A stretch of DNA of 64,000 nt from a bacterium (GTDB taxonomy: Bacteria > Actinomycetota > Acidimicrobiia > Spongiisociales > Spongiisociaceae). This document shows, piece by piece, positions 1 through 64,000 of this stretch; within the stretch, counting starts at the first letter, position 1, and each line of letters begins with the position of its first letter. The translations under genes were made by a program, and so were the position numbers. The stretch covers positions 32,657 to 96,656 of the forward strand of contig JAPPGV010000076.1 in the NCBI GenBank assembly GCA_028821235.1, written 5' to 3'. The notes below the pieces were generated by a model. The model had not been told where the DNA came from. It worked only from the letters and a program-made list of their open reading frames with translations, and searched no databases.

Positions 1-1085
1 CCGGCCGGGCCCACCATCCAACGGACCTGGGGCTACTCGCACCGGATCCTCCGGAGGTCACGGCCGAGGCATGGATCGTGTACGACGACACCTACGGCCA
101 GGTACTGGCCGAGATGGACGCCGACTCCCGCCGCTCGGTCGCCTCGGTCACCAAGATACTGACCGCTCTGGTGGTGCTCGAGACCGTGGGCGGGGACGAC
201 CTCGTCACCATCACCCATACGGCCGCCTCGGTGGGCGAGTCGGAGATCGGCCTGGTGGCGGGAGAGGCGGCCTGGACGGTCGAGGAGCTCCTGGCAGCCC
301 TGATCCTCCGCAGCGCCAACGATGCGGCTGTGGCGCTTGCCCAGCACGTGGGCGGGTCGGTAGCGGGGTTCGCGGAGTTGATGAACCGGGAGGCCACCCG
401 GCTCGGCCTCACCGACTCCAACTTCGTCAACCCGCACGGCCTCGATCACGCCGACCACTACAGCTCGGCCCGCGACATTCTCCGCATCTCCGTCGCCGCG
501 ATGCAGAGCCCGGCGTTCTCCCGGATCGCCGCCACCCGGAGCTTCAGCCTCCCGCCCACACCGGAAGGGGAGTCGCGGGTGGCCGTCAACCGCAACGACC
601 TGCTCGCCACCTATCCGGGCACGCTCGGCATCAAGACCGGCTACACCGGCCGCGCCCTCCAGACGCTCTCGGCGGTGGCCCAGCGGGATCAACGCCGGAT
701 CTACGTGGTGGTGTTGGGCTCCCAGGATCACTTCGCCGATGTCACCCTGCTGCTCGACTACGGCTTCGGCGGCTTCGGGCCGTTGACCCTGGTCCCGGCC
801 ACATCCGACCTGAGCCGGCCGCTGGCAGGCGGTGTCGCCGCACAGCCCGGTACCGACTTCGAGGTCTTCCCGGCTCGGGCGGAGCAGCCTCCGCCGGATA
901 CCGTGGAGCCGGTGGCCGCCGATGCGCCGGGGACCGGAACCGGCCCGTCCGCTGTCGACCCTGAAGCCGAGGTTCCCGCCGCTCCCGTGACCCAGCGCAT
1001 TGAACGTCAGGTAGAGCTTCCGGGTATCCGCGACGCGCTGGCATGGGTATGGAAGTACTGGCAAGGACTGAGGGGCGAACAATGA
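1..1085 (+). CDS. Serine-type D-Ala-D-Ala carboxypeptidase (PBP5/6 class), 5' end outside window
   Basis: Frame open from nt 3. Penicillin-binding motifs SxxK (SVTK), SxN (SAND) and KTG (IKTGYT). Pro/Ala-rich C-terminal tail. Stop overlaps the hpt start (ATGA at 1082-1085). Confidence 0.85.
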   Translation, partial: GRAHHPTDLGLLAPDPPEVTAEAWIVYDDTYGQVLAEMDADSRRSVASVTKILTALVVLETVGGDDLVTITHTAASVGESEIGLVAGEAAWTVEELLAALILRSANDAAVALAQHVGGSVAGFAELMNREATRLGLTDSNFVNPHGLDHADHYSSARDILRISVAAMQSPAFSRIAATRSFSLPPTPEGESRVAVNRNDLLATYPGTLGIKTGYTGRALQTLSAVAQRDQRRIYVVVLGSQDHFADVTLLLDYGFGGFGPLTLVPATSDLSRPLAGGVAAQPGTDFEVFPARAEQPPPDTVEPVAADAPGTGTGPSAVDPEAEVPAAPVTQRIERQVELPGIRDALAWVWKYWQGLRGEQ

Positions 1086-1648
1086 TCGCTGCGGAGGCGA
1101 TAAGCGAAGGCGACATCACCGAGCGCATCGCGGAGTTGGGAGAACGCATCGCCCACGACTACCGGGGCCTGCGGCCCGTGCTGGTGTGCGTGCTGTCGGG
1201 ATCCCTGGTGTTCCTGGCAGACCTGATCCGCCAGATCCCCATCGAGTGCGAGGCCGACTTTCTCGGGCTGACCAAGTTCGGGGAGGGTGGCCGGGTACGC
1301 GTGGCGATGGACACCGCCACCAATCTCGCCGCCCGTCACGTGCTCATCGTGGAGGACATCGTGGACACCGGCCTCACGCTCCGCCTGCTCCGTCAGATGA
1401 TGGAGGAACGCGATTGCGCCAGCCTCCAGACGGTATCGCTCCTGGACCGGACCACCCGGCGTATCGTTGACGTACCCATCGAGTACCGGGGCTTCGAGGT
1501 TGGGGATGAGTTCCTGGTGGGGTACGGTCTCGACTGGAAGGGCGAGTTCCGCAACCTGCGATCCTTGTGGGCCATCCTCGATTTTGCCTCCTTCGCGGCC
1601 GACCCGTCCGCACTGGTGCCCATTGCAGAGCCGGCTCGTCGTGAATAG
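1082..1648 (+). CDS. hpt: Hypoxanthine phosphoribosyltransferase
   Basis: PRPP-binding loop VLIVEDIVDTGLTL and the FLVGYGLD motif. ATG at 1082 is preferred over the upstream ORF start because it couples to the preceding stop. Confidence 0.9.
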   Translation: MIAAEAISEGDITERIAELGERIAHDYRGLRPVLVCVLSGSLVFLADLIRQIPIECEADFLGLTKFGEGGRVRVAMDTATNLAARHVLIVEDIVDTGLTLRLLRQMMEERDCASLQTVSLLDRTTRRIVDVPIEYRGFEVGDEFLVGYGLDWKGEFRNLRSLWAILDFASFAADPSALVPIAEPARRE

Positions 1649-1657
1649 GCTCGCACC

Positions 1658-2146
1658 ATGAGCGAGTCGGTTCCCATGGATCTCATCGGGGTCAGGATCG
1701 AGTACCCGACCAACCAGCCGATAGTCCTGCTGCGCGAGTCGCACGGTAAGCGCTTTCTCGCCATCTGGATCGGGGCCATGGAAGCCACCGCCATCGCCTA
1801 CGCCCTCGAGGGCGTCGACACCCCCCGCCCGTTCACCCACGACCTGCTGCGGATCACGACCGAGGTCTTGGGGGGACAGGTGACCCGGGTGACGGTGACC
1901 GAGCTACGGGACAGCGTCTACTACGCAGACCTGGTTCTCTCACGGGACGGTGAGGAGATCCATGTCAGCTCCCGCCCCTCCGACGCCATCGCCCTGGCCG
2001 CCCGTACCGGAGCGCCGGTATTCGCCACTCCGGAGGTCCTTGACGACGCCGGCATCGAGATCAAGGACGATCACCAGGAGGCGGAGGTGGAAGCGTTCCG
2101 GGAGTTCCTCGAAGATCTCTCGCCCGAGGACTTCAGAACCGGCTAG
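1658..2146 (+). CDS. Bifunctional nuclease family protein (DUF151)
   Basis: N-terminal pattern VRIEYPTNQPIVLLRE...RFLAIWIGAMEATAIAYALEG...RPFTHDLL is typical of DUF151/BFN. Acidic C-terminal tail. Confidence 0.8.
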   Translation: MSESVPMDLIGVRIEYPTNQPIVLLRESHGKRFLAIWIGAMEATAIAYALEGVDTPRPFTHDLLRITTEVLGGQVTRVTVTELRDSVYYADLVLSRDGEEIHVSSRPSDAIALAARTGAPVFATPEVLDDAGIEIKDDHQEAEVEAFREFLEDLSPEDFRTG

Positions 2147-2200
2147 TCATCCCGACCCGGGAAACCCGCGCCCGGGCGGCTGGTATCCCATCGGAAACCG

Positions 2201-2255
2201 TTGGAACATGGCTCCCGATGGTCTATCGTACGGCTCGCAAACAGGTAATTACCTG
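2201..2255 (+). promoter_or_regulatory. Putative promoter (TTGGAA-17 nt-TATCGT) followed by a perfect 14-bp palindrome CAGGTAATTACCTG upstream of the MerR gene
   Basis: -35-like 2201-2206, -10-like 2224-2229, palindrome 2242-2255. MerR regulators commonly autoregulate through palindromes. Sequence-only inference. Confidence 0.35.
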
Positions 2256-2315
2256 GCTGTAATGACCAGGTGATACGGGTCGGCTTCGACCCACCGGGGA
2301 GGGAGCCCCGTTCCG

Positions 2316-2843
2316 ATGGACCGAGATACCAACACCGAGGACCCGACCGTGGGGATGGAGGGCTACCGGGCGCCCCAGGTTTGCAAGCTGGCCGGCATCA
2401 CCTATCGACAGCTCGACTACTGGGACCGCACCGAGTTGCTGCAGCCTTCATTGATAGCGGCGCAGGGATCCGGGACCCAGCGGCTCTACTCCTTCTCCGA
2501 CCTCGTCCGGCTACGGGTCATCAAGGGTCTCCTCGACACAGGCCTCCACCTCAACCGGATCCGGCAGGCGGTCGAATGGCTCCGCGAGCAGGAGATCGAC
2601 CAGCCGCTCTCCGAAGCCAACCTGATCAGCGACGGCGCCACCATCCTGGCCAGCTTCGACCGCGAGGGAACCCAGGAGTACCTGATGGACGCTCTCCAAC
2701 GCGGTCAGGGAGTATTCGCCATCGCCGTGGGGCGGATTCAACGTGACCTCGAGGGTGAGTTGCTGGACTTCGCTCCGAGCGCGGTGCAGGCCGAGCTCCC
2801 TTTTGCTGAGCTCCAATCCGATCCCGAGGCGGCCACCAGCTGA
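2316..2843 (+). CDS. MerR family transcriptional regulator
   Basis: N-terminal HTH YRAPQVCKLAGITYRQLDYWDR...LYSFSDLVRLRVIKGL matches the MerR HTH pattern. Confidence 0.85.
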   Translation: MDRDTNTEDPTVGMEGYRAPQVCKLAGITYRQLDYWDRTELLQPSLIAAQGSGTQRLYSFSDLVRLRVIKGLLDTGLHLNRIRQAVEWLREQEIDQPLSEANLISDGATILASFDREGTQEYLMDALQRGQGVFAIAVGRIQRDLEGELLDFAPSAVQAELPFAELQSDPEAATS

Positions 2844-2941
2844 CCTCCTCCGGCCCGAGTCCGGTCACATCTTCCCCTAGAGGCGTCGCCTTCGCCCACC
2901 ACAGCGAGATCCAGTTCGCCCGGCTGCTCGACTTCTACCAC

Positions 2942-3292
2942 GTGCGCTGGGAGTACGAGCCCCGGTCGTTCCCCATCCAATGGGACGACGATGGCCGGCC
3001 CACCAAGAGCTTCACCCCTGACTTCTACCTGCCGGACGAGGACGTCTTCGTGGAGATCACCACCATGAAGCAGAGCCTGGTCACCAAGAAGAAGCGCAAG
3101 GTCCGCCTGTTCCGGGCCCGGTATCCCGACGTGGACATCCGGCTGCTGTACCGGCGGGACTACCTGCACCTGGTCTACAAGTACGGCCTCGACTCCGCGC
3201 CACCGTCCGGATCCGCGCTGGTCCCGACCCGTCACACCGGGCCACCGCTCGTGACCCGGCTGACCGATAGGGCCCGGAGCATGTCCGGGTAG
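2942..3292 (+). CDS. Conserved hypothetical protein
   Basis: Coding-like ORF (WEYEPRSFPIQWDDDGRPTKSFTPDFYLPDEDVFVEITTMKQ). The frame is open further upstream (..AFAHHSEIQFARLLDFYH) with no ATG/GTG/TTG there, so the true start is uncertain. Confidence 0.55.
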   Translation: MRWEYEPRSFPIQWDDDGRPTKSFTPDFYLPDEDVFVEITTMKQSLVTKKKRKVRLFRARYPDVDIRLLYRRDYLHLVYKYGLDSAPPSGSALVPTRHTGPPLVTRLTDRARSMSG

Positions 3293-3418
3293 AGGGAGCC
3301 CACGCTCCTGGTGGTCTTCGGCCGGACAACCCTGGCGCCGCCTCACGGACAGACCGTTAGAGTGGCGGCCAGACTCGTGGCCACGGACCACTCCGGCTCC
3401 CAGGCAAGGTATCTTCGT

Positions 3419-4249
3419 ATGACCGCCCCGCCCGCCACCAGCATGGAGATCGTCACCACCCGCGGCGGTGTCACCGAGTTGCGCCGCCGATGGGAAGCCG
3501 AGGATCCATGGGCCTCCCTCCTGATCGTCCACGGCTTGGCAGAGCACTCGGGGCGCTACCGGAACGTCGGCGCCCGGTTGGCGGCAGCCGGTATCGACAC
3601 CCACGCCTTCGACCTCATGGGCTTCGGAGCGTCAGGGGGGACCCGGGCCGACGTAGCGCACTGGCACACCTACCTGTTCCAGCTGTCGGACAACCTGGCC
3701 CGGTTGCCGGACCGTGGCCTTCCGAGAGTGGTGCTGGGCCACTCCGTCGGGGGCCTGCTCACCATCGACTACGCCATGTCGCGCCATCGCCAACCCGATC
3801 TGGTGGTCCTCAATGCGCCCGCCGTGGACGCGGTAGTGCCGGCCTGGAAACGGAGGGCCTCCCCAATCCTGGCCGGGCTGGTTCCCACCCTGACCCTCGC
3901 CAACCCGATAGACCCCTACCAGATATTCAGTGACCCCGCCACAACCGCCGGCTACCTCGCCGACCCACTGCTGGAACCCCGCACCACGGTCCGGCTGGGC
4001 GCCCACCTGCTCAGCGCCATGGACCGGGTCACCGCATCCGTCGACCGCTTCACCGCCCCCTGCCTGCTGACGCACGGCGCGGACGACACTCTCGTGCCAC
4101 CGGCAACGAGCGTCGCGCTGGGTCGGCTTCCCAACGTCGAGCGGCGACTGTACCCGGGCACCCGGCACGCCTCCCTGCAGGAGCCGGCAGGCGGGATGAT
4201 CCTTGATGACATCGTGGCATGGATCCGGGCCATGACCGGGAACTCCTAG
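3419..4249 (+). CDS. Alpha/beta hydrolase (lysophospholipase / monoacylglycerol lipase-like)
   Basis: Oxyanion HG (LLIVHGLAEHSGRY) and nucleophile elbow GHSVGG. Internal ATG at 3419 chosen as start. Confidence 0.8.
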   Translation: MTAPPATSMEIVTTRGGVTELRRRWEAEDPWASLLIVHGLAEHSGRYRNVGARLAAAGIDTHAFDLMGFGASGGTRADVAHWHTYLFQLSDNLARLPDRGLPRVVLGHSVGGLLTIDYAMSRHRQPDLVVLNAPAVDAVVPAWKRRASPILAGLVPTLTLANPIDPYQIFSDPATTAGYLADPLLEPRTTVRLGAHLLSAMDRVTASVDRFTAPCLLTHGADDTLVPPATSVALGRLPNVERRLYPGTRHASLQEPAGGMILDDIVAWIRAMTGNS

Positions 4250-4261
4250 AAGCCCGTCAGC

Positions 4262-5239
4262 ATGATGCGCCGCACAGCGACCGTACTGCCCGCCCGCGCC
4301 AGAGGAATCCTGCTGGTGGCCGCCGCCGGGACCCTGTGGAGCACCCTCGGCCTCGGCGTTCGGATCATGGACACCGCCACCATCTGGCAGATCCTGTTCT
4401 ACCGGGCCATCGCCCAGGTAATAGTGATAGGCGCCTGGGTGGCCATGCGGCGGGGACGCGGGTTCGCCCGCTCGTTCATGGACATCGGCGCCGACGGGGT
4501 CATCGCCGGCGCCTCCATCTCCATGTCCTCGATCGCGTTCGTGTACGCCCTCAGGCTCACCACGGTGGCGGAGGTGGTGTTCCTCTTCAGCATGGCGCCG
4601 GTCCTGGCGGGGCTGCTGGGATGGGTGGTGTTGCGAGACCCCATCACCCGGATCACCTGGCTGGCGATGGCGTTGGTGCTGGCCGGGATCGCCGTGATGA
4701 ACGGCCCGGCCGGGTCGGCGGGGGTCTCGGCGGGGACCTTCCTGGCCTTCCTGTCTGCACTCGGATTCGCTTCGTTCACGGTGCTGCAACGCCGCCGCAG
4801 GCATGTCGACATGTTGCCGGCCATCGCCGTGTCGGGCCTGATCACGGCGGCGGCCACGGCATGGCTCATCGGCGGCACCGTCCCGGGCCCCCGCGACCTG
4901 GCGGTCGCTTTCTGGCTGGGAGGAGTCGCCCTGGCCGGTGGGTTGGCGCTGTACACGGTCGGGGCGCGCTACGTGAGGCCTGCCGAGTCGGTGCTCATAT
5001 CGATGACCGAGGTCGTGCTGGCGCCGCTCTGGGTGTGGTGGATATTCGACGAGACGGCGGGCGTCGCCACCCTGGCGGGCGGTGCTGTCGTGCTTACCGG
5101 CGTGCTGATCCAGGCGCTGGGCAGCGAATCCAACTCCCGGGGCCGGCGGGGGCAGCCGGGAGACACGCCGGACCGGGCTACCCCTCGACGTCGCCTTCGC
5201 CGACGTCCGGAGCCGGCCGCAGCTCCTCCGCCGCCGTAG
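4262..5239 (+). CDS. DMT superfamily (EamA-like) transporter
   Basis: About ten hydrophobic segments in two halves, typical EamA duplication. Basic/Pro-rich tail. Confidence 0.75.
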   Translation: MMRRTATVLPARARGILLVAAAGTLWSTLGLGVRIMDTATIWQILFYRAIAQVIVIGAWVAMRRGRGFARSFMDIGADGVIAGASISMSSIAFVYALRLTTVAEVVFLFSMAPVLAGLLGWVVLRDPITRITWLAMALVLAGIAVMNGPAGSAGVSAGTFLAFLSALGFASFTVLQRRRRHVDMLPAIAVSGLITAAATAWLIGGTVPGPRDLAVAFWLGGVALAGGLALYTVGARYVRPAESVLISMTEVVLAPLWVWWIFDETAGVATLAGGAVVLTGVLIQALGSESNSRGRRGQPGDTPDRATPRRRLRRRPEPAAAPPPP

Positions 5240-5933
5240 CCACCTGGCCGACGAGAAGACCGAACTCGAAGGCAGCCGTCTCGAAGGCCAGCAGGCCGGC
5301 GCGACGGGTCTCCCCGGTGTCGGTCGACTCCAGGCCCTCCTGCATGGTCTCGGCCGCCGAGACGAGGGCGGCGACGGAGCCGGCCAGACCCTGCTGGAGT
5401 CGGGTATTGATCCCCGGTGGCGTAGCCACCCGAGCCAGCCGGGCGGGAAGGACGCTCACCCGGGAGACCAGAGCGCCCATCTGCTGGACCGCCGCGTCGT
5501 ATTCGAGGCTGCCGCTGTCCCACCCGTCGTTGATCTGCCGCCCGGTGTCCATTGCATCCGCCACGTCCAGGGCCAGCAGCGAGATCTCATCTGCGTACAA
5601 CCGCAGGGCCGCCGCGTCGCGCTCCACGGATGTGGTCTCGACGACAGGCTCCGGGGCCTCCGAGGAGTCACGGCTGGTCAGGGTTCGGAGCCCGAGCACC
5701 AGGGCGACCACCACCGCGAGGATCAGGCCGATCCGCCGCATGGAGCCCGGGCCGGAAGCGAAACGTCCCGGCCGGGTGGAGGGTTCGGGCCGTCCGATCC
5801 GGTGACGGCACGACCGGCAGATGGAGGTATCGGATATCCACTGCTGGCCGCACTGGGGACAGAAGCGCGGTTCGCCCTCCCGGGAGCCCGCCGCAGCCCG
5901 AGTCTCGCCGGACTCCGATCGGGGCGTGACCAT
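5178..5933 (-). CDS. Zinc-ribbon, single-pass membrane protein
   Basis: FCPQCGQQW...CRSCRH zinc ribbon, TM helix IGLILAVVVALVLGL, extracytoplasmic helical domain. Start at internal Met (5933) avoids overlap with mshD. Confidence 0.55.
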   Translation of the reverse strand: MVTPRSESGETRAAAGSREGEPRFCPQCGQQWISDTSICRSCRHRIGRPEPSTRPGRFASGPGSMRRIGLILAVVVALVLGLRTLTSRDSSEAPEPVVETTSVERDAAALRLYADEISLLALDVADAMDTGRQINDGWDSGSLEYDAAVQQMGALVSRVSVLPARLARVATPPGINTRLQQGLAGSVAALVSAAETMQEGLESTDTGETRRAGLLAFETAAFEFGLLVGQVATAAEELRPAPDVGEGDVEG

Positions 5934-6094
5934 CGCATCGGTAACCGGCACCTGCTCGGCTCGGCGGACTCCCGACCAGCGGGAGTCTCCCGGACGGCGG
6001 GTACCCTCCGGCGGCTTCCGATCATCCGACCAGGTCACGGCACTAACCCTCCGACGCCAACTCTCCCGGAGGATAGTTGTACCCTCGGGCGCCA

Positions 6095-6979
6095 ATGGAG
6101 GTACGTCCCGCTTTGCCCGGCGAACTCGGAGACCAGTTGGCGGATCTCATCGCCACGGTCACCGAGAAGCAGGGGGCCCCGCCTTTCGGAGAGGTCCTGC
6201 GAGCAGCCATGCGCGACCCCGACGGGGGAGGCCTCGGCTACGCCGCGCGGTCGCACGGAAGGCTCGTCTCGTACGCCTTCGCCGCCGCCAACCCCGACGG
6301 ACGGGTCTGGACGCTGGAGGTGGCCGACGGCTCCGGGCAGCAGGATCGGTTTCTGGGTGACGTGGCCCGCGGCCTGGATGCCGCCGGGATCGAGGAAACG
6401 GTCCTATGGCTCCACGCCCCGGACATCGAGCCGCCACCGGCGCTCTTCACCCATGAACGCGACCTGTACCGGATGGCGGTGAGACTTCCCGTTCCCGGCA
6501 TCGCCCGGCCCCCGGCGGGCGTCCGCTTCGCCGGCTTCGACGTCCGGCGGGATGCCCGGGCCCTGATCGAAGTCAACAACCGGGCCTTCGACGGTCATCC
6601 CGAGCAGGGCGAATGGTCGCTACAGGACCTGGAGCGGCGCACCTCGCTGCCGTGGTTCGATCCGCGCGGAGTACGTACCGGCTGGATCGACCACCGGCTG
6701 GTCGCATTCCACTGGACCAAGGTCCACGACACGCCGGCTCCCGACGGGGGCGCCCTGGGCGAGATCTACGTTCTGGCGGTCGATCCCGCCTTCCTCGGCC
6801 GGGGACTGGGCGGCGCCATCGCACTTGAAGGGCTCGACTACCTCTCGCGCCACAGGAGAGCCACCAGAGCGATCCTCTACGTGGACTCGGCCAACATCGC
6901 CGCTGTGAAGCTCTACCGGCGCCTCGGCTTCGCAACCGAACACACCGACCGCGCCTACCGAAGGGCTCGAAGTGGTTGA
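6095..6979 (+). CDS. mshD: Mycothiol synthase (tandem GNAT)
   Basis: Two GNAT halves. C-terminal block EIYVLAVDPAFLGRGLGGAI...LYVDSANIAAVKLYRRLGF is typical of MshD. Confidence 0.8.
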   Translation: MEVRPALPGELGDQLADLIATVTEKQGAPPFGEVLRAAMRDPDGGGLGYAARSHGRLVSYAFAAANPDGRVWTLEVADGSGQQDRFLGDVARGLDAAGIEETVLWLHAPDIEPPPALFTHERDLYRMAVRLPVPGIARPPAGVRFAGFDVRRDARALIEVNNRAFDGHPEQGEWSLQDLERRTSLPWFDPRGVRTGWIDHRLVAFHWTKVHDTPAPDGGALGEIYVLAVDPAFLGRGLGGAIALEGLDYLSRHRRATRAILYVDSANIAAVKLYRRLGFATEHTDRAYRRARSG

Positions 6980-7039
6980 CTCCGAGTGCTTGGCGGATTA
7001 CCGGATTACGATGGCGCCGCCACCTGCCCGGACCCGGTT

Positions 7040-8974
7040 ATGACTATTGAACTGATTCTCCCCGACCAAACCCTGATCCGCCACGAGGCCGGAGTGACCG
7101 GACTCCGGGTGGCCGGATCGATCGGCCCGCGCCTGGCCGCTGCGGCCGTCGCGGTCTCGGTCGACGGCGTCCTGATGGACCTGGAGCAGCCGATCCATGC
7201 CGGGGGGCGGTTCGCGGTAATCACCCCGGAGTCGGAGGAGGGCCGCCATGTCCTCCGTCACTCGGCCGCCCACATAATGGCCCAGGCGGTGCTCGGACTC
7301 TTCGAGGGCGCCACCTTCGCCATCGGACCCGCCATCACCGACGGCTTCTACTACGACTTCGACATCGGACGACCGTTCACACCCGACGACCTGGACGCCA
7401 TCGAAGAGGAGATGGAGCGCATCGTCGCGGCCGATCAGCCCTTCGTCCGGGAAGAGATGTCGCGGGCCGCGGGACTGGACCTGTTCCGCGAGCACCCCTA
7501 CAAGCTCGAGATAATCCGCTCGGTAGACGAGTCGGAGGTCGAATCCGGGGACGTGGTGTCCGTTTACCGGAACGAGGGGTTCGTGGACCTGTGCCGGGGC
7601 CCACACTTACCTTCAACCGGAAGGTTGAAGGCCTTCAAACTGACCCGCACAGCGGGGGCATACTGGCGGGGGGACGAGAAACGTCCCCAACTCCAGCGCA
7701 TCTACGGGACCGCCTGGGAGTCGGGCAAGGCGCTGCGGACCTATCTCCACCGGATCGAGGAAGCGGCACGCCGGGACCACCGCAAGCTGGGCCGCGAACT
7801 CGACCTGTTCTCGTTCCCGGACGGCCTCGGCCCGGGCCTGGCGGTATGGCACCCGAAGGGCGGGATGCTGAGGCGCCTCGCCGAGGACTACAGCCGGCGC
7901 ATCCACGAGGCCTTCGGCTTCGACTTCGTCTTCTCACCCCACCTGGCCAGGGCCGATCTCTGGCAGACGTCAGGCCACCTGGACTTCTATGCGGAGAACA
8001 TGTACCCCGGCCTGGAAATAGACCAGGGTGACGAGTACCGCGTGAAGCCCATGAACTGCCCGTTCCACGTTCTGATCTACCGCTCGGACGCCCGTTCGTA
8101 CCGGGACCTGCCCATGCGGCTCTCCGAGTTGGGCGCCGTGTACCGCTACGAGCGGTCGGGCGTGGTCCACGGCTTGCTCCGGGCGCGCGGGTTCACCCAG
8201 GACGACTCGCACACCTTCTGCACCCGCGACCAGGTCCCGTCCGAGCTGCAGCTCCACCTCGACTTCGTGCTCCGCCTCCTCCGGGACTTCGGCTTCGACG
8301 AATTCCAGGCCGATCTCTCGACCCGTCCGGGAGAGAAATGGGTCGGGGAACCGGAGTTGTGGGCGTTGGCCGAAGAGTCGCTCGGGGAAGCGCTCGCAAA
8401 GGCCGGCGTCCCGCACCGCGTGGCGGAAGGCGAGGGCGCCTTCTACGGCCCCAAGATCGACGTGCATGTCAATGACGCCATCGGGCGCCGCTGGCAGATG
8501 TCCACCATCCAGGTGGACTTCTCCCTCCCGGAGCGGTTCGGCCTCGAATACGTCACTCCCGCCGACACGAGGGAGCGGCCCGTCATGATCCACGCCGCCA
8601 AGTTCGGCTCGGTGGAGCGCTTCCTGGGCGTGCTGGTCGAGCACTACGCCGGCGCCATGCCGATGTGGCTGGCGCCCGTCCAAGCCGTGGTCGTGCCGGT
8701 CGCCGACCGTCATGACGGCTACGCCGGCCGGGTTGCGGGCAAGCTCCGGGACGGGGGCCTACGGGTCGAGTCCGCCTCGGGACCGGGCAAGCTGGGGGAG
8801 AAGATCCGCTCGGCCATCACGGGGAAGGTCCCGGCGATCCTGGTGGTGGGCGACCAGGATGCCGCAAACGACACGGTCGGCCTTCGCCTCCGGTCGGAGA
8901 AGAAAGAGAGGCGGGGCGTTCCGATGGACGAGGCACTGGCCGAGCTGGTCGATGCCGCCCGGCCTCCCGGCTGA
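7040..8974 (+). CDS. thrS: Threonine--tRNA ligase
   Basis: TGS-like N-terminus, HxxxH editing motif (HSAAHIMAQA), class II core (KPMNCPFH, YRYERSG, GFTQDDSH) and anticodon-binding C-terminus. Confidence 0.95.
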   Translation: MTIELILPDQTLIRHEAGVTGLRVAGSIGPRLAAAAVAVSVDGVLMDLEQPIHAGGRFAVITPESEEGRHVLRHSAAHIMAQAVLGLFEGATFAIGPAITDGFYYDFDIGRPFTPDDLDAIEEEMERIVAADQPFVREEMSRAAGLDLFREHPYKLEIIRSVDESEVESGDVVSVYRNEGFVDLCRGPHLPSTGRLKAFKLTRTAGAYWRGDEKRPQLQRIYGTAWESGKALRTYLHRIEEAARRDHRKLGRELDLFSFPDGLGPGLAVWHPKGGMLRRLAEDYSRRIHEAFGFDFVFSPHLARADLWQTSGHLDFYAENMYPGLEIDQGDEYRVKPMNCPFHVLIYRSDARSYRDLPMRLSELGAVYRYERSGVVHGLLRARGFTQDDSHTFCTRDQVPSELQLHLDFVLRLLRDFGFDEFQADLSTRPGEKWVGEPELWALAEESLGEALAKAGVPHRVAEGEGAFYGPKIDVHVNDAIGRRWQMSTIQVDFSLPERFGLEYVTPADTRERPVMIHAAKFGSVERFLGVLVEHYAGAMPMWLAPVQAVVVPVADRHDGYAGRVAGKLRDGGLRVESASGPGKLGEKIRSAITGKVPAILVVGDQDAANDTVGLRLRSEKKERRGVPMDEALAELVDAARPPG

Positions 8975-8985
8975 ACGTACTCCTC

Positions 8986-9002
8986 GAGCCCCCGCCGGGC
9001 TC
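8986..9002. terminator. Short GC hairpin between convergent thrS and the 9001-9480 gene
   Basis: GAGCCC-CCGCC-GGGCTC, 6-bp stem. No U-tract, so only a weak candidate. Confidence 0.3.
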
Positions 9003-9480
9003 AGCCGGGTTGCTCCAGTTGCTCCGTGTAGACCTCGTCGACGCTGTGCCCGCTGACCGCGTCGATCCGTACCAGTGCCCGCGCCAGCGGCGGGTCCTCC
9101 GCCGAGTACAGGATGAGGTTCCAGACCGGGCGCGACCGACCTCCTACGAACCCGAGGGCCGCCGAGGCGTGGCCCACCGGAAACGGAGCCACGGCTGCAG
9201 CCATGTCCAGCGCCCGCTCCTGGCCAATCACCAGCGGCCAGGCCGTGCGGTAATGAACGTAGGCGAGTGCCAGCAGCCCGATCGCGACCACCCACAGGCC
9301 GGCGCCGAGGTTGGCCAGCGCCCCGAACACGGCCAGCAGCCCCGCGGCCAGGTAGATGCGGGCGCCGATCCGGCGCCGGGACGGGGACGGGAACCGGTAC
9401 GGACCCAGCTGCCCGGAGTCGAGATCGTCCGGGACACCCGCTTCCCTGGCCACCTCGGCGGGAATGCGGATTCCCTCCAT
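9001..9480 (-). CDS. Two-TM membrane protein, translationally coupled to gltA
   Basis: Only the last 159 aa of ORF 9001-10434 look real (MEGIRIPAEV...). Two hydrophobic helices followed by a soluble domain. Its ATG overlaps the gltA stop (ATGA at 9477-9480 on the minus strand). Confidence 0.6.
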   Translation of the reverse strand: MEGIRIPAEVAREAGVPDDLDSGQLGPYRFPSPSRRRIGARIYLAAGLLAVFGALANLGAGLWVVAIGLLALAYVHYRTAWPLVIGQERALDMAAAVAPFPVGHASAALGFVGGRSRPVWNLILYSAEDPPLARALVRIDAVSGHSVDEVYTEQLEQPG

Positions 9481-10760
9481 CAACGCTCCGCCTGGGGCAC
9501 GTAGTCTCGTTGTGAGTAGCCGGTGTAGATCTGGCGCGGGCGCTTGAGCGGGGCGCTCGAGGACTCCCTCATCTCCCGCAGCTGCGCCAGCCATCCCGGT
9601 AGCCGGCCCAGGGCGAAAAGCACCGTGAACATCTCGCTGGGAAATCCCATGGCCTGGTAGATGATGCCCGAGTAGTAGTCCACGTTGGGGTAGATGCGCC
9701 GCCGGATGAAGAAGTCGTCCGCCAAGGCCTCCTGCTCCAACTTCAACGCCAGGTCCAGGAGAGGATTGCTCTGGTTGTCGAGCAGGGCGCGGGCGTGTCG
9801 CTTGATGATCAGCGCCCGGGGATCGAAGTTCCTGTAGACCCGGTGTCCGAAGCCCATGAGCCGGAAGGGGTCGTTCCGGTCCTTCGCCCGGTCCAGGAAC
9901 AGCCGGGTGTCCCCGCCCGCGGCCCTGATGTCCTCCAGCATCTCGATGACCCGCTGGTTGGCGCCGCCGTGGAGAGGACCCGACAGAGCAAGAACGCCGG
10001 CGCATATCGAGGAGAACAGGTCGGTCTGACCCGACCCGACCAGCCGGACCGCCGAGGTGGAGAGGTTCTGGCCGTGGTCGGCGTGGAGGATCAGCAACGC
10101 CTCCATCGCCTGGACATGGGCCGGGTTGGGTTGGTAACCCGAGCCGCCGGGGTTGAAGGTCATGTTGAGGAAGTCGGCCGCGTAGCCGAGTCCCGGGTCG
10201 GGATCGATATAGACCCGGTCCCGGTCGCTGCGGTGCGACCAGGCCACCAGCGCAGGCATCATCGCCACCAGGCGGGTAGCGGCCAGCCGGTTGGCCTCCA
10301 CCTCTCCCGATCCTCCCGTTCTCGGGTAGTAGGCGCCCAGCAGGGCGATCGCGGTGGCGATCTTCTGCATCGGATGGGTACCGGCCGGGAACGCCTCCAG
10401 GACCTTCTCGAACCCGTCGGGCAGGGCTCGGCACTCCGCGATACGGCTCTCGAAGGCCGCCATCTGATCGGGGGTGGGAAGCTCGCCCCGGTCCAGCAGG
10501 TAGGCCACCTCCAGGAACGTGGAGTTCCCGACCAGCTGGTCCACCGGATAGCCGCGGTAGCGAAGGATCCCTGCTTCGCCGTCGATGAACGAGACCTCGC
10601 TGGAGGTCTCGGCGGTGTTCCCGTATCCGGGATCGAGGGTGACCATCCCGGTGGCGGCGCGGAGACCCCGGATGTCGAGTGCCCGCTCGCCCTCCGTTCC
10701 CGATGCGATCAGTAGGTCGATCGCGTCCTCACCATCGACGCGGATTGTCGCCTTCTCCAT
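9480..10760 (-). CDS. gltA: Citrate synthase
   Basis: Citrate synthase signature GFGHRVYRNFDPRA and full-length family pattern. Confidence 0.95.
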   Translation of the reverse strand: MEKATIRVDGEDAIDLLIASGTEGERALDIRGLRAATGMVTLDPGYGNTAETSSEVSFIDGEAGILRYRGYPVDQLVGNSTFLEVAYLLDRGELPTPDQMAAFESRIAECRALPDGFEKVLEAFPAGTHPMQKIATAIALLGAYYPRTGGSGEVEANRLAATRLVAMMPALVAWSHRSDRDRVYIDPDPGLGYAADFLNMTFNPGGSGYQPNPAHVQAMEALLILHADHGQNLSTSAVRLVGSGQTDLFSSICAGVLALSGPLHGGANQRVIEMLEDIRAAGGDTRLFLDRAKDRNDPFRLMGFGHRVYRNFDPRALIIKRHARALLDNQSNPLLDLALKLEQEALADDFFIRRRIYPNVDYYSGIIYQAMGFPSEMFTVLFALGRLPGWLAQLREMRESSSAPLKRPRQIYTGYSQRDYVPQAER

Positions 10761-10778
10761 GTGCTGCGCTCGTCCCTC

Positions 10779-12827
10779 CTACTCGGCCGCGGCCTTGGTC
10801 GCCGCCACCACCCGCTGCACTTCCTGCGGGGGAGCGGGCTCGTAGCGGGCGAACTCGATGTCGAAGGATCCCCGCCCCCCGGTCATCGACCGCAGATCCA
10901 CCGAGTAGCGCTGCACCTCTGCCATCGGGACCTCGACATTCAGGACCCGGCTCCGCCCGTCGGCGTCCATCCCGAGCACCCGCCCCCGCTTGGCGTTGAT
11001 GTCACCGATCACGTCGCCCATGTAGTCCTCGGGCACCCGGATGGTGACCACGGCGATGGGTTCGAGGATGGTAGCCCGCAAATCGGGAGCCGCCGCCCTG
11101 ACGGCCATGATCCCCGCCATCCGGAAACTGAGCTCATCGGAGTCGACGGAGTGGAACTTACCGTCGTAGACGGTGGCCCGGACATCGATGACGCGGTAGC
11201 CGGCCAGGATGCCCCGCTCGAGGGCCTCCCGGATCCCCTTGTCGACCGCCGGGATGAGGCTCCGGGGAATGGACCCGCCCTTGATCTGATCCACGAACTC
11301 GTAACCCTCGCCTCGCCGGTTGGGCTCGAACCTCACGTACGCCACGCCGAACTGGCCCCGCCCGCCCGACTGCTTCTTGTGCTTGCCCTCCACGTCGGCC
11401 CGCCCCTGGATGGTCTCCCGGTACGGGATGCGCGGCACGCCCGTGTCCACCTCGACCCCGAAGAGCCGCGCCACCTTGGCCAGCGTGACGCTGACATGGG
11501 CTTCCCCGAGGCCTGAGAGGACCGTCTCGCTGGTCTCGGCGCGTCGCTCCACCATGATGGTGGGATCCTCCTCCTGGATGCGGGCCAGGGCGGTCGAGAG
11601 CTTGTCCTCGTCCTGGGTGGAGCGGGGCGATACCGTCACCTCGTGTACCGGGCGGGGCACCCGGACCGGTGCGATCTCGGTAGCGCTTCCGGGGGCCCTC
11701 AGGGTGTCTCCGACCCGCAGGCGGTCGAGCTTGGCCACCGATCCGATGGACCCGACCGTCGCTTCCGGCAGCCCGGTGTGCTCCTTACCCTGGAGCGAGA
11801 AGAGGCTGGACATCTTGAGCTTGTCCCCGCCGGGGTTCTCGAGCACGGTGTCGGGCTTGAACGAGCCCGAGAAGACCCGGAAGGTATTGACCCGGCCCAC
11901 GTACTGATCCCCTGACGTCTTGAACGTGTAGGCCACCGCCGGGCCGTCCGCATCGGGGGCCAGTTCGCCGCTCAAGGTCGCGGGCATGGTCCGTTCCAGG
12001 GGATCGGGGCCGAAGTCGACCACGAACTCGGCCAGGGTGTCGATTCCCACCAGCGAGCCCGCGGAACCCACCAGGACCGGGAAGATGTCTCCCGCCAGCA
12101 TCCCGTCGTGGATGACCTCCACCATGCGTTCCGCCGACGGTTCCTCGCCCTCGAAGTAGGCCTCGAGCAGATCGTCGTCGGTCTCCACCACCGATTCCAC
12201 GAGCGCTGACCGGGTCTCTTCGAAAGCCTCGGCCACCTCGGCAGGAACGTCGGTAGCCGTGCCCTCCGTCCGGCCCGATTCGTAGCGGTAGGCGCGACCC
12301 GACACCAGCCTGACCACCCCGCTCAGGCTCTGCTCCTCGCCGATCGGTATCTGGATGGGAGCGATGCGCTTGCCGAAGGCCTCCACGAGTTCGTCCAGGG
12401 TGCGGGAGAACGAGGCGCGGTCCCGGTCGAGCTTGTTGACGAACACCACCCGGGGAATGCCCTCCAGGCGGGCGGCCTCCCAGAGGATCTCGGTCTGTAC
12501 CTCGACTCCGTCCACGGCGGAGACCACGAACACGGCCAGGTCCACGGCTCGCAACGCCGCCAGCGCCTCACCTACGAAGTCGGCGTACCCGGGGGTGTCG
12601 ATGAGGTTGACCCGGGTCCCGTTGTGATCGAAGGACGCCACCCCGAGCCCCAGCGAGCTCTGGCGCTCGATCTCCTCGGGCTCATGATCCATGACCGTGT
12701 TGCCGGCATCTACGGAACCGACGCGGTTGATCTCGCCGGCGTTGAAGAGGAGGGCCTCGGCGAGGGAGGTCTTACCGGAACCTCCGTGGCCGAACAGGCC
12801 CACGTTTCGAATGTTCTCCGGTCGCAT
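10779..12827 (-). CDS. Elongation factor G-like GTPase (EF-G paralog)
   Basis: G1 GHGGSGKTS, G3 DTPGYADF, NKLD, then domains II-V in order. Start at Met14 (12827) gives a typical short N-terminus. Confidence 0.9.
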   Translation of the reverse strand: MRPENIRNVGLFGHGGSGKTSLAEALLFNAGEINRVGSVDAGNTVMDHEPEEIERQSSLGLGVASFDHNGTRVNLIDTPGYADFVGEALAALRAVDLAVFVVSAVDGVEVQTEILWEAARLEGIPRVVFVNKLDRDRASFSRTLDELVEAFGKRIAPIQIPIGEEQSLSGVVRLVSGRAYRYESGRTEGTATDVPAEVAEAFEETRSALVESVVETDDDLLEAYFEGEEPSAERMVEVIHDGMLAGDIFPVLVGSAGSLVGIDTLAEFVVDFGPDPLERTMPATLSGELAPDADGPAVAYTFKTSGDQYVGRVNTFRVFSGSFKPDTVLENPGGDKLKMSSLFSLQGKEHTGLPEATVGSIGSVAKLDRLRVGDTLRAPGSATEIAPVRVPRPVHEVTVSPRSTQDEDKLSTALARIQEEDPTIMVERRAETSETVLSGLGEAHVSVTLAKVARLFGVEVDTGVPRIPYRETIQGRADVEGKHKKQSGGRGQFGVAYVRFEPNRRGEGYEFVDQIKGGSIPRSLIPAVDKGIREALERGILAGYRVIDVRATVYDGKFHSVDSDELSFRMAGIMAVRAAAPDLRATILEPIAVVTIRVPEDYMGDVIGDINAKRGRVLGMDADGRSRVLNVEVPMAEVQRYSVDLRSMTGGRGSFDIEFARYEPAPPQEVQRVVAATKAAAE

Positions 12828-12916
12828 CCTCCTCCGCTTCCTTGTGGGGCATCCGAGTGTAGGCAATCATACGATGCTTCCCGTCTGTGGTAGCTTCCCG
12901 AGCGGAAGGAGCCACC

Positions 12917-13516
12917 GTGATCGAAGTCTGGGCCCGCGAGCATGTCGACAAAGTGGTGGCGCCTATCGGACGTGGCCTGGCCCGCCTCGGGGTGCGACCC
13001 GCCCACCTGACCGTGACGGGGCTGGTGGTCACCCTGGTCGGATCGACTCTGCTCGCCACTGGCAGCGTGGTCATCGGCGCCCTGGTCATCCTGGGCGGCT
13101 CGGCTCTCGACGGGTTGGACGGGTCGGTTGCCCGGGCGTCGGGATCGGACTCACCCCGGGGTGCGCTGCTCGACTCCGTATTCGATCGTATCGGCGAGAC
13201 GGCCATGTTCGCGGCCTGCTCCTTCTGGCTCACCTCACGGCTCTCACCCGACGAGGGCGACCCTGCCCTCGTCGTGCTCTGCGTCCTGAGCCTGGGCGCA
13301 TCTCTGGTCATCTCCTACCTGCGGGCCAAGGCCGACATCGGGCGGGTGGAGGGTCGGGGCGGCTTGATGGGCCGGGCGGAGCGGGTCATCCTCTTCGCGG
13401 CCGGGTTCATCTTCGATCAGGTCACGGTCATGCTGTGGCTGATGGCCATCCTCACCTGGCTAACCGTCTTCCAGCGGTTCTTCAAGACCTGGCGGCAGCT
13501 GTCAGCGGGTGACTGA
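12917..13516 (+). CDS. pgsA1: CDP-alcohol phosphatidyltransferase (phosphatidylinositol phosphate synthase type)
   Basis: Motif DGLDGSVAR...G..LDSVFDRIGE. GTG at 12917 is preceded by GGAAGGAG. Sits in the conserved pgsA1-patA-pimA order. Confidence 0.85.
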   Translation: MIEVWAREHVDKVVAPIGRGLARLGVRPAHLTVTGLVVTLVGSTLLATGSVVIGALVILGGSALDGLDGSVARASGSDSPRGALLDSVFDRIGETAMFAACSFWLTSRLSPDEGDPALVVLCVLSLGASLVISYLRAKADIGRVEGRGGLMGRAERVILFAAGFIFDQVTVMLWLMAILTWLTVFQRFFKTWRQLSAGD

Positions 13517-14414
13517 CCTGCTCACCTACCTGACCTACCGGGCAGGCGCGGGGATCTTCGGAGCTCTACCCGAACCGATCGTCCGCCACCTGGGTCGCTG
13601 GGCAGGCCGGCTCTGCTGGCTCTGGGCGGGGGAGCGCAAGGCCATGGCGATCCGGCACATGGGAAGGGTGCTCGGCCGGAGCGATGGGCCGGCGGTGGAG
13701 CGAGCGGCCCGGGAGGTGTTCAGCGCCTACGGTCGCTACTGGGCGGAGACGCTCTGGTTCCGCCCGCGGCGGGCCGAGGTGGTGAGGTCACGGGTGACGC
13801 TGATAGGGCTGGAACACGTCCGGGCGGCCCAGGAGTCCGGGAGGCCGATTGTGGCGGCACTTCCCCACGTGGGCAACTGGGAGTTGGCGGGCACCCTCGC
13901 AGAGGATGCGGGAGTCCGGATCACCGCCGTGGCGGAGGCGCTGGCCAACCGCCGCCTGGCCCGGTGGTTCACCGGCATGCGGGCCCAACTCGGCATCCGG
14001 GTGGTGCTGGCGGAAGGCCTGTCCACGATGCGGGCACTGCGCAACGACATGATGGAGGGACGGGTGATCGCTCTGGTCGCCGACCGTAACATCGGCGGGC
14101 GCGGCGTGGAAGTGGAATTCTTCGGTGAGAAGACCACCCTGCCGGCCGGTCCGGCCGCCCTGGCGATCCGCAACGATGCGGTCCTGCTCCCCGTGGTCTC
14201 GTACTTCAAACGGGGTGCTGGTCACCGGGTGGTCGTGCATGCTCCCATCGAGGATCCCGGTCCGGAGGACCCCGAGCGGATGGGCAGCATCACCCAGCAG
14301 CTGGCGCACCGGTACGAGGACATGATCCGGGAGGCTCCCACCCAGTGGCACCTGGTGCAACCCAACTGGCCGTCCGACCATGACTTACTCGAACGGCGCC
14401 GGGGGGATGCTTGA
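13509..14414 (+). CDS. patA: Phosphatidylinositol mannoside acyltransferase (HtrB/LpxL family)
   Basis: Lauroyl/myristoyl acyltransferase-family pattern (LPHVGNWELAG). Overlaps pgsA1 and pimA, as in the mycobacterial operon. Confidence 0.8.
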   Translation: MTDLLTYLTYRAGAGIFGALPEPIVRHLGRWAGRLCWLWAGERKAMAIRHMGRVLGRSDGPAVERAAREVFSAYGRYWAETLWFRPRRAEVVRSRVTLIGLEHVRAAQESGRPIVAALPHVGNWELAGTLAEDAGVRITAVAEALANRRLARWFTGMRAQLGIRVVLAEGLSTMRALRNDMMEGRVIALVADRNIGGRGVEVEFFGEKTTLPAGPAALAIRNDAVLLPVVSYFKRGAGHRVVVHAPIEDPGPEDPERMGSITQQLAHRYEDMIREAPTQWHLVQPNWPSDHDLLERRRGDA

Positions 14415-15442
14415 GGGTCGCCGTAGTCTCCCCGTACGCCCTCGACATCCCGGGGGGCGTCCAGCAGCAGGTACTCGGGCTGGTCGAGCATCTCCGGCGG
14501 CTGGGCCAGGAAGCCTTCGCGGTGGGTCCGGGAGCCGGCGCCGCGGGCGCGAATGCGGGCCGACCGGTCATGTTTCCGGTGAACCGCTCCCGCGCGCCCA
14601 TCGCCCTGTCGCCGATGGCGGTCCGCCGGGTTCGGGCCGCCGTGGCCGGCGCCGACGTGATCCACGTACACGAGCCGATGGTCCCCCTGGTCGGCTGGGC
14701 GGCGCTCCGGACCGGACGACCCACCGTGGTTACCTTCCACGCCGACCCGTCGCCCATGTTCCGCGCCGCGTACCGATGGGGGAGAGGCCTGGTGCGGCTG
14801 TTGCTGGGGGATGTGCTGGCCACGACGGTGAGCCGGACCGCCCGGAGCGCCGTCGAGCCGCTCGGTCTCGACGTGGTGGAGATCCCCAACGCCGTCGATG
14901 TGGGCTCGTTCAGGGTCGAGGCGCAGCGCGATCCTCGCCGGGTGGCCTTCGTGGGCCGGCCCGACCCTCGCAAAGGCCGGGACCTGCTGCTGTCCGCATG
15001 GCCGGCCGTGCGCTCCGAGGTACCGGACGCCCGGCTGGTGATAGTGGGTGGAGGGGAGTCACCCCCGGTCGAGGGCGTCGAGTACCTGGGGCGGGTGTCC
15101 GAGGCAGAGAAGCGCTCCGTCCTGGCCGGCAGCGGCGTGTTCTGCGCGCCCAACCGGGGCGGTGAGAGCTTCGGGATAACCGTTGCCGAGGGCATGGCGG
15201 CCGGGTGTGCCGTGGTGGCCAGCGACCTCCCCGCATTCGGGGACGTCCTCGGCGGGACAGGCCTCGTGTTCAGGAACGGCGACCCGGACGGCCTGGCCGG
15301 CGCCCTCAAGGCGGTACTGGCCGACCCGGGGCTGAGGGAGCGCCTGGCGGCGGGTTCTTCGGCCCGGGTCGAACGGTACGACTGGGGGAAGGTGATCTCC
15401 CGGTACACCGAGCTGTACCGCCTGGCTACCCGCGCCGGATAG
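14411..15442 (+). CDS. pimA: GDP-mannose-dependent alpha-mannosyltransferase (GT4)
   Basis: GT4 fold and the EX7E-type block GESFGITVAEGMAAG. Operon context. Confidence 0.85.
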   Translation: MRVAVVSPYALDIPGGVQQQVLGLVEHLRRLGQEAFAVGPGAGAAGANAGRPVMFPVNRSRAPIALSPMAVRRVRAAVAGADVIHVHEPMVPLVGWAALRTGRPTVVTFHADPSPMFRAAYRWGRGLVRLLLGDVLATTVSRTARSAVEPLGLDVVEIPNAVDVGSFRVEAQRDPRRVAFVGRPDPRKGRDLLLSAWPAVRSEVPDARLVIVGGGESPPVEGVEYLGRVSEAEKRSVLAGSGVFCAPNRGGESFGITVAEGMAAGCAVVASDLPAFGDVLGGTGLVFRNGDPDGLAGALKAVLADPGLRERLAAGSSARVERYDWGKVISRYTELYRLATRAG

Positions 15443-15521
15443 CGCCCTTAAGGGTTGCGCTGAGGCTTGGACACGGTAGAATATTCCTTATAACTGGTAC
15501 TATGGAAAGGACGAAATCGCC

Positions 15522-16424
15522 ATGGAACAGGGCACCAAGGCGGAGACGACCGGCACGCTGCGGGTAAAGCGTGGCCTGGCCGAGATGCTCAAGGGTGGCG
15601 TGATCATGGATGTCGTCAACGCCGACCAGGCGAGCATCGCCGAGGAATCCGGGGCGGTGGCGGTCATGGCGCTGGAGCGGGTTCCCGCCGATATCAGGGC
15701 GCACGGGGGAGTGGCCCGGATGGCCGATCCCAGCAAGGTCCAGGAGATCATGGAGGCGGTCTCGATTCCGGTCATGGCCAAGGCCCGGATCGGCCACTTC
15801 GTGGAGGCGCAGGTGCTCCAGAGCCTCGGTGTCGACTACATCGACGAGTCCGAGGTCCTCACCCCCGCCGACAACAACCACCACATCGACAAGTGGGCCT
15901 TCACCACGCCCTTCGTGTGCGGCGCCCGCAACCTCGGGGAGGCGCTGCGCCGTATCGCCGAGGGCGCGGCCATGATCCGTACCAAGGGGGAGCCGGGTAC
16001 GGGCAACGTGGTCGAGGCCGTCACCCATATGCGGCGGATGAACCGGGAGATCGCCCAGGCGGCCGCCGCCGGCGACGACCAGATGATGGCCCTGGCGCGG
16101 GACATGGGCGCACCGGTCGAACTGCTGCGCGAGGTGGCCGGGGCGGGCGGCCTGCCGGTGGTCAACTTCGCCGCCGGCGGCATCGCCACGCCCTCGGACG
16201 CCGCCATGATGATGCAGCTGGGATGCGACGGCATCTTCGTGGGCTCGGGAATCTTCAAGAGCGGCGACCCCGCTGTCAGGGCCCGGGCGATCGTGGAGGC
16301 CACCACCTTCTACCGTGATCCCGAGATCGTGGCCAAGGTGTCCCGCAATCTCGGCGAGGCCATGGTCGGGATCGAGATCGACGACATACCGGCCGGCCAG
16401 CGGATGCAGGAGCGAGGCTGGTAG
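15522..16424 (+). CDS. pdxS: Pyridoxal 5'-phosphate synthase, lyase subunit
   Basis: Highly conserved PdxS sequence ([40 protein letters not shown]). Confidence 0.97.
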
Positions 16425-16444
16425 AGACCGCGCCCGGGGCGCCG

Positions 16445-17005
16445 GTGGTCGGGGTGCTCGCCCTCCAGGGAGACGTCCGCGAGCACGCCCGGATGGTGGC
16501 CGCCTCCGGTGGCGTTCCCCGGGAGATCCGGACGCCCACCGACCTGGAAGGCATCGACGCCCTCATCATCCCGGGAGGAGAGTCGACCACCATCGGGCGG
16601 CTCGCCACCCTCTACGGGCTGGTCGACCCCCTCCGCGGCCGCATCTCGGACGGGCTCCCCACCCTCGGCACCTGCGCCGGGATGATCTTCCTGTCCACAG
16701 CGGTGACCGGGGGAGACCAACCCCTGCTGGGAGCGCTCGACATGATGGTGGAGCGGAACGCCTTCGGCCGCCAGAACGAGTCGTTCGAATGCGAACTCGC
16801 CGTGGAGGGCTGGGAGGATGCGTTCCCTGCGGTCTTCATCCGGGCACCCGTGGTGGACCGGACCGCCCCCGACATCGAGGTGCTGGCCAGCCACGAGGGC
16901 CGGCCCGTGCTGGTGAGAAAGGACCATGTCATGGCGTGCGCCTTCCACCCCGAGCTCACGGGCGACGACCGTGTCCACCGGATGCTCATCGACCTCGTGG
17001 CCTGA
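16445..17005 (+). CDS. pdxT: Pyridoxal 5'-phosphate synthase, glutaminase subunit
   Basis: GVLALQGDV start, catalytic Cys in GTCAG, FHPELT motif. Confidence 0.93.
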   Translation: MVGVLALQGDVREHARMVAASGGVPREIRTPTDLEGIDALIIPGGESTTIGRLATLYGLVDPLRGRISDGLPTLGTCAGMIFLSTAVTGGDQPLLGALDMMVERNAFGRQNESFECELAVEGWEDAFPAVFIRAPVVDRTAPDIEVLASHEGRPVLVRKDHVMACAFHPELTGDDRVHRMLIDLVA

Positions 17006-17010
17006 CGTCG

Positions 17011-17751
17011 ATGGCCGGTCATTCCAAGTGGGCGAACATCAAGCACCGCAAGGGGCGGCAGGACGCCGCCCGTGGCAACCTGTTCGCCAAGCTGTGCCGC
17101 GCCGTGGAGGCCGCGGCTCGTCAGGGTGGGGGCGATCCGGCGGGCAACGCCGTGCTGGCCACCGCCATCGACAAGGCCAGGTCCGCCTCGGTGCCCAAGG
17201 ACAACATCGAACGGGCCATCAAACGCGGCACCGGAGAGCTGGTCGGCGAACGCCTCGACACGTTCTTCTACGAAGGCTACGCGCCAGGGGGAGTGGCGTT
17301 GCTGGTGCAGGCGCTCACCGACAACCGGAACCGGGCCGCCTCCGACATCCGGTCCGCCTTCACCCGGAACGGGGGCAACCTCGGCGAGCCGGGTTCCGTC
17401 GCCTACCTGTTCGACCAGAAGGGTTACCTTCTAGTAGACGGTGATGAAGACGAGATCTTGATGGCTGCCCTGGAGTCAGGCGCCGAGGACGTACGGCAGA
17501 GCGGGGACCAGTTCGAGGTGATCACGGCGCCCACCGACTTCCCGACCGTCCGGGATGCCCTGGCCAGCGCCGAGCTGTCCGTACAGTCCGCCGAGATCAC
17601 CCAGCTCCCGTCCACGACCATCCCACTGGACGCTTCGGGCGCCGCCAGGGTCCTGCGCCTGGTGGACACGCTGGACGACCTGGCCGATGTGCAAGGCGTC
17701 TACGGCAACTTCGACATCCCCGACGACTATCTCGCCACCCTGGCCGAGTAG
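17011..17751 (+). CDS. yebC: YebC/PmpR family DNA-binding regulator
   Basis: MAGHSKWANIKHRKG start. Only the 3' part of ORF 16315-17751 is used. Confidence 0.93.
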   Translation: MAGHSKWANIKHRKGRQDAARGNLFAKLCRAVEAAARQGGGDPAGNAVLATAIDKARSASVPKDNIERAIKRGTGELVGERLDTFFYEGYAPGGVALLVQALTDNRNRAASDIRSAFTRNGGNLGEPGSVAYLFDQKGYLLVDGDEDEILMAALESGAEDVRQSGDQFEVITAPTDFPTVRDALASAELSVQSAEITQLPSTTIPLDASGAARVLRLVDTLDDLADVQGVYGNFDIPDDYLATLAE

Positions 17752-17914
17752 TGGTCTGTCTGTGGAATGGCGGCGTGGTATGGCGTCGGCAGCGGTGTTC
17801 CTCGCAAGGCCCGCTGACGAAGGCGTACCCGTAGGGTACGTTGAGGAAGCGGAACGCAGCGACGGGACGCCGATGACCGCCAGATCACGCCAAGTTGTTT
17901 CGCAGACAGACCAC
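17751..17914. mobile_element. MITE-like palindromic element, copy 1 (12-bp TIR GTGGTCTGTCTG/CAGACAGACCAC, TA flanks)
   Basis: Near-identical second copy at 51001-51162. Terminal inverted repeats, central perfect hairpin CGTACCC-GTA-GGGTACG, TA on both sides (17749-50, 17915-16). Confidence 0.75.
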
Positions 17915-17932
17915 TAGCAGGTCGGCGCCGGA

Positions 17933-19651
17933 TCAGACCACAACCACCTGGACGGTGTGGTAGCCGGTGGCCCCGTCCGGCCGCGGCGGGACTATCTCGG
18001 AGGTCTGGGTGTACCCGGTCCGGTCGGTAGCCCGCACCGCGATGGTGTGAGGACCCGGTGTGAAGTCGTACTCGAGGTGCCACTGGCGCCAGGTGTCGAT
18101 AGCCAACTCCTCGGGCAGGATGGCCTCCATCCACGGCCCGCCATCGACCTGAACCTCGACCGTGTCGATGCCTCGATTCTGCGCCCACGCCACTCCAGCG
18201 ATGGCCCGCGTACCAGCGCCGACGGTGCCCGGACGGGGCGTGTCGATGCGGGACTGGGTCTTGATCGGGGCCTGCTTGGCCCAGCCGCGCGGAATCCAGT
18301 AGGCGTCGAAGTCCTCCCAGCGGGCGAACTCGACCTCGGACAGCCACTTGGTGGCGGAGACGTACCCGTACAGGCCGGAGACCACCAGCCGGGCGGGGAA
18401 GCCGTGCCTGACCGGAAGCGGCTCTCCGTTCATGCCGATGGCCAGCAGGGCCTCCCGTCCGTCGAAGACCGCCTCGGTGGGGAAGCCCACCGTGAAGCGA
18501 TCGACCGAACGGCCGATCAACTGCGTGCCTTCGGGCTGGACCCCGGCCCGCTCCACCAGATCCCTGAGGGGCACGCCGAGCCACTTGGCGTTGCCGATCA
18601 GGTCGCCCCCCACGGAGTTGGAGACGCAGCAGATGGTGATGTAGCGCTCCACCATGGGAAGTGCTATCAACTCGTCATAGGTGAGGCTGAAGGGTGAGTC
18701 CACGAGGCCGGTGAAGCTGACCTCCCAGGTGTCCAGGTCGACGTTGGGGATGCTGAGAGCGGTGTCGATCCGGTAGAAGGTCTCGTTGGGCGTGATCAAC
18801 TCCGACACCCCCTCCACCTGGGCGATCTGGGCGGGCGTCGGATCGGCCACGGTGCGTACCACCTCCTCAACGGCCCGGGTGGTGGTTGTCGTGGCCTCCG
18901 TCACCGGGGCTTCCTCGACCGCCGCCGCGGTGGCTGCCGTGGTGGTGGCGGCAGGCGCGGCTGTGGTAGTGGGCGAGGCGGCCACCGTAGGAAGGGTGAC
19001 CTGCTCACGGGCCGCCACCACCGACTGGGTCCGGTCGGCGGCGAGCCGCCCGATCACCACCTGGCCCGCCGCGAGCACCACTGCGGCGCCCGAGGCGGTC
19101 ATGAACGCCCGCCGGGAGTCCGGAGACACGGCCGGGACGGGATCGGTGCCCTCCGCGGCCGGTCCCTGGAGCAGGCGGCGGAGCAGGACGAGCACGGCGA
19201 TGCCGCTCACGGCCGCCGCTACAGCCGGAATGAGGGTGGCGCCGGCGGTGGCGAGCGGATCGGTGATTCCCAGGGCGTAGCCGAGCACGCCGAAGGCCAC
19301 GAAGCCGATCGCCGCCAACTCCATACGCTTGCGGGCCACCACACCCAGCAGGCCGCCGATGATGATCGTCACCACCACGATCCCGCCGATCAGGACCGCC
19401 TTGTCGTTGGTTCCGAAGACGGCGATGGCCCAGTCCTTGAGGGCGGCGGGGGTGATGTCGATGAACCGCTGCCCGATGGTCAGCACCAGCGATGGCGCCG
19501 ACACGAAGAAGGAGGCGAGCATCTCGGAAAAAGCCACGGCGAACCCGCTCGCCACCAGCCCGGCGAGGAAGTAGTCCCTGGTCGATCTCCACCCGCTCGG
19601 GGGCGGGTTGCCCGAGGAGATAGCGTCCGGGCCCACAGGTTCAGCGGCCAT
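17933..19651 (-). CDS. Molybdopterin-dependent oxidoreductase (sulfite oxidase/YedY family) fused to an N-terminal multi-TM domain
   Basis: Several TM helices, a Tat-like SRRAFM, an Ala/Thr-rich linker, then a Mo-domain pattern with the conserved Cys (ITICCVSNSVGG) and a dimerisation-like C-terminus. Confidence 0.8.
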   Translation of the reverse strand: MAAEPVGPDAISSGNPPPSGWRSTRDYFLAGLVASGFAVAFSEMLASFFVSAPSLVLTIGQRFIDITPAALKDWAIAVFGTNDKAVLIGGIVVVTIIIGGLLGVVARKRMELAAIGFVAFGVLGYALGITDPLATAGATLIPAVAAAVSGIAVLVLLRRLLQGPAAEGTDPVPAVSPDSRRAFMTASGAAVVLAAGQVVIGRLAADRTQSVVAAREQVTLPTVAASPTTTAAPAATTTAATAAAVEEAPVTEATTTTTRAVEEVVRTVADPTPAQIAQVEGVSELITPNETFYRIDTALSIPNVDLDTWEVSFTGLVDSPFSLTYDELIALPMVERYITICCVSNSVGGDLIGNAKWLGVPLRDLVERAGVQPEGTQLIGRSVDRFTVGFPTEAVFDGREALLAIGMNGEPLPVRHGFPARLVVSGLYGYVSATKWLSEVEFARWEDFDAYWIPRGWAKQAPIKTQSRIDTPRPGTVGAGTRAIAGVAWAQNRGIDTVEVQVDGGPWMEAILPEELAIDTWRQWHLEYDFTPGPHTIAVRATDRTGYTQTSEIVPPRPDGATGYHTVQVVVV

Positions 19652-19848
19652 GGGACAGGGTTAGGATCATCGTGACGGGGACTCTGTGTCTAGCCCCGAC
19701 CGGGTGTGCTTGTTCAGTTGCCATGGCATAAGGATAGGATCCTTGCGATGGCTATTGCAGGCGTCCTGGCACCGAGCCCGCGGTCGGTCATGCGGAATCC
19801 TGCATGTCGCGCCGGAGAACAGCGCTACCAAGGGAAGGAACCGGAACA

Positions 19849-20262
19849 ATGACCCCGACCCCTAGCGAAGCAGCCGCCATCCCGCAGACCGAGGAGGAGT
19901 GGCGGGAGAAGCTGACCCCGATGCAGTACCAAGTAGCTCGCGAAGCCGGTACCGAGCGGGCCTTCAGCGGCGAGTACTGGAACACCAAGGACGCCGGCAC
20001 CTACATGTGCATCGGCTGCGGTATCCCGCTGTTCCGTAGCGAGACCAAGTACGACTCCGGGACCGGGTGGCCCAGCTTCTACGAATCGGTAGAGGGAGCG
20101 CCGGTGGAGGAGCGCCACGACTACAGCTACGGAATGGTGCGCACCGAGGTGGTGTGTGGCAGTTGCGACTCACACCTGGGGCACGTCTTCCCCGACGGCC
20201 CGCAGCCGACCGGTCTGCGCTACTGCATGAACTCGGCCTCGCTCGATCTCAAGCCCGACTGA
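19849..20262 (+). CDS. msrB: Peptide-methionine (R)-S-oxide reductase
   Basis: Zinc CxxC pairs ([15 protein letters not shown]) and the catalytic RYCMNS motif. Confidence 0.95.
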
Positions 20263-20309
20263 CCCGGCCGATTCTCGGACAACCTGCGCCGGTCACCCTC
20301 CCACAGAGG

Positions 20310-20520
20310 GGTTGAACGTGTCACTTGGTCGTTGTATGTTGTTGAACAACCGCAATAACCAACGGCCCGGTACGGACGTCTACCAGGCCGCTCGAGGGAT
20401 CAAATCGTTCGGGGCAGCCCCCACCAGGGCATAGCACAACGCGCCCCGACCCCAGGTGGTGGCGGTGGGGGAGGGCCCAACGGGCGAAGCCCGATCTCCG
20501 CGATTTTCGCGTTCTTGGCC
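20310..20520 (-). repeat. Structured intergenic element with C-rich motifs, copy A (minus orientation)
   Basis: Shares ordered blocks with 58140-58370: AACGCGAAAA, GCTTCGC hairpin, GGGCyCCCTCCCCC..CCACC, GATCCCTCG..GGTA, GTACCGG. Lies immediately 3' of the upstream gene. Confidence 0.55.
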
Positions 20521-20532
20521 GACTAGCGGCCG

Positions 20533-21282
20533 CTAGCCGCTGTTGCCGGGCGTTGGGATGTAACGGATCACCTCGTCGACCAGCTTGCTGAAGGGGAGCG
20601 ACTGCAACCAGACCCGTCCGGTGCCTTCCAAGGTCGCCAGGAACAGGCCCTCGCCGCCCAGGAACATGGTCGACGCCCGTCCGGCCCGCTCGATCGAGAA
20701 CTCGATCTGGGGCTCGAACGCCACTATGCAACCGGTGTCTATCCGGAGTTTCTCGCCCACCAAACGCTTCTCGACGATGGTGCCGCCCGCGTGTAGGAAC
20801 GCCATACCGTCACCCGAGATGTCCTGGAGGATGAATCCCTCGCCGCCGAAGAATCCGGCGCCGAGTTTCCGGTTGAGGGCGATGTCGAGCTTGGTACCGC
20901 GCGCCGCGCAGAGAAACGCCTTCTGCTGGGCCCGGATCCGGCCACCGATCTGCGCGAGGTCGAGCGGCACGATCTTTCCCGGATACGGAGATCCGAACGC
21001 CACCTTACGCCGGCCGCCGCCCTGGTTGGTGAAGTGGGCCAGAAACGCCGACTCGCCCGCCAGCGCCCGCTTGCCGGCCGATTTGAGCTTCCCCCACGCC
21101 CCCTGGTTGGGTTCCGACCCGTCGCCCATCTTGACCTCGAACGTGATGCCGTCCTCGATGTACATCATCGCCCCGGACTCGGCCACCACCGTCTCCTGCG
21201 GGTCCAGTTCCACCTCCACGAACTGCAGGTCATCACCGACAATCCGGTAGTCGACCTCATGACTCCTCACGCCCACCTCCAA
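20533..21282 (-). CDS. TIGR00266/AIM24 (DUF124) family protein
   Basis: Family-typical pattern ([33 protein letters not shown]). Confidence 0.8.
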
Positions 21283-21395
21283 AACGCTGATACCGATGGA
21301 CCACTCCAGAACCTACCACCGCGCCCCGTAGCTGCCGCGCCAATCCGTGCTACACGAGATTCACCAATCGATTCATGTCATAGAAGGTTGATATA

Positions 21396-22682
21396 GTGTT
21401 ACACATGTTTAGAGGTGTCCCTCGGGTCTCTATCCGGTCTTCGATGCTTGAACCGGTGCGGATGAACCGGACGGCCCGGGCGGCCGTGATCATCGGCCTT
21501 CTACTCGGACTCCTCGCTCCGGGATACCCGGTCGAGGCTGCCGAGCCACGGACCGACACCGCCCCCTTCGGCACCATGGTCGTGAACGGATTCCTGGTGC
21601 CGATCCCGCGCCCGAAGAACGACCACCTCGTCATGCACCCGGTGGCCCGGATCAGCGGCGACCTCGCCCCCAAGTCGGTCGTGGCGTCAGGCACCGGGTT
21701 GTACCTGGCTCAGAACATGATGTACCGGCACACGATCTCGGTCCTCGACCACACGAAGCGCATCGTCAAGACCATCGACGATGCGGTCAACCTGCGGGAG
21801 TTCGGGTATGACGCCTCCGGAGACACCTACCGGGGATCACCCGTGGAGGCGGCCTTCACTTCGGACGGATCGTTCGCATTCGTGTCCAACTACCGCATGT
21901 ACGGCCCGGGATACGACCCGCAGGCCGGCAGCGACAGCTGCGGTAAGGACCAGGGACAGGACAGTTTCGTGTACCGCATAGACGCCACGGCGCTTGAGAT
22001 CGACCGTGTCTATCCGGTCGGTCCCGTACCGAAGCACCTGGCCGTGACGCCGGACGACCGTCTCCTGGTGGTATCGAACTGGTGCGGCTTCGATGTCACA
22101 GTCATCGACCTGGTCACACATGAGACGCTTGCGGAGATCTACGTCGGTAGGCACCCGAGAGGGGTCGCCATCACGAGCGACGGTACGACCGCGTACGTGG
22201 CCGTGATGGGCTCGACCGGCATAGCCGCCATCGACCTCTCGGCGTTCTCATCCGAGGGTGCGGATCGCGGGACAACAGGCCCACCCGCGCCGACGTACAT
22301 ACGCGACGTCGGGATCTCGCCGCGCCATCTGGTGCTGAGCCCGGACGGCAGAACCCTGTATGCGACGCTCAACGGAGAGGACGCGGTGGTAGCGGTCGAT
22401 CTCGACTCGGGACAGGTCATCCGCCGCGCCCGGACCGGCCAGGCGCCCCGCAGCATTGATATCTCCTCCGACGGCACGGCCCTCTATGTCGTCAACTACA
22501 AGTCGCACACCGTGAGCAAGCTACGGGCCCGCGACTTCACCATCCTCCAGGAGCTCGACACGACCCCCAGACCCATCGGGATCACCTACGACCCCTTCAG
22601 CAACGAGGTCTGGGTCTCAACCTATTCGGGCACCATCCACGTATACGCCGAGCAGGCCACGGGGCCGGCTTACGGCACCTGA
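21396..22682 (+). CDS. Secreted YVTN-type beta-propeller repeat protein
   Basis: N-terminal signal-like helix. Repeated units of about 40 aa: P.GVAITSDG.TAYV, PRHLVLSPDGRTLY, PRSIDISSDGTALYV. Confidence 0.75.
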   Translation: MLHMFRGVPRVSIRSSMLEPVRMNRTARAAVIIGLLLGLLAPGYPVEAAEPRTDTAPFGTMVVNGFLVPIPRPKNDHLVMHPVARISGDLAPKSVVASGTGLYLAQNMMYRHTISVLDHTKRIVKTIDDAVNLREFGYDASGDTYRGSPVEAAFTSDGSFAFVSNYRMYGPGYDPQAGSDSCGKDQGQDSFVYRIDATALEIDRVYPVGPVPKHLAVTPDDRLLVVSNWCGFDVTVIDLVTHETLAEIYVGRHPRGVAITSDGTTAYVAVMGSTGIAAIDLSAFSSEGADRGTTGPPAPTYIRDVGISPRHLVLSPDGRTLYATLNGEDAVVAVDLDSGQVIRRARTGQAPRSIDISSDGTALYVVNYKSHTVSKLRARDFTILQELDTTPRPIGITYDPFSNEVWVSTYSGTIHVYAEQATGPAYGT

Positions 22683-23244
22683 CCGTCCCGCAGATAGCGC
22701 GGTACCTGAGTCGAAATCCTTCTCTTGGGGCTGTCGATCACAGCGGTGGGGCCACCAGCGACGTGCATCACTAACTCCTCGACGAAGTTACCGTCGTTCC
22801 CATGGGAGCCATCCTGATGGCGGGAAGCGTCTTTCGAGTCCCAGCCGCCGAACGGGATGCGTCACGGCGGCGGAGGCTTCACGCTCGGGAATGCTCTTCG
22901 GCCGGAGGGTGGCGATCAGGGGAATCAGTTACCGGATTTCGGTGTCGGGAGAGTGACGCGGAGGGTAACCCCTCAGCCGGAAGACACCGACACCACCGGC
23001 ATCGGCGTCAAGGTCACCAACCCGAGAGTGAGAGTTGGGACCGACCCATCACTCCCACCGTCCTCTCACGAAGCCTCGCTGGCCGACTCCGGCCCGGGAG
23101 CGGCAGCGTGTCATTGAGCCACCAACCACTTGGCCGCCCTGTCCCCGTGCCTGGGGTCCTCACCTCTGCGGGATTCCCCGGTGCGAGGGCCAGTTCGGCC
23201 GGAACCCGAATTGGCTATACGTGACCTCTGAAAGGAGGTGAGAG

Positions 23245-24858
23245 ATGACCGGAGAAAAGGAGTCATCCAGCAGCAAGACGAAGCCTGGCACCGTCGCCAT
23301 AACAGTGGCAGGCTTCACGGTGCTGACGACAGTCGCACTGCTCACTGCCTGGCCGACCCCGGCCCTCAGCGTTGTTCCTGATCCCACCCCCGTATGTCCC
23401 GCCCCCATCGCCGAGGGCGATTCCGACCGCATCGGGATGCGCTGGGACGGCCCCCCGATCGGCCCCAAGTACTTCTACGCCTCAATCGATGGCCACACCG
23501 CCGACTACAGGGACTTCGCGGCCTATGGGAGGCTGAGGGTCGACGCCCAGGGCGATAGCGACACCCTGTGGGTCCCCGTGGTGACGACGCAGGACACCCG
23601 GCCTGAACACGACGAGACCTTCGAAATGGGCCTCTTCGCCCATGGCAGATTCCACTCCTGCGTCGTCACGATCGTGGACGACGACGCCCCGACCATCACC
23701 GGGGTGGCCGTCACCTCCACGCCTGCCCGGGGAGATAGCTACCGCAGCGGGGAGAACATCGACATCACGCTGACCTTCGACATGGCGGTAGATGTGGCGG
23801 ACGATGCTTGGCTGACCCTCCGCCTCGGAGACGGAGACCATTACACCCCAAGAGAAGCGCGGTACCTCCGGGGCTCCGGGACCAGACACCTGGTCTTCCG
23901 GTACCAGGTCCAACCCTCCGACAGTGACCCTGACGGCATCGCTGTCAGCGGCACCGCCCACGATGACGGCTCAACCCACGGCTTGGGCGGCACCGTCTAT
24001 GCGCGGGGGACCGACGTACCAATCGATCGCACCCACGCAGGTCTCGAAACGGCGGCCAACCACAAAGTCGACGGCAGACCCTATGTGAAACATGTCGGGG
24101 TCATCTCAACGCCGCCCGACGGATGGGAGACCTACCGGGCTGGTCAGGCCATCGAGATCGCACTCACCTTCGACACCAACGTGGTCGTGGAAGGAGAAGT
24201 GCGCCTGGGACTCTATGTCGGTCTGATCCATGACAACTGGGCCGAAGCCTGGCGAGAGGCCGGCTACCTCAGAGGCTCGGGCACCGACACCCTGGTCTTC
24301 AGCTACACCGTCGCGCCGGGAGACACGGACATCAGGGGGATCGCCATCCCCGGCGGCGCCATCGCAGTCCTGGGAAGCGGGACCATCAAGGCCGAAGGCA
24401 CCGATGTCGAATACCAGATGCATTTCCCGGCTACCGGCCATCTACCGGATCACAAGATCGACACCGCCGCTCCCACAGTCTCGGGCATCTACGTAACATC
24501 CCGGCCCGCCAACGGGCAGGCCTACCGGACGGGCGAAACAATCAGGGTGGAGGTGGTGTTCAGCGAACCGGTCACCGGGACCGGCGACCTCCAGTTGGAA
24601 CTGGACATCGGCGGTGAGAACCGGCGTGCCACCCTCCGGCCCGACACCAACCCGAACCGGCGCTTCAACAACGACCTGGTGTTCGAATACCAGGTCCAGG
24701 CAGACGACACCGACCCCGACGGAATCCAGATCAGCGCCAACAGCATCCAACTCAACGGCGGCACCATCCACGACCGCGCCGGTAACGCCGCCGCCCTCTC
24801 CCACCAACCCGTTGCCGCCTACCCGCACCAAAAGGTCAGCACCGACGTCGACTACTAG
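23245..24858 (+). CDS. Membrane-anchored/secreted protein: Calx-beta-like domain plus three homologous domains of about 110 aa
   Basis: Good RBS (AAAGGAGG). TM/signal VAITVAGFTVLTTVALL. Calx-beta-like ...TADYRDF...DETFEMGL...VTIVDDD. Recurring G(S)GT..LVF.Y.V...D.D.DGI. Confidence 0.7.
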   Translation: MTGEKESSSSKTKPGTVAITVAGFTVLTTVALLTAWPTPALSVVPDPTPVCPAPIAEGDSDRIGMRWDGPPIGPKYFYASIDGHTADYRDFAAYGRLRVDAQGDSDTLWVPVVTTQDTRPEHDETFEMGLFAHGRFHSCVVTIVDDDAPTITGVAVTSTPARGDSYRSGENIDITLTFDMAVDVADDAWLTLRLGDGDHYTPREARYLRGSGTRHLVFRYQVQPSDSDPDGIAVSGTAHDDGSTHGLGGTVYARGTDVPIDRTHAGLETAANHKVDGRPYVKHVGVISTPPDGWETYRAGQAIEIALTFDTNVVVEGEVRLGLYVGLIHDNWAEAWREAGYLRGSGTDTLVFSYTVAPGDTDIRGIAIPGGAIAVLGSGTIKAEGTDVEYQMHFPATGHLPDHKIDTAAPTVSGIYVTSRPANGQAYRTGETIRVEVVFSEPVTGTGDLQLELDIGGENRRATLRPDTNPNRRFNNDLVFEYQVQADDTDPDGIQISANSIQLNGGTIHDRAGNAAALSHQPVAAYPHQKVSTDVDY

Positions 24859-25034
24859 GAGTTCCTCGGAAGCGGGTGTTACGAGGACTTGGTCCACGTA
24901 TGCGCTAGTCGGCCGGACGCCTCTCCCGGCTCCCCGCTGATAAACGCTCTCACTCAGTCATTAGCTGTATATGTGTGATAATTTTTCAAGCATCCTTCAT
25001 AGCTTGTCACAGGGTGTTGTTATGCTCATACATT

Positions 25035-26270
25035 ATGTATGAAGTGACAGCTTTCCACGATGCCGACTCGATCCTGGTCGCCGAGAACAACCTCAACGAT
25101 GCCCAGCGGGAGATCGACCGCCTCCGTGGCCGCCAGCTTGCCTGGTTGAAGATGGTGGTTCGCCATCGGGGCATCGTCCGGGACGGGTACCGCTCCCTGA
25201 TCGACTGGACAGCCTCTCGGCTGGACATACCTCATACGGTTGCTCGGGATCTCGCCTATCTGGCCCGGCGGTTGGACGATGACACCATCGACCTCATAGG
25301 GCGAGGGCACCTGCCCTTCGACCGCACCGTCTCCCAGCGGCGGCTCCTCCAAGCCGGAGCCAGCCCCTCCGATGTAGCCGCGTCAGAGGACCTGGACCTG
25401 GCAGGGGTCACGAAGCTGGCCACCAGGTTCCGCAAGCTCAGCAGGGGAGACGAGCGGAGCGCCTTCGAGCGGCAGTATGTCAACCTGCGCGTGTCCGACG
25501 ACGGCGCTGTATGGCACCTGTCGGGCAGGTTCACGGCCACCGACGGACAACTCGTGCGCCACGCCCTGGACCGCCGAGCCGACCAGATCCCACCCCTCAC
25601 CTCCGACTCCGATCCCGAATCTGAGCTGACACCCACTCAGAAACAAGCCATCGGCCTCGTCACCATGGCCCAAGACGACCTGGACCAACACCTCATCCCC
25701 GGCGACCCCGCCGGGCGGGAACCCGTAATCATGCTCATCAAGGACGAAGCCCTCGCCGACCAATCAGACAACACCCAAGGCGTAGAGGTGTTCGGGGGCC
25801 CCCGGGTCGGACCCCAAATCGTCGAGACGGTCGAATGCGAAGGACGCACCGAAGAAGTCACCATCCAGGACAGCCAAGTCGTGGAAATCGGGCCAGTGCA
25901 ACGTCAGGTTCCCAAACGGCTCCGCCGAGCAGTGTTAGCAAGGGACCGGAAGTGTGTGATCGACTCGTGCCGGAGCGGCTACCGGCTCCAAACCCACCAC
26001 ATCATCCCCAGACGCGACGGCGGTCCCGACACGGCCGACAACCTCGCCACCCTCTGCTGGTACCACCACCACATCGCCATCCACCGAAGAGGACACCGCA
26101 TCGACCGCCACACACCACCACACCGCCGCCGGCTCCTTCCACCCCGAACCTGGCCCCACTACCGGCACCCCACCAACGTCGAGTACCTCAGCCCCCACCA
26201 ACAACAACAGCGCGCCTACCAGGCCTTCCTCGACAAATACCACCCCCAACAACCCCACCCCGGCGGATAG
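25035..26270 (+). CDS. HNH endonuclease with DUF222-type N-terminal region (REP13E12-like)
   Basis: HNH motif HHIIPRRDGGPDTADNLATLCWYHHHIAIH. Long helical N-terminal domain. His/Pro/Gln-rich tail. ATG at 25035 follows a strikingly AT-rich leader. Confidence 0.85.
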   Translation: MYEVTAFHDADSILVAENNLNDAQREIDRLRGRQLAWLKMVVRHRGIVRDGYRSLIDWTASRLDIPHTVARDLAYLARRLDDDTIDLIGRGHLPFDRTVSQRRLLQAGASPSDVAASEDLDLAGVTKLATRFRKLSRGDERSAFERQYVNLRVSDDGAVWHLSGRFTATDGQLVRHALDRRADQIPPLTSDSDPESELTPTQKQAIGLVTMAQDDLDQHLIPGDPAGREPVIMLIKDEALADQSDNTQGVEVFGGPRVGPQIVETVECEGRTEEVTIQDSQVVEIGPVQRQVPKRLRRAVLARDRKCVIDSCRSGYRLQTHHIIPRRDGGPDTADNLATLCWYHHHIAIHRRGHRIDRHTPPHRRRLLPPRTWPHYRHPTNVEYLSPHQQQQRAYQAFLDKYHPQQPHPGG

Positions 26271-26330
26271 CAACCACACCTATACCGGACACGCCCGGCG
26301 TCCCGAAGCGCCTGGTCATAAGATGTTTCC

Positions 26331-26870
26331 ATGCGTATCAGGACTGCGGAATTGCGGGATGCCGACTCGCTCGCCAGGGTTCACGTCGACTCGTGGCGGT
26401 CCACCTATGCCGGCATCTTGCCTGACGAGTTCTTGGCCGGACTCTCGTACCGGGACAGGGAGTCGTTCTGGGAACAGGTCCTGACGACGGCGCGGCCCAC
26501 CGTCAGCAACTTCCTCGCGGAAACCGCATCCGGTTATGTGGTCGGCTTGGCCGGGGGAGGGCCGGAGCGAACGGGCAACGAGACCTACGTGGGGGAGCTC
26601 TATCTCGTCTACCTACTCGAGCAGTACCAGCGCAGGGGTTTGGGGCGCCTCCTCGTCTCGGCCGTGGCGGAGAGGCTGGTGGCGGACGGGTTCGAATCGA
26701 TGCTGCTGTGGGTGGCAAAGGACAACCATCCCGCGTGCCGCTTCTATGAGGCGCTCGGAGGGGAACCGATCGACAGCAGAACCATCGACATCGCCGGAGC
26801 AGGCATAGCCGAAGTGGCCTACGGATGGCAGCAGGTCGCCGACCTGTTGACCGATCAGGCAGGAGTCTGA
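26331..26870 (+). CDS. GNAT family N-acetyltransferase
   Basis: Acetyl-CoA binding block YQRRGLGRLLV and GNAT-typical beta4-alpha3 pattern. Confidence 0.85.
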   Translation: MRIRTAELRDADSLARVHVDSWRSTYAGILPDEFLAGLSYRDRESFWEQVLTTARPTVSNFLAETASGYVVGLAGGGPERTGNETYVGELYLVYLLEQYQRRGLGRLLVSAVAERLVADGFESMLLWVAKDNHPACRFYEALGGEPIDSRTIDIAGAGIAEVAYGWQQVADLLTDQAGV

Positions 26871-26921
26871 GCAACCCACACTACAGTGGAGCGCCCAATT
26901 CGCCTGCCCGGGACCGTGATC

Positions 26922-27359
26922 ATGTCCATCCGAAGGTTCACCGAAGTCGAGGCCTACCAGCACGCCGACGACGGCTACTACTACCGGCCGCTGGTCGCCG
27001 GGAAGGAGCTGTTCTCCTACGTGGCCCACGTTCCCGCCGGCGGCTACATGCCACCCGATGCCGAGGAGGCCGAGCTGTTCGAGCTCTCGCTGTTCATGCT
27101 CGAGGGACACCTCGACGGGATCCTCGACGAGGACCGCGTGGCCCTTTCTCCCGGCGATGCGCTCCACATTCCCAGGGGAATGCCCTTCGGAGTAGAGAAC
27201 CGGGGTTCTGCCACGGTCTCGTTCGTGCTCAGCTTCGCACCACCGCCACCCGGAGTAGACCTCGACACCATGAAGCAGTCAGCCATTGACCGCGGCCGGG
27301 TTGTCATCGAAGCCCCCGACGTAGAGGACGTAGTAGGCCCAGTCACCTTCCCGGCGTAG
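26922..27359 (+). CDS. Cupin domain protein
   Basis: Small beta-barrel pattern (LSPGDALHIPRGMPFGVEN.G). Start ambiguous (26886 or 26922). Confidence 0.65.
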   Translation: MSIRRFTEVEAYQHADDGYYYRPLVAGKELFSYVAHVPAGGYMPPDAEEAELFELSLFMLEGHLDGILDEDRVALSPGDALHIPRGMPFGVENRGSATVSFVLSFAPPPPGVDLDTMKQSAIDRGRVVIEAPDVEDVVGPVTFPA

Positions 27360-27408
27360 GCATCAGAGTCTCGGCCGGCGGTTTGGACTCGGCACAACAG
27401 GGGCGTAG

Positions 27409-28467
27409 ATGACTATCTCGGGAATCTGGACGCGAAACGATGAAGGATGGCAACTCAGCCGACCCGAAGGGTTCCCTGACGAGGCGACGCTACACAGGCT
27501 GATCGAAGACACGCCAGAGATGCTGCCCCTGGCCGGCGCGCCGGCACTCTTGGTACTCGGTAGGGAAGTGCCCCTGGGATCGGGCTGCGCGGACCTCGTG
27601 GGGGTCGAGGCGTCGGGCCGGCCGGTCATCATCGAGATCAAGCTGGCGCAGAACAACGAGGCTCGCCGCGCTGTCGTTGCGCAAATCCTTGCCTACGCGG
27701 CCAACCTCCACGGTACGACCCGGGAACAACTGGAGGACCGCTTCAGTTCGGAGTTGAAGCAACGCGGCCACGAGTCCCTTGTGGATGCGATGAGATCGGT
27801 CCAAGAGGAGGCGCTCGACGCCGAGGAGTTCACAACATCTCTCGACGAGCACCTGCAAGAGGGCAGGTTCCGGCTCGTATTCGTACTCGACGACGTGCCG
27901 GCTGAGTTGATGACGCTGGTCGCTTACCTGGAACACGTCACCGACAAGTTAATGATTGACCTAGTCGCCGTTAACTCCTTCGACGTGGACGGCGCTTCCG
28001 TAGTCCTGCCGCAACGGGTAACCCCCGAACGGCACGAAGTAACCGTCAACGAGAAACGCCGCGGCAAGTCCGGCACCCTCTATCGGGGGAGCGAGAGATT
28101 CGAGCAGAGCATCAACCAAGCACCTCCCGAGAGCCACGAGACACTGCACAGGCTCCTCCTGTGGGCTCGGAGTCTCGAAGCGAACGGTTGGATACGACTC
28201 GCTACCTTCGAGGGCAAGGGAGCGAAGCGATTCACCTTGCTCCCACGTCTCGTGGTCGAGAACGTGGGCCTAGTCACGATCTGGAATGAGCGCGGCGCCT
28301 ACCTGGCCTTTTGGCGCAGCGTATTCGAGAAGAAGGCGCCTCAATTCATCGACCCGATCGAGAAACTGCTCGACACCCGCCTCGGCCAGGGCACGACAAC
28401 CCGGAACGTCAACGAGAACCTCCTCGCCACTCTTACGGAGGCATACGAACACGCCGCAGAGACCTGA
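27409..28467 (+). CDS. PD-(D/E)xK nuclease-like protein (NucS/DUF91-like core) with an uncharacterised C-terminal half
   Basis: Core ...CADLVGVEASGRPVIIEIKLAQN...RRAVVAQILAY (D..ExK..Q). Paralogous to the N-terminal ~200 aa of the next gene. Confidence 0.65.
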   Translation: MTISGIWTRNDEGWQLSRPEGFPDEATLHRLIEDTPEMLPLAGAPALLVLGREVPLGSGCADLVGVEASGRPVIIEIKLAQNNEARRAVVAQILAYAANLHGTTREQLEDRFSSELKQRGHESLVDAMRSVQEEALDAEEFTTSLDEHLQEGRFRLVFVLDDVPAELMTLVAYLEHVTDKLMIDLVAVNSFDVDGASVVLPQRVTPERHEVTVNEKRRGKSGTLYRGSERFEQSINQAPPESHETLHRLLLWARSLEANGWIRLATFEGKGAKRFTLLPRLVVENVGLVTIWNERGAYLAFWRSVFEKKAPQFIDPIEKLLDTRLGQGTTTRNVNENLLATLTEAYEHAAET

Positions 28468-28557
28468 ACCTCGGCTTGGCGTGGATGGGCGCGTGTCGGC
28501 GGGGAGTGTGACTGCCGAGTGGTATCAAGTAGGTTCTCGTAGTGGGGAGGACTCGAA

Positions 28558-29657
28558 GTGGCTGTTGAGATGGCGATCTGGAGGATGACTGAGGCAGGGC
28601 CTCGGTACCTGGTGTCATCGCCGCTCGATTCAGAACAGCGTCTCGAGGATATGCTCGCTGAAGATCCCGGCATGTGCGGGATGGATCTGCTTGTCGTCGG
28701 ACGCCAGGTGCGGACCCGATATGGCGGATACATTGATCTCTTGGCCCTGGATGCTGACGGTCGCGCCCATGTCCTCGAGCTAAAGCGTGATCGGACTCCT
28801 CGCGACGTTGTCGCCAGACACTCGACTACGGGTCTTGGGTACAGGATCTAGGCATAGAGGATCTGCAGCAGATCTATCTGGACCACCAAGATGGCGAAAC
28901 CGACCTCGGAGAGGCCTTCGCCGAGCGATTCGACAGCCCGCTTCCGGATGTGGTCAATGCCGATCAGCAGCTCACGATCATCGCGTCCGAACTCGACCAG
29001 ACGTCTGATCGCATTGTCGAGTTCCTCGCAGAGTCGTACGGTGTACCCATCAACGCCGTGTTCTTCCGCCACTTCAGCGACGAGGACCGTGACTACCTCG
29101 CGCGAACGTGGCTACTCGATCCACAGCCGGACGGAGACACGACGCAGCGACCACCGCGGCGAAAGAGCAGGCCATGGAACGGTCGGGACTTCTACTGTGT
29201 CCTCGACCGGGCCGATCAGCCCGAACGCTGGTCATTAGCCAGAAAGTACGGTCTCCTAAGCGCAGGCGGGGGATCGCGCTACTGGAAACCCTTAAGACAC
29301 CTCACACTGGACAAACGCGTGTTCGCATATGTGGGTGGCGCAGGCTATGTCGGCATAGGCCGGGTCATCGGCGAGATGACTCCCGCTCGCGCTGCCGACG
29401 TTGAGATCGACGGACAAAGCCAACCACTCCTCCGTCAACCAGAGCTAAGCGCCGAGAAGTGGAAGAACGCCGACTCGGAGGACCCCGATCTGACGGAGAT
29501 GGTGGTACCGGTCGAGTGGCTGGGCACCCGGCCCATCGAGGACGCGATCTGGCAGAAGGGCCTCTTCGCTTCACAAATCACGGCATGCAAGCTAAAGGAC
29601 GAGAACACGATCAAGACCGTCGAGACCGCATTCGGACTGGACCTCACAGCGGACTGA
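28558..29657 (+). pseudogene. PD-(D/E)xK nuclease-like gene (paralog of 27409-28467), interrupted by a 1-nt frameshift near 28815
   Basis: Frame 1 gives ...YIDLLALDADGRAHVLELKRDRTPRDVVA. Reading continues in another frame as QTLDYGSWVQDLG...; compare VVAQILAY in the paralog. The junction GTCGCCAGACA looks like loss of one C (GCC CAG). Confidence 0.65.
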
Positions 29658-29711
29658 TCGAGCATCCCTCAAGGATCGCCGCCCGGACAAGCGGACCAGG
29701 AGGAAGTACGG

Positions 29712-30514
29712 ATGGATCTAGGAAAGCTAGAGCGCGGGAATGTCAGGGAGGCGTGGCCGCACGAAGCGCATAACTTCACTCCTTGGCTAGCAGAAAACTT
29801 GGACCACCTCTCGGCCGAACTGGGCATCGACGACCTAGAACTTGAGGGCACCGAAGTAAGCGTCGGCCCACATCGTGCCGATATCGTTGCTCGGATACCG
29901 CAGGAAGGCTCCCTCGTACTGATAGAGAATCAGTTAGAGCGTGCCAACCTCCAGCACCTAGGCCAAATGCTCGCATATCTGGCCGGCTTGGAAGCGAAGA
30001 TCGTGGTCTGGGTCGCCGCCGGCTTCGATGAGCCCCATCTGTCGGCTATCCGCTGGCCAACAACCACACTACGGATCCCTTCGCGTTCTTCGCCGTGCGC
30101 GTCAGCGTTGTCCGTATAGGGGATTCGCCGCTCGCCCCTGTCTTTGATGTGATCGAACGTCCCAACGAGTGGGATCGGACCGTTGGGGAGATAACCCCCA
30201 GCGGATCGCTCAGCCCAGTCGGCCAGTTCCGGCGGGACTTTTGGGCGCACTTCGGAAGGGTGCTGCCAGACGCGCCTGGGCCTCGGTCCGGCTATGCAGG
30301 CAGCAACGTCTACCACCTAGTGGAGCCGGCCCACCTGCGCATCAGCCAGTACCTAGCGAGCCTCGCTGACCCCACGAGCGACAGGCCGCTTTCTTGGCTT
30401 ACTGGAGCCGATATAGTGCCTGTGATAGGCACCGCGGCGGCGGCTGATGCAGGAGAGGCGGTGGCCGGGGGCGAAGGGAAAACCGATCTCCTTGGCGGTC
30501 CAAGGGCCATCTAG
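29712..30514 (+). pseudogene. PD-(D/E)xK nuclease + DUF4268-like protein gene, interrupted by a 1-nt frameshift near 30056
   Basis: N-terminal part: HRADIVARIPQEGSLVLIENQLE...HLGQMLAYLAG. After ...SAIRW the reading continues in another frame as ANNHTTDPFAFFAVRVSVVRIGDSPLAPVFDVIERPNEW. Junction TGGCC looks like TGGGCC minus one G. Confidence 0.6.
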
Positions 30515-30555
30515 GACCTAGGTGACCACGTTACTGGAGGGGAGGGAACTCGGTC

Positions 30556-31695
30556 ATGATCGAATGGCTTGGGATTGGCCACCTTTTCGAACTGTCAGGG
30601 TCGGAGGCGGTTTGGGGGTTCCTCACCCCACTGGTGATCTTCGCGGTGTTTTGCCTGGCACAGCTCATATTGCCGGCGAGGCGGGTTCCCGGCTACGTCA
30701 TCAACCCCGAGACCGGGAAGCCTCGTGACTACCGGCTCAACGGTCTCCTGGTATTCGTGATCGCGCAGATCGTGTGGGCTCTGGAACTCACTGGTATGCC
30801 ACATGACTGGTTCTACCGGTCCTCGGTCTATGCCGTGGCGGGAGGAACAGTCCTCACCGCCATCTTCGCGATCATCGCGGTGTTCACCCAGCCGAGAGAC
30901 GAGACCAAGAACACGCTGCTCGAACTCTGGGAAGGGCGGGTCCGGGAGCTGTCGCTCTTCAACAACCGCTTCGACGTGAAGATGTGGTTCTATGTGGTGG
31001 GCGGGACGATGCTGTCGCTCAACGCTCTATCAGGAGCTGTTTACCACTACGAGCGCTTCGGCGAAGACGCCAATCCGGGCGTGTTCTTGTACGCGGGGTT
31101 CTTCACACTCTACGTGCTCGACTATTTCGTATTCGAGCGTGCCCAGCTGTATACCTTCGACCTGATCCACGAGAACCTCGGCTTCAAGCTGTTCTGGGGT
31201 GGGCTCGTCGTCTACGGGTGGCTGTTCATCCTTCCGCTGTGGGGTATGGCTGCGCACCCGGACCCCGGACACTCACCACCATGGAGGTATGTCTGGCTCA
31301 TCGGGGTTCCGGCTCTGTTCCTGGCTGGTTGGTGCATCGAGCGCGGCGCCATCATGCAGAAGTACACATTCAAGCGCTGGCCCGACCGTAAGTTCCTCGG
31401 GCTCATCGAGCCCGAGTACATTGAGGCAGGCGACCGCAAGATTCTGTGCAATGGCCTATGGGGTGTCGCCCGCCACTTCAACTACATGGGCGAAGTGCTG
31501 TACTCCCTGTCAATCTCCTTGACATTCGGGTATCTCACCAATCCCTGGGCCTGGATCTACTTCGCCTTCGGCGTTTCGCTGTTCACCACTCGCCAACGTT
31601 TCGACGAACGGTTCTGTCAGGAGAAGTACGGCGCCGAGAAGTGGGCCGAGTATCAGGCACGGGTCAAGTACCGGATCATCCCCGGGATCTACTGA
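30556..31695 (+). CDS. ERG4/ERG24-type sterol reductase-like integral membrane protein
   Basis: Multi-TM. LWGVARHFNYMGEVL block and C-terminal signature-like TRQRFDERFCQEKYG..W..Y...V.Y.IIPGIY. Confidence 0.7.
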   Translation: MIEWLGIGHLFELSGSEAVWGFLTPLVIFAVFCLAQLILPARRVPGYVINPETGKPRDYRLNGLLVFVIAQIVWALELTGMPHDWFYRSSVYAVAGGTVLTAIFAIIAVFTQPRDETKNTLLELWEGRVRELSLFNNRFDVKMWFYVVGGTMLSLNALSGAVYHYERFGEDANPGVFLYAGFFTLYVLDYFVFERAQLYTFDLIHENLGFKLFWGGLVVYGWLFILPLWGMAAHPDPGHSPPWRYVWLIGVPALFLAGWCIERGAIMQKYTFKRWPDRKFLGLIEPEYIEAGDRKILCNGLWGVARHFNYMGEVLYSLSISLTFGYLTNPWAWIYFAFGVSLFTTRQRFDERFCQEKYGAEKWAEYQARVKYRIIPGIY

Positions 31696-32080
31696 GACGA
31701 CCAATCTCGCGTGTCAACCACGTGGTCCTCGCTGGTCGTTGCACGCCTTAGGGCGACACCCGCCAGGACGTACCGGCGCCTCGTGACGGAATGTCCCATA
31801 ATGCATGTTATGTAAAGTTGCGGTTCCGATGATCCGACTGTATCCCTACCCTCGATCTCCGATACCATCCAACGCCACAGAAGTCCCATGACTACGGCAA
31901 AGGGGCCCAGGTTCGTCGTGAATGTCCCAAGGTCCGGGTAACGAGTCAGCGAGCGTGTTCACTCCCTGGCCGAGTTCCGACGGCGGACCTGTTGGGAATC
32001 GGCATCCTCGGCGATCGCGATACTGCTCTACCCCAGAGTGCCCTATGTCCAGCACACGCTGCGGGATGCTCCGGAGCCTG

Positions 32081-32111
32081 CTGCGGTGATTAGCTGCTAC
32101 AATCACCGCAG
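32081..32111 (+). promoter_or_regulatory. Perfect 11-bp inverted repeat (CTGCGGTGATT-9 nt-AATCACCGCAG) ending 3 nt before the fic start codon
   Basis: Seen directly. Could be an operator or an mRNA hairpin occluding translation initiation. Confidence 0.35.
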
Positions 32112-32114
32112 ATT

Positions 32115-33227
32115 ATGCGGCGGTTGTATATTCATGAGCATCGGGACTGGCCCCAACTCCGTTGGGATGCCGACAAGGTGGCGGACAGCCTGGCGGTTGT
32201 CCGCTACAAGCAGGGCCGCTTGGTGGGCCAGATGCAATCGTTGGGGTTCGACCTTCAGCAGGAAGCGATTCTCGAGACTCTGACTCAGGACGTTCACAAG
32301 TCCAGTGACATCGAGGGCGAACGTCTCGACCTAGAACAGGTCCGCTCGTCTGTCGGCCGTCGCCTCGGTTTGGATGTCGGTGGTCTTCCCCACGCGGAGG
32401 ACCGGGTCGAGGGCGTCGTGGAGATGATGCTGGACGCAACCGGCAACTATGGCCGGACATTGACCGTCGAGCAGCTGTGGGGCTGGCAGGCGGCACTCTT
32501 CCCTACCGGGCACAGCCGGATGCGACCGATCACCGTAGGGGGCTGGCGTGACGACCGTACCGGACCCATGCAGGTGATCTCCGGACCCCTCGGCAAGGAA
32601 CGAGTGCATTTCGAAGCGCCCGCGGCGGAGCGGATCGGCAACGAGATGAACGAGTTCCTCAGGTGGTTCAACGAGCCGTCGGACACCGACGGGGTGGTTC
32701 GGGCGGCATTGGCGCATCTATGGTTCGTGACCATCCATCCCTTCGACGACGGCAATGGACGCATCGCCCGGGCGATCAGTGACATGGCCCTAGCCTGTTC
32801 GGAGGACAGCCCCCAGCGTTTCTACAGCATGTCATCGCAGATCCGGCTGGAACGCCGCGGCTACTACCGGATCCTCGAACGAACACAGAAGGGAACACCG
32901 GATGTTTCAGAGTGGATGGAGTGGTTCCTAGGGTGCCTCGGCCGAGCCATCGACGGAGCCGAGACGAACCTGGCATCTGTCCTCACCAAGGCTCGCTTCT
33001 GGCGACAGGTCGAAGGCGTCAGGCTCAATGTGCGCCAGAGGAGGGTTCTCAACCGACTCCTAGACGGGTTCGAGGGCAAGCTGACCACCTCGAAGTGGGC
33101 AAAGCTAGCCAAGTGCTCGCAAGACACCGCTCTGCGGGACATAACTGCCCTGGTAAACGACGGGATTCTCGTCCGAAGTTCGGCCCGGGGTCGCAGCACC
33201 AACTACTCCCTCACCACCCGGCCATAG
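32115..33227 (+). CDS. Fic family protein (class II, DUF4172-type N-terminus, C-terminal wHTH-like region)
   Basis: Catalytic HPFDDGNGRIAR. N-terminal inhibitory-helix motif S-x3-E-G (SSDIEG). N-terminal WPQLRWD pattern. Confidence 0.88.
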   Translation: MRRLYIHEHRDWPQLRWDADKVADSLAVVRYKQGRLVGQMQSLGFDLQQEAILETLTQDVHKSSDIEGERLDLEQVRSSVGRRLGLDVGGLPHAEDRVEGVVEMMLDATGNYGRTLTVEQLWGWQAALFPTGHSRMRPITVGGWRDDRTGPMQVISGPLGKERVHFEAPAAERIGNEMNEFLRWFNEPSDTDGVVRAALAHLWFVTIHPFDDGNGRIARAISDMALACSEDSPQRFYSMSSQIRLERRGYYRILERTQKGTPDVSEWMEWFLGCLGRAIDGAETNLASVLTKARFWRQVEGVRLNVRQRRVLNRLLDGFEGKLTTSKWAKLAKCSQDTALRDITALVNDGILVRSSARGRSTNYSLTTRP

Positions 33228-33248
33228 GCTTAGCTAGACACCGCGGTT

Positions 33249-34064
33249 TCAGAAGTCGGACTCGCACACGATCGGGAGGTGGTCGCTCAGTTTCGGCGTC
33301 GGGCCGAACACTTCCTGATGGCTCAGCACCCGGGCAGACCTCAGACGTTCGAGTAAGCCTGCGCTCACGTAGCAGTAGTCGAGTTGGTGGGTGATGCTCC
33401 CTCCTGAATGCCTGAAGGTGGGCACATCCCCGTCCATGTAGTAGCTAAGGCAGTCCTTCAAGCCCAAGGCATTCATCCGGCGTATGATTTCCCCGTTACC
33501 TCGATCCCTGGGGTGGTCGAACAGAACCGAACTGTTGAAGTCGCCACCGACAACCCAGTTCGTCTCCTCCGGAGTATCCGAGTCTCTGAGCAACGCCCAC
33601 AGAATCTCCGTAATCCAGAGGCGAGGATTATTCGCGAGCTTGATGCCGGCGAACTCTGAGTGCAGCAGATTCTTAGTAGGAATGGCAAAGGCAGGTGAAT
33701 GAACCGACACTACTCTCAGCGTGGTCCCCGAACCTGTGGTCACTTCGGACTCGAGGATCCATCCGTGGTGCTGCGATTGGATACGGTTCACCCATCCGAA
33801 CCGCGACGTCAGGAATTGGCGAGTGTCCATCTCCCCCTTGGACAGGATCGCTGTCGCGAACGGTGCACTGCCACCACGGAAGTATGTTGGTGTTACTACG
33901 CGACAGTTGTAGCTGCTCTGTAGGTCCGCGGGTAATCGCACGACTTCTTGCAGCAGGACGACGTCCGCCTCCTCACGCCGCACCGCGTCCCACAGAGCAG
34001 ACCGTGACTCTGCCGCTTTGTTGACGTTCCAGGTGAGTACCTTCAGTTGTTTGTCAGCATCCAT
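33249..34064 (-). CDS. Endonuclease/exonuclease/phosphatase (EEP) family protein
   Basis: EEP motifs LTWNVN, VVLLQEV, GGDFN, SDHLPIV. Start at internal Met (34064). Confidence 0.8.
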   Translation of the reverse strand: MDADKQLKVLTWNVNKAAESRSALWDAVRREEADVVLLQEVVRLPADLQSSYNCRVVTPTYFRGGSAPFATAILSKGEMDTRQFLTSRFGWVNRIQSQHHGWILESEVTTGSGTTLRVVSVHSPAFAIPTKNLLHSEFAGIKLANNPRLWITEILWALLRDSDTPEETNWVVGGDFNSSVLFDHPRDRGNGEIIRRMNALGLKDCLSYYMDGDVPTFRHSGGSITHQLDYCYVSAGLLERLRSARVLSHQEVFGPTPKLSDHLPIVCESDF

Positions 34065-34136
34065 ACTCTCCTCCCCGGCCGTTTCAGTCCACTCGCGACT
34101 CTCACCCGCATGCGTGCATAAGGACAACTGGTTGGG

Positions 34137-34535
34137 TCAATCGGTGGCGCGTAGGCGGTTCAGCGAACCGGGCCACTCAAGGATGCGGCGGTCGGCGGTT
34201 ACCAACTGGCGACCGCCGAGCGCAGTCGCCACGATGATGCGATCTGCCGGGTCGCCGTGGAAATCCCGCAGAGCCGCAGCGCGGATCCCGATGTCTCCAT
34301 CGACCGGGAGTTCGGCTATGCCTTGGTCGATCTGTTCCCGCCTCCACATCGCAATGTCCTCGGGGAACCTGATCCGGCCCTTCTCCTTCAGCATCGCGAC
34401 CTCCCAGAATGAGATCGCCGAGACGGCCACACCTTCGGAATGCCACGCCAGGTCGATCTCAGATCGCGCATTGCTTCCGAGTTTGGGATCGCCAGACCTC
34501 AGCCAAAGCATCACTTGTGTGTCCAGCAGGATCAC
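34137..34535 (-). CDS. vapC: Type II toxin VapC (PIN domain)
   Basis: MILLDTQV... with the PIN acidic residue pattern. 4-nt overlap with the upstream antitoxin gene. Confidence 0.85.
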   Translation of the reverse strand: MILLDTQVMLWLRSGDPKLGSNARSEIDLAWHSEGVAVSAISFWEVAMLKEKGRIRFPEDIAMWRREQIDQGIAELPVDGDIGIRAAALRDFHGDPADRIIVATALGGRQLVTADRRILEWPGSLNRLRATD

Positions 34536-34816
34536 AGCGGTTCGTCCCAGCTACCGCCTGCTTCAGCTTCCCAATCGACGTCGATGGGATCGCCTATCTC
34601 GCCTACGATCTCGAACCGTCCACGGTCTATCCCGAACAGTGTCTCCGGCATCGTCCGGTGTGGCACGAGCCGTGACACCGGCCGGCCGTGCTTGGTGATG
34701 ACGATCTCCTCGCCGCTCGCTGCTACCTCGTCCATGAGCTTCAGGCACCTGGCCTTGAACTCGGAAGCCTTGATGGTCCGGACGCCTGCAGACTCGGCGT
34801 TGGTGGTTCTTTCCAT
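34532..34816 (-). CDS. Type II antitoxin, Phd/YefM type
   Basis: IKASEFKARCLKLMDEVAASGEEIVITKHGRPVSRLVP is a typical Phd/YefM N-terminus. Overlaps vapC. Confidence 0.8.
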   Translation of the reverse strand: MERTTNAESAGVRTIKASEFKARCLKLMDEVAASGEEIVITKHGRPVSRLVPHRTMPETLFGIDRGRFEIVGEIGDPIDVDWEAEAGGSWDEPL

Positions 34817-34964
34817 TCCCCACACTCCTTAAGTGGGACTCATCCTAATATGACCATAGTCATGACTATAGGCGGTTTAGCGGCACGGTATAGACCTGGC
34901 GAGTGCCCCATCGCCGTGAGAGGTGCCGCCGCTAGTGTCCGCTGAGGTTGTGGAGAGGAATGCG

Positions 34965-35801
34965 ATGCCCAAGCGTCTGACAGCGGATGAGGTGGCTCAG
35001 TACCGGAGGGACGGGTACATCTGCCCGGTTCGGGTGATGGATCCGGCCCGTGCGGCCGGTTACCGGCAGGTGCTCGAGCGTTTCGAGTCCGAACAGGGAG
35101 GGCCGGTGTCCGGGGCCCTTCGCAACAAGTGTCATCTGCTGTTCCGCTGGGTCGACGAGTTGATGCGCGACGAAACCGTACTCGACGCCGTCGAGGACCT
35201 GATCGGCAAAAACATCCTGTGCTGGAACACTCTCTTCTGGATCAAGGAGCCCCAGACCAAGTCCTACGTGTCGTGGCACCAGGACCTCAACTACTGGGGG
35301 CTGGACACCGACGACCTGATAACGGTGTGGCTCGCATTGTCACCCGCCACACCCGAGAGCGGCTGCATGAGCGTTCTGCCGGGCAGCCACCGGGGCGAGT
35401 TCATGCCCCACAGCGACACGTACCAACAGGACAACATGCTGACCCGCGGCCAGGAGATAACGGTGGAGGTCGACGAGGCCGAGACCGTCTCGATGCCGTT
35501 AAATCCAGGCGAGATCTCCATGCACAACGGCCGGTTGGCCCATGCCTCCTCCCCCAACACGTCCCGGGACCGCCGTATCGGGGTCTCCTTCCACTACATG
35601 CCGACCAGGACTCGCCAGATCATCGGCGACTGGGACAGCGCGGCCCTGGTCCGTGGCGAGGACACCTACCGGCACTTCACCCACACCCCTCGACCCACGA
35701 GGGACTTCGACCCGGAAACGGTGAGGTTCCACAGCAAGGCCTCCGAAGCCGTGCGCGACATCCTGTTCCACGGTGCCGACAAGGTACGGCAGACCCTCTG
35801 A
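34965..35801 (+). CDS. Phytanoyl-CoA dioxygenase (PhyH) family Fe(II)/2-oxoglutarate oxygenase
   Basis: DGYICPV N-terminus, WHQD..YW His-x-Asp motif, distal His (MHNGRLAHAS). GGAGAGG RBS before ATG 34965. Confidence 0.85.
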   Translation: MPKRLTADEVAQYRRDGYICPVRVMDPARAAGYRQVLERFESEQGGPVSGALRNKCHLLFRWVDELMRDETVLDAVEDLIGKNILCWNTLFWIKEPQTKSYVSWHQDLNYWGLDTDDLITVWLALSPATPESGCMSVLPGSHRGEFMPHSDTYQQDNMLTRGQEITVEVDEAETVSMPLNPGEISMHNGRLAHASSPNTSRDRRIGVSFHYMPTRTRQIIGDWDSAALVRGEDTYRHFTHTPRPTRDFDPETVRFHSKASEAVRDILFHGADKVRQTL

Positions 35802-35991
35802 GCCGGGGCCGCTCCGGACCGCCGGTGCGTATCGCGCAGCGATCATCCGGGAGGCGGCCGAGGCGCTTAGTCGCCAACGGTTCGCCCATCGCGTGGCGGC
35901 CGAGGCGGCGGAACTGCGGAAGGAGCGGGCAGATTGGTCGTCCTACCTGGAGCAGGCGGAGTCGACTTCCGTTGCCGATGGCCTCGATTGA
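35773..35991 (+). CDS. Possible MazE-type antitoxin remnant (small ORF)
   Basis: Its 3' end overlaps by 14 nt the ATG (35978) of a MazF-like reading frame. Its 5' end overlaps phyH, so it may be truncated. Confidence 0.3.
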   Translation: MPTRYGRPSEPGPLRTAGAYRAAIIREAAEALSRQRFAHRVAAEAAELRKERADWSSYLEQAESTSVADGLD

Positions 35992-36150
35992 CGAACTTTG
36001 ACTCTTCGACTTCGGTGACCCATATCCCGGCGAGCCAGGATCGCACAGGCCGGCTCTGGTAGTTGGTCCACCGCGTGCTTTCGGGGCCGGATTCCCGTTC
36101 GGCATCCCTGTCATCTCGTGGGAAGTGCCGGGTAATCCCGACTCCCACCA
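35978..36150 (+). pseudogene. MazF/PemK-like toxin remnant: in-frame TGA at codon 8 and loss of the 3' half
   Basis: MASIDEL*LFDFGDPYPGEPGSHRPALVVGPP...IPVISWEVPGNPDSHQL resembles E. coli MazF GDLIWVDFDPTKGSEQAGHRPAVVLSP...VPCTT. The stop at 35999-36001 sits where the conserved Trp (TGG) is expected. Confidence 0.5.
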
Positions 36151-36220
36151 ACTGCGACAAGTCGGGCGTGGGCGCTACCCTCCCCCGGCCATGGACGACC
36201 TTGCATCTCATGAGAGTCCT

Positions 36221-36892
36221 ATGCCGCCTTCTGCCCGCACGAGGGTCCGCCGCGGTCGGGAACGGGCCCGCTACGACCGAGCGGAAGTGTTGGAGATCCT
36301 GGACGCCGGCGTCATAGCCCATGTCGGTGTGGCCACACCGGACGGACCCCTCGTTCTGCCGATGGCTTACGGCCGTGATGACGAGATGCTCTACCTGCAT
36401 GGGGCCATCGCCAATCACCTCCTCGGCTCTGGTGAGGAACAGGAGATATGCGCCACCGTCACGCACCTCGACGGGCTCGTAATGGCCCGCTCCCCCTTCC
36501 ACAACTCGATGAACTACCGATCGGTGGTGGTGCGGGGCCGCGGCCGACGGATCCGTGACGATCGGCGGAAGCTCGAGGCGCTCAAGCTCATCACCGACCA
36601 CGTAGTACCGCACTGGGACGATGTCCGCCCGCCGTCGCGGTCCGAACTGCGCAAGACCCTGGTCCTGGAACTCCCCCTCCTGGAGGCGTCGGCCAAGGTG
36701 AGAACCGGGGATCCGATCGACGATCCCGAGGACATCGAAGGCCCCTGGTGGGCGGGGACGGTACCGATCACGACCCGCTTTGGCCGGGCGACCCCGTCGG
36801 CAGACCTGGAGTCCGGCTCGAGTGTCCCGGCACCCCTGCGCGCGCTGACCGATCTGACGCTAGACGAACGCCGCCAGCCTCATCGCAGGTGA
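36221..36892 (+). CDS. Pyridoxamine 5'-phosphate oxidase-family (FMN-binding split barrel) protein
   Basis: Pattern RARYDRAEVLEILDAGVIAHVGV..DG.PLVLPMAY.RD...LYLHG. Alternative ATG at 36191. The upstream in-frame part is toxin-derived. Confidence 0.75.
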   Translation: MPPSARTRVRRGRERARYDRAEVLEILDAGVIAHVGVATPDGPLVLPMAYGRDDEMLYLHGAIANHLLGSGEEQEICATVTHLDGLVMARSPFHNSMNYRSVVVRGRGRRIRDDRRKLEALKLITDHVVPHWDDVRPPSRSELRKTLVLELPLLEASAKVRTGDPIDDPEDIEGPWWAGTVPITTRFGRATPSADLESGSSVPAPLRALTDLTLDERRQPHRR

Positions 36893-36907
36893 CATAGAAA
36901 AGAGAGA

Positions 36908-38530
36908 TCAGAGACCGATGGCACAGCCGTCGCCCCTGGGATCGGAGCCACCCCAGAGGACACCGGTCTCCGGATCGCGCACGATGATCTGCCCTCGGCC
37001 TACCACCGTTGTTCGCAGGGCGCCCGAAGCGGGACGGACGGGGTGCCCGAGTCGGGCCAGGGCGCTGATCGTGCCCTCCGGTATGGTGTCCTCGACCCAG
37101 ATCTGACCATTGGGCGGGTCGTCGTAGATCGAGAAGCGAGGCTCGTCTATGGCACTCTGGGGATCCATGCCGCGGTCCACCAGATTGATAACCGCCTGGA
37201 CGTGTCCCTGGGGCTGATTCCACGCGCCCATCACCCCGAAAGGTCCCACGAGCGACCCGTCCGGCCGGGTGAGCATGGCAGGGATGATGGTGTGGTAGGG
37301 GCGCTTCCCGCCCTCCATGGCATTGGGGTGGTCCGGTTCGAGGACGAACCCGGCGCCGCGGTTCTGCAGGCTGAACCCGCAGCCACGGGGCACGATGCCG
37401 CTTCCGAAGCCGTGATAGTTGCTGTTGATGAAGGAGCAGGCGTTCCCCTCTCCGTCGACCGTGCACAGGTAGACGGTGTCGGATCCGCCCGGCAGGTGGC
37501 CGGCGGTTGCGAACTCGATGGCGGCCTCGGAGGAGATGAGCCGGCGACGCTCCGCCGCGTACCCTTTGCTGAGCATGGCGGCGACGGGGACGCGGGCGCG
37601 GGTGGGATCCGCGATGTAGGCCCGGGCGTCGGCGAAGGCCAGGCGGACCGCCTCGATGGTCGTGTGCAACGCTTCCGGCGACCTCGGTCGGGTCGAGGGG
37701 ATGTCGAATCCCTCCAGGATGTTCAGAGCCATCAGCGCGGTGATGCCCTGGCCGTTGGGAGGACACTCGTAGACGGTGTAGCCACGGTAGGTGGTTGAGA
37801 TCGGGCTGTCGAAGGATGAACGGTGATCTCGCATGTCGTCGGCCGTCATGCAGCCACCGTTCATCTGCACAGCCTCGACGATGGCCCGCGCCGGCCACCC
37901 GCTATAGAACGCGTCGGCGCCGCCCTCCGCCACGGCGCGCATCACCCGGGCGATGGACGCGTTTCTCCACACCTCGCCTGGCCCTGGAGCACGGCCGTCG
38001 ACCAGCAGATCGTGGCCGGCAGGTCCCCTAGCCCTCAAGAGGTCTTCTTGCCCCTTCCAGCCGCCGCTGATGATGGGCGTCACCGGAAACCCGTCCTCGG
38101 CCAGCGCGATGGCCGGTGCCAGCACCTCAGCCATCGACATCCGCCCGAAGCGCTCCACGGTGTCCACCCAGCCTGCGACCGCGCCGGGCACCGTCACCGC
38201 GTGGGGTCCCTGTGGATCGAAGCCAGCCGGTCCCCCGGCCATTTCCGGTGTCAGAGCCTTGGGACTCCGTCCGCTGCCGTTGACGGCGTCGACCACACCT
38301 CGGCCGGAGTCATAGAAGAGGGCAAAGCAGTCACCGCCGATGCCCGTGGAACCCGGTTCGACCACCGCCAGCGCCGCGGCGGTGGCAACGGCGGCGTCAG
38401 CTGCATTGCCGCCCGACTGCAGCACCGAGATACCGGCCAGGGTGGCCAGCGGCTGGCTTGAGGCCACCACACCCCGCGTGGACAGGATGGGCGAGCGTCG
38501 GGACTCCCATCGGATCCGGTGTGCGTACAC
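36908..38530 (-). CDS. ggt: Gamma-glutamyltransferase
   Basis: Full-length GGT pattern with autoprocessing Thr (GGSDTVYL) and the small-subunit GGSDPRGDG motif. Confidence 0.9.
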   Translation of the reverse strand: MYAHRIRWESRRSPILSTRGVVASSQPLATLAGISVLQSGGNAADAAVATAAALAVVEPGSTGIGGDCFALFYDSGRGVVDAVNGSGRSPKALTPEMAGGPAGFDPQGPHAVTVPGAVAGWVDTVERFGRMSMAEVLAPAIALAEDGFPVTPIISGGWKGQEDLLRARGPAGHDLLVDGRAPGPGEVWRNASIARVMRAVAEGGADAFYSGWPARAIVEAVQMNGGCMTADDMRDHRSSFDSPISTTYRGYTVYECPPNGQGITALMALNILEGFDIPSTRPRSPEALHTTIEAVRLAFADARAYIADPTRARVPVAAMLSKGYAAERRRLISSEAAIEFATAGHLPGGSDTVYLCTVDGEGNACSFINSNYHGFGSGIVPRGCGFSLQNRGAGFVLEPDHPNAMEGGKRPYHTIIPAMLTRPDGSLVGPFGVMGAWNQPQGHVQAVINLVDRGMDPQSAIDEPRFSIYDDPPNGQIWVEDTIPEGTISALARLGHPVRPASGALRTTVVGRGQIIVRDPETGVLWGGSDPRGDGCAIGL

Positions 38531-38596
38531 GCTCCCAGGCTACCCAGTCGCGGAGCGCGGACTCAGGCAGCGCCAGTTCGTCGACCCGCGCAACCA

Positions 38597-39772
38597 TCAC
38601 TTAGGGCCGGCGTCATGGAGGCGCGCCCACGGCATGAGTGTCCCGTCCGAGCGGAACTGGAGATCGTCACCCCCGTACACCACCATGATGTCGGATGGGC
38701 GAGGTATGGAGGCCATGTGCCGCTGGACTGTCCTTCCGGCGCCGAAGAAGCTGGAGGACGCCGTGATCCCCGACTTGGCTTCCACGAGGGTGATCCCGTC
38801 CGGACGGTCGATCAGCAGATCGATCTCGACCCCGTTGCGATCCCGATAGAACGAGAGCCCGCCCGGCTCGCCCAGGTTGGCCCGGTGCTTGGCGATCTCG
38901 GAAACGACCCATGTCTCGAATATCGCACCCCGTAGCGGATGGGAACGCAGGTGTTCGGGCGTCCGGATGCCGAGGAGCCAGCAGACCAGGCCCGTGTCGT
39001 AGAAATGCAGTTTGGGCATCTTGACGAGCCGCTTGCGCACGTTCGAGTGGAAGGCTTGAAGCCGGAACACTACGAACCCCGCTTCGAGGACCGACAGCCA
39101 CGCCTTCGCGGTCGGCTGTGATACTCCGCAGTCGCCGGCCAGGGACGAGTAATTGAGCAACTGGGCGGTGCGTCCGGCGCACAGTTGAACGAACCGTTGG
39201 AAGGTGGCGAGATCTCCGATGCTCCTGATGGATCGGACGTCGCGTTCTATGTAGGTCGCGACGTAGGATCGGAGCCAGTCGGACGGGTCGAGGCCGCGGT
39301 CGAATATTCGGGGATAGGAGCCTGCCAGCAGTGACTCCTCAAGACCTGTCGGGTGACGGGGAAAGCGCACGATCTCCCCACGGGTCAGGGTGAACAGATT
39401 GTGGAGGGCTGTCCGACCGGCCAGCGACTGGCTTACCGCCTCCAGCAAAGCGAGATTCTGCGATCCGGTCAGGATCCAGCGTCCGGGCTCCGGATCGTCA
39501 TCGATGAGGCCTTGCAGGTACGACAGGATATGCGGTGCGCGCTGCACCTCGTCGATCACGGCGCCCTCGGATAACCCGGCCAGGAAACCACGAGGATCCG
39601 CTCTAGCGAACGCGTGCGTGTCAGGAGCTTCGAGCGTCACGTAAGCATGATCGGGGAAGAGCGTGCGGCACAGGGTGGTCTTACCGCTCTGGCGCGGTCC
39701 GGTCAGAGTGACGGACGGCATCGTCCGCGCTGCCGCGAGTACCTGCGGCGCCAGGTCCCTGTCGATCAGCAT
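38597..39772 (-). CDS. AAA ATPase (AAA_14 + DUF4143 architecture)
   Basis: Walker A GPRQSGKTT, Walker B-like AVIDEVQ, and a C-terminal DUF4143-like region (FYDTGL...). Confidence 0.8.
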   Translation of the reverse strand: MLIDRDLAPQVLAAARTMPSVTLTGPRQSGKTTLCRTLFPDHAYVTLEAPDTHAFARADPRGFLAGLSEGAVIDEVQRAPHILSYLQGLIDDDPEPGRWILTGSQNLALLEAVSQSLAGRTALHNLFTLTRGEIVRFPRHPTGLEESLLAGSYPRIFDRGLDPSDWLRSYVATYIERDVRSIRSIGDLATFQRFVQLCAGRTAQLLNYSSLAGDCGVSQPTAKAWLSVLEAGFVVFRLQAFHSNVRKRLVKMPKLHFYDTGLVCWLLGIRTPEHLRSHPLRGAIFETWVVSEIAKHRANLGEPGGLSFYRDRNGVEIDLLIDRPDGITLVEAKSGITASSSFFGAGRTVQRHMASIPRPSDIMVVYGGDDLQFRSDGTLMPWARLHDAGPK

Positions 39773-39841
39773 GCACAGCAGATTACAACCATGCTAGGCT
39801 AATTCAAAGTTTAATTTTGAAATAGCTTGGACTCGTGGCCG

Positions 39842-40006
39842 CTATGCGCTGTCTTCTTGCCAGCGGAGGACGGGGCGGCGGGCGGCAGTGTCTTCTGCCA
39901 CAAGACACCTGAGTCCCTCTTGGCCTCGTCCGCGTTGACAAATTGCGCGGCCTCTCCATGAGTCTGGGACATCGGCCTGGGTGTATTGCTCGACCACTCG
40001 GTTCTG
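39842..40006 (-). pseudogene. Orphan remnant of a gcvPB 3' end
   Basis: Minus-strand frame ends ...EDTAARRPVLRWQEDSA* compared with intact GcvPB ...DEATAARRPVLRWTSEGQ*. No gene body. Only patchy nucleotide similarity upstream of the 31-nt core. Confidence 0.55.
39860..39890. repeat. Direct repeat, left copy (att-like): CCAGCGGAGGACGGGGCGGCGGGCGGCAGTG
   Basis: 29 of 31 nt identical to 43095-43125, same orientation. Confidence 0.8.
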
Positions 40007-40110
40007 TTAGCCCCCTTCGCGCGCAGCCCGGCCACCGTGATTGCCGCTCGCTTGCATTCTCTAGGCTGCTATGCCGTACCTGACCGCCGACTGAGTCAAG
40101 GACCGGAGAA

Positions 40111-43056
40111 GTGGCTAAGGCCGAGCGGGAACTGACCTGGACAACCTCGCCGCCATCTAGGAGAGCGTTGCGTAGGCAAGGCTTCGCCGTGTTCCACTTT
40201 GCCGAGGTGCGGAACAGGCACATCGTACATGCTCGCTCAGCGACGGTCACACGTGACACGCTTGAGAACGCTGCGGCAAGCATCTTGAGATTGATGGACG
40301 GCCACGAGCGCATCGCGATTCTCGGAGTACCCGCTCGAACAAATGGGGACGTCGATGACATCTACTCTTTTCTGGTCGAGCCATCGTTCCGCCGCGACCT
40401 CACGCTACTTCTCGGCGTCGACAGGTCGTTCGACGAACTCGATCCGGTAGAACTCACGACACCGGAAATGGGATATCCATGGAGCCTCGAACGGCTTCAG
40501 TATCTAATGCGGACCTACGCCCGGAACCAGCAAAGCGATGGGATACCGCCCCTCACGCCGATCGAAGCGATCCTGCTCGGTGCTATGCGTAGTCACGGCT
40601 TGACGCCGCAGGCACAGTACGGCATCATCAAGTACCGGGTTGACTTCGCTTTCCCCGCCCAGCATCTAGTCGTCGAATGCGACGGACGCGGATGGCATGA
40701 TGCGGAGCGCGATGCCCGGCGAGACGCGCAACTCGAAGCTCTAGGCTGGAAGACCCTTCGCTTCACAGGCTCGGAGATATACCGCCGGGCGTCTGCAGTC
40801 ACGAAACAGATAGTCTCCGAGCTTGAGACGCGATCACACGTCACGACTTACACAGAACAACCCCGGGAAGCACGTCGCGCCTGGTGGCACCGAATCCTCG
40901 ATTTCTTCCTGGGCCGCCACCAGCCGCAAACCTCACTGCCCCCTCCATCGACACCTGCTTCGGAGCGCAGCGTGCCGGCCTGGAAGGCCCATCTCGACGC
41001 CGACCAGCGCCGCGCGGTTGACGGCCACGAAGGAGTAATACAGGTCATTGCGCCGGCCGGCTCCGGCAAGACCACCACCATGATCGCCCGGGTCCAGGAA
41101 CTCTTCGCGAGGGGGGCACTTGCTAACCGAATCCTGTGCACCACCTTCAACCGAGATACCCGTGTTGACCTAGAGGCTCGCCTTGAGCCGAAGGGTCTCG
41201 CCAATGTCCAAGTGAAGACGTTCCATGCGCTCGGAAGGGCCATCCTCGACCAGGAAGGCCTTCTTCGTTCGGAAATCGGCTCCATCAGTCATGGTCAGTG
41301 GCGTCGGATCGCGAAGCTAGCCAAGGATGCGGTCGAGGATGGTGTCTGGATTGACGCTCCGGTAGCGGCCGAAGTAGTGAGCAATTACAAACTATCTGAA
41401 ATGTGGGACCCGCTGACGGCTCGGCAACGAGCAGCAAACAGCTTCTACAGGACTGCCGCCGAAATCTACACCCTTTATGAGGAGCATCTGGAAGCTGCGG
41501 GACGCAATGACTTCGATGACCTGATATTCCGAGCCGTTGAGCATTTGAAGAGCAATGATGCTGCTAGACGGCGCTGGCAGGATAGATGGGAACACGTGCT
41601 AGTTGACGAGTACCAGGACATTGAGCCAGCGCAGGAGCTACTGATCCGTTTCGTAGCGGCACCGGAGGATTCTCTCTTCACCGTAGGCGACGAGGATCAA
41701 TGCATTTACACATGGCGGCGGGCCAGCGTCGAGCGCATTGTGATGTTGGACACAAAGTACCCGGGTCTTCAGCGCGTCGTGTTGAGCACCTCGTATCGCT
41801 GCCCACCCGTGGTCACCGACGCCGCCCGGAGTCTTATCAGCAACAACAGACGTCGTTTCCCCAAGGAGATTCTACCGAGTCCCAACCGGAAGGGGTTAGG
41901 TGAGATTGAGCTTCGGATTACCGAGAGCCTTGCCGCGGGTGCTCATGAGACCACGACCTTGCTGAAGGAACATGACGGGCCACCCGGCGAGATAGTGGTG
42001 TTGGCGCGCACCAGCCGTTTGCTACGCGCCGTTGTACGCGCATGTGCAGAACAGGGGGTAGCTGTCAATGCGCCACGTCAGTCGCTGCGCCTCACTGATT
42101 CGGAGAAGACCGTGCTCGCCTATCTGCGAGTTGTGTCGTCGCCTAGGAGCGCCCAGGCCGAAGACATCAAACGTTCTTTTCGTGTCCCCAACCGCTACCT
42201 CCGCGACGGCGACCAGCACCGGATTCGGCAAGCTCTCGGCGATCGGCTCTCCTTCGCCGGGGCGGTGGAATCGATCGGCGCTACCGGTTCAGAGGAGTGG
42301 CGCACCAGGGGACAGCGGGAATGGGCACAGCTATGTCAGGAACTCAGGACCGCTGCTGATGCCACCGCCGCCATGAAGCTCCTTCGAACTTCCGGGGGGC
42401 TCGACCGTCACTACATGAGCGTCGACCAGTTGTCCCGCCACGATCAGTACGAGGTAGAAGCGCTAGAGGACATCCAGGACGCAGCAACAGGCCGGAGCCT
42501 GTTCGAGTTGGTCACACACCTCGAAAGCCGCGCGTTGTTGCTAAACCAGGATCGGAACAGCCAAGGAGGCAAGGACGCGATCGAGCTAAACACAATCCAT
42601 CGGGCAAAGGGACGCGAGTGGGACACGGTCATTCTGTTCGGCGCCGACGATGATCAGCTTCCCCACCGTCGAACGGTACTCGAAGCTGAGAGCGAGGAAG
42701 AGTTGGAGGTAGCCATAGAGGACGAGCGACGCCTGGCCTATGTCGCCATCACGCGAACCCGCCACAAGCTCGTGCTTGTCACGACCGGAGTTCCCAGCCC
42801 GTACCTGCGTGAGGCAGGTATCACTCAGTCGGCTGGAGCCCTTCCAACACGCGCCAGCCTCCTTGAGTCGCGTGGATCATCGCATCCCTCGCGGGACTCT
42901 GCCTCACCGACAGTTCAAGCGCAGTATCGCACCATATGCCATAACTGCGGTCGGCCCATCGAGCCCGGAAACCCGATCAGGAGATTTGGTGACGGCTGGG
43001 CACACGACCAGTGTGACCGTCACAGGCCCCGTCTCCGTCACGAAGCTCCGTTCTGA
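40111..43056 (+). CDS. Fusion protein: unknown N-terminal region + DUF559 (Vsr-like) endonuclease domain + UvrD/Rep SF1 helicase + C-terminal Cys/His zinc-ribbon-like motif
   Basis: DUF559: YRVDFAFPAQHLVVECDGRGWH...LGWKTLRF. Helicase motifs APAGSGKTT, VLVDEYQD, GDEDQCIYTWRRA, SYRC, IHRAKGREWD, YVAITRTRHKL. C-terminus: CHNCG...HDQC. The GTG start is uncertain. Confidence 0.85.
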   Translation: MAKAERELTWTTSPPSRRALRRQGFAVFHFAEVRNRHIVHARSATVTRDTLENAAASILRLMDGHERIAILGVPARTNGDVDDIYSFLVEPSFRRDLTLLLGVDRSFDELDPVELTTPEMGYPWSLERLQYLMRTYARNQQSDGIPPLTPIEAILLGAMRSHGLTPQAQYGIIKYRVDFAFPAQHLVVECDGRGWHDAERDARRDAQLEALGWKTLRFTGSEIYRRASAVTKQIVSELETRSHVTTYTEQPREARRAWWHRILDFFLGRHQPQTSLPPPSTPASERSVPAWKAHLDADQRRAVDGHEGVIQVIAPAGSGKTTTMIARVQELFARGALANRILCTTFNRDTRVDLEARLEPKGLANVQVKTFHALGRAILDQEGLLRSEIGSISHGQWRRIAKLAKDAVEDGVWIDAPVAAEVVSNYKLSEMWDPLTARQRAANSFYRTAAEIYTLYEEHLEAAGRNDFDDLIFRAVEHLKSNDAARRRWQDRWEHVLVDEYQDIEPAQELLIRFVAAPEDSLFTVGDEDQCIYTWRRASVERIVMLDTKYPGLQRVVLSTSYRCPPVVTDAARSLISNNRRRFPKEILPSPNRKGLGEIELRITESLAAGAHETTTLLKEHDGPPGEIVVLARTSRLLRAVVRACAEQGVAVNAPRQSLRLTDSEKTVLAYLRVVSSPRSAQAEDIKRSFRVPNRYLRDGDQHRIRQALGDRLSFAGAVESIGATGSEEWRTRGQREWAQLCQELRTAADATAAMKLLRTSGGLDRHYMSVDQLSRHDQYEVEALEDIQDAATGRSLFELVTHLESRALLLNQDRNSQGGKDAIELNTIHRAKGREWDTVILFGADDDQLPHRRTVLEAESEEELEVAIEDERRLAYVAITRTRHKLVLVTTGVPSPYLREAGITQSAGALPTRASLLESRGSSHPSRDSASPTVQAQYRTICHNCGRPIEPGNPIRRFGDGWAHDQCDRHRPRLRHEAPF

Positions 43057-43076
43057 GTCTTTGGTAACCCCTAGGG

Positions 43077-44558
43077 CTACTGCCCCTCCGAGGTCCAGCG
43101 GAGTACGGGGCGGCGGGCGGCTGTGGCCTCGTCGAGGCGGCCTATGGGTGCGGTCCAGGGGGCATGGTGCAGGGTGTCGGGATCGCTCTCGGCCTCCTTC
43201 GCGACCGAGATGAGGGCTTCGACCAGCGCTTCGATCGCCTCGGGAGGCTCGGACTCGGTGGGCTCGATCATCAGGGCCTCCTCGACGATCAACGGGAAGT
43301 AGACCGTCGGCGGGTGGAAACCGTGGTCGATCAGGCGCTTGGCGATGTCGTAGGTTCGCACCCCGAGCTCCCGGCGCTGGCGGGAGCCGGAGAACACCAC
43401 CTCATGCAGCACCGGACGGTCGTACGGCAGGTCGTAGTGGCCATGGAGCAGGGCGCGCACGTAGTTGGCGTTTAGCACCGCCTGGCCGGAGGCGGCGCGC
43501 AGGCCGTCGAGCCCCAACGCCCGCATGTACGCATAGGCGCGGACCAGGACCGCCGCGTTGCCCTGGAACTGCTGGAGCCGGCCGATGCTGCGCGCGGGCG
43601 CGACCAGGTGCACGAGACCGTCATCGCCCTCCTCCACCATCGGCGTAGGCAGGTACAGGGCCAGTTCCTCGGAGCACAATACGGGTCCGGCGCCCGGGCC
43701 GCCGCCACCGTGGGGGGTGCTGAAGCTCTTGTGGAGGTTTAGGTGGACGACATCGAAACCCAGGTCCCCGAAGCGCACGCGGCCCATGATCGCGTTGAAG
43801 TTCGCCCCGTCCCCGTACAGGTACCCGCCGGCGTCATGGATGAGCTCGGCCACCTCCTCGATGCCTTGCTCCCACAGCCCGAGGGTGTTGGGCGCGGTGA
43901 CCATGACGGCCGCCACGGTCTCGTCGAGCTCTCGCTCGATCGTGGCCCTGTCGAGCGAGCCGTCGGCGCCGGTCGGGATCTGGGTGACCTTGAATCCCGC
44001 CATGGTCGCCGTCGCCGGGTTGGTGCCGTGGGCCGAGTCCGGAACGAGGATGCGGCGGCGGGTCTCGAGCTCTCCCCGATCCTCGAGCGCGCGAGCCACC
44101 ATGAGAACACCTGCCAACTCTCCGTGTGCGCCCGCGGCAGGGGCGAAGCTGACATTCGGAAGGCCGGTGAGCTCGCCCAGACCACGACCCAGCTCCAACT
44201 GGACCCACAGCGTGCCCTGTACGTCCTCCTCCCGGGCCTGGGGATGTGCCCGGGCGAACCCCGGAAGGGAGGCCACCGTGTCGTTGACCTTCGGGTTGTA
44301 CTTCATGGTGCAGGAGCCCAGCGGATACGTACCGGAGTCGATGCCGAAGTTCCGCGCCGACATTGCCGTGTAGTAGCGCACCAGCCCTCCCTGGCTGAGC
44401 TCGGGCAATCGCACCGAGTCGCGCAGCAGGTGATCGTCCGGCAGAGGAGCCTCCTCCCCCGCCCACGAGGGCACGTCGACCGCTCGACGGCCCGGTTCTC
44501 CGCGGTCGAAGCTCAGGCGCGCTCCGAAGTCGGCTACGCCAGGTCCGGAGCCGCTCAC
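43077..44558 (-). CDS. gcvPB: Glycine dehydrogenase (decarboxylating), subunit 2
   Basis: PLP-lysine block NLHKSF and family-wide pattern. 4-nt overlap with gcvPA. Confidence 0.95.
   Translation of the reverse strand: MSGSGPGVADFGARLSFDRGEPGRRAVDVPSWAGEEAPLPDDHLLRDSVRLPELSQGGLVRYYTAMSARNFGIDSGTYPLGSCTMKYNPKVNDTVASLPGFARAHPQAREEDVQGTLWVQLELGRGLGELTGLPNVSFAPAAGAHGELAGVLMVARALEDRGELETRRRILVPDSAHGTNPATATMAGFKVTQIPTGADGSLDRATIERELDETVAAVMVTAPNTLGLWEQGIEEVAELIHDAGGYLYGDGANFNAIMGRVRFGDLGFDVVHLNLHKSFSTPHGGGGPGAGPVLCSEELALYLPTPMVEEGDDGLVHLVAPARSIGRLQQFQGNAAVLVRAYAYMRALGLDGLRAASGQAVLNANYVRALLHGHYDLPYDRPVLHEVVFSGSRQRRELGVRTYDIAKRLIDHGFHPPTVYFPLIVEEALMIEPTESEPPEAIEALVEALISVAKEAESDPDTLHHAPWTAPIGRLDEATAARRPVLRWTSEGQ
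43095..43125. repeat. Direct repeat, right copy (inside the gcvPB 3' end): CCAGCGGAGTACGGGGCGGCGGGCGGCTGTG
   Basis: See 39860-39890. Confidence 0.8.
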
Positions 44559-45913
44559 GCCTCTCCCCCGATCTCTGCCAGCGCCCCGATCAACGCGTCT
44601 ACGTGCGCATCGGGAGTCGCCTCGGTCACGGCGAACAGCAGGGCATCGCGCGCCTCGGGCTCCGGCCGCCCCGACACGTCGAGGCCCGCTCCGATGCCGC
44701 GCTCGGCCAGCTGAGCCACCAGTTCGGCGGCGGGGATGGGCCCTCGAACGAGGAACTCCTGGAGCCAGGGCCCGCGTTCGGGTGTCTCGTAACCGGGCAG
44801 CGCCGCGATGCGGGAGGCGGCGTCGTGGGCGCGCTGGTAGCAGAGCACGGCGGAGTCGCGTAGACCGCTCGGGCCCAGCCCCTGGACGGTGATGGTGAAG
44901 GCGACCGCTATCAAGGCTTGCGCGGTGGACACGTTCGACGTGGCCCGCTCCCTCCGGATGAACTGCTCGCGGGCCTGGAGGGTGAGCACGTACCCGGTGC
45001 GTTGGTATCCGCTGCCGTTCCCGTCGGCGAGTTCTCTGGTCCGTCCGACGATGCGACCCGGCATCTGCCTCAAGTACTTGGTGCGCGCGGCGAACAAACC
45101 GAGGGACGGCCCGCCGTAGTTGGGAGGACCGGCCAGGTCACGGCCCTCGCCGGTCACGATGTCGGCGCCGGCATCGCCCGGCGCCCGTAGCAGGCCCAGC
45201 GCGAACGGGTCGGCGACCGCCACGAACAGCGCCCCGACCGCATGGGCAGCATCGGCGAGCGGTTCGAGGTCCACGATGGTTCCGAGGAAGTCCGGTTGCT
45301 GGGCTACCAGGCAGGCGTGCTCTTGACCGATCGCATCGGGCGACGGAACTTGATCAACGGCCAGCCCGGCGCCGTGCGCGTAGGTGCGAACCACTTCGGC
45401 GGTTCCGGGATGGATGGGTTCTAGCAGCGCGACGGTCCTCCGCTTCGTGACCCGGGCCGCCAGCAGGCAGGCCTCGGCGGTGGCGCTGGCCACGTCGTAG
45501 AGCCCGGCGTTGGAGACGTCCATGCCGGTCAGCTCGCAGACGACCGACTGGTACTCGAACGCGGCCTGCAGGGTCCCCTGGCTGATCTCCGGCTGGTAGG
45601 GCGTGTAGGAGGTGGCGAACTCGGAACGTGAGGTCAGGTATCCGGTGATGGCCGGGATGGAGCGCCGGTAAGCACCCGCGCCCAGAAAGTCGGGCCGTGA
45701 CGGCGGCGCGTTGGCGGCGGCGCGCTCCTCCATCAACGCGATCAGATCCGCCTCCGGTAGGGCGGGTGGGAGGTGGATCGCCGGGTCCCGCATGGCTGCG
45801 GGCAGGTCGGCAAAGAGGGCGCCCACATCGGGGGCTCCGATCCGCTCCAGCATCCGCGCCCGGTCCGCCTCCGTGGCCGGGATGTAGGGATGCGGTGAGG
45901 GCCGCGCAGGCAT
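44555..45913 (-). CDS. gcvPA: Glycine dehydrogenase (decarboxylating), subunit 1
   Basis: Typical PYIP..E..R..ML..IG N-terminus. Start at internal Met (45913), just downstream of the gcvH stop. Confidence 0.93.
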   Translation of the reverse strand: MPARPSPHPYIPATEADRARMLERIGAPDVGALFADLPAAMRDPAIHLPPALPEADLIALMEERAAANAPPSRPDFLGAGAYRRSIPAITGYLTSRSEFATSYTPYQPEISQGTLQAAFEYQSVVCELTGMDVSNAGLYDVASATAEACLLAARVTKRRTVALLEPIHPGTAEVVRTYAHGAGLAVDQVPSPDAIGQEHACLVAQQPDFLGTIVDLEPLADAAHAVGALFVAVADPFALGLLRAPGDAGADIVTGEGRDLAGPPNYGGPSLGLFAARTKYLRQMPGRIVGRTRELADGNGSGYQRTGYVLTLQAREQFIRRERATSNVSTAQALIAVAFTITVQGLGPSGLRDSAVLCYQRAHDAASRIAALPGYETPERGPWLQEFLVRGPIPAAELVAQLAERGIGAGLDVSGRPEPEARDALLFAVTEATPDAHVDALIGALAEIGGEA

Positions 45914-45920
45914 CAGCGTC

Positions 45921-46328
45921 TCAGTGGTCCTCAAGCAGCGTCCGGTAGGCGGACGCGTCGAGCAGGTCTTCGAGTTGTGCCGCATCGGCCATGCGGACGC
46001 GGATCATCCAGCCGTCTCCGTAGGGAGAGTCGTTGACCAGCTCCGGCTGGTCTTCGAGGTCCCCGTTGACGGCGACCACCTCGCCATCCACCGGGGCGTA
46101 GAGGTCGGAGACCGTCTTGGCCGATTCGATCTCGCCGCAGGCCTCACCCGCGGTGACCCGGTCCCCTTCGGTGGGAAGCTCCAGGTACACCACGTCACCC
46201 ACCCCGTCCTGGGCGAAGTCCGTGATGCCGATGACGCCCTCGTCCGGCTTCTCCTCGTCACGGCGAAGCCACTCGTGTTCCTCCGAGTAGAAGAGGTTGT
46301 CCGGAATCTCGAAATCGGCCTTCATCAC
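45921..46328 (-). CDS. gcvH: Glycine cleavage system H protein
   Basis: Lipoyl-lysine motif EIESAKTVSDLYAP. Confidence 0.95.
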   Translation of the reverse strand: MMKADFEIPDNLFYSEEHEWLRRDEEKPDEGVIGITDFAQDGVGDVVYLELPTEGDRVTAGEACGEIESAKTVSDLYAPVDGEVVAVNGDLEDQPELVNDSPYGDGWMIRVRMADAAQLEDLLDASAYRTLLEDH

Positions 46329-47440
46329 TCCCTCGACTTTCTGTAGAACGGACGGCGAACGACTTCGACCGGGAGCATACGCCCGCGCACATCGACTTCG
46401 AACCGGGCGCCGGTCTTCGCAAGCTCCACGGGAAGGTAGGCCATGCCGATGCCGAGACGCAAGCTCGGGCTGAAGCTTCCGCTGGTGAGCCGAGCCACGG
46501 GGTCGCCGCCTTCCGGAGCGTGCACGGCGTAGCCCGACCGCAGTACGCCGCGCCCGCGCGCCTCGAGGTGGGCGAGCCGCCGTGTCCGGGGTCGCCCCCG
46601 CGCCTCGACCAGCGCATCGCGCCCTGTAAATGGCGCACCGTCATCGAGGGTCACCGCAAAACCCAGGCCGGCGTCGTAGGGGCTCGTCTCCGCGTCCAGA
46701 TCGTTGCCGTACAGGGGCAGCGCAGCCTCCAGGCGCAGCGTGTCCCGCGCCCCGAGACCCGCCGGCGATGCCCCTCCCTCGATCAGCGCATCCCACAACG
46801 CCGCGGCCTGCGCGAGCCCGACTACGCACTCGCCGCCGTCCTCGCCCGTATAGCCGGTGCGGGCGAACATGACCTGCCCACCGTCCCAGTCGAGTTCCAC
46901 GCAGGAGCGCATCTCGAGCCCCTCTACGGCGGGCCCGAGGACCGTGCTCAGAAGCGACAACGCGTCCGGACCCTGCACGGCCAGCATCGCGGTCTCAGCG
47001 GTGATCTCGGAGGCCTCGTCGCCGAACACGGACCGGAGCCGGTCGAAGTCCTGCTCGGCGTTGGAAGCGTTGTGGACGACCGCCCACCGCTCTCCGGCCA
47101 GCCGGTAGACGAACACGTCATCATCGATGCCCCCGGCCTCGTTGCAGTAGAGCGAGTAGTGCGCCTTGCCGGGCACGAGCCCGGTCACATCGAAGGTGGT
47201 CACCGATCTGAGCAGCGGCCCCGCCTGCGATCCCTGCACCAGGGCCCGGCCGAGGTGAGAGACATCGAAGACCCCCACCCCTTCGCGTACGGCATGGTGC
47301 TCGCCGACTATCCCCTGGTACTGGAGCGGCATCTCCCAGCCGGCGAAGGGTGCGAAGCGGGCGCCGAGGGCTTCGTGCCGGTCCCGCAGGGTTAGCTGTC
47401 TGAGCCTGCGTCCGGCGCCCGAACCGCCGTCTTCTGTCAC
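46325..47440 (-). CDS. gcvT: Aminomethyltransferase (glycine cleavage T protein)
   Basis: FAGWEMPLQY, DVSHLG, ARDTLRLEA motifs. Confidence 0.95.
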   Translation of the reverse strand: MTEDGGSGAGRRLRQLTLRDRHEALGARFAPFAGWEMPLQYQGIVGEHHAVREGVGVFDVSHLGRALVQGSQAGPLLRSVTTFDVTGLVPGKAHYSLYCNEAGGIDDDVFVYRLAGERWAVVHNASNAEQDFDRLRSVFGDEASEITAETAMLAVQGPDALSLLSTVLGPAVEGLEMRSCVELDWDGGQVMFARTGYTGEDGGECVVGLAQAAALWDALIEGGASPAGLGARDTLRLEAALPLYGNDLDAETSPYDAGLGFAVTLDDGAPFTGRDALVEARGRPRTRRLAHLEARGRGVLRSGYAVHAPEGGDPVARLTSGSFSPSLRLGIGMAYLPVELAKTGARFEVDVRGRMLPVEVVRRPFYRKSRE

Positions 47441-47499
47441 ACCCTCAGTTTAGCGACGGTTTTTTCACGGCCTTGGCTTCATGATGAAGACCCCCGGCA

Positions 47500-48714
47500 T
47501 TATTCAGGCGGACCGAAGGCGCCTCGGAGGCGGGCTGCCTCGATGCGGGCATCGTCCCAACCCATCTCCCGCAGTACCGATTCGGTGTGCTCGCCCGGGT
47601 CGGGGGCCGGGCCCGTCGGACGAAGGTCGGCGCCCTCCATCTCGAACGGCGTCGCCACAGTCCGGAACGTACCCGCGGCAGGGTGTTCGATCTCGGGATA
47701 GAGACCCAGGACCTCGGCCTGCGGGTCCGAGGCCACGTCGCTCAGGCTGGAAGCCGGACTCCAGACCAGGCCCGCCTCTTCGAGGACCACGCCCCACTCC
47801 CCCAGGGTCCTCTTCGCGAACGCTCGATCGAGGCGCTGGACCACCAGATCCATGTTCTCGCGGCGGGCGTCCGCGTCGGCGAAGCGCTCGTCCTCGATCA
47901 TGTCCTCGACACCCAGCGCCACACAGAGCGGTCGCCACATCGCACCCCCTGGCATGGTCAGGAACAGCCACCGATCGTCCGAGGTCCGGTAGCGGTTGTT
48001 CAGGGCCGTGACCTCGGACGACCTCGACCGGTGCTCACGGTCCCGTCCGTCCACCAGGGTGGCGGCCAGCATGCTGGCCATGGTCCAGATCCCCATTGAG
48101 AGGAGGCTGGTGTCAACCACCTGGCCGCGGCCGGTCCGCTCGGCGGTCCGGAGACCCAGCAGGATCGCTGCCACCATCGCCATGGCGGTGGCGTGATCAC
48201 CGGGTCCCGTCGGCGGCTTGGGAGCGTCGCCATCGGGCGGCGTCATGGTGTCGATCATGCCGCCGCGGGCGAAGAAGGCGGTCATGTCGAAGCCGGGCCG
48301 GTGCGCCTCGGGGCCCCGGCTCCCGTACCCGCTCACCCGAGCCACCACCAACCTCGGGTTGGCCTCCAGCAGGTCGGACGGTTCCAGGCCGTATTTCACC
48401 AGCCGGTAGTTGAGCATGTTGGTGAGGAACACGTCTGCGGAGCCCGTCAGCGCCAGCAGTGCCTCCCGGCCCGCCTCCCTGTTGACCGCCAGGGTCACGG
48501 ACCGCTTACCCCGATTGCTCACCGTGAACGGATAGTCCACCTGGGCGGCGGGGCCGCCGACCTCGGGAGAGCGGAGGAAGCCGCGCACCGGATCACCGTT
48601 CGGGGGCTCCACCTTGATGACGTCGGCGCCGAGATCGGCCAGGACCGCTCCCGCCGCCGGCGCGGCGATCCAGTTGGCCAACTCCACGACACGTACGTCG
48701 GCCAGCGGCTTCAT
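47500..48714 (-). CDS. CoA transferase, family III (CaiB/BaiF)
   Basis: N-terminus L.DVRVVELANWIAAPAAGAVLADLGADVIKVEPP.GDP.R is typical of the family. Confidence 0.9.
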   Translation of the reverse strand: MKPLADVRVVELANWIAAPAAGAVLADLGADVIKVEPPNGDPVRGFLRSPEVGGPAAQVDYPFTVSNRGKRSVTLAVNREAGREALLALTGSADVFLTNMLNYRLVKYGLEPSDLLEANPRLVVARVSGYGSRGPEAHRPGFDMTAFFARGGMIDTMTPPDGDAPKPPTGPGDHATAMAMVAAILLGLRTAERTGRGQVVDTSLLSMGIWTMASMLAATLVDGRDREHRSRSSEVTALNNRYRTSDDRWLFLTMPGGAMWRPLCVALGVEDMIEDERFADADARRENMDLVVQRLDRAFAKRTLGEWGVVLEEAGLVWSPASSLSDVASDPQAEVLGLYPEIEHPAAGTFRTVATPFEMEGADLRPTGPAPDPGEHTESVLREMGWDDARIEAARLRGAFGPPE

Positions 48715-48744
48715 GCCACGCGCACCCGAGCCGGCGCCATACGG

Positions 48745-49629
48745 TTACGTAGCCGAAGCTTCGGACACGTTGCCCACCAGCCGGTCCAGCACCGCATCGA
48801 ACTCCTCCTGGGACTGGTCCACCCTCAAGCCCTCCAGGAGGGCCCGGCTGAAGCTGGCCACCATGCCGCGCTGCCGGGCCAGGCGCTCGCACGCCTCCAC
48901 GTGATCGTAGCCCCCGGAGAGGGCCGCCACCCGGACCAGGTTGGGATGCTCGACCAGACCCGAGTACAGGTTCTCCTGGCTGGGTAGGGTCAGCTTGAGC
49001 ATCACGCCCGAGTCCCCCAGCCGGCCCAGCCGGGCCCGGATGGCCCCCAGCAACAGGTCCTCCGCCTCGGCCTTCTCGGGGCTGTCGATATCCACCTCGG
49101 GCTCGAGGATCGGGATCATTCCGGCCTCAAGGATCCGCTCACCCACCTCGAACTGCTGCTCCACGTTGGCCTCGATGCCCTCCCTGTCGGCCAGCTTGAT
49201 GACGGAACGCATCTTGGTGCCGAAGATCGCGCTCTCCCGCCCTTCTTCCAGCAGGTCCCCCAGGCCGGTCATCGGCCTCATGAGCTGGACGCCGTCCCGC
49301 TCCTCGTCCAGGCCCTCGTCCACCTTCAGGAAGGGCACCACGCCCTTCTCTCCCCACAGGTAGCGCGCCGTGTCCAGACCCTCGATCCGGCGGCGCATCG
49401 TGTCGGCGAACAGGATGGCCCCCAAGATCCGGTCCCCACCGAAACCGGGGCTGGTGATGACCCGGGTCCGCATGTCATGGATCAGATCGAACATCTCGTC
49501 GCTGGTCGAGTAGGCGTCCTCCGGTACCCCGTATCCCGCCAGCGCCTTGGGTGAGCTACCCCCGCTCTGGTCCAGGGCGGCGATGAACCCCTTCCCTTCC
49601 TTAACCTTCTGCAACTGGTTTAAGTTCAT
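48745..49629 (-). CDS. Fructose-bisphosphate aldolase, class I
   Basis: N-terminus GKGFIAALDQSGGSSPKAL is typical of bacterial class I FBA. Confidence 0.85.
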   Translation of the reverse strand: MNLNQLQKVKEGKGFIAALDQSGGSSPKALAGYGVPEDAYSTSDEMFDLIHDMRTRVITSPGFGGDRILGAILFADTMRRRIEGLDTARYLWGEKGVVPFLKVDEGLDEERDGVQLMRPMTGLGDLLEEGRESAIFGTKMRSVIKLADREGIEANVEQQFEVGERILEAGMIPILEPEVDIDSPEKAEAEDLLLGAIRARLGRLGDSGVMLKLTLPSQENLYSGLVEHPNLVRVAALSGGYDHVEACERLARQRGMVASFSRALLEGLRVDQSQEEFDAVLDRLVGNVSEASAT

Positions 49630-49708
49630 GTTCTCGTTCCGGCTAGTCCTACTTCGTGGGCCCGCACCGGCGGGACGGTCCGCCCGCGCTCGCCGCTACG
49701 TTAATGGT

Positions 49709-51001
49709 GTGAGCACCGACTATCCGCAGCCCCGGTCTCCCTCGAAGATCTCCCGCGCCACCCGGGCCGTGGGCCGCAAGATCGAGGGGCAGTTCTCACG
49801 ACACGGCTGGGCCTTCCGGCGACTGGCTATCTCCCATGCCACGAACGTGGCCGGAGACGCCCTGGTGGCCCTGGCCCTGGCCGACACGCTGTTCTTCTCG
49901 GTGCCCACCACGGAGGCTCGGGGCAATGTGGTTGCCTTCCTTCTCCTCACCCTGGCACCCTTCGCCGTGATCGGACCCGTGCTCGGGTCGCTGGTCCACC
50001 GGCTGCCTCGCAGCCACCGGGCCGGCCTGGCCGTCGGATCGTTGGGGCGGGTGGTGCTGGTGATCGCCATGATGCGGGCGGAGACCGACGTAGTGATGCT
50101 GTCGATGGTGTTCGGGATCCTGGTGCTGTCCCGGATCTACGGGATCAGCCGCAGCTCGATCCTGCCGACCGCGCTACCCGATCCGGCCGATCTGGTGGAG
50201 GCCAATGCCCGCCTCGCCCGGCTCGGAATCCTCGCCGGGGGCGCCATCCTCCCGATCGGGCTGGGCGCCATCAACCTGGTGGGAAACACGGCTGCGCTCG
50301 TGCTGGCAGCCTGCATCTTCGCCTGGTCGGGCATCGCCGCTCTTGGTCTTCGGGTCGACCTCAGGCCGGCCGCCCGGCATCCGGGCGCGGAGGGGTTCCG
50401 CGCCGCCCGCTCCCCCGCCTCCCGGCGGGCGGTCCGCCACGCCCGCATAGCCACCGCCATCGTCCGCCTCCTGAACGGCTACCTCCTCCTCCTGGTGGCT
50501 TTCGTGTTCCGCGACAACGAGGCGGGAATCGTGGGATTCGGCAGCCTGCTGCTCGCCGCCGGCGCCGGCTTCGGCGTGGCATCGCTGCTGGCCCAGTTCC
50601 TGGCTCGGCGCCTTCGTGAGGAACCGATGGTGGTGGCGGCCCTGGCCCTGGAGGCGGCCGCCGCGTTCATCAGCGCCCATGTGTTCGGGGTCTGGTCGGC
50701 GGCGGCCGTGGCCTTCTTCGCCGGGCTCGCCTGGGGAACGGCCAAGTTCGGATACGACGGTCTGCTCCACGCCAGCGTCAGGCCCGAGGAACGGGGCCGG
50801 ACGTTCACATATTCGGAGACCCTCTTCCAACTCGCCTGGGTGGTGGGGGCGGTCATTCCCGTGCTGGTGCGCATCCCCGCCACGCTCGGGCTGATCCTGG
50901 CCGGATGTGCGGCGCTACTGGCCCAGGTGGTCCTGGTCAGCGCCCTACTGATCTCGATGGCCGAGCCCGCCGATACGGACCCCTACGGCATCCATCGTTA
51001 G
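49709..51001 (+). CDS. MFS-type transporter (about 12 TM)
   Basis: Hydrophobicity pattern in two six-helix halves. GTG 49709 chosen to clear the divergent aldolase gene. The stop TAG is shared with the MITE end. Confidence 0.6.
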   Translation: MSTDYPQPRSPSKISRATRAVGRKIEGQFSRHGWAFRRLAISHATNVAGDALVALALADTLFFSVPTTEARGNVVAFLLLTLAPFAVIGPVLGSLVHRLPRSHRAGLAVGSLGRVVLVIAMMRAETDVVMLSMVFGILVLSRIYGISRSSILPTALPDPADLVEANARLARLGILAGGAILPIGLGAINLVGNTAALVLAACIFAWSGIAALGLRVDLRPAARHPGAEGFRAARSPASRRAVRHARIATAIVRLLNGYLLLLVAFVFRDNEAGIVGFGSLLLAAGAGFGVASLLAQFLARRLREEPMVVAALALEAAAAFISAHVFGVWSAAAVAFFAGLAWGTAKFGYDGLLHASVRPEERGRTFTYSETLFQLAWVVGAVIPVLVRIPATLGLILAGCAALLAQVVLVSALLISMAEPADTDPYGIHR

Positions 51002-51162
51002 TGGTCTGTCTGTGGTATGGCGGTGTGGTATGGCGTCGCCAGCGGTGTTCCTCGCAAGGCGCGCTGACGAAGGCGTACCCGCAGCGGTACGTTGAGGAAG
51101 CGGAACGCGCGACGGGACGCCGATGGCCGCCATAGCACCCGGTTGTGGCGCAGACAGACCAC
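51001..51162. mobile_element. MITE-like palindromic element, copy 2
   Basis: Same TIRs and TA flanks (50999-51000, 51163-64) as copy 1. Roughly nine differences over the first ~130 nt by hand alignment; the last ~25 internal nt diverge. Confidence 0.75.
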
Positions 51163-52757
51163 TAGTTCCGCCTTCCGCGTTCCTCGAATATCCGCTGGAT
51201 CTGCTGGATGGTGTCGGCCTGGTCGGGCGGCTTGTCGGGCCGGTACTGCTTGACGCGGGCGAAGCGGAGCGCAACCCCGCCCGGATACACCGGGCTCGAC
51301 TGGACGCCGTCGAACGCCACCTCGACCACCACCTCCGGCCGTACGAGCACGACATGGCGTTCCCGGCGGACCGCGATCTCGAGAAACCGCTCGGTCTGCC
51401 AGGCGAGCATCGCATCGGTCAGGCCCTTGAAGGTCTTTCCCACCATCACGAACCCTTCGCTCTCTACGTCCCTGGCGCCCAGGTGCAGGTTGGAGAGCCG
51501 CCCGGTCCGGCGCCCGTGGCCCCATTCGGCGGCCAGCACCACCAGGTCGAGGTGATAAGCCGGCTTGACCTTGAGCCAGGCCGATCCCCTCCGGCCCGCT
51601 TGGTAGGTGGAGCCGATCGCCTTGACCATGATCCCTTCGTGGCGGCTCCGGCGGGCCTCCGACAGAGCGCCCTCGGCTTCCAGGACCCGGTCGGTCACCA
51701 GCCTGGGTACCCGGCATCCGGCAGGGACCAGATTGTCGAGCACGGAGATGCGCCGGCCGAGGGGGAGGTCGATCAGGTCCTCGCCGTCGAGATGCAGGAT
51801 GTCGAAGAAGTACGGGTACAGCGGCTTCCTGTCGCCTTCCTCGTGGGTGCCGAAGTGGCTCATGATCTGCTCGAAACGCTCCGGCCGGCCCTCGACGTCA
51901 TGGGCCAGAACCTCTCCGTCGAGCACCACGCTCGTGACGGGAAGACCGGATACCACCTCTGCCACCAGCGGCAGCCGATCGGTGACGTCGTTGAGCCGCC
52001 GGCTGAACACCGCCACCTCCGAACCGGCCCGGTGCGCCTGGATGCGGACGCCGTCGAGCTTCCACTCCACCGACGCCCGGCCGGACGACTCCATCGCATC
52101 GGCGGCCGACCCCGAGGTCGAGGCCAGCATGGGCCGGACCGGCCGCAGCGGAACGATGCGCATCGCCCGCAGCGCGGCCTCTCCTTCAGTGAGGGCCGGA
52201 ACGGCGATCGATCCGAGATCGCCGCCGAGCATGGCGGCCCGCCTCACCACCGCGGAATCGATGCCCGAAGCCGCCGCCACCGCGTCCATCATGAGGCCCT
52301 CGAGTGCTCCGTGCCGGAGCTCTCCGGTGAGCAGCCGCCGCAGGTAGTCCTGCTCGTCAGCGGTGGCTCTACCGAGCAGGGACTCGAGCAGGTCGGTCCT
52401 GCGAGCCCGGGAACCGGGGCCCTTGATCCCCGGGAAAGCACCTATCACCCGATCGACCTCCACGATGTCGAGGATCGGTTCCGGGGCGGGATCGACCTTC
52501 GACGCCCACAGCGCGGCCGGGCCTACACCGATGCGTCCCTGGCGCGGCCGGCCGGCCAGGAACCCGACCAGGATCCGTATCTCGTCAGGCCTCGCTCCGG
52601 CAAGGAGTTCGGCCAGGCCGGCCACCTTGGCGCGCCGCGCCCTGGTGCCTGCGATCTTCTGCGACGTAGCTACCACCTCGGCAAGTCTCAACCGCGCCTC
52701 CGATCGACCTACGGCCGGGTTTTCGGCCCGAAATTTACTCGTGAAACGCCCGGCCAT
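51162..52757 (-). CDS. ligB: ATP-dependent DNA ligase
   Basis: Adenylation motif I EWKLDGVR, plus motifs III-V and an OB-fold region. The stop codon (CTA on the plus strand, 51162-51164) is formed by the last MITE base plus the TA flank. Confidence 0.9.
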   Translation of the reverse strand: MAGRFTSKFRAENPAVGRSEARLRLAEVVATSQKIAGTRARRAKVAGLAELLAGARPDEIRILVGFLAGRPRQGRIGVGPAALWASKVDPAPEPILDIVEVDRVIGAFPGIKGPGSRARRTDLLESLLGRATADEQDYLRRLLTGELRHGALEGLMMDAVAAASGIDSAVVRRAAMLGGDLGSIAVPALTEGEAALRAMRIVPLRPVRPMLASTSGSAADAMESSGRASVEWKLDGVRIQAHRAGSEVAVFSRRLNDVTDRLPLVAEVVSGLPVTSVVLDGEVLAHDVEGRPERFEQIMSHFGTHEEGDRKPLYPYFFDILHLDGEDLIDLPLGRRISVLDNLVPAGCRVPRLVTDRVLEAEGALSEARRSRHEGIMVKAIGSTYQAGRRGSAWLKVKPAYHLDLVVLAAEWGHGRRTGRLSNLHLGARDVESEGFVMVGKTFKGLTDAMLAWQTERFLEIAVRRERHVVLVRPEVVVEVAFDGVQSSPVYPGGVALRFARVKQYRPDKPPDQADTIQQIQRIFEERGRRN

Positions 52758-52856
52758 ACCGTAGAGTCCTAACTACCAAGGGACGGAGCACAAGCCCGCG
52801 GCCGGCGACAGATGAGCACCCACCTCCGGGCCGGCCAGAGCGATCGGGAGGAACAC

Positions 52857-53357
52857 ATGAACCCGCAATGGATGATCATCGCCATCGGCCTGGTGGCACT
52901 CCTGATCGCCTACGCCGCCGTCCGCGATTCCCAGGACGGATGGTCGGGCACAGTCGGCCCGTTGAAGTGGTCCTTCGCCGGAAGCTGGTCGTCGAGCATC
53001 GCGGTCGTGCTAGCCCTGGTGCTGGTGCTCTTGGGGTTGGGCGCGCAGGCCACCCTCGTCGCCTTCGGGATTCTGGCGGTGCTGGCGCCCCTGATCTACA
53101 AGGGGATCGGTCGATCCGAGGGCGCTTCCAAGCCCGTCTTCTTCATCGTTGCGGCGATCATGACCTGGTCCACGCTGGTAATCCTCTACACGGCCGCCAC
53201 CGCGGTTCCCAACCTGGTGAGCACGCTGCCGATCGTCTCCGTACTCGTGATCGACGCCGCCCTCGTCCTCGCCCTCCTCGGAGCGGTGATCAACAGCGTC
53301 CGTAACCTGGCCGCGGCGGCTTCGAGCGACGGCTCGGAGGCCTGGATCCTGCCCTGA
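52857..53357 (+). CDS. Membrane protein, unknown function
   Basis: Four to five hydrophobic helices. Start at internal Met (52857). Confidence 0.55.
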   Translation: MNPQWMIIAIGLVALLIAYAAVRDSQDGWSGTVGPLKWSFAGSWSSSIAVVLALVLVLLGLGAQATLVAFGILAVLAPLIYKGIGRSEGASKPVFFIVAAIMTWSTLVILYTAATAVPNLVSTLPIVSVLVIDAALVLALLGAVINSVRNLAAAASSDGSEAWILP

Positions 53358-53369
53358 TCCAATCCAGGG

Positions 53370-53645
53370 TCAGCTGCCGAAGGGCGAATCCCCGCTACCC
53401 AGCACCGACACCTGACGCTGCTTACCCGACACCGGGCCCGGAAGTATCAGGGCGGGCGCCCGGAATGAGCCGGGGACCTCGAGATCGACCATCATGGTCT
53501 TGCCGTCGAGCGCGCCCCCGCTCCACACGATCATGGTGCCTCCCCAACGATGGCCCGGATGGTCGATCTCACCCAGCGACGCCTCGGCCACGTCCAGGAT
53601 GTTCCCGCCCTCGCCGATGACCCGTACGTAACCCTGGTAACTCAC
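53370..53645 (-). CDS. Hypothetical small protein
   Basis: Coding-like composition. No family recognised. Confidence 0.45.
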   Translation of the reverse strand: MSYQGYVRVIGEGGNILDVAEASLGEIDHPGHRWGGTMIVWSGGALDGKTMMVDLEVPGSFRAPALILPGPVSGKQRQVSVLGSGDSPFGS

Positions 53646-53814
53646 CTACGCATCCTCGCCGGCTCGCTCGCAATCGCGACATCGTAGCCGCTTCATCCGG
53701 TTGCCCCGGCGCGGAGCGAGTCGACCGGAGCCATCCGGGAGGCGCGTCCCCGAGCAGGCACCCGGAACAGGGCTCTTTCCCCATGGCCGCGATTCCAGCC
53801 GGGCGGGGCGGGTG

Positions 53815-54660
53815 CTAGTCGTCGACCAGGTGACGATGCTGATCGAGGAGCGGCACGATTACGTCAGCAGGCGCGGGGGGCAGGAAGATAGTCACCCGGG
53901 ACACCCCCAAGGCTTCGTACCCCTTCCATAGCTCAGCGTCCGGCTGCGAGCCGTAGACGCCGATCTCCACTTCCGACGGATCCCGCCCGGCCTTCTCCAG
54001 AAGCCCGTGCAGTGTGGCGATGTCCCCGGCCAGGTTCTGCGGGTACACGGGCATCCAGCCGTCGCAGTACTCGGCCACGGCCGCCAGCGCCAATGGGCCT
54101 CCTGCGCTACCCATCACGATGGGCGGATGCGGCTTCTGGTAGGGCTTGGGCCATGCCCAACTCTCCTCCAGGCTGATCATCTCTCCCCGGTAGGAAGCCC
54201 GGTCCTCGGTCCACAGGGCTTTCATCAGGGCGATCTTCTCCCGGACCAACCTGTGTCTCGTCCGAGCATCGATGCCGTGGCTGGCCATCTCCTCCCGGTT
54301 CCAGCCGAACCCGATCCCGAACTCGAACCGTCCTTCGGAGATGATGTCCAGCGAAGCCACCTCCTTCGCCAGCCAGATCGGATCCCGTTGCGCCACCAGG
54401 GCGATGCCGGTGCCGACCTTCAACCGATCGGTGGTGGCCGCGACGGCGGCCAGCGCCACGAACGAGTCGTAGGTGTACCGGTACTCCTTCGGCAGCGGCG
54501 GAGCATTCTTCCGCCCTCCCCAGGGAGTGATCCGGCTGGTCGGGATATGGCTGTGCTCCGCCACCCAGAGCGACTCGTACCCCCGAGCCTCCAGTTCCTC
54601 CCCCAGTTGAACCGGCTGGATCGAGTAGTCGGTAAGGAATATGTTCACCCCGACGCGCAT
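53815..54660 (-). CDS. LLM-class F420-dependent oxidoreductase
   Basis: Luciferase-like TIM-barrel pattern (LGEELEARGYESLWVAEHSHIP...). Confidence 0.85.
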   Translation of the reverse strand: MRVGVNIFLTDYSIQPVQLGEELEARGYESLWVAEHSHIPTSRITPWGGRKNAPPLPKEYRYTYDSFVALAAVAATTDRLKVGTGIALVAQRDPIWLAKEVASLDIISEGRFEFGIGFGWNREEMASHGIDARTRHRLVREKIALMKALWTEDRASYRGEMISLEESWAWPKPYQKPHPPIVMGSAGGPLALAAVAEYCDGWMPVYPQNLAGDIATLHGLLEKAGRDPSEVEIGVYGSQPDAELWKGYEALGVSRVTIFLPPAPADVIVPLLDQHRHLVDD

Positions 54661-54767
54661 CCGTACACTCCTCCAAGTCGATTCCGACCCCGGACCACGA
54701 GGCTAGGGAGGCAGGGTAGCAACGGCTCGGGAGTAGGATTCCGGGTAGTCGACGAGGGTTGGTTTTG

Positions 54768-55412
54768 ATGTTCCGGACTGCCAAGAACCTGATGACCTCG
54801 GCGGAGTCGGCTCTGCCGGGCCGGGATGCCCCGGTCCTGGAGCCGCGCCCCCATTTCGTGCACGGTCGGACCATCGTGCCGCCGTTTCCGGACGGCATGG
54901 AAGTCGCCTACTTCGGCATGGGTTGCTTCTGGGGGGTCGAGCGCATCTACTGGCAGATCCCCGGGGTGTACACGACGGCGGCCGGCTACCAGGGTGGGTT
55001 CACCCCCAATCCGACCTACCGGGAGGTCTGTAGCGGATACACGGGGCACACCGAGGCGGTACTGGTGGTGTTCGATCCTGAGGTCGTCTCCTACGGAGAC
55101 CTGTTGAAGAGGTTCTGGGAGGAGCACGACCCGACTCAGGGGATGCGCCAAGGGAACGACCGGGGCACCCAGTACCGGTCGGCGATCTACTGGACATCCG
55201 ACTCCCAGCGCGAGCTGGCCTCCCAGACCAAGGAGGCCTACGAGCGGGATCTGGCTGCCCGGGGCTTCGGGCCGGTCACCACCGAGATCCGTGAGGCACC
55301 CCCCTTCTACTACGCCGAGGACTACCACCAGCAGTACCTGGCCAAGATCCCCAACGGCTACTGCGGCCTCAAGGGGACCGGAGTGTCCTGCCGCGTACCG
55401 GCGCCCCAGTGA
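54768..55412 (+). CDS. msrA: Peptide-methionine (S)-S-oxide reductase
   Basis: Catalytic GMGCFWGVE motif. HQQYL near the C-terminus. Confidence 0.95.
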
Positions 55413-55888
55413 GCCGAGCCCACCCCGACCTGGCCCCGCTGGCCTTCCTGGTCGGAACATGGAGGGGTAGGGGCACCGGCCGGTACCCCACCATCGAGCC
55501 CTTCGAGTATGTCGAGGAAGCCGTCTTCACCCCGGGCCCCGGCAAGCCCTTCATGGCCTACCGGCAGCGGACCAGGCGAGCCGGAGCAGGCGAACCACTC
55601 CACTCCGAGTCGGGCTACATACGGCCCGGGGGTGCGGATGGCGCCGAGTTGGTGATCGCCCAACCGACCGGCATCGTGGAGGTCCACACCGGGGAAGTCG
55701 CCAGCAACCGGGTGTGCTTCCGGTCCCGCGAAGTCAGGCTGAGCCCTACCGCGGTCGAGGTTTCCCGGGTGGAGCGTCACATACGGGTGGTCGGAGACGT
55801 GATGAGCTACCGGCTGTGGATGGCCGCGGTCGGCCAGCCCTTTCAGGTTCATCTAGAAGCTGAACTCACCCGGCTCCAGAGCAGTTAG
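55409..55888 (+). CDS. Nitrobindin/FABP-like beta-barrel protein (DUF1794)
   Basis: [25 protein letters not shown] pattern. GTG overlaps the msrA stop. Confidence 0.8.
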
Positions 55889-56883
55889 GACACCAGGAAG
55901 CCGTGACGCAAGGGGTCGTCCGGCTCGATGACGAACGATGCGGAGCCGGTGTAGTAGGCCCTCCCGGCCACCTCCACCGTCACCGCCGGTAGGCCGCCGA
56001 CCACGCACTCTGCCACCACCCGGCCGGTCATGGTCGATCCGGTAACGCTCCCGAAGGTCCGCACCTCCCCCGAGGACACATGCCCGCGAGCGTGGCCGAT
56101 GGCCATGCGAGCGGTCACTCCAGACCCGGTAGGGCTTCGATCCACCTGGGAATCGGCGAACACGCAGACGTTGGCCGATACAGGCTCGTCGTCCCGGCCG
56201 TCGGTCAGGATCGAGCCGTACAGATAACCCAGGTCACCGGCGTCCGGATGGGCCAGTTCGACGCGCTCTCGCACCGCTGCGGACAACGCATCGGCGGCGG
56301 TAACCAGGTCCCTAACCGGGGAACCCGGCACCTCCAGCCCGAAGCGGGCGGCGTCGGCCACGGCGTAGAAGGCGCCCCCGTACGCTACGTCGCACGAGAC
56401 CGAACCATAACCTTCTACATCTACTTTAAGATCAAGGGAGTGGGAGAAAGCGGGCACGCTCTCGAAGCCGACGGCGCCTGCTTTGCCTCCGTCCACCTCC
56501 ACGCGGACCGCCACCGGCCCGCAGGGGCACTGGATCACCATGCTGGTCTCCGGCGCCACCTTCGGAACCAGTCCCCTGTCCACCGCATACCTTCCCAGCG
56601 CTATGACGGCGTGGCCGCACATGGTGGAGTAACCCTCGTTGTGCATGAACAGCACCGCGAGATCGGCTTCAGGAAGGTCGGGTTCCACGGGAATCACCCC
56701 GTACATGTCGAAGTGGCCGCGCGGTTCGTGCATGAGAGCCGTCCGCAGGTGGTCCAGCTCCGCGCGGACGTGGCGGCGCTTGTCCAGGATGGTGGCCCCC
56801 GGGATGAGCGGGTACCCGGACTCCACGATCCGGACCGGCTCCCCACCGGTGTGCATCTCGGTGGTCGTGATCGTGCGGGCCAT
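55885..56883 (-). CDS. Proline racemase family protein, predicted trans-3-hydroxy-L-proline dehydratase type
   Basis: MHTGGEPVRIV. First catalytic position is Cys (STMCGHA) and the second is Thr (DRSPTGSG), not Cys. Confidence 0.8.
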   Translation of the reverse strand: MARTITTTEMHTGGEPVRIVESGYPLIPGATILDKRRHVRAELDHLRTALMHEPRGHFDMYGVIPVEPDLPEADLAVLFMHNEGYSTMCGHAVIALGRYAVDRGLVPKVAPETSMVIQCPCGPVAVRVEVDGGKAGAVGFESVPAFSHSLDLKVDVEGYGSVSCDVAYGGAFYAVADAARFGLEVPGSPVRDLVTAADALSAAVRERVELAHPDAGDLGYLYGSILTDGRDDEPVSANVCVFADSQVDRSPTGSGVTARMAIGHARGHVSSGEVRTFGSVTGSTMTGRVVAECVVGGLPAVTVEVAGRAYYTGSASFVIEPDDPLRHGFLVS

Positions 56884-56957
56884 CGGGCGATGGTACCGGC
56901 CCGCTGCCGGACAATCCCGGACGTCGGGGTAACCTGTCAGCGACCCGAAGGAGACCG

Positions 56958-58109
56958 ATGGGGTTCAGAACAGACCAGATACATGCCGGAGTGACACCTG
57001 ATCCGTCCAGCGGTGCCATCCTCACGCCCATCCACCAGTCGACCACCTTCGTGCAGCCGTCCGTGGACGACTACATGGCGACCGGCTACTCGTACTCCCG
57101 TTCCGGCAATCCCACCGTCACGGCGCTCCAGGCTCGGGTCGCCAAGCTGGAGGGCGGGATCGGCTCAGCGGCATTCTCGTCGGGTATGGCCGCCACCAAC
57201 GCCGTCTTCATGGCCCTGCTCAACGCCGGGGACCACGCCGTGGTCAGCGACGTCGCCTACGGGGGCACCTACCGCCTCGCCACCAAGGTGTTCACCCGAT
57301 TCGGGGTGCACTTCACCTTCGCCGACACGTCCGACCTCGATGCAGTGAGGGCCGCGGTCAACGAACGGACCAGGCTCGTCTTCACCGAGACACCGGCCAA
57401 CCCGAACCTCAAGTACACGGACATCGCGGGAGTCTCCGAGATCGCCACCTCGCTCGGTATCCCCCATGCGGTGGACAACACCTTTCTCACGCCCTACTTC
57501 CAGCGCCCGCTCGAGCTCGGGGCCGACCTGGTGGTGCACTCCACAACCAAGTACTTCGACGGTCACAACGCCACCGTGGGCGGAGTGGTGGTTAGCCGGA
57601 CGGAGGAGCTCTCGGAGGCGGTGGCCTTCGTGCAGAACGCCGCAGGCCTGATCATGTCGCCCATGGTGGCCTGGCTCACACTCCAGGGGAGCAAGACCCT
57701 CAGCGAACGCATGGACCGGCAATCGGCCAGCGCCATGGCCGTGGCCGAGTTCCTGGAAGGTCACCCCAAGGTGACGGCTGTCTCCTACCCGGGGCTGGCT
57801 TCTTTCCCGCAGCACGAACTGGCCACCAAGCAGGCTTCCGGATACGGCGCCATGGGATGTTTCGAGGTCGAGGGCGGCGTGGAGGCCGCCAAGTCACTGA
57901 TGGGATCGGTCCGGCTCTGGACCCTGGCCGAGAACCTCGGGTCGGTGGAGTCAATCATCACCCATCCCGTCACCATGACCCACGCGGATGTGGAGAAGCC
58001 GGAACGCCTCCGGGTCGGCATAACCGACGGGATGGTGCGCATCTCCGTAGGCCTGGAGGACACAGAGGACCTGATCGGGGACCTGGCCCAAGGACTGGAC
58101 CGTCTCTAG
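56958..58109 (+). CDS. Cystathionine gamma-synthase/gamma-lyase family PLP enzyme
   Basis: Cys/Met-metabolism PLP signature with the lysine in HSTTKYFDGH. Confidence 0.9.
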   Translation: MGFRTDQIHAGVTPDPSSGAILTPIHQSTTFVQPSVDDYMATGYSYSRSGNPTVTALQARVAKLEGGIGSAAFSSGMAATNAVFMALLNAGDHAVVSDVAYGGTYRLATKVFTRFGVHFTFADTSDLDAVRAAVNERTRLVFTETPANPNLKYTDIAGVSEIATSLGIPHAVDNTFLTPYFQRPLELGADLVVHSTTKYFDGHNATVGGVVVSRTEELSEAVAFVQNAAGLIMSPMVAWLTLQGSKTLSERMDRQSASAMAVAEFLEGHPKVTAVSYPGLASFPQHELATKQASGYGAMGCFEVEGGVEAAKSLMGSVRLWTLAENLGSVESIITHPVTMTHADVEKPERLRVGITDGMVRISVGLEDTEDLIGDLAQGLDRL

Positions 58110-58139
58110 CCGGCTCCCTCCCCCGGCAACCTGGCACGA

Positions 58140-58370
58140 CACGCCCCGAAGACCGAAAACGCGAAAAACCGGTGCTTCGCACCGGGCTCCCTCCCCCGCC
58201 TCCACCGCCGTTACTGTTCGGAGCGTGGTCGGCCACGCCCGGATGGTTGCCGGGCATCGGCCCTCGCTCCATGAAGCTCGGATGATCCCTCGGACCGGTA
58301 AAGCCAATGGCATAGTTCATGTACCGGTTGTCAGTGCTTGGCAGTGGGCAACGTACACCGGGGGTGGGAC
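58140..58370 (+). repeat. Structured intergenic element with C-rich motifs, copy B (plus orientation)
   Basis: Ordered blocks shared with 20310-20520 (minus strand). Perfect hairpin CCGGTGC-TTC-GCACCGG. GGCTCCCTCCCCCG occurs twice (58112-58125 and 58185-58198). Confidence 0.55.
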
Positions 58371-58490
58371 AGATTCAACCCCCTCTCGGCGGAACGCGAG
58401 AAATGCTCGGACCTTCGAACCAGATCCCGCTCTGCCTTGGCCGGGGGACGCCGGTCGAATGCGGCTCCTGCGGGCCTAGAATCGCGATCC

Positions 58491-60248
58491 ATGTCCGGCT
58501 ACGTGGCCCCGCTCCGAGACGTCCGCTTCGCCCTCGAGCACATCGCCGACCTCGATCACGTCCTCGGCCTCGAATCGTTCCGACACGCCGAGCCGGAGGT
58601 GGTGGGGTCGCTGCTCGAAGAGTGCGCCCGCTTCGTCCACGATCTGGTGGCGCCCCTCAACCGGGTCGGGGACGTGGAGGGATCGACCCTGGAGGACGGC
58701 CGGGTGGTCACCCCGCCCGGTTTCCCGGAGGCCTACAAGTCCTACGTCAACGCCGGTTGGGGAACGATCGGCGCCCCGGCCCCGTGGGGTGGCGCCGATA
58801 TGCCCCGCATCCTGGGGGTGGCCGTCGAGGAGCTCTTCACCTCGGCATGCCTGTCCTTCAGCACCGGTCCGCTGCTGACCGCCAGCGCCATCACGGCCCT
58901 GGCCGCCCACGGGACCGATGAGCAGAAGGACCTGTACCTCCCCAGGCTGATCACCGGCGAGTGGTCAGCCACGATGAACCTCACCGAGCCCCACGCCGGA
59001 TCTGACGTGGGCGCCCTCGACACCAGGGCTCATCCCGCCGGGGACGGAACCTACCGCCTGACGGGCACCAAGATCTTCATCACCTACGGCGACCATGACA
59101 TGGCGGGCAACGTGATCCATCTGGTGCTTGCCCGCATTACCGGTTCCCCGCCCGGCACCAAGGGAATCTCGATGTTTATCGTCCCCAAGTTCCTGCCGGA
59201 CGTGGACGGCGAGCCGGGCGAGCGGAACGATGTGAAAGTGGTGTCGCTGGAGCACAAGCTCGGCATCAAGGCCACCCCTACCTGTGTCATGGTCTACGGC
59301 GAGGACCGGGGCGGTGCGGTCGGATACCTCCTGGGAGGCGCCGATCATGGCATGCGGAACATGTTCACGATGATGAACACCGCCCGGATATCGGTGGGCA
59401 TCCAGGGTATGGCCGTGGCGGAGCGGGCCTACCAGCAGGCGGCCGCCTTCGCCCGAGAGCGGCGGCAGGGACGTGCGGTGGGCGCCACCGAGCCGATGTC
59501 GCTGATCATCGATCACCCCGACGTGCGCCGCATGCTGATGACCATGCGGTCCTACACGGAGGCCATGCGTTCGTTGATCTACCGGACGGCCATGCACCAG
59601 GACCTGTCACATGCCGCGCCGGACGCGGATCAGCGCCGCCGGCACTCCAAGTGCCTGGCCCTCCTCACCCCCGTCGTCAAGTCGTGGTGCACCGAGATCG
59701 GCGTGGAGGTGGCCTCGATCGGGATCCAGGTGCACGGGGGCATGGGCTACATCGAGGAGACCGGCGCCGCCCAGCATTGGCGCGACGCCCGCATCACCCC
59801 GATCTACGAGGGAACCAACGGCATCCAGGCCATCGACCTGGTGATGCGCAAGCTCCCCATGGACGGAGGCCGGTTCGTCGAGTCGTACATCCGGTCGCTG
59901 CGGCCGTCCGTGGCCGCCCTGCGCGAGGTGGAGTGGTACGGAGCGGCGGACAGCCTCGAGGCGGCTCTCTCTCGCCTCGAGGACGCCACCGGCCGGCTGC
60001 TCGCCGCGAGCGACCGGCCCAACCGGGTGCTGGCAGGCGCCAGTCCCTACTGCCTCATGTTCGGAGGTGTGGCCGCCGGCGCGATGATGGCGGACGCAGC
60101 CTCGGCGGCGGTCGCAGCAGGAGACCGCCGCAAGCAGGCCACCTGCCGTTTCTACATCGAACAACTCCTGCCGCTCAGCACGGCCCTCCACGGTGCCGTC
60201 ACCGGCGGGGAGGAGGTCCTGTTCGACATCGGGGCGGCCGACCTGTAG
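58491..60248 (+). CDS. Acyl-CoA dehydrogenase (long form with C-terminal extension)
   Basis: MSGYVAPLRDVRFALEHI start is typical of large FadE proteins. ACAD middle and C-terminal domains (catalytic-base region YEGTNGIQ). Confidence 0.9.
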   Translation: MSGYVAPLRDVRFALEHIADLDHVLGLESFRHAEPEVVGSLLEECARFVHDLVAPLNRVGDVEGSTLEDGRVVTPPGFPEAYKSYVNAGWGTIGAPAPWGGADMPRILGVAVEELFTSACLSFSTGPLLTASAITALAAHGTDEQKDLYLPRLITGEWSATMNLTEPHAGSDVGALDTRAHPAGDGTYRLTGTKIFITYGDHDMAGNVIHLVLARITGSPPGTKGISMFIVPKFLPDVDGEPGERNDVKVVSLEHKLGIKATPTCVMVYGEDRGGAVGYLLGGADHGMRNMFTMMNTARISVGIQGMAVAERAYQQAAAFARERRQGRAVGATEPMSLIIDHPDVRRMLMTMRSYTEAMRSLIYRTAMHQDLSHAAPDADQRRRHSKCLALLTPVVKSWCTEIGVEVASIGIQVHGGMGYIEETGAAQHWRDARITPIYEGTNGIQAIDLVMRKLPMDGGRFVESYIRSLRPSVAALREVEWYGAADSLEAALSRLEDATGRLLAASDRPNRVLAGASPYCLMFGGVAAGAMMADAASAAVAAGDRRKQATCRFYIEQLLPLSTALHGAVTGGEEVLFDIGAADL

Positions 60249-60286
60249 CCGGACCTGCTCCGCCGGTCCGGTGTTCACACCCCGAC

Positions 60287-60970
60287 TCAGAACCCGTCCC
60301 GGGCAGGCGTCATCAACTCGACCGCTTCGGCGATGCTCCGCTTCACGGCTAGGAGAGCATGGGCCGGCTTCTCGCACAAGGTATCAGCCAGTTCCCGGAC
60401 CGCATCATCGAGTTCTGCGGGAGGAACCACCCTGGTCAGGAACCCCGCCGCCTTGGCCTCCTCGGCGGTGAAGGAACGGCAGGTCAACATCAACTCCCGG
60501 GCCAGGGATGGTCCCAGTTCGCGTACCAGCCTGGGAACCCCGCCCCAGCGAACCGGAACCCCCAGCTCGACCTCCGGAAGGGAGAAATAGGTGTCCTCGG
60601 CGGCGATCCGCAGGTCGCACGCCGACGCCAGCACCACGCCGCCTCCGACAACCGCCCCCCTCAGGACCGCCACGGTGACCGCCGGGATGGCGTCGAATGC
60701 CTCCATGACTGTCTGACCGCCCCGGACGATCTCCCGGACCGGGACTCCGCAGTCCGGCTCCAGCATGCGCAGGTCGAGCCCCGAAGAGAACGCCCGGCCC
60801 CTGCCCCGCAGCAACACCACCTTGAGCGAGTCCCCACGGGCCGACACCTCGGCCGCCGCCCGGGCCAGCGCGGTCAGCGTGGACGCTGCCAGGGAGTTCA
60901 GCGTGTCAGGTCGCTCGATGGTGATGGTGGCCTGGAAGTCACCGCCGTAGCTGATCGATACTTCGTCCAT
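60287..60970 (-). CDS. Enoyl-CoA hydratase/isomerase family protein
   Basis: Crotonase fold pattern (FSSGLDL, GGG..LA.ACD.RIA). Confidence 0.85.
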   Translation of the reverse strand: MDEVSISYGGDFQATITIERPDTLNSLAASTLTALARAAAEVSARGDSLKVVLLRGRGRAFSSGLDLRMLEPDCGVPVREIVRGGQTVMEAFDAIPAVTVAVLRGAVVGGGVVLASACDLRIAAEDTYFSLPEVELGVPVRWGGVPRLVRELGPSLARELMLTCRSFTAEEAKAAGFLTRVVPPAELDDAVRELADTLCEKPAHALLAVKRSIAEAVELMTPARDGF

Positions 60971-61061
60971 GCGGCTCCTGTCACCTCCGTCCGGGACCAC
61001 CTCGCCGCCCTCCGGACCGCCGCGCCGGCAGCGTTAGGCTCTGTTCCGGACAGGAGAGCCG

Positions 61062-62354
61062 TTGGTCGATCCCAAGCTGTTGAACTTCGACACGCTGAGC
61101 GTGCACGCCGGGTACCACCCCGATTCCGATCATGGCGCCCGCGCCATCCCAATCTATCAAACCACCTCCTACGTGTTCCGCGATGTAGAGCATGCGGCCG
61201 GCCTGTTCAACCTGGAACGGCAGGGCCACATCTACAGCCGGATCTCGAATCCGACCGTGGCCGCCCTGGAGGAGAGGCTGGCCGCGCTCGAGGGCGGCGT
61301 CGGGGCGATAGCCACCGCCTCGGGCATGTCCGCCCTGTTCCTGGCCATAGCCACCCTCATGGGCGCCGGCGGCCACATCGTCTCCTCCTCGTCCCTGTAC
61401 GGAGGATCCAACAACCTGCTGGCCACCACCCTCCCCCGCTTCGGGATCCGGACCACGTTCGTGGATCCGCGGGACACGGACGGTTTCCGGGATGCCATCC
61501 GTCCCGAGACCCGGCTGGTGTACGGCGAGACGCTCGGCAACCCCGGCCTCGAGATCATGGACGTGGAGGCGGTGGCGGCCATAGCGCACGAGGCCGGGGT
61601 GCCGTTCATGCTGGACAACACCTTCGCCACGCCCTACCTGTTCCGGCCCTTCGAGTGGGGCGTCGACCTCTCCTATCACTCCATAACCAAGTTCATCGGC
61701 GGGCACGGGCTGGCCGTGGGCGGGGCGCTGGTCGACAGCGGACGGTTCGACTGGGAGGCATCAGGCAAGTTCCCCACCCTGACGGAGCCCTATCCCAGCT
61801 ACCACGGCCTCCGGTTCACCGAGGAGTTCGGGACCCAGGCCTTCATCATCCGGGGGCGCGTGGAAGGCCTGCGGGACTTCGGTGCGCCCCTAGCCCCCCA
61901 GAACGCCTTCTACATCCTCCAGGGCATGGAGACGCTGGCTATCCGGATGCAGAGGCACGTCGCCAACACGCGCGTCGTGCTGGACTTCCTGGCAAGTCGG
62001 GACGAGGTGGCCTGGATCAGCCATCCCGACCTGCCCGAGCATCCTGACCACGATCGGGCGGCCCGGCTGATGCCCGACGGGTGCGGCGCCATCCTGGCGT
62101 TCGGTATCAAGGGTGGGAGGGAAGCCGGCCGGCGGTTCATCGAGCGCCTCCGCATCTTCTCGCATCTGGCCAACGTAGGAGACGCCAAGTCACTGGTGAT
62201 CCACCCGGCATCGACCACCCATTCGACCATGAGCGCCGACCAGTTGGCCAGGGCCGGGGTCGGCGAGGACCTGATCCGGCTCTCGGTGGGACTGGAGGAC
62301 CCGGACGACCTGCTGGACGACCTGGCGGCCGCCCTGCGGGCCTCCCAGCGGTAG
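61062..62354 (+). CDS. metY: O-acetylhomoserine (thiol)-lyase
   Basis: FDTLSVHAG...IYQTTSY N-terminus. PLP-lysine in HSITKFIGGHG. TTG start as given by the ORF track. Confidence 0.9.
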   Translation: MVDPKLLNFDTLSVHAGYHPDSDHGARAIPIYQTTSYVFRDVEHAAGLFNLERQGHIYSRISNPTVAALEERLAALEGGVGAIATASGMSALFLAIATLMGAGGHIVSSSSLYGGSNNLLATTLPRFGIRTTFVDPRDTDGFRDAIRPETRLVYGETLGNPGLEIMDVEAVAAIAHEAGVPFMLDNTFATPYLFRPFEWGVDLSYHSITKFIGGHGLAVGGALVDSGRFDWEASGKFPTLTEPYPSYHGLRFTEEFGTQAFIIRGRVEGLRDFGAPLAPQNAFYILQGMETLAIRMQRHVANTRVVLDFLASRDEVAWISHPDLPEHPDHDRAARLMPDGCGAILAFGIKGGREAGRRFIERLRIFSHLANVGDAKSLVIHPASTTHSTMSADQLARAGVGEDLIRLSVGLEDPDDLLDDLAAALRASQR

Positions 62355-62360
62355 GCCGGC

Positions 62361-63182
62361 ATGGAGCTGACGGTCAGGGGCTCCGGGGTCTCCGCCACCA
62401 CCGGCGGCCGGGACCTCGACCAGCGGTTACCCCTCCTCGTGTTCATCCACGGAGCAGCGCTCGACAAGACCACGTGGCAACTCCAGACTCGCTATTTCGC
62501 GCACCACGGCTTCTCGGTGCTGGCCGTGGACCTTCCCGGTCACGGGTCATCCGACGGCCCGGTGCTCGGAGCCGTCGAGGACTACGCCGACTGGGTGGCG
62601 GAGTTGGTGGATGCGGCGGGCTTCGGCGAGGCCCACCTGGTGGGTCACTCGATGGGCGCCCTGATCGCCCTCGAAGCGGCCGCTCGCCATCCCCATCGCG
62701 TCTCCACCCTCACCATGTGCGGCGGGGCAGCCGCCATCCGGGTCCATCCCGGCCTGCTGGCCGCCTCCGAGCAGGGAGAGCACCTGGCCTACGAGTTGTT
62801 GTCCTCCTGGGGTCACGGCAAGCCCTTCCACCTGGGCGGCCACCAGACGCCCGGCCTCTGGATGATGGGCGGCACCATCCGGTTGTGGGAGCGTGCGCCG
62901 ACCGGGGTCCTGGCGTCCGACCTCCACGCCTGTAATGACTACGACTGCGGCGCCGAGGCGGCCGGCCGGGTCCGGTGCCCGGCGCTTCTCATCCGCGGCT
63001 CACAGGACATCATGACGCCGTCCCGGGCGGCGGCGCCCTTGAGGGAACACATGGCCGACCTGCAGGAAGTCACCATCGACGGCGCGGGCCATATCATGAT
63101 GGTCGAGCGACCCGACCAGGTGATCGACGCCATCGCCGGCTTCCTGCGAGGACCAGATGAAGGTTCGTCCTCCTCCGCCTGA
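62361..63182 (+). CDS. Alpha/beta hydrolase
   Basis: HG oxyanion (VFIHGAA), nucleophile elbow GHSMGA, distal GHIMM His. Confidence 0.8.
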   Translation: MELTVRGSGVSATTGGRDLDQRLPLLVFIHGAALDKTTWQLQTRYFAHHGFSVLAVDLPGHGSSDGPVLGAVEDYADWVAELVDAAGFGEAHLVGHSMGALIALEAAARHPHRVSTLTMCGGAAAIRVHPGLLAASEQGEHLAYELLSSWGHGKPFHLGGHQTPGLWMMGGTIRLWERAPTGVLASDLHACNDYDCGAEAAGRVRCPALLIRGSQDIMTPSRAAAPLREHMADLQEVTIDGAGHIMMVERPDQVIDAIAGFLRGPDEGSSSSA

Positions 63183-63212
63183 TACAACCTTCTACCTGAG
63201 GGACAATGTGTG

Positions 63213-63920
63213 TCAGCCGGCGTCGAAGAGCACGCCTTGGGGGTCCGGTCTGACGTAACGTGGGATCCCGGTCCAGGGCATGTGGTCCATGAACACCCAG
63301 CTCCGGCGGTGGATGGCAGACGGACCCCATGCCTGCAAGGCGGCCTTGTGGGTCGGGCAGGGGTAGCCCTTGTTGTTCTCGAATCCGTAGTTCGGATAGT
63401 GGGCCGCGAGACGGCGCATCATCCGATCACGGGTCACCTTGGCGAGGATCGAGGCGGCCGATATCGAAAGGGAGGTCGCATCGCCCCGGACCAGCCTGAT
63501 GGTCTTCGAACCACCCACGAAATCCCAGCGACCATCGACCAGGATCCGGTCGGCCGTGAGACCCAAGCCGTCCAGCGCGCGGCGGGCAGCCAGGCGTTGG
63601 GCTTCCGACATGCCCAGCCGGTCACACTCCTGGTGGTCGGCGTGGCCGGTCGACCACCCCACACACCAGCCGGCCACGCGATCGAACAAGGCCTCCCGCT
63701 CGGCCTCGGTGAGCATCTTGGAGTCGCGTAGCTTGTAGATGCGGCGGTCCTTCGGGATCACGGCCGCCCCAACCGTCAACGGGCCCGCCCAGGCACCCCG
63801 TCCGACCTCGTCCACGCCTACCACCACCTCGTGTCCCACCTCCCAGAGCCGCTTCTCGACCCGAAGGTTGGGGACCCGCTTCTTGAGGACCGGTCGGAGC
63901 TTGGGAACGGTGCTGGCCAC
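63213..63920 (-). CDS. rnhB: Ribonuclease HII
   Basis: GVDEVGRGAWAGPL catalytic motif. DSK and GYP motifs present. Confidence 0.93.
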   Translation of the reverse strand: MASTVPKLRPVLKKRVPNLRVEKRLWEVGHEVVVGVDEVGRGAWAGPLTVGAAVIPKDRRIYKLRDSKMLTEAEREALFDRVAGWCVGWSTGHADHQECDRLGMSEAQRLAARRALDGLGLTADRILVDGRWDFVGGSKTIRLVRGDATSLSISAASILAKVTRDRMMRRLAAHYPNYGFENNKGYPCPTHKAALQAWGPSAIHRRSWVFMDHMPWTGIPRYVRPDPQGVLFDAG

Positions 63921-64000
63921 CGGTTCAGACTACAAGCCTCCCACCGCGGATCCGGCCCTTGATCACTCCTCGTGACACCTTCTACTCCACGACCAGAGCG

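What the first reader, a model, noticed from the sequence alone, without database searches (positions are those of the whole stretch)
27409..30514. Three tandem PD-(D/E)xK nuclease-like genes: shared N-terminal chassis, unrelated C-terminal halves
Three consecutive same-strand genes, separated by short gaps, each carry a restriction-endonuclease-like core. Gene 1 has CADLVGVEASGRPVIIEIKLAQN..VVAQILAY. Gene 2 has YIDLLALDADGRAHVLELKRD..VVAQTLDY. Gene 3 has HRADIVARIPQEGSLVLIENQLE..LGQMLAY, followed by a DUF4268-like part. Genes 1 and 2 are clearly paralogous over about the first 200 aa: a small N-terminal module, the nuclease core, and an acidic helical region ending in a VxFL/VAYL block. After that they diverge completely. 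This modular pattern (a constant nuclease with swapped C-terminal putative sensor domains), in a low-GC stretch that also holds HNH, Fic, EEP and TA genes, fits a diversifying defence-type locus. I cannot assign it to a named system.
Basis: partly seen in the sequence, partly recalled or inferred. Interest (0 to 1): 0.7.

Follow-up and report, generated by a model that had tools for sequence, protein, structure and literature searches.

The report
Tandem modular defence-type nucleases, two decayed
Three neighbouring genes in a sponge-symbiont Acidimicrobiia genome encode stand-alone NucS-like DNA-cutting enzymes that each carry a different C-terminal module, most likely restriction enzymes that attack chemically modified foreign DNA, and only the first gene is intact here.

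Summary
Window 27409-30514 carries three same-strand genes, each with a PD-(D/E)xK core.

- **g1** (352 aa) is intact.
- **g2** has a 1-bp deletion.
- **g3** has a 1-bp deletion and has lost its last ~83 codons.

g1 and g2 are paralogous over about 210 residues (hhalign 97%). g3 shares only the nuclease core. The three C-terminal halves show no mutual similarity:

- g1: an unannotated alpha/beta domain ("g1C").
- g2: a YTH/EVE-like PUA fold.
- g3: DUF4268.

PADLOC places g2 (1e-125) and g3 (3e-74) in its untested single-gene candidate family PDC-S11. g1 matches only through its N-half. None of them is genuine NucS.

The three are not one system. In about 150 related loci each family nearly always stands alone, and the trio recurs only in close relatives. 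Related genomes do carry natural chimeras: the g2 chassis joined to g1C or to DUF4268, and g1C followed by an EVE-like or MGMT-like domain. So module swapping is real.

My best reading is an array of independent Type IV-like (modification-dependent) restriction nucleases in a defence island (SoFic, PDC-S01, toxin-antitoxin pair). This is a new variant of a known kind, of moderate interest.

The parts
27409..28467 (+). g1: intact 352-aa gene. It encodes a NucS-like PD-(D/E)xK nuclease chassis, a linker and an unannotated C-terminal domain.
   Evidence: ORF. There are 868 homologues, mostly ~352 aa, none with a Pfam hit. The AF2 model has mean pLDDT 86. Best PDB fold matches are EndoMS/NucS 5gke and 2vld. 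PADLOC PDC-S11 matches the N-half only, 1e-17.
27409..28023 (+). g1 chassis (aa 1-205): a small N-terminal beta-hairpin, the nuclease core with D62 (27592-27594), E76 and K78 (27634-27642), Q92 and Y96 (27682-27696), a helical insert and the 'RFRLVFVLD...LVAYLE' block.
   Evidence: These columns are invariant in 43 homologues. hhalign to the g2 family gives 97% over 210 columns. Secondary structure is from the model.
28069..28464 (+). g1 C-terminal domain ('g1C', aa 221-352): an alpha/beta domain with no Pfam or PDB assignment.
   Evidence: pLDDT is 85-97. No Pfam hit at E<=1. No PDB sequence hit. No convincing Foldseek PDB hit to this part. A profile search finds it in 643 representative clusters, also duplicated or followed by an EVE-like or PF01035 domain.
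28558..29657 (+). g2: a NucS-like chassis plus a YTH/EVE-like domain, interrupted by one frameshift (pseudogene or assembly error).
   Evidence: The repaired 366-aa protein matches PADLOC PDC-S11 model PDLC04916 at 1e-125 over its full length. It is 93% identical to the intact P0121. NucS_C is weak but hits 43 of 43 family members.
28813..28817 (+). Site of the 1-bp deletion in g2 (GCC-CAG read as GCCAG), inside the conserved 'VVAQTLDY' helix.
   Evidence: DNA alignment to six relatives, all of which have the extra C. Frames shown.
29178..29654 (+). g2 C-terminal PUA-like (YTH/EVE/ASCH-like) domain, aa ~208-366 of the repaired protein.
   Evidence: The AF2 model of orthologue P0121 has pLDDT 80-93 in this part. 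Foldseek PDB matches: Mmi1 YTH (6fpx, 5h8a, prob 0.99), EVE proteins 2eve, 2g2x and 2ar1 (prob 0.95-0.97), and YTHDF3.
29712..30361 (+). g3: remnant of a ~300-aa PD-(D/E)xK + DUF4268 gene. It is frameshifted and truncated at the 3' end. Core residues are D57 (29880-29882), E72 (29925-29927) and Q74 (29931-29933).
   Evidence: PADLOC PDC-S11 model PDLC04911 at 3e-74, covering only profile positions 4-191 of 318. Relatives are ~300 aa and align to the first 81% only. 17 of 40 relatives hit PF14088 DUF4268. Invariant residues.
30056..30058 (+). Site of the 1-bp deletion in g3 (TGGCTCAAC read as TGGCC-AAC).
   Evidence: DNA alignment to four relatives. tblastn splits the match into two frames at 30056/30059.
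30357..30514 (+). Breakpoint and unrelated tail. Homology of g3 to all relatives stops at 30357-30361, and the ORF then runs on to a stop at 30514.
   Evidence: blastn and tblastn end points. Alignment. The next gene (ERG4/ERG24-like, 30556-31695) is absent from the relatives' loci.
32115..33227 (+). Context: a Fic protein that matches the SoFic defence model.
   Evidence: PADLOC SoFic 1e-38. Pfam DUF4172 + Fic.
34137..34816 (-). Context: a PIN toxin and PhdYeFM antitoxin pair.
   Evidence: Pfam annotations of the called genes in L001 at 16729-17408, which equal window coordinates after adding 17408.
38597..39772 (-). Context: an AAA_14 + DUF4143 ATPase, PADLOC candidate PDC-S01.
   Evidence: PADLOC 5e-101. 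Pfam.

Best explanation
The locus is a tandem array of three independent, single-polypeptide nucleases built on a NucS/DUF91-like PD-(D/E)xK core. Each has a different C-terminal nucleic-acid 'reader' module:
- g1: an uncharacterised alpha/beta domain (g1C).
- g2: a YTH/EVE-like PUA domain.
- g3: DUF4268.

The array sits in a low-G+C defence island of a sponge-associated Acidimicrobiia genome.

**Likely mechanism (inferred, not shown).** The C-terminal module recognises a modified base or another non-self feature of incoming phage or plasmid DNA. This positions the N-terminal nuclease (D...ExK/Q plus QxxxY) to cut nearby. Host DNA lacks the mark, so it is spared, and no partner methyltransferase is needed. 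That is Type IV-like, modification-dependent restriction.

The paralogues diversify by recombination at the flexible linker, which swaps reader modules between chassis. They are gained, lost and inactivated quickly. In this genome only g1 is intact. g2 carries a frameshift, and g3 carries a frameshift and has lost its 3' end.

**What is shown:** the gene anatomy, the paralogy, the fold assignments, the family membership, the stand-alone distribution and the natural chimeras.

**What is inferred:** defence function, dependence on modification, and the role of g1C.
For: **Nuclease**
- Catalytic motifs are invariant in all three families.
- Best PDB fold matches of the g1 and g2 models are EndoMS/NucS.
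- NucS_C hits 43 of 43 g2 relatives.

**Readers**
- The g2 C-domain matches YTH and EVE structures with probability 0.95-0.99.
- EVE/PUA-nuclease fusions are established modification-dependent enzymes (PMC6765204, PMC7897488).
- DUF4268 is found in 17 of 40 g3 relatives.
- DUF4268 is fused to GmrSD Type IV enzymes (PMC4619093).
- DUF4268 occurs in MdgA and MdgB. Both protect against T4 but not T4-GT7, and both lose defence when a predicted catalytic residue is changed to alanine. Only MdgA was purified and shown to cut modified DNA; its E77A mutant is inactive (PMC12366544).
- g1C occurs in other proteins followed by an EVE-like domain (P0419) or by PF01035 DNA_binding_1 (P0432, P0395). PF01035 is also a GmrSD accessory domain.

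**Interchangeability**
- Intact chimeras exist: g2N+g1C in L051, L068 and L156, and g2N+DUF4268 in L050. The junctions lie at the low-pLDDT linker.

**Defence context**
- PADLOC PDC-S11 hits.
- In the window: SoFic, PDC-S01, PIN/Phd, a REase-UvrD helicase and an HNH protein.
- Relatives lie next to CBASS (L007), type I RM (L005), an integrase, Fic and EEP (L002), a reverse transcriptase, SIR2, an SMC-like ATPase and a radical-SAM gene (L087), and GmrSD (L051).
- The g2 and g3 families occur on plasmids of bacteria and haloarchaea.
- No methyltransferase lies within +/-10 kb.

**Independent units**
- Of 79 g2-centred genome loci, g1 or g3 is adjacent only when g2 is at least 84% identical to the window copy.
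- Of 78 g1-centred metagenome loci, one (L152) has a separate g2-like gene.
- Four of four g1 relatives at 67-72% identity stand alone.
Against: - No experiment bears on these proteins. PDC-S11 is an untested candidate found by guilt-by-embedding.
- The YTH/EVE assignment rests on Foldseek E of about 1e-2 and target-normalised TM of 0.33-0.45, on a model with pLDDT 78. No Pfam EVE or YTH hit was found.
- g1C has no recognisable fold match, so its reader role rests only on domain-neighbour reasoning.
- YTH and EVE domains also read RNA, so the target could be RNA.
- Some g3 relatives sit among housekeeping genes (L088).
- The two frameshifts could be assembly errors. The only other record of this contig is the same assembly deposited twice.
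Confidence: 0.6

Rival explanations
1. The three genes form one multi-component system, for example a hetero-oligomeric nuclease complex whose subunits supply different sensors and need each other.
For: They are adjacent, on the same strand, with short gaps. The order g1-g2(-g3) is kept in L006, L007, L008, L009, L010, L012 and L034. NucS-type nucleases are dimers (established knowledge), so paralogues could in principle heterodimerise.
Against: - All syntenic cases are close relatives, with g2 at least 84% identical.
- In every g2 locus at 80% identity or less (about 70 loci) neither g1 nor g3 lies within 10 kb.
- g1 relatives stand alone in 4 of 4 genome loci and in about 75 of 78 metagenome loci.
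- g3 relatives stand alone.
- L007, L008 and L034 lack g3.
- A DUF3800 gene is inserted between g1 and g2 in L006.
- PADLOC models PDC-S11 as a set of alternative HMMs under one protein name.
Confidence: 0.07
2. They are defence or stress nucleases triggered by something other than base modification. Possible triggers are free DNA ends (as in Shedu SduA), a phage protein, or RNA. On this reading the C-domains are regulatory or oligomerisation modules, and the outcome may be abortive infection.
For: - The g2 model also aligns to Shedu SduA 8ps5 (181 columns, E 0.035) and to Hachiman HamA.
- g1C has no fold assignment.
- g1C can precede a separate reader domain (P0419, P0432), so it may be an adaptor rather than a reader.
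- YTH and EVE domains are classically RNA binders (PMC6765204).
Against: - No PADLOC Shedu or Hachiman model hit at E<=1.
- The modules that replace each other on the same chassis (EVE-like, DUF4268, with PF01035 downstream of g1C) are those associated with modified-base recognition and Type IV enzymes.
Confidence: 0.2
3. They are housekeeping DNA-repair nucleases of the NucS/EndoMS mismatch-repair type. Some database records name g2 relatives 'endonuclease NucS'.
For: Weak NucS_C and NucS equivalog hits. Best fold matches are EndoMS/NucS. Source names read 'endonuclease NucS' or 'DUF91'.
Against: - Scores are 25-36 bits against curated cut-offs of 216-252.
- The match covers only the nuclease half, NucS positions ~129-201.
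- The nuclease starts at residue ~25, so there is no NucS N-terminal DNA-binding domain.
- The C-termini are unrelated domains.
- Distribution is patchy, in islands and on plasmids. Copies are multiple, frameshifted or chimeric.
Confidence: 0.03
4. g2 and g3 are intact in the organism, and the frameshifts are metagenome-assembly errors. On this reading the locus holds two or three working genes.
For: Both frameshifts are single-base deletions in an otherwise well-conserved sequence. The g2 deletion lies in a CCC run. No independent assembly of the strain is available.
Against: - The g3 3' truncation is a loss of homology over 150 bp or more, not a base-calling slip.
- Other long ORFs around the locus are uninterrupted.
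- Related MAGs also carry broken copies: g1 in L009, g2 in L041 and L049. This fits rapid decay.
Confidence: 0.3

Closest known systems
PADLOC phage defence candidate PDC-S11 (Payne et al. 2024 preprint, 10.1101/2024.01.29.577857; models PDLC04909-04916)
   Same: g2 matches PDLC04916 end to end (1e-125). g3 matches PDLC04911, 04912 and 04914 (3e-74 to 2e-52). Like PDC-S11, the genes are single-gene units in defence contexts.
   Different: PDC-S11 is untested and has no described mechanism. g1 matches only through the shared N-half (profile positions 6-193 of 358, 1e-17), and its C-domain is outside all eight models. The window copies of g2 and g3 are broken.
Modification-dependent (Type IV) restriction endonucleases made of a PUA-superfamily reader fused to a nuclease (for example the EVE-HNH enzymes VcaM4I/TspA15I, SRA-HNH enzymes, YenY4I)
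   Same: g2 is a one-polypeptide fusion of a YTH/EVE-like domain with a nuclease and has no adjacent methyltransferase.
   Different: The nuclease is NucS-like PD-(D/E)xK rather than HNH. PUA + PD-(D/E)xK fusions were reported as rare (PMC6765204). Activity is untested.
MdgA / MdgB, DUF4268-containing antiphage nucleases (Cell Host Microbe 2025, PMC12366544)
   Same: g3 relatives combine a nuclease core that has an invariant catalytic Glu (E72) with DUF4268. MdgB is reported as restricted to Actinomycetota and Acidobacteriota, and the window is from Actinomycetota.
   Different: The window g3 lacks the distal half of DUF4268.
NucS / EndoMS mismatch endonuclease
   Same: The fold and motif set of the nuclease domain (D, ExK, QxxxY) are the same. 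NucS/EndoMS structures are the best PDB matches.
   Different: There is no NucS N-terminal domain. Scores are far below the equivalog cut-offs. The C-terminal domains are different. The genes have an island and plasmid distribution.
GmrSD-family Type IV enzymes with accessory DUF4268 or DNA_binding_1 domains (PMC4619093)
   Same: The same accessory domains occur here: DUF4268 in g3, and PF01035 downstream of g1C in P0432 and P0395. A GmrSD gene lies next to the chimeric gene in L051.
   Different: The catalytic and NTPase parts (DUF262, DUF1524) are absent. The nuclease is PD-(D/E)xK.
Bacillus phage G gp54 (JN638751 36933-37823)
   Same: It is the best BFVD structural match of the whole g1 model (299 columns, E 2e-8). 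It carries the same D...EIK...Q..Y motif and a weak NucS_C hit.
   Different: Its function is unknown. No sequence-profile similarity to g1 or g3 was detectable. It is phage-encoded.

Membership tests
NucS/EndoMS (housekeeping mismatch endonuclease) | Whole-protein match to the NucS equivalog models above the curated cut-off | tested here: not met
   NF003270 scores 24.8 bits (g1) and 35.7 bits (g2) against a cut-off of 216. NF002876 scores 18.1 against 252. g3 has no hit.
NucS/EndoMS (housekeeping mismatch endonuclease) | N-terminal NucS DNA-binding domain ahead of the nuclease domain | tested here: not met
   Matches cover only NucS positions ~129-201 and begin at residue ~25 of g1 and g2. 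Only Pfam NucS_C is hit.
NucS/EndoMS (housekeeping mismatch endonuclease) | PD-(D/E)xK core with D, ExK and QxxxY motifs | tested here: met
   g1 has D62, E76, K78, Q92 and Y96. g2 has D60, E74, K76, Q87 and Y91. These residues are invariant or nearly invariant.
NucS/EndoMS (housekeeping mismatch endonuclease) | C-terminal sliding-clamp (PCNA/beta) binding motif | not tested
   The C-termini are separate globular domains. No motif search was done.
PADLOC PDC-S11 candidate | Full-length match to one of the PDC-S11 HMMs | tested here: met
   g2 covers 1-361 of its 366 residues against profile positions 1-356 of 358, E 1e-125. g3 covers its retained part (profile 4-191 of 318), E 3e-74. g1 matches only in part (profile 6-193 of 358, E 1e-17).
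PADLOC PDC-S11 candidate | Acts as a single-gene unit (the eight PDC-S11 HMMs all carry one protein name; the preprint describes single- and multi-gene candidates) | tested here: met
   The g2, g1 and g3 families stand alone in the great majority of ~160 loci. How PADLOC itself defines the system was not read.
PADLOC PDC-S11 candidate | Demonstrated antiphage activity | not testable with these tools
   The PDC systems are described as 145 untested candidates. A 2026 preprint that mentions PDC-S11 could not be opened.
Type IV modification-dependent restriction endonuclease (reader + nuclease fusion) | Nuclease domain with intact catalytic residues | tested here: met
   In the window, only g1 is uninterrupted.
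Type IV modification-dependent restriction endonuclease (reader + nuclease fusion) | Domain of a known modified-base reader class (PUA superfamily SRA/EVE/YTH, DUF4268, and similar) | tested here: inconclusive
   - g2: Foldseek matches YTH and EVE with probability 0.95-0.99 but E of about 1e-2, and no Pfam hit.
- g3 family: DUF4268 in 17 of 40 members.
- g1: C-domain unassigned.
Type IV modification-dependent restriction endonuclease (reader + nuclease fusion) | No cognate methyltransferase required or adjacent | tested here: met
   No methyltransferase domain is found among the genes called within +/-10 kb.
Type IV modification-dependent restriction endonuclease (reader + nuclease fusion) | Cleavage depends on a DNA modification | not testable with these tools
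   This needs biochemistry or phage assays.
MdgA/MdgB DUF4268 nucleases | DUF4268 domain joined to a nuclease with an essential catalytic residue | tested here: met
   In the g3 family, DUF4268 is found in 17 of 40 members and D57, E72 and Q74 are invariant. The window copy keeps only aa ~160-217 of the domain.
MdgA/MdgB DUF4268 nucleases | Sequence homology to MdgA or MdgB | not testable with these tools
   No supplementary sequences are held.
Shedu (SduA, DUF4263) | Match to Shedu models | tested here: not met
   No Shedu model appears among the PADLOC hits at E<=1. There is only a weak structural alignment to 8ps5, E 0.035.
Cas4 | Match to Cas4 models above threshold | tested here: not met
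   TIGR00372 scores 16.7 bits against a cut-off of 65. PADLOC Cas4 models give E of about 1e-3 on about 50 residues only.

The most novel reading that the evidence does not exclude
The g1 C-terminal domain would be a previously undescribed sensor of modified or foreign DNA, functionally interchangeable with EVE-like and DUF4268 modules on one nuclease chassis. It has no Pfam, PDB or PADLOC assignment and occurs in 643 representative clusters. On this reading, recombination at the linker between tandem paralogues is a natural cassette-swapping mechanism that retargets these restriction nucleases. That would give a ready-made set of chassis and reader pairs for finding new modification readers.
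Probability: 0.3. Interest if true: 0.6.

Novelty: new variant of a known kind. Interest (0 to 1): 0.42.

Why it matters
If the reading is right, the locus and its relatives form a natural experiment in module swapping. One NucS-like nuclease chassis is found with at least five C-terminal arrangements:
- EVE/YTH-like;
- DUF4268;
- g1C;
- g1C duplicated;
- g1C followed by an EVE-like or MGMT-like domain.

This would help assign a function to DUF4268 and to the unannotated g1C domain. It would give mechanistic content to an untested PADLOC candidate (PDC-S11). It would also point to new readers of DNA modifications, which are useful for epigenetic mapping. For the genome itself the result is ordinary: a decaying patch of a defence island in a sponge symbiont.

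Tried and rejected
- **Pfam and NCBIfam on the window proteins.** These gave only sub-threshold NucS_C, NucS and Cas4 hits. Housekeeping NucS and Cas4 were rejected on score and architecture.
- **hhalign between the three C-terminal halves, and of g2N against g3N.** No signal.
- **PDB sequence-profile searches with the g2, g3 and g1C alignments.** Only NucS was found for g2, and nothing usable for g3 or g1C.
- **Foldseek PDB with the whole g1 model.** No convincing match to the C-domain.
- **hhalign of phage G gp54 against the g1 and g3 profiles.** No signal.
- **Viral contigs.** g1 family absent, g2 family in only 3 contigs. A phage origin was therefore not pursued.
- **Promoter, terminator and repeat scans of 26.8-31 kb.** Nothing above chance.
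- **tRNA scan.** None found, so no obvious integration site.
- **Programmed frameshifting in g2 or g3.** Rejected: both are plain 1-bp deletions relative to all relatives, and g3 is also truncated.
- **MdgA/MdgB sequences.** No supplements are held.
- **The 2026 H-NS preprint that mentions PDC-S11.** It could not be opened.
- **Independent confirmation of the frameshifts.** The only other record is the same assembly in NCBI.

Full report
**Source and anatomy**

The window is scaffold_231 (140.7 kb) of a sponge-metagenome assembly (ROBB21-1, SAMN13943213; also in NCBI with locus tags OXK16_...). The nearest homologues come from Acidimicrobiia MAGs such as Candidatus Spongiisocius.

- **g1** (27409-28467) is an intact 352-aa ORF.
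- **g2** (28558-29657) reads through once a single missing C at 28813-28817 is restored. Six related loci all carry the extra base. The repaired 366-aa protein is 93% identical to an intact homologue.
- **g3** starts at 29712 and has a 1-bp deletion at ~30057. All similarity to its ~300-aa relatives ends at 30357-30361. About 83 C-terminal residues are therefore missing, and the ORF tail to 30514 is unrelated sequence.

G+C is 0.59-0.65 across 20-36 kb against 0.67-0.72 in the flanks.

**Relationship of the three proteins**

All three carry a PD-(D/E)xK core on family-invariant residues:
- g1: D62, E76, K78, Q92, Y96.
- g2: D60, E74, K76, Q87, Y91.
- g3: D57, E72, Q74, Q85, Y89, so Q replaces K.

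g1 and g2 are paralogues. BLASTP finds 29% identity over 105 residues. Profile-profile comparison aligns 210 columns at 97% probability, E 1e-11.

g3 is linked to g1 only through the core (66-76% probability). It is not linked to g2 by hhalign. One PADLOC model (PDLC04913) touches all three.

The C-terminal halves show no mutual similarity.

**What the domains are**

AlphaFold models were built from 43-sequence alignments: g1 with pLDDT 86, and g2 orthologue P0121 with pLDDT 78. Each has two globular parts joined by a low-confidence linker, at g1 207-220 and g2 191-207.

Both N-terminal parts match EndoMS/NucS best in the PDB. The proteins are nevertheless not NucS:
- NCBIfam equivalog scores are 25-36 bits against cut-offs of 216-252.
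- The match covers only the nuclease half.
- There is no NucS N-domain.

The three C-terminal parts differ:
- **g2:** matches YTH domains (Mmi1, YTHDF3) and EVE proteins (2eve, 2g2x, 2ar1) at probability 0.95-0.99. This is a PUA-like modified-base reader fold.
- **g3:** relatives hit Pfam DUF4268 in 17 of 40 cases.
- **g1** (aa 221-352): predicted with confidence but has no Pfam, PDB-sequence or convincing PDB-fold match. The best structural analogue of the whole g1 model is Bacillus phage G gp54, another NucS-like two-domain protein of unknown function.

**Family assignment**

PADLOC places g2 (1e-125, full length) and g3 (3e-74, retained part) in PDC-S11. g1 matches only through its N-half (1e-17). 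PDC systems are 145 untested candidates found by 'guilt by embedding' in BREX, DISARM and type I RM loci.

**Literature on the readers**
- DUF4268 is an accessory domain of GmrSD Type IV enzymes.
- DUF4268 is present in MdgA and MdgB. These single-gene nucleases protect against T4 but not T4-GT7, and both lose defence when a predicted catalytic residue is changed to alanine. Purified MdgA cuts modified DNA, and its E77A mutant is inactive.
- PUA-superfamily/nuclease fusions are a recognised class of modification-dependent restriction enzymes.

**One system or three?**

I collected three sets of related loci:
- 79 genome loci centred on g2 relatives;
- 78 metagenome loci centred on g1 relatives;
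- several individual contexts.

The order g1-g2(-g3) recurs only where g2 is at least 84% identical to the window copy: L006, L007, L008, L009, L010, L012 and L034. Even there the locus varies: g3 is missing in three, a DUF3800 gene is inserted in L006, and there are extra fragments and a frameshifted g1 in L009.

In every more distant locus the families stand alone, with one exception (L152). So the trio is synteny by descent within a narrow clade, not an obligate system.

The g2 and g3 families also occur singly on plasmids of bacteria and haloarchaea. There they are annotated 'endonuclease NucS domain-containing', 'DUF91' or 'DUF4268 domain-containing'.

**Module swapping**

The g2-centred set revealed intact chimeric ORFs:
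- L051, L068 and L156 encode the g2 chassis (83% identical) joined to g1C (73% identical).
- L050 encodes the g2 chassis (87% identical) joined to the DUF4268 half of g3 (71% identical).

In all of them the junction falls in the linker.

A profile search with g1C alone found 643 representative clusters. Most have the g1 architecture. Others have two g1C domains in tandem (P0378), g1C followed by the g2-type EVE-like domain (P0419), or g1C followed by PF01035 DNA_binding_1 (P0432, P0395).

The modules exchanged are those tied to recognition of modified bases.

**Context**

Around the locus in the window lie:
- an HNH protein;
- a Fic protein that matches the SoFic defence model (1e-38);
- an EEP nuclease/phosphatase;
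- a PIN/Phd pair;
- a PDC-S01 ATPase;
- a REase_MTES_1575/DUF559-UvrD helicase.

Relatives lie next to CBASS, type I RM, integrases, a reverse transcriptase with SIR2 and an SMC-like ATPase, a radical-SAM gene with a kinase, and GmrSD. No methyltransferase is near the window locus.

**Conclusion**

The best-supported reading (confidence about 0.6) is a tandem array of independent, Type IV-like restriction nucleases of the PDC-S11 type. They diversify by swapping reader modules and decay quickly. Here only g1 is intact.

- **Shown:** the anatomy, the paralogy, the fold and family assignments, the stand-alone distribution and the chimeras.
- **Inferred:** defence function, dependence on modification, and the role of g1C.
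- **Rivals:** a trigger other than modification (0.2); a joint three-gene system (0.07); housekeeping NucS (0.03). Separately, the frameshifts may be assembly errors (0.3).

It is a new variant of a known kind. The g2 and g3 families are already catalogued as candidates. The g1C domain and the documented natural chimeras are the new elements.

Noticed in passing
window 32115-33227 (+): A Fic-domain protein (DUF4172 + Fic) matches the PADLOC SoFic defence model at 1e-38 over nearly its full length.
   Followed up: partly
window 38597-39772 (-): An AAA_14 + DUF4143 ATPase matches PADLOC candidate PDC-S01 at 5e-101. It lies in a second low-G+C patch (39-43 kb).
   Followed up: partly
window 40111-43056 (+): A 981-aa protein has an N-terminal REase_MTES_1575/DUF559 nuclease domain fused to a UvrD-type helicase. 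Its GajB-like PADLOC hits are generic to the helicase.
   Followed up: partly
window 30556-31695 (+): An ERG4/ERG24 sterol-reductase-like / DUF1295 membrane protein sits directly after the breakpoint that truncates g3. It is absent from the syntenic loci of relatives.
   Followed up: no
L031 5096-6001, 10001-11089, 15169-16068; L028 10001-11089, 16876-17964: Other Acidimicrobiales genomes carry two or three g2-family paralogues (62-70% identical to the window copy) spaced about 5-7 kb apart, so clustering of these nucleases recurs.
   Followed up: no
L009 8797-9833 and 11157-11378; L006 13416-13604 and 9132-9193; L010 15614-15781: Relatives show further decay and rearrangement: g1 is frameshifted in L009, a g3 5' fragment is duplicated there, and short extra copies of g2 segments lie a few kb away in L006 and L010.
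   Followed up: partly
window 27181-27365; L008 2305-2487; L034 4731-4914; L007 11007-11176: About 185 bp at the 3' end of the cupin gene upstream of g1 occurs a second time in three related loci: upstream in L008 and L034, and downstream of g2 in L007. This could be a paralogous cupin gene or a recombination scar.
   Followed up: no
L173 16934-17824 (Bacillus phage G gp54, JN638751 36933-37823): This jumbo-phage protein of unknown function is the best BFVD structural match to the whole g1 model (E 2e-8, 299 columns). It carries the same D...EIK...Q..Y motif.
   Followed up: partly
L051 11509-12219 and 12676-14508 (-): The chimeric g2N+g1C gene is followed by a DUF3800 gene and a GmrSD-family Type IV restriction gene. 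A DUF3800 gene is also inserted between g1 and g2 in L006.
   Followed up: partly
window 24975-26270 (+): The HNH protein has a long proline-rich C-terminal tail (…HTPPHRRRLLPPRTWPHYRHP…). Another HNH protein lies in the same island of the related locus L006, 5.9 kb upstream of g1.
   Followed up: no
L090-L092 (IMG/VR contigs): Three viral contigs encode full-length g2-family proteins (40-42% identity). The g1 family was not found in viral contigs.
   Followed up: no

Follow-up and report, generated by a model that had tools for sequence, protein, structure and literature searches.

A candidate integrase-less islet with a single nuclease-helicase gene at the 3' end of gcvPB

Next to gcvPB, the 64-kb stretch of DNA analyzed here (hereafter called the window) carries a convergently oriented gene for a protein with nuclease and helicase domains, bracketed by two directly repeated copies of the gcvPB 3' end, and beyond the left copy a separate accessory unit with an ATPase gene (Table 1). 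The two copies of the repeat (CCAGCGGAGGACGGGGCGGCGGGCGGCAGTG on the left and CCAGCGGAGTACGGGGCGGCGGGCGGCTGTG on the right) are identical at 29 of 31 positions, so that both the coordinates and the identity claimed in an earlier sequence-only reading of this locus were borne out, and the match between them extends weakly to 36 nt. With up to 3 mismatches allowed, the window contains these two copies of the core only, and 100 shuffles produced none. A metagenome scan with a degenerate 24-nt version of the core pattern returned 5 loci, i.e. 4 gcvPB 3' ends and one chance match inside an unrelated gene; the 31-mer is not a common GC-rich repeat, a possibility that the same reading had raised. No match to the pattern was found in the viral contigs scanned. 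By inspection, the core is a GC-rich coding sequence with no obvious dyad symmetry and no known att architecture.

Table 1. Features of the gcvPB locus and its insert (positions refer to the window)
Feature	Positions	Strand	Description
Separate accessory unit, outside the islet	38584-39827	-	Hairpin (39794-39831) and ATPase gene (38597-39772)
Native gcvPB tail and stop, orphaned	39842-39859	-	CAA GAA GAC AGC GCA TAG = QEDSA*
Left core copy, attR-like	39860-39890	-	Mimic of the gcvPB 3' end brought by the element and followed by the old gene end
Element's own 5' region	39891-40110	+	Putative promoter, conserved block, RBS
Cargo gene, 981 aa	40111-43056	+	DUF559/REase_MTES_1575 and UvrD domains (Pfam)
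Spacer between convergent stops of the helicase gene and gcvPB	43057-43076	.	20 nt; equivalent spacer present in L081
Substitute gcvPB tail, from the element	43077-43094	-	ACC TCG GAG GGG CAG TAG = TSEGQ*
Right core copy, attL-like	43095-43125	-	Encodes ...TAARRPVLRW of the intact gcvPB
gcvPB (glycine dehydrogenase subunit 2), target gene	43077-44558	-	Pfam GcvP2_C; protein MDE0375931.1

The reading frame and the Pfam match agree with the proposal that the right copy represents the last codons of an intact gcvPB: it encodes the end of the protein, ...ATAARRPVLRWTSEGQ*, and the gene is intact after the insertion (the protein is 83–94% identical to those of relatives). Translation of the left copy yields ...TAARRPVLRWQEDSA* with a stop at 39842-39844, which is indeed the orphan alternative GcvPB C-terminus that had been described. 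Of the 71-member 90% GcvPB cluster 15 members were listed, and among these the tail now in use, TSEGQ*, is found in this genome only; the others exhibit Q[ED][DG]S-type tails. TSEGQ* has a positional homologue, similar also in part of its sequence, in IPGLE*, the tail that accompanies a related helicase gene in the locus L081 (see below), and neither TSEGQ nor IPGLE is the native tail of any of the relatives compared. QEDSA*, on the other hand, resembles tails that are in use: QEDST* in L081, QENSE* in L103, QEDS* in L090 and L088, and QGNGE* in L001. To judge from these sequences, the orphan QEDSA* is the native tail and TSEGQ* arrived with the insert, in agreement with the idea that the incoming DNA had supplied a replacement C-terminus. 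Beyond RRPVLRW the GcvPB tail is hypervariable by nature, as seen in 40 relatives, which makes the insertion site harmless.

The 3,204 bp between the core copies contain 60.3% GC, compared to 69% in gcvPB, and GC3 amounts to 0.67 in the helicase gene vs 0.87 in gcvPB; the insert is therefore compositionally foreign. It comprises one credible gene, which ends 20 nt from the gcvPB stop, and both this and the visibly lower GC content had been correctly noted before. The remaining ORFs overlap the helicase gene in other frames, and one of them, searched in Pfam, revealed no match. The gene starts with GTG, which aligns with the ATG of its counterpart in L081, and is preceded by a region with promoter-like boxes, TTGACA (39935-40) and, after 17 nt, ATGAGT (39958-63), a conserved 24-nt block TAGGCTGCTATGCCGTACCTGACC (40062-85) and an AAGGA ribosome-binding site. 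These blocks are kept between the two helicase alleles (A in the window and B in L081), although the region as a whole is merely ~60–65% identical. The boxes are likely to function as a promoter, although a generic promoter/terminator scan did not call it. The Rfam scan of the window found no tmRNA, tRNA or other match.

The cargo protein begins with a conserved N-terminal domain (about aa 1–145), followed by a DUF559/Vsr-like PD-(D/E)xK nuclease domain (aa 157–238; D178, E189 and D191 invariant in an 18-sequence alignment), a UvrD/PcrA-type SF1 helicase (aa 294–894; GSGKT and DEYQD invariant in an 18-sequence alignment) and a C-terminal zinc ribbon (C943, C946, H965 and C968). Sequence searches against the PDB identified PcrA, Rep and UvrD, and weakly GajB, while in PADLOC the helicase core matched the GajB-type models (E 5e-61). 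The AlphaFold model (pLDDT 77) matched UvrD/PcrA in Foldseek (E 1e-33), and the best structural matches comprised UvrD, PcrA, Rep, AdnAB and AddAB. Compared with the L081 allele, dN/dS is 0.20. Homologues with 45–63% identity occur in BREX, restriction-modification, GmrSD, KAP and HEPN neighbourhoods. Four of the more distant ones, at loci other than gcvPB (L085, L093, L094 and L095), are not flanked by direct repeats of at least 20 nt, and neither a gene-end duplication nor a neighbouring gcvPB was found there. Because the homologues reside in defence islands without flanking repeats, the nuclease-helicase is best regarded as the cargo of the insert and not as its mobility engine. Viral contigs scanned with the helicase protein gave no match.

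Pfam identified DUF559, UvrD and AAA-type domains only, and thus no recombinase, transposase or relaxase domain, in the cargo protein, and its sequence and structure matches revealed no recombinase, HUH or transposase fold. Domains of integrases, resolvases, recombinases or transposases were likewise absent from the insert and from 24 other ORFs (mainly in the 2.7–7 kb and 21–47 kb parts of the window), so the insert indeed lacks a visible recombinase, as had been remarked. No related integrase-bearing element was found in the viral contigs or among the 104 fetched loci.

Comparison with relatives allowed the insert to be delimited. Each of four relatives without the helicase gene (L103, L100, L090 and L088) contains one core copy, contrary to the possibility that such relatives might keep both. 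In L103 and L100–102 gcvPB is directly followed by GGT, with one core, and by this comparison the order gcvPB–GGT (L103, L100) is ancestral. An empty site with gcvPB ending in ...RWQEDSA* next to the ATPase promoter, which the sequence-only reading had proposed to look for, exists at core K3 of L081, where the ATPase 5' region immediately adjoins a gcvPB that ends in ...RWQEDST* (96% identity with window positions 38613-39890). Homology to the gcv operons of L001, L081, L103 and L100 ends exactly at 43095, and the second breakpoint lies at 39890. The difference between presence and absence is thus exactly the 3.2-kb unit, which argues against the other possibility considered earlier, i.e. that a larger, recombinase-bearing element owns both repeats. 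The unit is known from two genomic lineages only. When the regions beyond gcvPB in 80 genomes were searched for orphaned copies of its end, only L011 emerged, whose structure is different, with a longer gcvPB-end duplication around a methyltransferase gene. A long-tailed GcvPB (P0154 in L104) was considered as a second case and rejected, as there a toxin-antitoxin pair abuts the gene and no second core is present; the 3.5-kb contig L084, considered as a circular form, turned out to represent the integrated context, and neither a circle nor any other excised form of the unit was seen.

L081 carries, in addition to its empty core, a diverged allele (B) of the unit (window 39855-43130 vs L081 9748-13070, 81.7% identity). 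The helicase coding sequences are 84% identical at the nucleotide level with a dS of 0.48, compared to 0.06–0.19 for the flanking genes (0.06–0.08 for GGT and the ATPase vs 0.19 for the gcv genes). Allele B is located one slot further from gcvPB than the unit in the window, is enclosed by two cores of its own, K1 and K2 (48 nt at 92% identity; K2 is degenerate and possibly decayed), and has its own substitute tail, IPGLE*. In the window, the right core exhibits the bases of native relatives at both SNP positions, whereas the left core differs there from every native core of close relatives (G at position 10, A at position 28). Moreover, the left core is situated 74–75 nt from a TTGACAA box in both alleles. 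The foreign SNPs and this fixed distance indicate that the element brings its own att sequence (attP). Together, the empty sites, the native orphan tail and the L081 allele with its own cores and tail identify a discrete unit with an att-like site. The L081 array also displays two spacer haplotypes, QDGS* with a hairpin and QEDS*, and other rearrangements have been involved in it.

The neighbouring accessory unit encodes an AAA_14/DUF4143 ATPase (Pfam; PADLOC PDC-S01, E 2e-101). It replaces 80 nt of the gcvPB–GGT spacer of L103, with no core or target duplication, is located after PhyH in L090 and L088, and is absent from the other helicase loci. The idea that it might be a second core-bearing cassette, which brought QEDS*, was ruled out by L103, where tails of the QENSE*/QEDS* type are native and the 80-nt replacement includes no core.

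We favour, with moderate confidence, the interpretation that the segment is a discrete, integrase-less, single-gene islet, inserted by a Campbell-type event at the gcvPB end, moved in trans and similar to CIMEs (see below). The footprint of site-specific integration into the 3' end of a housekeeping gene, which had been suspected from the window alone, is supported by the empty sites, the single cores and the native orphan tail. The unit would consist of one core copy and positions 39891-43094 (3,235 bp), and its free form, presumably circular, would carry the promoter-bearing gene for the DUF559 nuclease and UvrD-type helicase, a 31–48-nt mimic of the gcvPB 3' end (attP-like) followed by five substitute codons and a stop, and the short spacer between that stop and the one of the helicase gene. 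A single reciprocal exchange within CTCCGCTGG, with the mimic and the gcvPB end of the chromosome as partners, would have brought about the Campbell-type insertion; gcvPB now continues through the right core into TSEGQ*, and the left core adjoins the stranded QEDSA*. The mapping of the crossover to these 9 nt (codons L-R-W) relies on two SNPs of the window plus the possibly decayed K2 of L081. Since no gene for the enzyme lies in the unit, we infer that a site-specific recombinase is provided in trans by a helper element elsewhere. In this view, the islet acts in the manner of a cis-mobilizable element and forms part of a stack in a small hotspot of accessory genes between gcvPB and GGT.

Several known systems resemble this arrangement. 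In staphylococci, SCC and pseudo-SCC elements are inserted in the last codons of rlmH (orfX) without inactivating it and exhibit direct repeats at both ends; in SCC arrays, the pseudo-elements that lack ccr depend on CcrAB in trans. The islet differs from them in phylum, target gene and cargo, and no ccr homologue was identified in it. The parallel between SCC and gene-end islands has been drawn in the study of the ssrA islands of Dehalococcoides, which are arranged in tandem and bounded by 20-bp repeats of the gene 3' end, some of them without an integration module and interpreted as cis-mobilizable (PMC3146451). In these islands as in the islet, the boundaries are short direct copies of a single-copy housekeeping gene's 3' end, GC content is low and occurrence is strain-specific. 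However, they target the tmRNA gene, are typically 10–30 kb long and possess a DsiB/DsiA serine-recombinase module, while the islet targets gcvPB and reveals no DsiB-like gene; with no tmRNA in the window and no resolvase/recombinase domain in the ORFs scanned, it is not an ssrA island itself. Together with these islands, the closest known kind are CIMEs (Streptococcus ICESt1 family), i.e. elements flanked by attL and attR that arise by decay of larger integrase-bearing islands (PMC5704250). Like them, the islet combines flanking attL and attR sites that stem from a target gene's 3' end with an element-borne att sequence, single-copy empty sites and a lack of integration or transfer genes, is stacked with other accessory DNA at one site, and presumably depends on a recombinase in trans. 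Unlike them, it spans just 3.2 kb with a single cargo gene, has no known integrase-bearing relative, and targets a protein-coding gene to which it supplies a new coding tail; a CIME in the strict sense would descend from a decayed ICE or IME. An integron gene cassette was rejected, as the repeats are direct coding copies with no GTTRRRY boxes or palindrome, the gene has its own promoter-like region, and no integrase was found in the ORFs scanned. A transposon or IS was rejected as well: there is no transposase, none of 19 inverted pairs represents terminal inverted repeats, and the 31–48-nt repeat with its SNPs continues into a different tail, unlike a short exact target-site duplication. A Xer-dependent IMEX, which would be flanked by 28-bp dif-like sites with XerC and XerD arms around a 6-bp spacer, was rejected by inspection, as the core exhibits neither dyad symmetry nor dif-like arms.

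A somewhat unlikely alternative dispenses with a dedicated recombinase and ascribes the spread of the islet between related genomes to the host RecA, either by Campbell integration of a circle via the 31–48-nt patch or by a double crossover with gcvPB as the long left arm and the core as the short right arm. The missing recombinase would then be accounted for, the patch (92–94% identity) is about the minimum length for RecA, and the mosaic divergence (dS of 0.06–0.08 in GGT and the ATPase vs 0.19 in gcv) shows that homologous exchange is frequent. However, the two crossovers that were mapped share one terminal run of 9 nt as their site and avoid the longer 17-nt identical run, and the L081 partners K2-left and K1-left, which are ~75–80% alike, with an indel and identical runs of at most 9 nt, would be poor substrates unless K2 decayed later; the first acquisition of the gene-end mimic and the substitute tail is left unexplained. 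Or perhaps the whole gcvPB–GGT interval is a platform for cassettes, in which promoter-bearing single-gene units, each with a gcvPB-end mimic and a substitute tail, can be integrated, removed and rearranged at any core? The work may be done by a dedicated recombinase whose gene lies elsewhere or by a host enzyme that the unit recruits, and in a bolder form the nuclease-helicase may take part in its own integration. We consider such a platform decidedly unlikely, but if real it would be functionally integron-like, built on the 3' end of a housekeeping gene and with anti-phage genes as cargo.

It is quite improbable that the unit never moved and that a larger integrase-bearing island decayed in place to one gene and both att sites. 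CIMEs by definition arise in this way (PMC5704250), and the region has suffered deletions (e.g. at window position 35821, and the core missing between the ATPase and GGT), but two alleles of this minimal unit, which agree in boundaries and core-promoter spacing and are separated by a dS of 0.48, occur at two different cores, in genomes whose flanks differ by a dS of only 0.06–0.19, so the integrase-less form must have undergone at least one insertion or exchange after its origin. Homology-facilitated illegitimate recombination, in which the helicase gene was a natural neighbour of gcvPB in the donor DNA, which was anchored by its gcvPB homology and joined at its far end 31 nt before the end of the recipient gene, duplicating that stretch, appears very improbable. 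One-sided homology events do produce such duplications, the adjacent ATPase unit was inserted with no core or target duplication, and L011 provides a different, longer example; yet the left core should then be the recipient's own, while both of its SNPs are foreign to the native cores of close relatives, the L081 allele has its core at the same promoter distance, and TSEGQ and IPGLE are native tails in none of the relatives. Finally, the notion that the nuclease-helicase mobilizes the unit as a single-protein self-inserting element, which had been raised as an unusual option and would fit the sole encoded protein with its DNA-cutting and DNA-unwinding domains and a zinc ribbon that could read sequence, is hardly credible: nuclease, SF1 helicase and zinc-ribbon features are all that was seen in it, with no recombinase, HUH or transposase fold, its homologues reside in defence neighbourhoods, with neither repeats nor gene-end duplications at the four non-gcvPB loci, and to our knowledge conservative reciprocal exchange is not among the activities of PD-(D/E)xK nucleases.

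On the reading favoured here, gcvPB joins the housekeeping genes whose 3' ends act as landing sites, and the locus is a very clean natural case of a single-gene islet that lacks an integrase and yet has undergone insertion or exchange repeatedly, which makes the question of what moves integrase-less defence islets testable. Concerning the cargo, the similarity to Gabija is limited to the helicase core, which matches GajB models, and to the occurrence of homologues in defence islands; the protein has no GajA partner but possesses its own N-terminal DUF559 nuclease and C-terminal zinc ribbon. A Gabija system was therefore rejected, as the neighbour is the AAA_14/DUF4143 protein (PDC-S01), inserted separately, and not the OLD-type ATPase/TOPRIM protein GajA. 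The cargo appears to be a single-gene system, and we infer for the 981-aa product a defence function, probably that of a stand-alone anti-phage protein. A literature search for defence by DUF559+UvrD proteins and for DUF4143 returned nothing useful. The family, a single-protein nuclease-helicase recurring in defence islands, is a candidate for a new anti-phage system. At a further helicase locus, L097, GmrSD-like and DUF2075-like neighbours were recognized by eye.

The two direct copies of the 31-nt repeat of the gcvPB 3' end (the core) lie exactly where the sequence-only reading had placed them (29/31 identical, weakly extendable to 36 nt) and are the only ones in the 64-kb window with up to 3 mismatches allowed; the string did not occur in shuffled sequence. 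The organism was taken to be an uncultivated Chloroflexota of Dehalococcoidia type. The gcvPB gene (protein MDE0375931.1; 83% GcvPB identity in the best genome match, OZ244720.1) lies downstream of gcvPA and gcvT, and the version of the operon in L081, a contig of a sister genome, also has gcvH. The left copy, in the same sense as gcvPB, encodes ...TAARRPVLRWQEDSA* with no gene body, which bears out the earlier claim of an orphan GcvPB C-terminus. The claimed lower-GC insert with one gene was likewise recovered: the 3,204 bp between the cores (together with one core, the islet) have 60.3% GC (helicase GC3 0.67) versus 69% in gcvPB (GC3 0.87), and 20 nt separate the gcvPB stop from the end of the helicase gene, whose GTG start lines up with the ATG of its closest homologue. 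The left core's final three bases are part of a hairpin with a perfect 7-bp stem, GTGTCTT-CTGCCAC-AAGACAC, which continues into the insert and lacks conservation in the L081 allele. Both alleles share, at 22/24 positions, a 24-nt block about 25 nt 5' of the helicase start that could be a regulatory element.

Features of the gcvPB locus and related loci (window positions unless a locus is named)
Feature	Position	Strand	Remarks
Left core	39860-39890
Right core	43095-43125		end of gcvPB
Stop of orphan tail	39842-39844
gcvPB	43077-44558	minus	GcvP2_C domain; intact
TSEGQ* tail	43077-43094		gcvPB tail in use
Helicase gene	40111-43056	plus	981 aa; sole credible gene of insert
Hairpin	39888-39908
24-nt block	40062-40085		TAGGCTGCTATGCCGTACCTGACC
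ATPase unit	38584-39827
ATPase gene	38597-39772	minus	AAA_14/DUF4143
Antitoxin-like gene	~35821-36106		5'-truncated at 35821
168-nt element	17749-17917; 50999-51165; L081 5100-5266
Intact toxin-antitoxin pairs	L081 6150-6950; L103 13049-14322		Phd/PIN, PemK
Two small ORFs	L104 11441-12197		contig ctg125687_115x_l
Single-ORF insert and orphan gcvPB end	L011 11128-12290		Chloroflexia MAG JBAURA010000144.1
24-nt match	L092 3496-3519		Ga0209810_1000107

The closest helicase homologue (P0002, 81–83% aa identity) is encoded by the sister genome (L081-L084), with flanks 94–96% identical to the window. Its order is GGT, core K1, helicase, degenerate core K2, ATPase and core K3, the last being the gcvPB end; at K3 gcvPB terminates with ...RWQEDST* immediately next to the ATPase unit, which is the empty site predicted from the sequence alone. 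In L103 (GcvPB 94%, tail QENSE*) and L100-102 (GcvPB 87%, tail QDGS*) GGT directly follows gcvPB, with both helicase and ATPase absent, while L090 and L088 (about 88% nt) are without the helicase and have the ATPase unit at another place. Helicase-less relatives might, as had been considered, still have carried both repeats; each helicase-free locus holds a single core. The helicase unit was seen in two lineages, and gcv-operon homology breaks off precisely at 43095 in all comparisons with relatives.

Among 40 relatives, GcvPB residues beyond ...RRPVLRW are hypervariable in sequence and length (2 to 31 aa). The window protein belongs to a 71-member cluster at 90%, and among its 15 listed members Q[ED][DG]S-type tails occur in all but this genome, which alone has TSEGQ. 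Thus, the left QEDSA* is the stranded native end, while TSEGQ* came in with the insert, in agreement with the proposal that the incoming DNA supplied a replacement C-terminus. The L081 allele has a counterpart to it in the 18-nt tail IPGLE*, at the matching position beside the helicase 3' end. In L104 gcvPB acquires a tail of 31 residues (P0154) from two adjoining small ORFs, which by eye look like a RelE/ParE-type toxin-antitoxin pair (no Pfam hit recorded), and a second core is absent; this further instance shows that the gcvPB tail tolerates replacement.

The core belongs to the element: in both alleles the distance between a gcvPB-like stretch (31 nt in the window, 48 nt in L081) and the conserved TTGACAA box 5' of the helicase is 74–75 nt. 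The left core carries G at position 10 and A at position 28, unlike every native core of close relatives (T, and T or G, respectively), while the right copy agrees with the native cores at both positions, which places the exchange within the 9 nt CTCCGCTGG adjoining the tails. The same 9 nt are the sole identical run common to both partner sequences in L081 and may mark the exchange there as well, though less firmly, because K2 may have decayed after the event. In L092, 24 nt fit the degenerate core pattern exactly and equal the K2 variant; they fall within an unrelated ORF (a signal-peptide region by eye), and the match was put down to chance in GC-rich DNA.

The best reading is that a small circle inserted Campbell-type at the gcvPB 3' end by conservative site-specific recombination, with the recombinase provided in trans. 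The insert, as the sequence-only reading had it, shows no domain of a recombinase, transposase or relaxase, and none turned up in 24 other window ORFs tested. Rivals to this reading, each less probable, are the action of RecA on the 31–48-nt patch, decay in place of a larger island, homology-facilitated illegitimate recombination and self-mobilization. Decay in place has the following against it: the unit with its cores is 81.7% identical between window and L081 (CDS 84%, dS 0.48), far more diverged than the flanking GGT (dS 0.06), ATPase (0.08) and gcvPA and gcvPB (0.19), so the integrase-less unit has undergone one or more insertions or exchanges at a core after the alleles split. Mobilization of the unit by its own nuclease-helicase, an option raised earlier, has no support, Pfam finding nothing recombinase-like in the 981-aa protein.

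Pfam identified in this protein a DUF559/REase_MTES_1575 (Vsr-like PD-(D/E)xK) nuclease (residues 157–238) and a UvrD/PcrA-type SF1 helicase (about 294–894). An alignment of 18 homologues (40–83% identity) revealed conservation of an N-terminal domain some 145 residues long and invariant nuclease residues D178, E189 and D191, Walker A GSGKT, DEYQD motif and C-terminal zinc ribbon CxxC...H..C. The AlphaFold model (pLDDT 77) resembles UvrD, PcrA and Rep (E about 1e-33), with weaker matches to AdnAB, AddAB and RecB; PADLOC GajB-type models match the helicase core, and a GajA partner is absent. Remoter homologues reside in defence-island settings, next to BREX, type I and III restriction-modification, GmrSD, KAP NTPase, HEPN and other large helicases, with no flanking repeats of at least 20 nt at the four such loci tested. 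A dN/dS of 0.20 between the window and L081 alleles indicates purifying selection, and the cargo is a putative stand-alone nuclease-helicase defence protein.

Cis-mobilizable elements retain att sites, lack integration and transfer genes and accrete at the 3' end of a target gene (PMC5704250), and the islet shares this anatomy. A second parallel is offered by the tandem ssrA islands of Dehalococcoides: copies of a 20-bp repeat from the ssrA 3' end delimit them, a CcrB-like serine recombinase moves them, and some are without the integration module (PMC3146451). The defining features of integron cassettes, transposons, IMEX and Gabija loci were tested and do not apply, so the islet is none of these. 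The islet is new in its target gene, in its minimal size of a single gene, in encoding a substitute coding tail itself and in the family of its cargo.

Divergence from L081 over 36908-47440 is mosaic, GGT and ATPase being far closer than gcvPA and gcvPB; versus L100, the gcv genes are 77% and GGT 92% identical. This pattern points to frequent homologous exchange over the interval. The ATPase unit (PADLOC candidate PDC-S01, E 2e-101) is itself a movable accessory unit, inserted separately without core involvement: it takes the place of 80 nt of gcvPB-GGT spacer in the window and L081, whereas L090 and L088 have it 34 nt past the stop of PhyH, and L103 and L100 lack it. Neither a duplicated target nor terminal repeats were found at it. 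The small truncated antitoxin-like gene, at whose position relatives have intact toxin-antitoxin pairs, marks a second variable slot adjoining PhyH. L011, from another Chloroflexota lineage, is an independent case of an insert at the gcvPB end: a 1-kb insert, its ORF resembling a SAM-dependent methyltransferase by eye, immediately follows gcvPB and precedes a decayed orphan copy of at least the last 100 nt of the gene (about 80–83% identical, internal stop); because this duplication extends further and takes in the tail, it may have arisen by another mechanism than that of the islet. Finally, an intergenic element some 168 nt long that occurs dispersed (three copies, 90–94% identical), with terminal inverted repeats TAGTGGTCTGTCTG...CAGACAGACCACTA and no Rfam match, looks MITE- or REP-like; it folds into a single long hairpin, and the strand asymmetry of folding (plus −108.9 kcal/mol, z −10.9; minus −78.4, z −5.4) hints at RNA-level structure.

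Follow-up and report, generated by a model that had tools for sequence, protein, structure and literature searches.

The 64-kb window (the whole stretch of DNA analyzed, 64,000 nucleotides) contained a gene for a 981-residue protein in which a predicted DUF559/MTES_1575 nuclease is joined to a predicted PcrA/UvrD-type helicase. We consider this horizontally acquired, stand-alone nuclease-helicase to belong to a previously undescribed family and to be most likely a single-protein defense effector directed at phages or at invading DNA of other kinds, a reading to which we give a probability of roughly 0.6. A literature search for a DUF559 plus UvrD defense system found no paper describing the architecture, and no defense-specific model of PADLOC v2 or NCBIfam covered the whole protein, the matches being to generic UvrD (GajB-type) models or to the nuclease domain alone.

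Domain architecture of the fusion protein

The gene and its predicted parts were positioned as follows.

40111..43056, plus strand: nuclease-helicase fusion gene (981 aa, GTG start, TGA stop)
40111..40530, plus strand: N-terminal domain, aa 1-140 (AF2, phmmer, Foldseek, Pfam)
40546..40830, plus strand: predicted DUF559/MTES_1575 Vsr-like endonuclease domain, aa 146-240 (Pfam, PDB, residue conservation, PADLOC)
40987..42786, plus strand: predicted PcrA/UvrD/Rep-type SF1A helicase core, aa 293-892 (Pfam, NCBIfam, PDB, Foldseek)
42916..43020, plus strand: C2HC zinc-ribbon-like tail, aa ~936-970 (conservation, AF2, phrog_1581)

All four parts, the N-terminal domain, the DUF559/MTES_1575 nuclease, the PcrA/UvrD-type SF1A helicase, and the C2HC zinc-ribbon tail, were kept in approximately 100 full-length homologs with 37-82% identity; residue conservation was judged over 33 family members. 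In the public annotation the gene begins at M62, which gives a protein of 920 aa. The GTG start is supported because homologs of 970-1000 aa span the long form, covering 98-100% of it, and because residues 8-60 (W10, L20, G24, and R48) are conserved across them. The AF2 model of the protein had a pLDDT of 84.8 and a PcrA-like core.

The N-terminal domain was predicted to form an alpha/beta fold with a parallel sheet, with a pLDDT above 90 over most of its length. It had a conserved EPxFRRD motif and lacked a Walker A lysine, and Foldseek searches of PDB and BFVD gave weak matches to P-loop/AAA+ folds (DnaI and IstB; TM of approximately 0.5, E of at least 3e-3). A phmmer search of 1.84 billion representative proteins yielded 93 matches, nearly all of them N-termini of the same helicases, and the domain is specific to the fusion family. 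An earlier reading of the DNA made from the letters alone (hereafter the sequence-only reading) had recognized no motif in the first 150 or so residues, and a Pfam search of aa 1-150 likewise matched no family.

The Vsr/DUF559-type core proposed in that reading was confirmed by Pfam matches above the cut-offs for both DUF559 (2.7e-13, 50.2 bits versus 20.6) and MTES_1575 (8.2e-13, 48.7 bits versus 38.2), each at aa 157-238. The domain contained a TPIE helix and the motifs YRVDFAF and VVECDGRGWHD, in which the acidic residues D178, E189, and D191 were invariant, as were G192, R193, W195, D197, D201, and R204; H196 was kept in at least 90% of the family members. PDB entry 3hrl matched the domain at 7.4e-5, and true Vsr gave only a marginal match (E of approximately 1). 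We therefore assign the protein, by sequence, to the DUF559/MTES_1575 Vsr-like endonucleases, with the acidic core residues retained. Hhe and ProA, both annotated as anti-phage proteins, and the candidate PDC-S37 contain this nuclease too, and PADLOC matches restricted to the nuclease domain were to PDC-S37 (9e-10) and Hhe (7e-4). The nuclease activity of DUF559 proteins is mostly inferred from their fold.

The full set of UvrD/Rep motifs was likewise upheld by Pfam matches to UvrD-helicase (PF00580, 1.3e-48, aa 296-550) and UvrD_C (PF13361, 2.1e-25, aa 738-891), and the Walker A sequence GSGKT (317-321) and DEYQD (499-503; D499-E-x-Q-D503) were invariant. PcrA in the PDB matched the core at 5.7e-46, and in Foldseek the core matched PcrA 1qhg with an E value of 7.7e-35 and a TMt of 0.76. 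These results place the helicase, at the level of the superfamily, in the UvrD/PcrA/Rep-type SF1A group. The scores against the NCBIfam equivalogs were 242 bits versus a cut-off of 911 for pcrA (TIGR01073, 9e-72), 192 versus 1144 for UvrD, and 222 versus 951 for Rep.

The C-terminal tail had the pattern C943-x2-C946 ... W963-x-H965-x2-C968, and these residues, which include the Cys/His set noted earlier (C943, C946, H965, and C968), were kept in at least 90% of the 33 homologs. AF2 predicted beta-hairpins with a pLDDT of 74-87. The tail matched phrog_1581, a family of unknown function, at 1.7e-8, and a Pfam search of the tail gave no family, with zinc-finger matches below threshold only.

Insertion of the cassette at the 3' end of gcvPB

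The fusion gene was acquired horizontally on foreign DNA, by a precise insertion at the 3' end of gcvPB. The features of the locus were as follows.

39896..43094, no strand: inserted cassette (G002 comparison, GC)
43077..44558, minus strand: gcvPB (glycine dehydrogenase subunit 2), the insertion target
43095..43130, minus strand: direct-repeat copy 1, codons ...EATAARRPVLRW of functional gcvPB
39842..39895, minus strand: direct-repeat copy 2 (39860-39895) with the displaced native gcvPB tail QEDSA and stop (39859-39842)
38597..39772, minus strand: AAA_14 + DUF4143 ATPase (Pfam, PADLOC candidate PDC-S01)

The cassette had a repeat-to-repeat period of 3,235 bp, and the fusion gene was the only ORF with homologs in 39896-43094. 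Its GC content was 0.603 against 0.69 in the flanks, with a GC3 of 0.67 against 0.82-0.87 in the flanking genes, and the congener G002 (L030) had an exact empty site in a region otherwise collinear at 96.4% identity. The gene had been described from the letters as the only one carried by an apparently integrated insert of low GC, and the composition and the empty site bear this out. At each side of the insert lay a 36-nt copy of the gcvPB 3' end, the two forming an imperfect direct repeat (identical at 32 of 36 positions; none expected by chance). From repeat copy 1, gcvPB runs into a five-codon tail supplied by the cassette (TSEGQ and stop, 43094-43077), and in relatives the gene terminates in RWQEDS[TE] or RWQDGS and stop. 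Both signs of an attL/attR-type integrative element were thus found, target direct repeats at the two ends and an empty site in a relative. Among 28 genomes of the family, two copies of the gcvPB repeat occurred in G000 only, and the gcvPB core was found in metagenomes at five loci, single-copy at each. A scan of the cassette for promoters and terminators gave nothing exceeding chance.

The cassette carried no recombinase of its own. A cassette with repeats and without a recombinase would be accounted for if the nuclease-helicase were a selfish mobility factor that drives its own 3.2-kb cassette, by insertion or homing, into the 3' end of gcvPB. A single-gene cassette between 36-nt target repeats, the restoration of the gcvPB reading frame by the cassette, and the lack of a Phage_integrase match throughout the 64-kb window are consistent with such a role. 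So is a diverged cassette (approximately 85% identity) in metagenome contigs L021-L023, where the same repeat-bounded unit occupies another position at this locus, across the DUF4143 ATPase gene. However, the flanking repeats are not a trait of the family, since neither these nor a gcvPB-like core were found around six more distant homologs (L024, L027, L028, L029, L122, and L123). Direct repeats are not made by homing via double-strand-break repair, we know of no transposase or recombinase with this architecture, and 13 tyrosine-recombinase genes elsewhere in the genome (a count of Phage_integrase matches) could act in trans. We regard a selfish role as very unlikely; the homing factor of the sequence-only reading drew some support at this one locus and none beyond it.

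As a one-gene, recombinase-less unit bounded by target-site repeats and stacked at a single hotspot with a further accessory gene, the order varying, the cassette resembles att-flanked integrase-less (cis-mobilizable) elements and integron cassettes. Unlike those of integron cassettes, its repeats copy the end of gcvPB rather than being attC hairpins, and there is no IntI or integrase nearby; in contrast to both kinds of unit, it is known from just two occurrences. Speculatively, the gcvPB 3' end in this sponge-associated actinobacterial lineage might be a dedicated attachment site at which single-gene defense cassettes without a recombinase insert, stack, and reshuffle, each with a replacement gcvPB tail; the nuclease-helicase would be one such cassette, and the DUF4143 ATPase perhaps another. 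In such an integron-like bank without attC or IntI, the cassettes would be moved by a recombinase acting in trans or, with lower probability, by the nuclease-helicase; we consider the proposal doubtful.

The neighboring ATPase matched PADLOC candidate PDC-S01 at 2e-101 and adjoined the fusion gene in the window and in L021-L023, as would be expected if the two genes formed a two-gene system with a PDC-S01-like DUF4143 AAA ATPase. However, their order and orientation varied (the genes diverge in the window and converge in L021), the ATPase gene was present without the fusion gene in G002 and G006, and a DUF4143 gene lay beside the fusion gene in none of seven other contexts. We therefore rejected the ATPase as an obligate partner and consider a two-gene system highly improbable. 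The ATPase gene, which was absent from G001 and G008, is an accessory gene and no conserved partner of the fusion.

Distribution and genomic neighborhoods of homologs

The fusion was absent from all 40 relatives examined (same genus, family, or order). Among 185,579 species representatives it was present in only approximately 20, which were distributed sporadically among five phyla. Synteny was not conserved among its homologs or those of a sister form. Nine independent contexts of homologs were compared qualitatively for guilt by association, without a formal background rate; on that basis five were strong defense islands and two were suggestive. The strong contexts contained BrxA, BrxB, BrxE, a kinase, and NYN (L028); N6_N4 MTase, ResIII-S24, REase-ARP, HNH, and KAP NTPase (L027); GmrSD, AAA_15/23, and an SNF2 helicase (L035); a type I R-like protein, GmrSD_N, and RelA_SpoT (L036); and HsdM, AbiEii, and a Hhe-like protein of 1818 aa directly adjoining the homolog (L037). 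HEPN_Swt1 and AlpA were found in L024, and L029 and L038 had little or no defense content. No partner gene was conserved across the contexts, and therefore the fusion protein probably works alone. As homologs elsewhere occur in the company of anti-phage genes, the fusion is most likely a defense enzyme. The single-protein defense candidate of the earlier reading is supported in this way, the DUF559 acidic residues being invariant rather than degenerate.

An accessory DNA-repair or recombination enzyme, which would act on the host's own chromosome rather than on foreign DNA and combine Vsr-like nicking with UvrD unwinding where mismatches, lesions, or stalled forks occur, was weighed against the same data. 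Repair is the role of both Vsr and UvrD, the nearest matches of the helicase are PcrA, UvrD, and Rep, and AddA, RecB, and AdnB are fusions of a UvrD-type motor and a nuclease that act in repair. Against this, homologs are patchily distributed, are not syntenic repair genes, and frequently lie in defense islands, the gene is island-borne with a foreign composition, the match to true Vsr is marginal, and ordinary UvrD paralogs are kept elsewhere in a genome whose 40 relatives all lack the fusion. A role in repair is accordingly unlikely. A housekeeping PcrA, UvrD, or Rep ortholog was rejected outright, given equivalog scores far under the cut-offs and the absence from relatives.

Proposed mode of action and significance

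As a defense effector, the protein may work as follows. The UvrD-type motor would load onto intermediates of foreign replication or recombination, at their ssDNA gaps, nicks, or 3' tails, and would translocate by ATP, presumably with the 3'-5' polarity of PcrA/UvrD-type motors. The tethered DUF559 nuclease would cut the DNA under unwinding, cutting and unwinding presumably being coupled, and the N-terminal domain and zinc ribbon could serve in recognition of a target or trigger or in autoinhibition. By analogy, the whole machine might follow the logic of a one-chain AddA/RecB or of Nhi, Hna, and Hhe. We only infer the substrates, the defense phenotype, and the sparing of self DNA.

Nhi, Hna, Hhe, and HmaA form an emerging class of single-protein nuclease-helicase immunity in bacteria, in which the sensing of infection is poorly understood. 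Among the analogous systems, Nhi, Hna, and Hachiman are responsive to SSB and replication proteins of phages. In the fusion, PcrA/UvrD, the helicase scaffold that is understood best, is combined with a Vsr-like nuclease and with two accessory domains that are small and conserved, and the protein would therefore be a tractable model for a motor that gates a nuclease. The widespread DUF559 domain would gain a defined role. In addition, a precisely bounded, recombinase-less cassette at the 3' end of a housekeeping gene offers a clean case of movement of a putative defense gene between strains of uncultured symbionts.

Comparison with known nuclease-helicase systems

As summarized in PMC11232893, Nhi (nuclease-helicase immunity; Bari et al. 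2022) is a protein of approximately 610 aa with an HsdR-like N-terminal nuclease and a DUF2075 SF1 helicase that recognizes and degrades phage replication intermediates. The fusion resembles Nhi in that a stand-alone gene encodes a single chain, with the nuclease toward its N terminus and an SF1 helicase toward its C terminus. It differs in its length of 981 aa, its Vsr-like DUF559 nuclease, its PcrA/UvrD SF1A core, which includes 1B and 2B domains, and its additional N-terminal domain and zinc ribbon. Membership was rejected, since Pfam gave no DUF2075 match at E <= 0.1 and Nhi was outside the 25 best PADLOC families. The Nhi-type likeness drawn in the sequence-only reading is confined to the logic, as the two proteins are built from different domain families.

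Hhe, an anti-phage protein, likewise carries an MTES_1575/DUF559 nuclease and an SF1 helicase in one chain, but Hhe (PADLOC; NCBIfam NF042953) is approximately 1800 aa long; its helicase is of the AAA_11/AAA_12 (Upf1-like) type, its nuclease lies toward the C terminus, and it also has DUF4011 and DUF3320. The fusion scored 23 bits against the NF042953 cut-off of 2000, over the nuclease (aa 147-246) only, and was rejected as a member.

In Gabija defense, too, a UvrD-like motor works together with a nuclease, and the best PADLOC matches of the fusion were to GajB UvrD-type models (4.7e-61); GajB in the PDB matched aa 475-585 only, at approximately 1e-7. Gabija, however, is a two-protein complex with the OLD/TOPRIM nuclease GajA, whereas the fusion is one chain whose gene adjoins the DUF4143 ATPase gene and gcvPB and no GajA-like gene, and membership was rejected.

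AddA, RecB, and AdnB share with the fusion a UvrD-type SF1A motor covalently linked to a nuclease of the PD-(D/E)xK superfamily, and Foldseek gave fold matches to them at E values of 1e-25 to 1e-20. Their nuclease, by contrast, is C-terminal and of RecB type, and they form hetero-oligomers encoded by conserved housekeeping genes; with NCBIfam scores of 70-88 bits against cut-offs of approximately 700-860, AddA/RecB membership was rejected. The fusion protein is analogous to Nhi, Hna, and Hhe, yet it stands as a member of none of these families.

Domain architecture and conserved residues of the fusion protein

The fusion gene was a single long open reading frame in the six-frame ORF list.

40111..43056, + strand: fusion gene, 981 aa, GTG start

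The database version begins at M62 (920 aa); we kept the GTG start because homologs of 970–1000 aa cover 98–100% of the long form. Pfam matches above gathering scores were obtained for DUF559 (2.7e-13) and MTES_1575 (8.2e-13), both at residues 157–238, and for UvrD-helicase (1.3e-48; residues 296–550) and UvrD_C (2.1e-25; reaching residue 891), and neither residues 1–150 nor the last 80 residues had a Pfam match even at E ≤ 10. Across 33 aligned full-length members, D178 (YRVDFAF), E189, D191, G192, R193, W195, D197, D201, and R204 of the nuclease were invariant, as were the Walker A motif (G317–T321) and DEYQD (499–503) of the helicase; H196 of the nuclease and C943, C946, W963, H965, and C968 of the tail were kept in at least 90% of members. 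The sequence-only reading, which described an N-terminal region of about 150 aa without a recognized motif, a Vsr/DUF559-type nuclease core, a full UvrD/Rep motif set, and a CxxC...HxxC tail, was borne out in each part. The degenerate DUF559 catalytic residues that it named as a possible objection were not found among the 33 members (D178, E189, and D191 invariant); judged from these residues, the nuclease is not degenerate.

The helicase core is PcrA/UvrD/Rep-like by three measures. It matched PcrA (5.7e-46), Rep (1e-43), and Mycobacterium tuberculosis UvrD1 (2e-41) in a phmmer search of the PDB, and the AF2 model of the fusion (33-sequence MSA, mean pLDDT 84.8) aligned with PcrA 1qhg at a TMt of 0.76 (E 7.7e-35). 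The fusion scored 242 bits against the pcrA NCBIfam equivalog (cut-off 911), and other equivalogs were likewise far below their cut-offs; therefore, the helicase represents a paralogous family, not a housekeeping enzyme. The nuclease matched the DUF559 structure 3hrl (7.4e-5) in an alignment that includes the Y-x-VDF ... VE-x-DG core, and its match to true Vsr (1cw0, 1vsr) was marginal (E about 1). MTES_1575 was defined as a "novel Vsr-REase" joined to SF-I helicases of conflict systems (PMC3710099).

Profile searches and structure prediction, as the earlier reading had suggested for the two regions without Pfam matches, gave a confident alpha/beta fold for the N-terminal domain (AF2 pLDDT >90 across most of residues 8–135) and a predicted small zinc-ribbon-like beta-hairpin module for the C-terminal tail (pLDDT 74–87). 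The sole significant relative of the tail was phrog_1581 (1.7e-8), a phage family of unknown function. Structural neighbors of the N-terminal domain were weak P-loop/AAA+ cores only, such as DnaI 5he8, IstB 5bq5, and phage DnaC (TM about 0.5, E ≥ 3e-3, 9% identity), and the domain lacks a GK[ST] motif. When 1.84 billion representative proteins were searched exhaustively with phmmer, only 93 matched the domain, nearly all being N-termini of the same 880–1000-aa helicases. Some of these proteins lack DUF559 (e.g., P0111, 884 aa), indicating that the N-terminal domain belongs with the helicase and that the nuclease was inserted between the two. A sister form of 600–890 aa, with this N-terminal domain and helicase but no DUF559 nuclease, was seen at loci L040–L055 in Krumholzibacteriia, Gemmatimonadales, and others. 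Larger relatives were a 1501-aa Fibrobacteraceae protein (L051, 154–4659) with about 1000 added N-terminal residues, and proteins P0039–P0054 of about 1200 aa with an unassigned C-terminal extension of about 300 aa.

Cassette in the 3' end of gcvPB

The cassette carrying the fusion gene is bounded by direct repeats of a gcvPB core, none of which is expected by chance.

39860–39895 and 43095–43130: 36-nt direct repeat, 32/36 nt identical, 3,235 bp apart
43094–43077: new gcvPB tail TSEGQ*, following the core in the functional gcvPB
39859–39842: tail QEDSA*, following the distal core copy
7748–7795, about 11034–11078, and 12357–12404 (contigs of L021–L023): three gcvPB core copies

The repeat is the gcvPB segment encoding ...EATAARRPVLRW. 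Since gcvPB ends in RWQEDS[TE]* or RWQDGS* in congeners, the tail at the distal copy is the native one, now displaced, and the tail in use comes from the insert. The congener G002 runs collinear with the window (96.4% identity) with only the cassette segment missing, and the one core it has corresponds to both copies of the window, which makes this a precise empty site. Of 28 family genomes, only the source genome has two core copies. The insert has a GC content of 0.603 and a GC3 of 0.67, compared with a GC3 of 0.82–0.87 in the GGT and gcv genes. The fusion is its only credible gene, and it contains no recombinase; Phage_integrase matches number 13 in the genome, all of them outside the 64-kb window. 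These findings confirmed the proposal that the fusion gene is the sole cargo of an integrated insert.

In 2-kb bins, window GC was 0.60–0.65 over about 20–44 kb and 0.68–0.70 elsewhere, which puts the cassette on the margin of a more extensive accessory region; a PDC-S01-type ATPase gene is present in this lower-GC stretch. A 7-bp inverted repeat, GTGTCTT-N7-AAGACAC (39889–39909), abuts the distal core copy, where TGGCAGAAGACA ahead of the core resembles TGGCAAGAAGACA behind it. This may reflect a past excision event or mere coincidence, and conservation does not extend to L021.

A second cassette occurred at the same GGT-gcv locus on metagenome contigs (L021–L023), encoding a fusion-like protein with 81% identity (about 85% at the DNA level) between flanks 94–98% identical to those of the window. 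It is likewise bounded by gcvPB core copies and supplies its own gcvPB tail, IPGLE*; its distal core is followed by the type-I native tail, the hairpin, and GGT. The gene order was gcvPB - DUF4143 - fusion - GGT there and gcvPB - fusion - DUF4143 - GGT in the window. Both the fusion and the DUF4143 ATPase were absent from genomes G001 and G008, and G002 and G006 had the ATPase as the sole accessory gene. A repeat-bounded single-gene unit has thus been inserted into this hotspot on at least two occasions. Placement by a trans-acting site-specific recombinase or by homology-facilitated integration via the 36-nt core is possible; placement by the fusion protein itself is also conceivable but the least likely of the three routes. 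Around more distant homologs there were no flanking repeats and no gcvPB-like core, so the repeats belong to the gcvPB locus and not to the protein family.

The DUF4143 ATPase gene (window 38531–39859; L021 11100–12404; also L030, L031, and L012) is itself an accessory at the hotspot and occurs in G002, G006, and G007. Two core copies flank it in L021; in the window and G002 its distal core is missing and the last ~15 codons are unlike the L021 copy. G009, from which the DUF4143 gene is absent, keeps the QEDSE* tail and the distal junction, an arrangement resembling a deletion scar. A palindrome, TTCAAAGTTTAATTTTGAA, in the AT-rich spacer directly upstream of the DUF4143 start (39802–39820) is conserved in G002, G006, and L021 and could be an operator or terminator.

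Distribution and neighborhoods of homologs

The fusion was absent from all 40 genomes related at the level of genus, family, or order, in which the best matches covered the helicase part only (about 32% identity). Of 5.8 billion proteins searched by word index, about 100 had the DUF559 + UvrD architecture (37–82% identity), with Caldilineaceae and Solirubrobacteraceae names among the matches. With or without DUF559, the family occurred in about 20 of 185,579 species (GTDB representatives, one genome per species), spread over Acidimicrobiia, Fibrobacteraceae, Dehalococcoidia, Gemmatimonadales, and Krumholzibacteriia. Defense association of the homolog loci was judged qualitatively.

Neighbors of homologs, by locus
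L024: HEPN_Swt1, AlpA, two giant helicases
L027: 1031-aa N6_N4 MTase, ResIII-S24, REase-ARP, HNH_2, KAP NTPase
L028: BrxA, BrxB, BrxE, kinase, NYN, DUF6361-DEAD
L029: SH3 and CHAT proteins only
L035: GmrSD, AAA_15/23, SNF2
L036: type I R-like protein with SLFN_AlbA_2, GmrSD_N, rve, RelA_SpoT
L037 (complete Acidimicrobiia chromosome): Hhe-like 1818-aa AAA_11/12-MTES_1575-DUF3320 protein, HsdM, AbiEii
L038: HipA

No neighbor was common to these loci, and the sister form likewise lacked conserved synteny; the lack of a constant neighbor fits a one-gene system. Uniformly syntenic chromosomal repair genes, the contrary pattern raised earlier, were not seen in the 40 relatives or the homolog loci. 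In L037, the homolog (9989–12968, +) is head-to-head with the Hhe-like helicase (3953–9409, -), which has the same MTES_1575 nuclease; its ORF is only 864 aa, yet the tblastn match extends beyond it, and it is probably frameshifted or truncated. In L123, a gene (4448–5197, -) convergent with a 62%-identical homolog ends in ...YRVLLTRGRDGFIVFVPP, which we take to resemble the C-terminus of DUF2075 (Nhi-type) helicases.

Proposed function and comparison with known systems

PcrA/UvrD motors move 3'-5' along ssDNA, and PD-(D/E)xK/Vsr-fold domains cut DNA using Mg2+. Because of this knowledge combined with the homolog contexts, the most probable function of the fusion is that of a stand-alone anti-phage or anti-plasmid nuclease-helicase. 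Beyond architecture and context, we infer its action: foreign DNA, whether invading or replicating, would be engaged by the motor at gaps, nicks, or tails and cut by the nuclease tethered to it, and the N-terminal domain and zinc ribbon would give recognition or autoinhibition.

The same nuclease-helicase logic is found in Nhi, Hna, HmaA, and Hhe (PMC11232893) and, in repair, in AddA/RecB. The fusion is not Nhi (no DUF2075 or HsdR-type nuclease), Hhe (23 bits; cut-off 2000), Gabija (no GajA gene nearby), or AddA/RecB (scores under cut-offs). The whole protein was not covered by any PADLOC v2, NCBIfam, or PHROG model. A literature search found no description of a DUF559-UvrD defense protein. 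We regard the fusion as a family of the nuclease-helicase class that has not been described before, with a recombinase-less cassette as a further feature.
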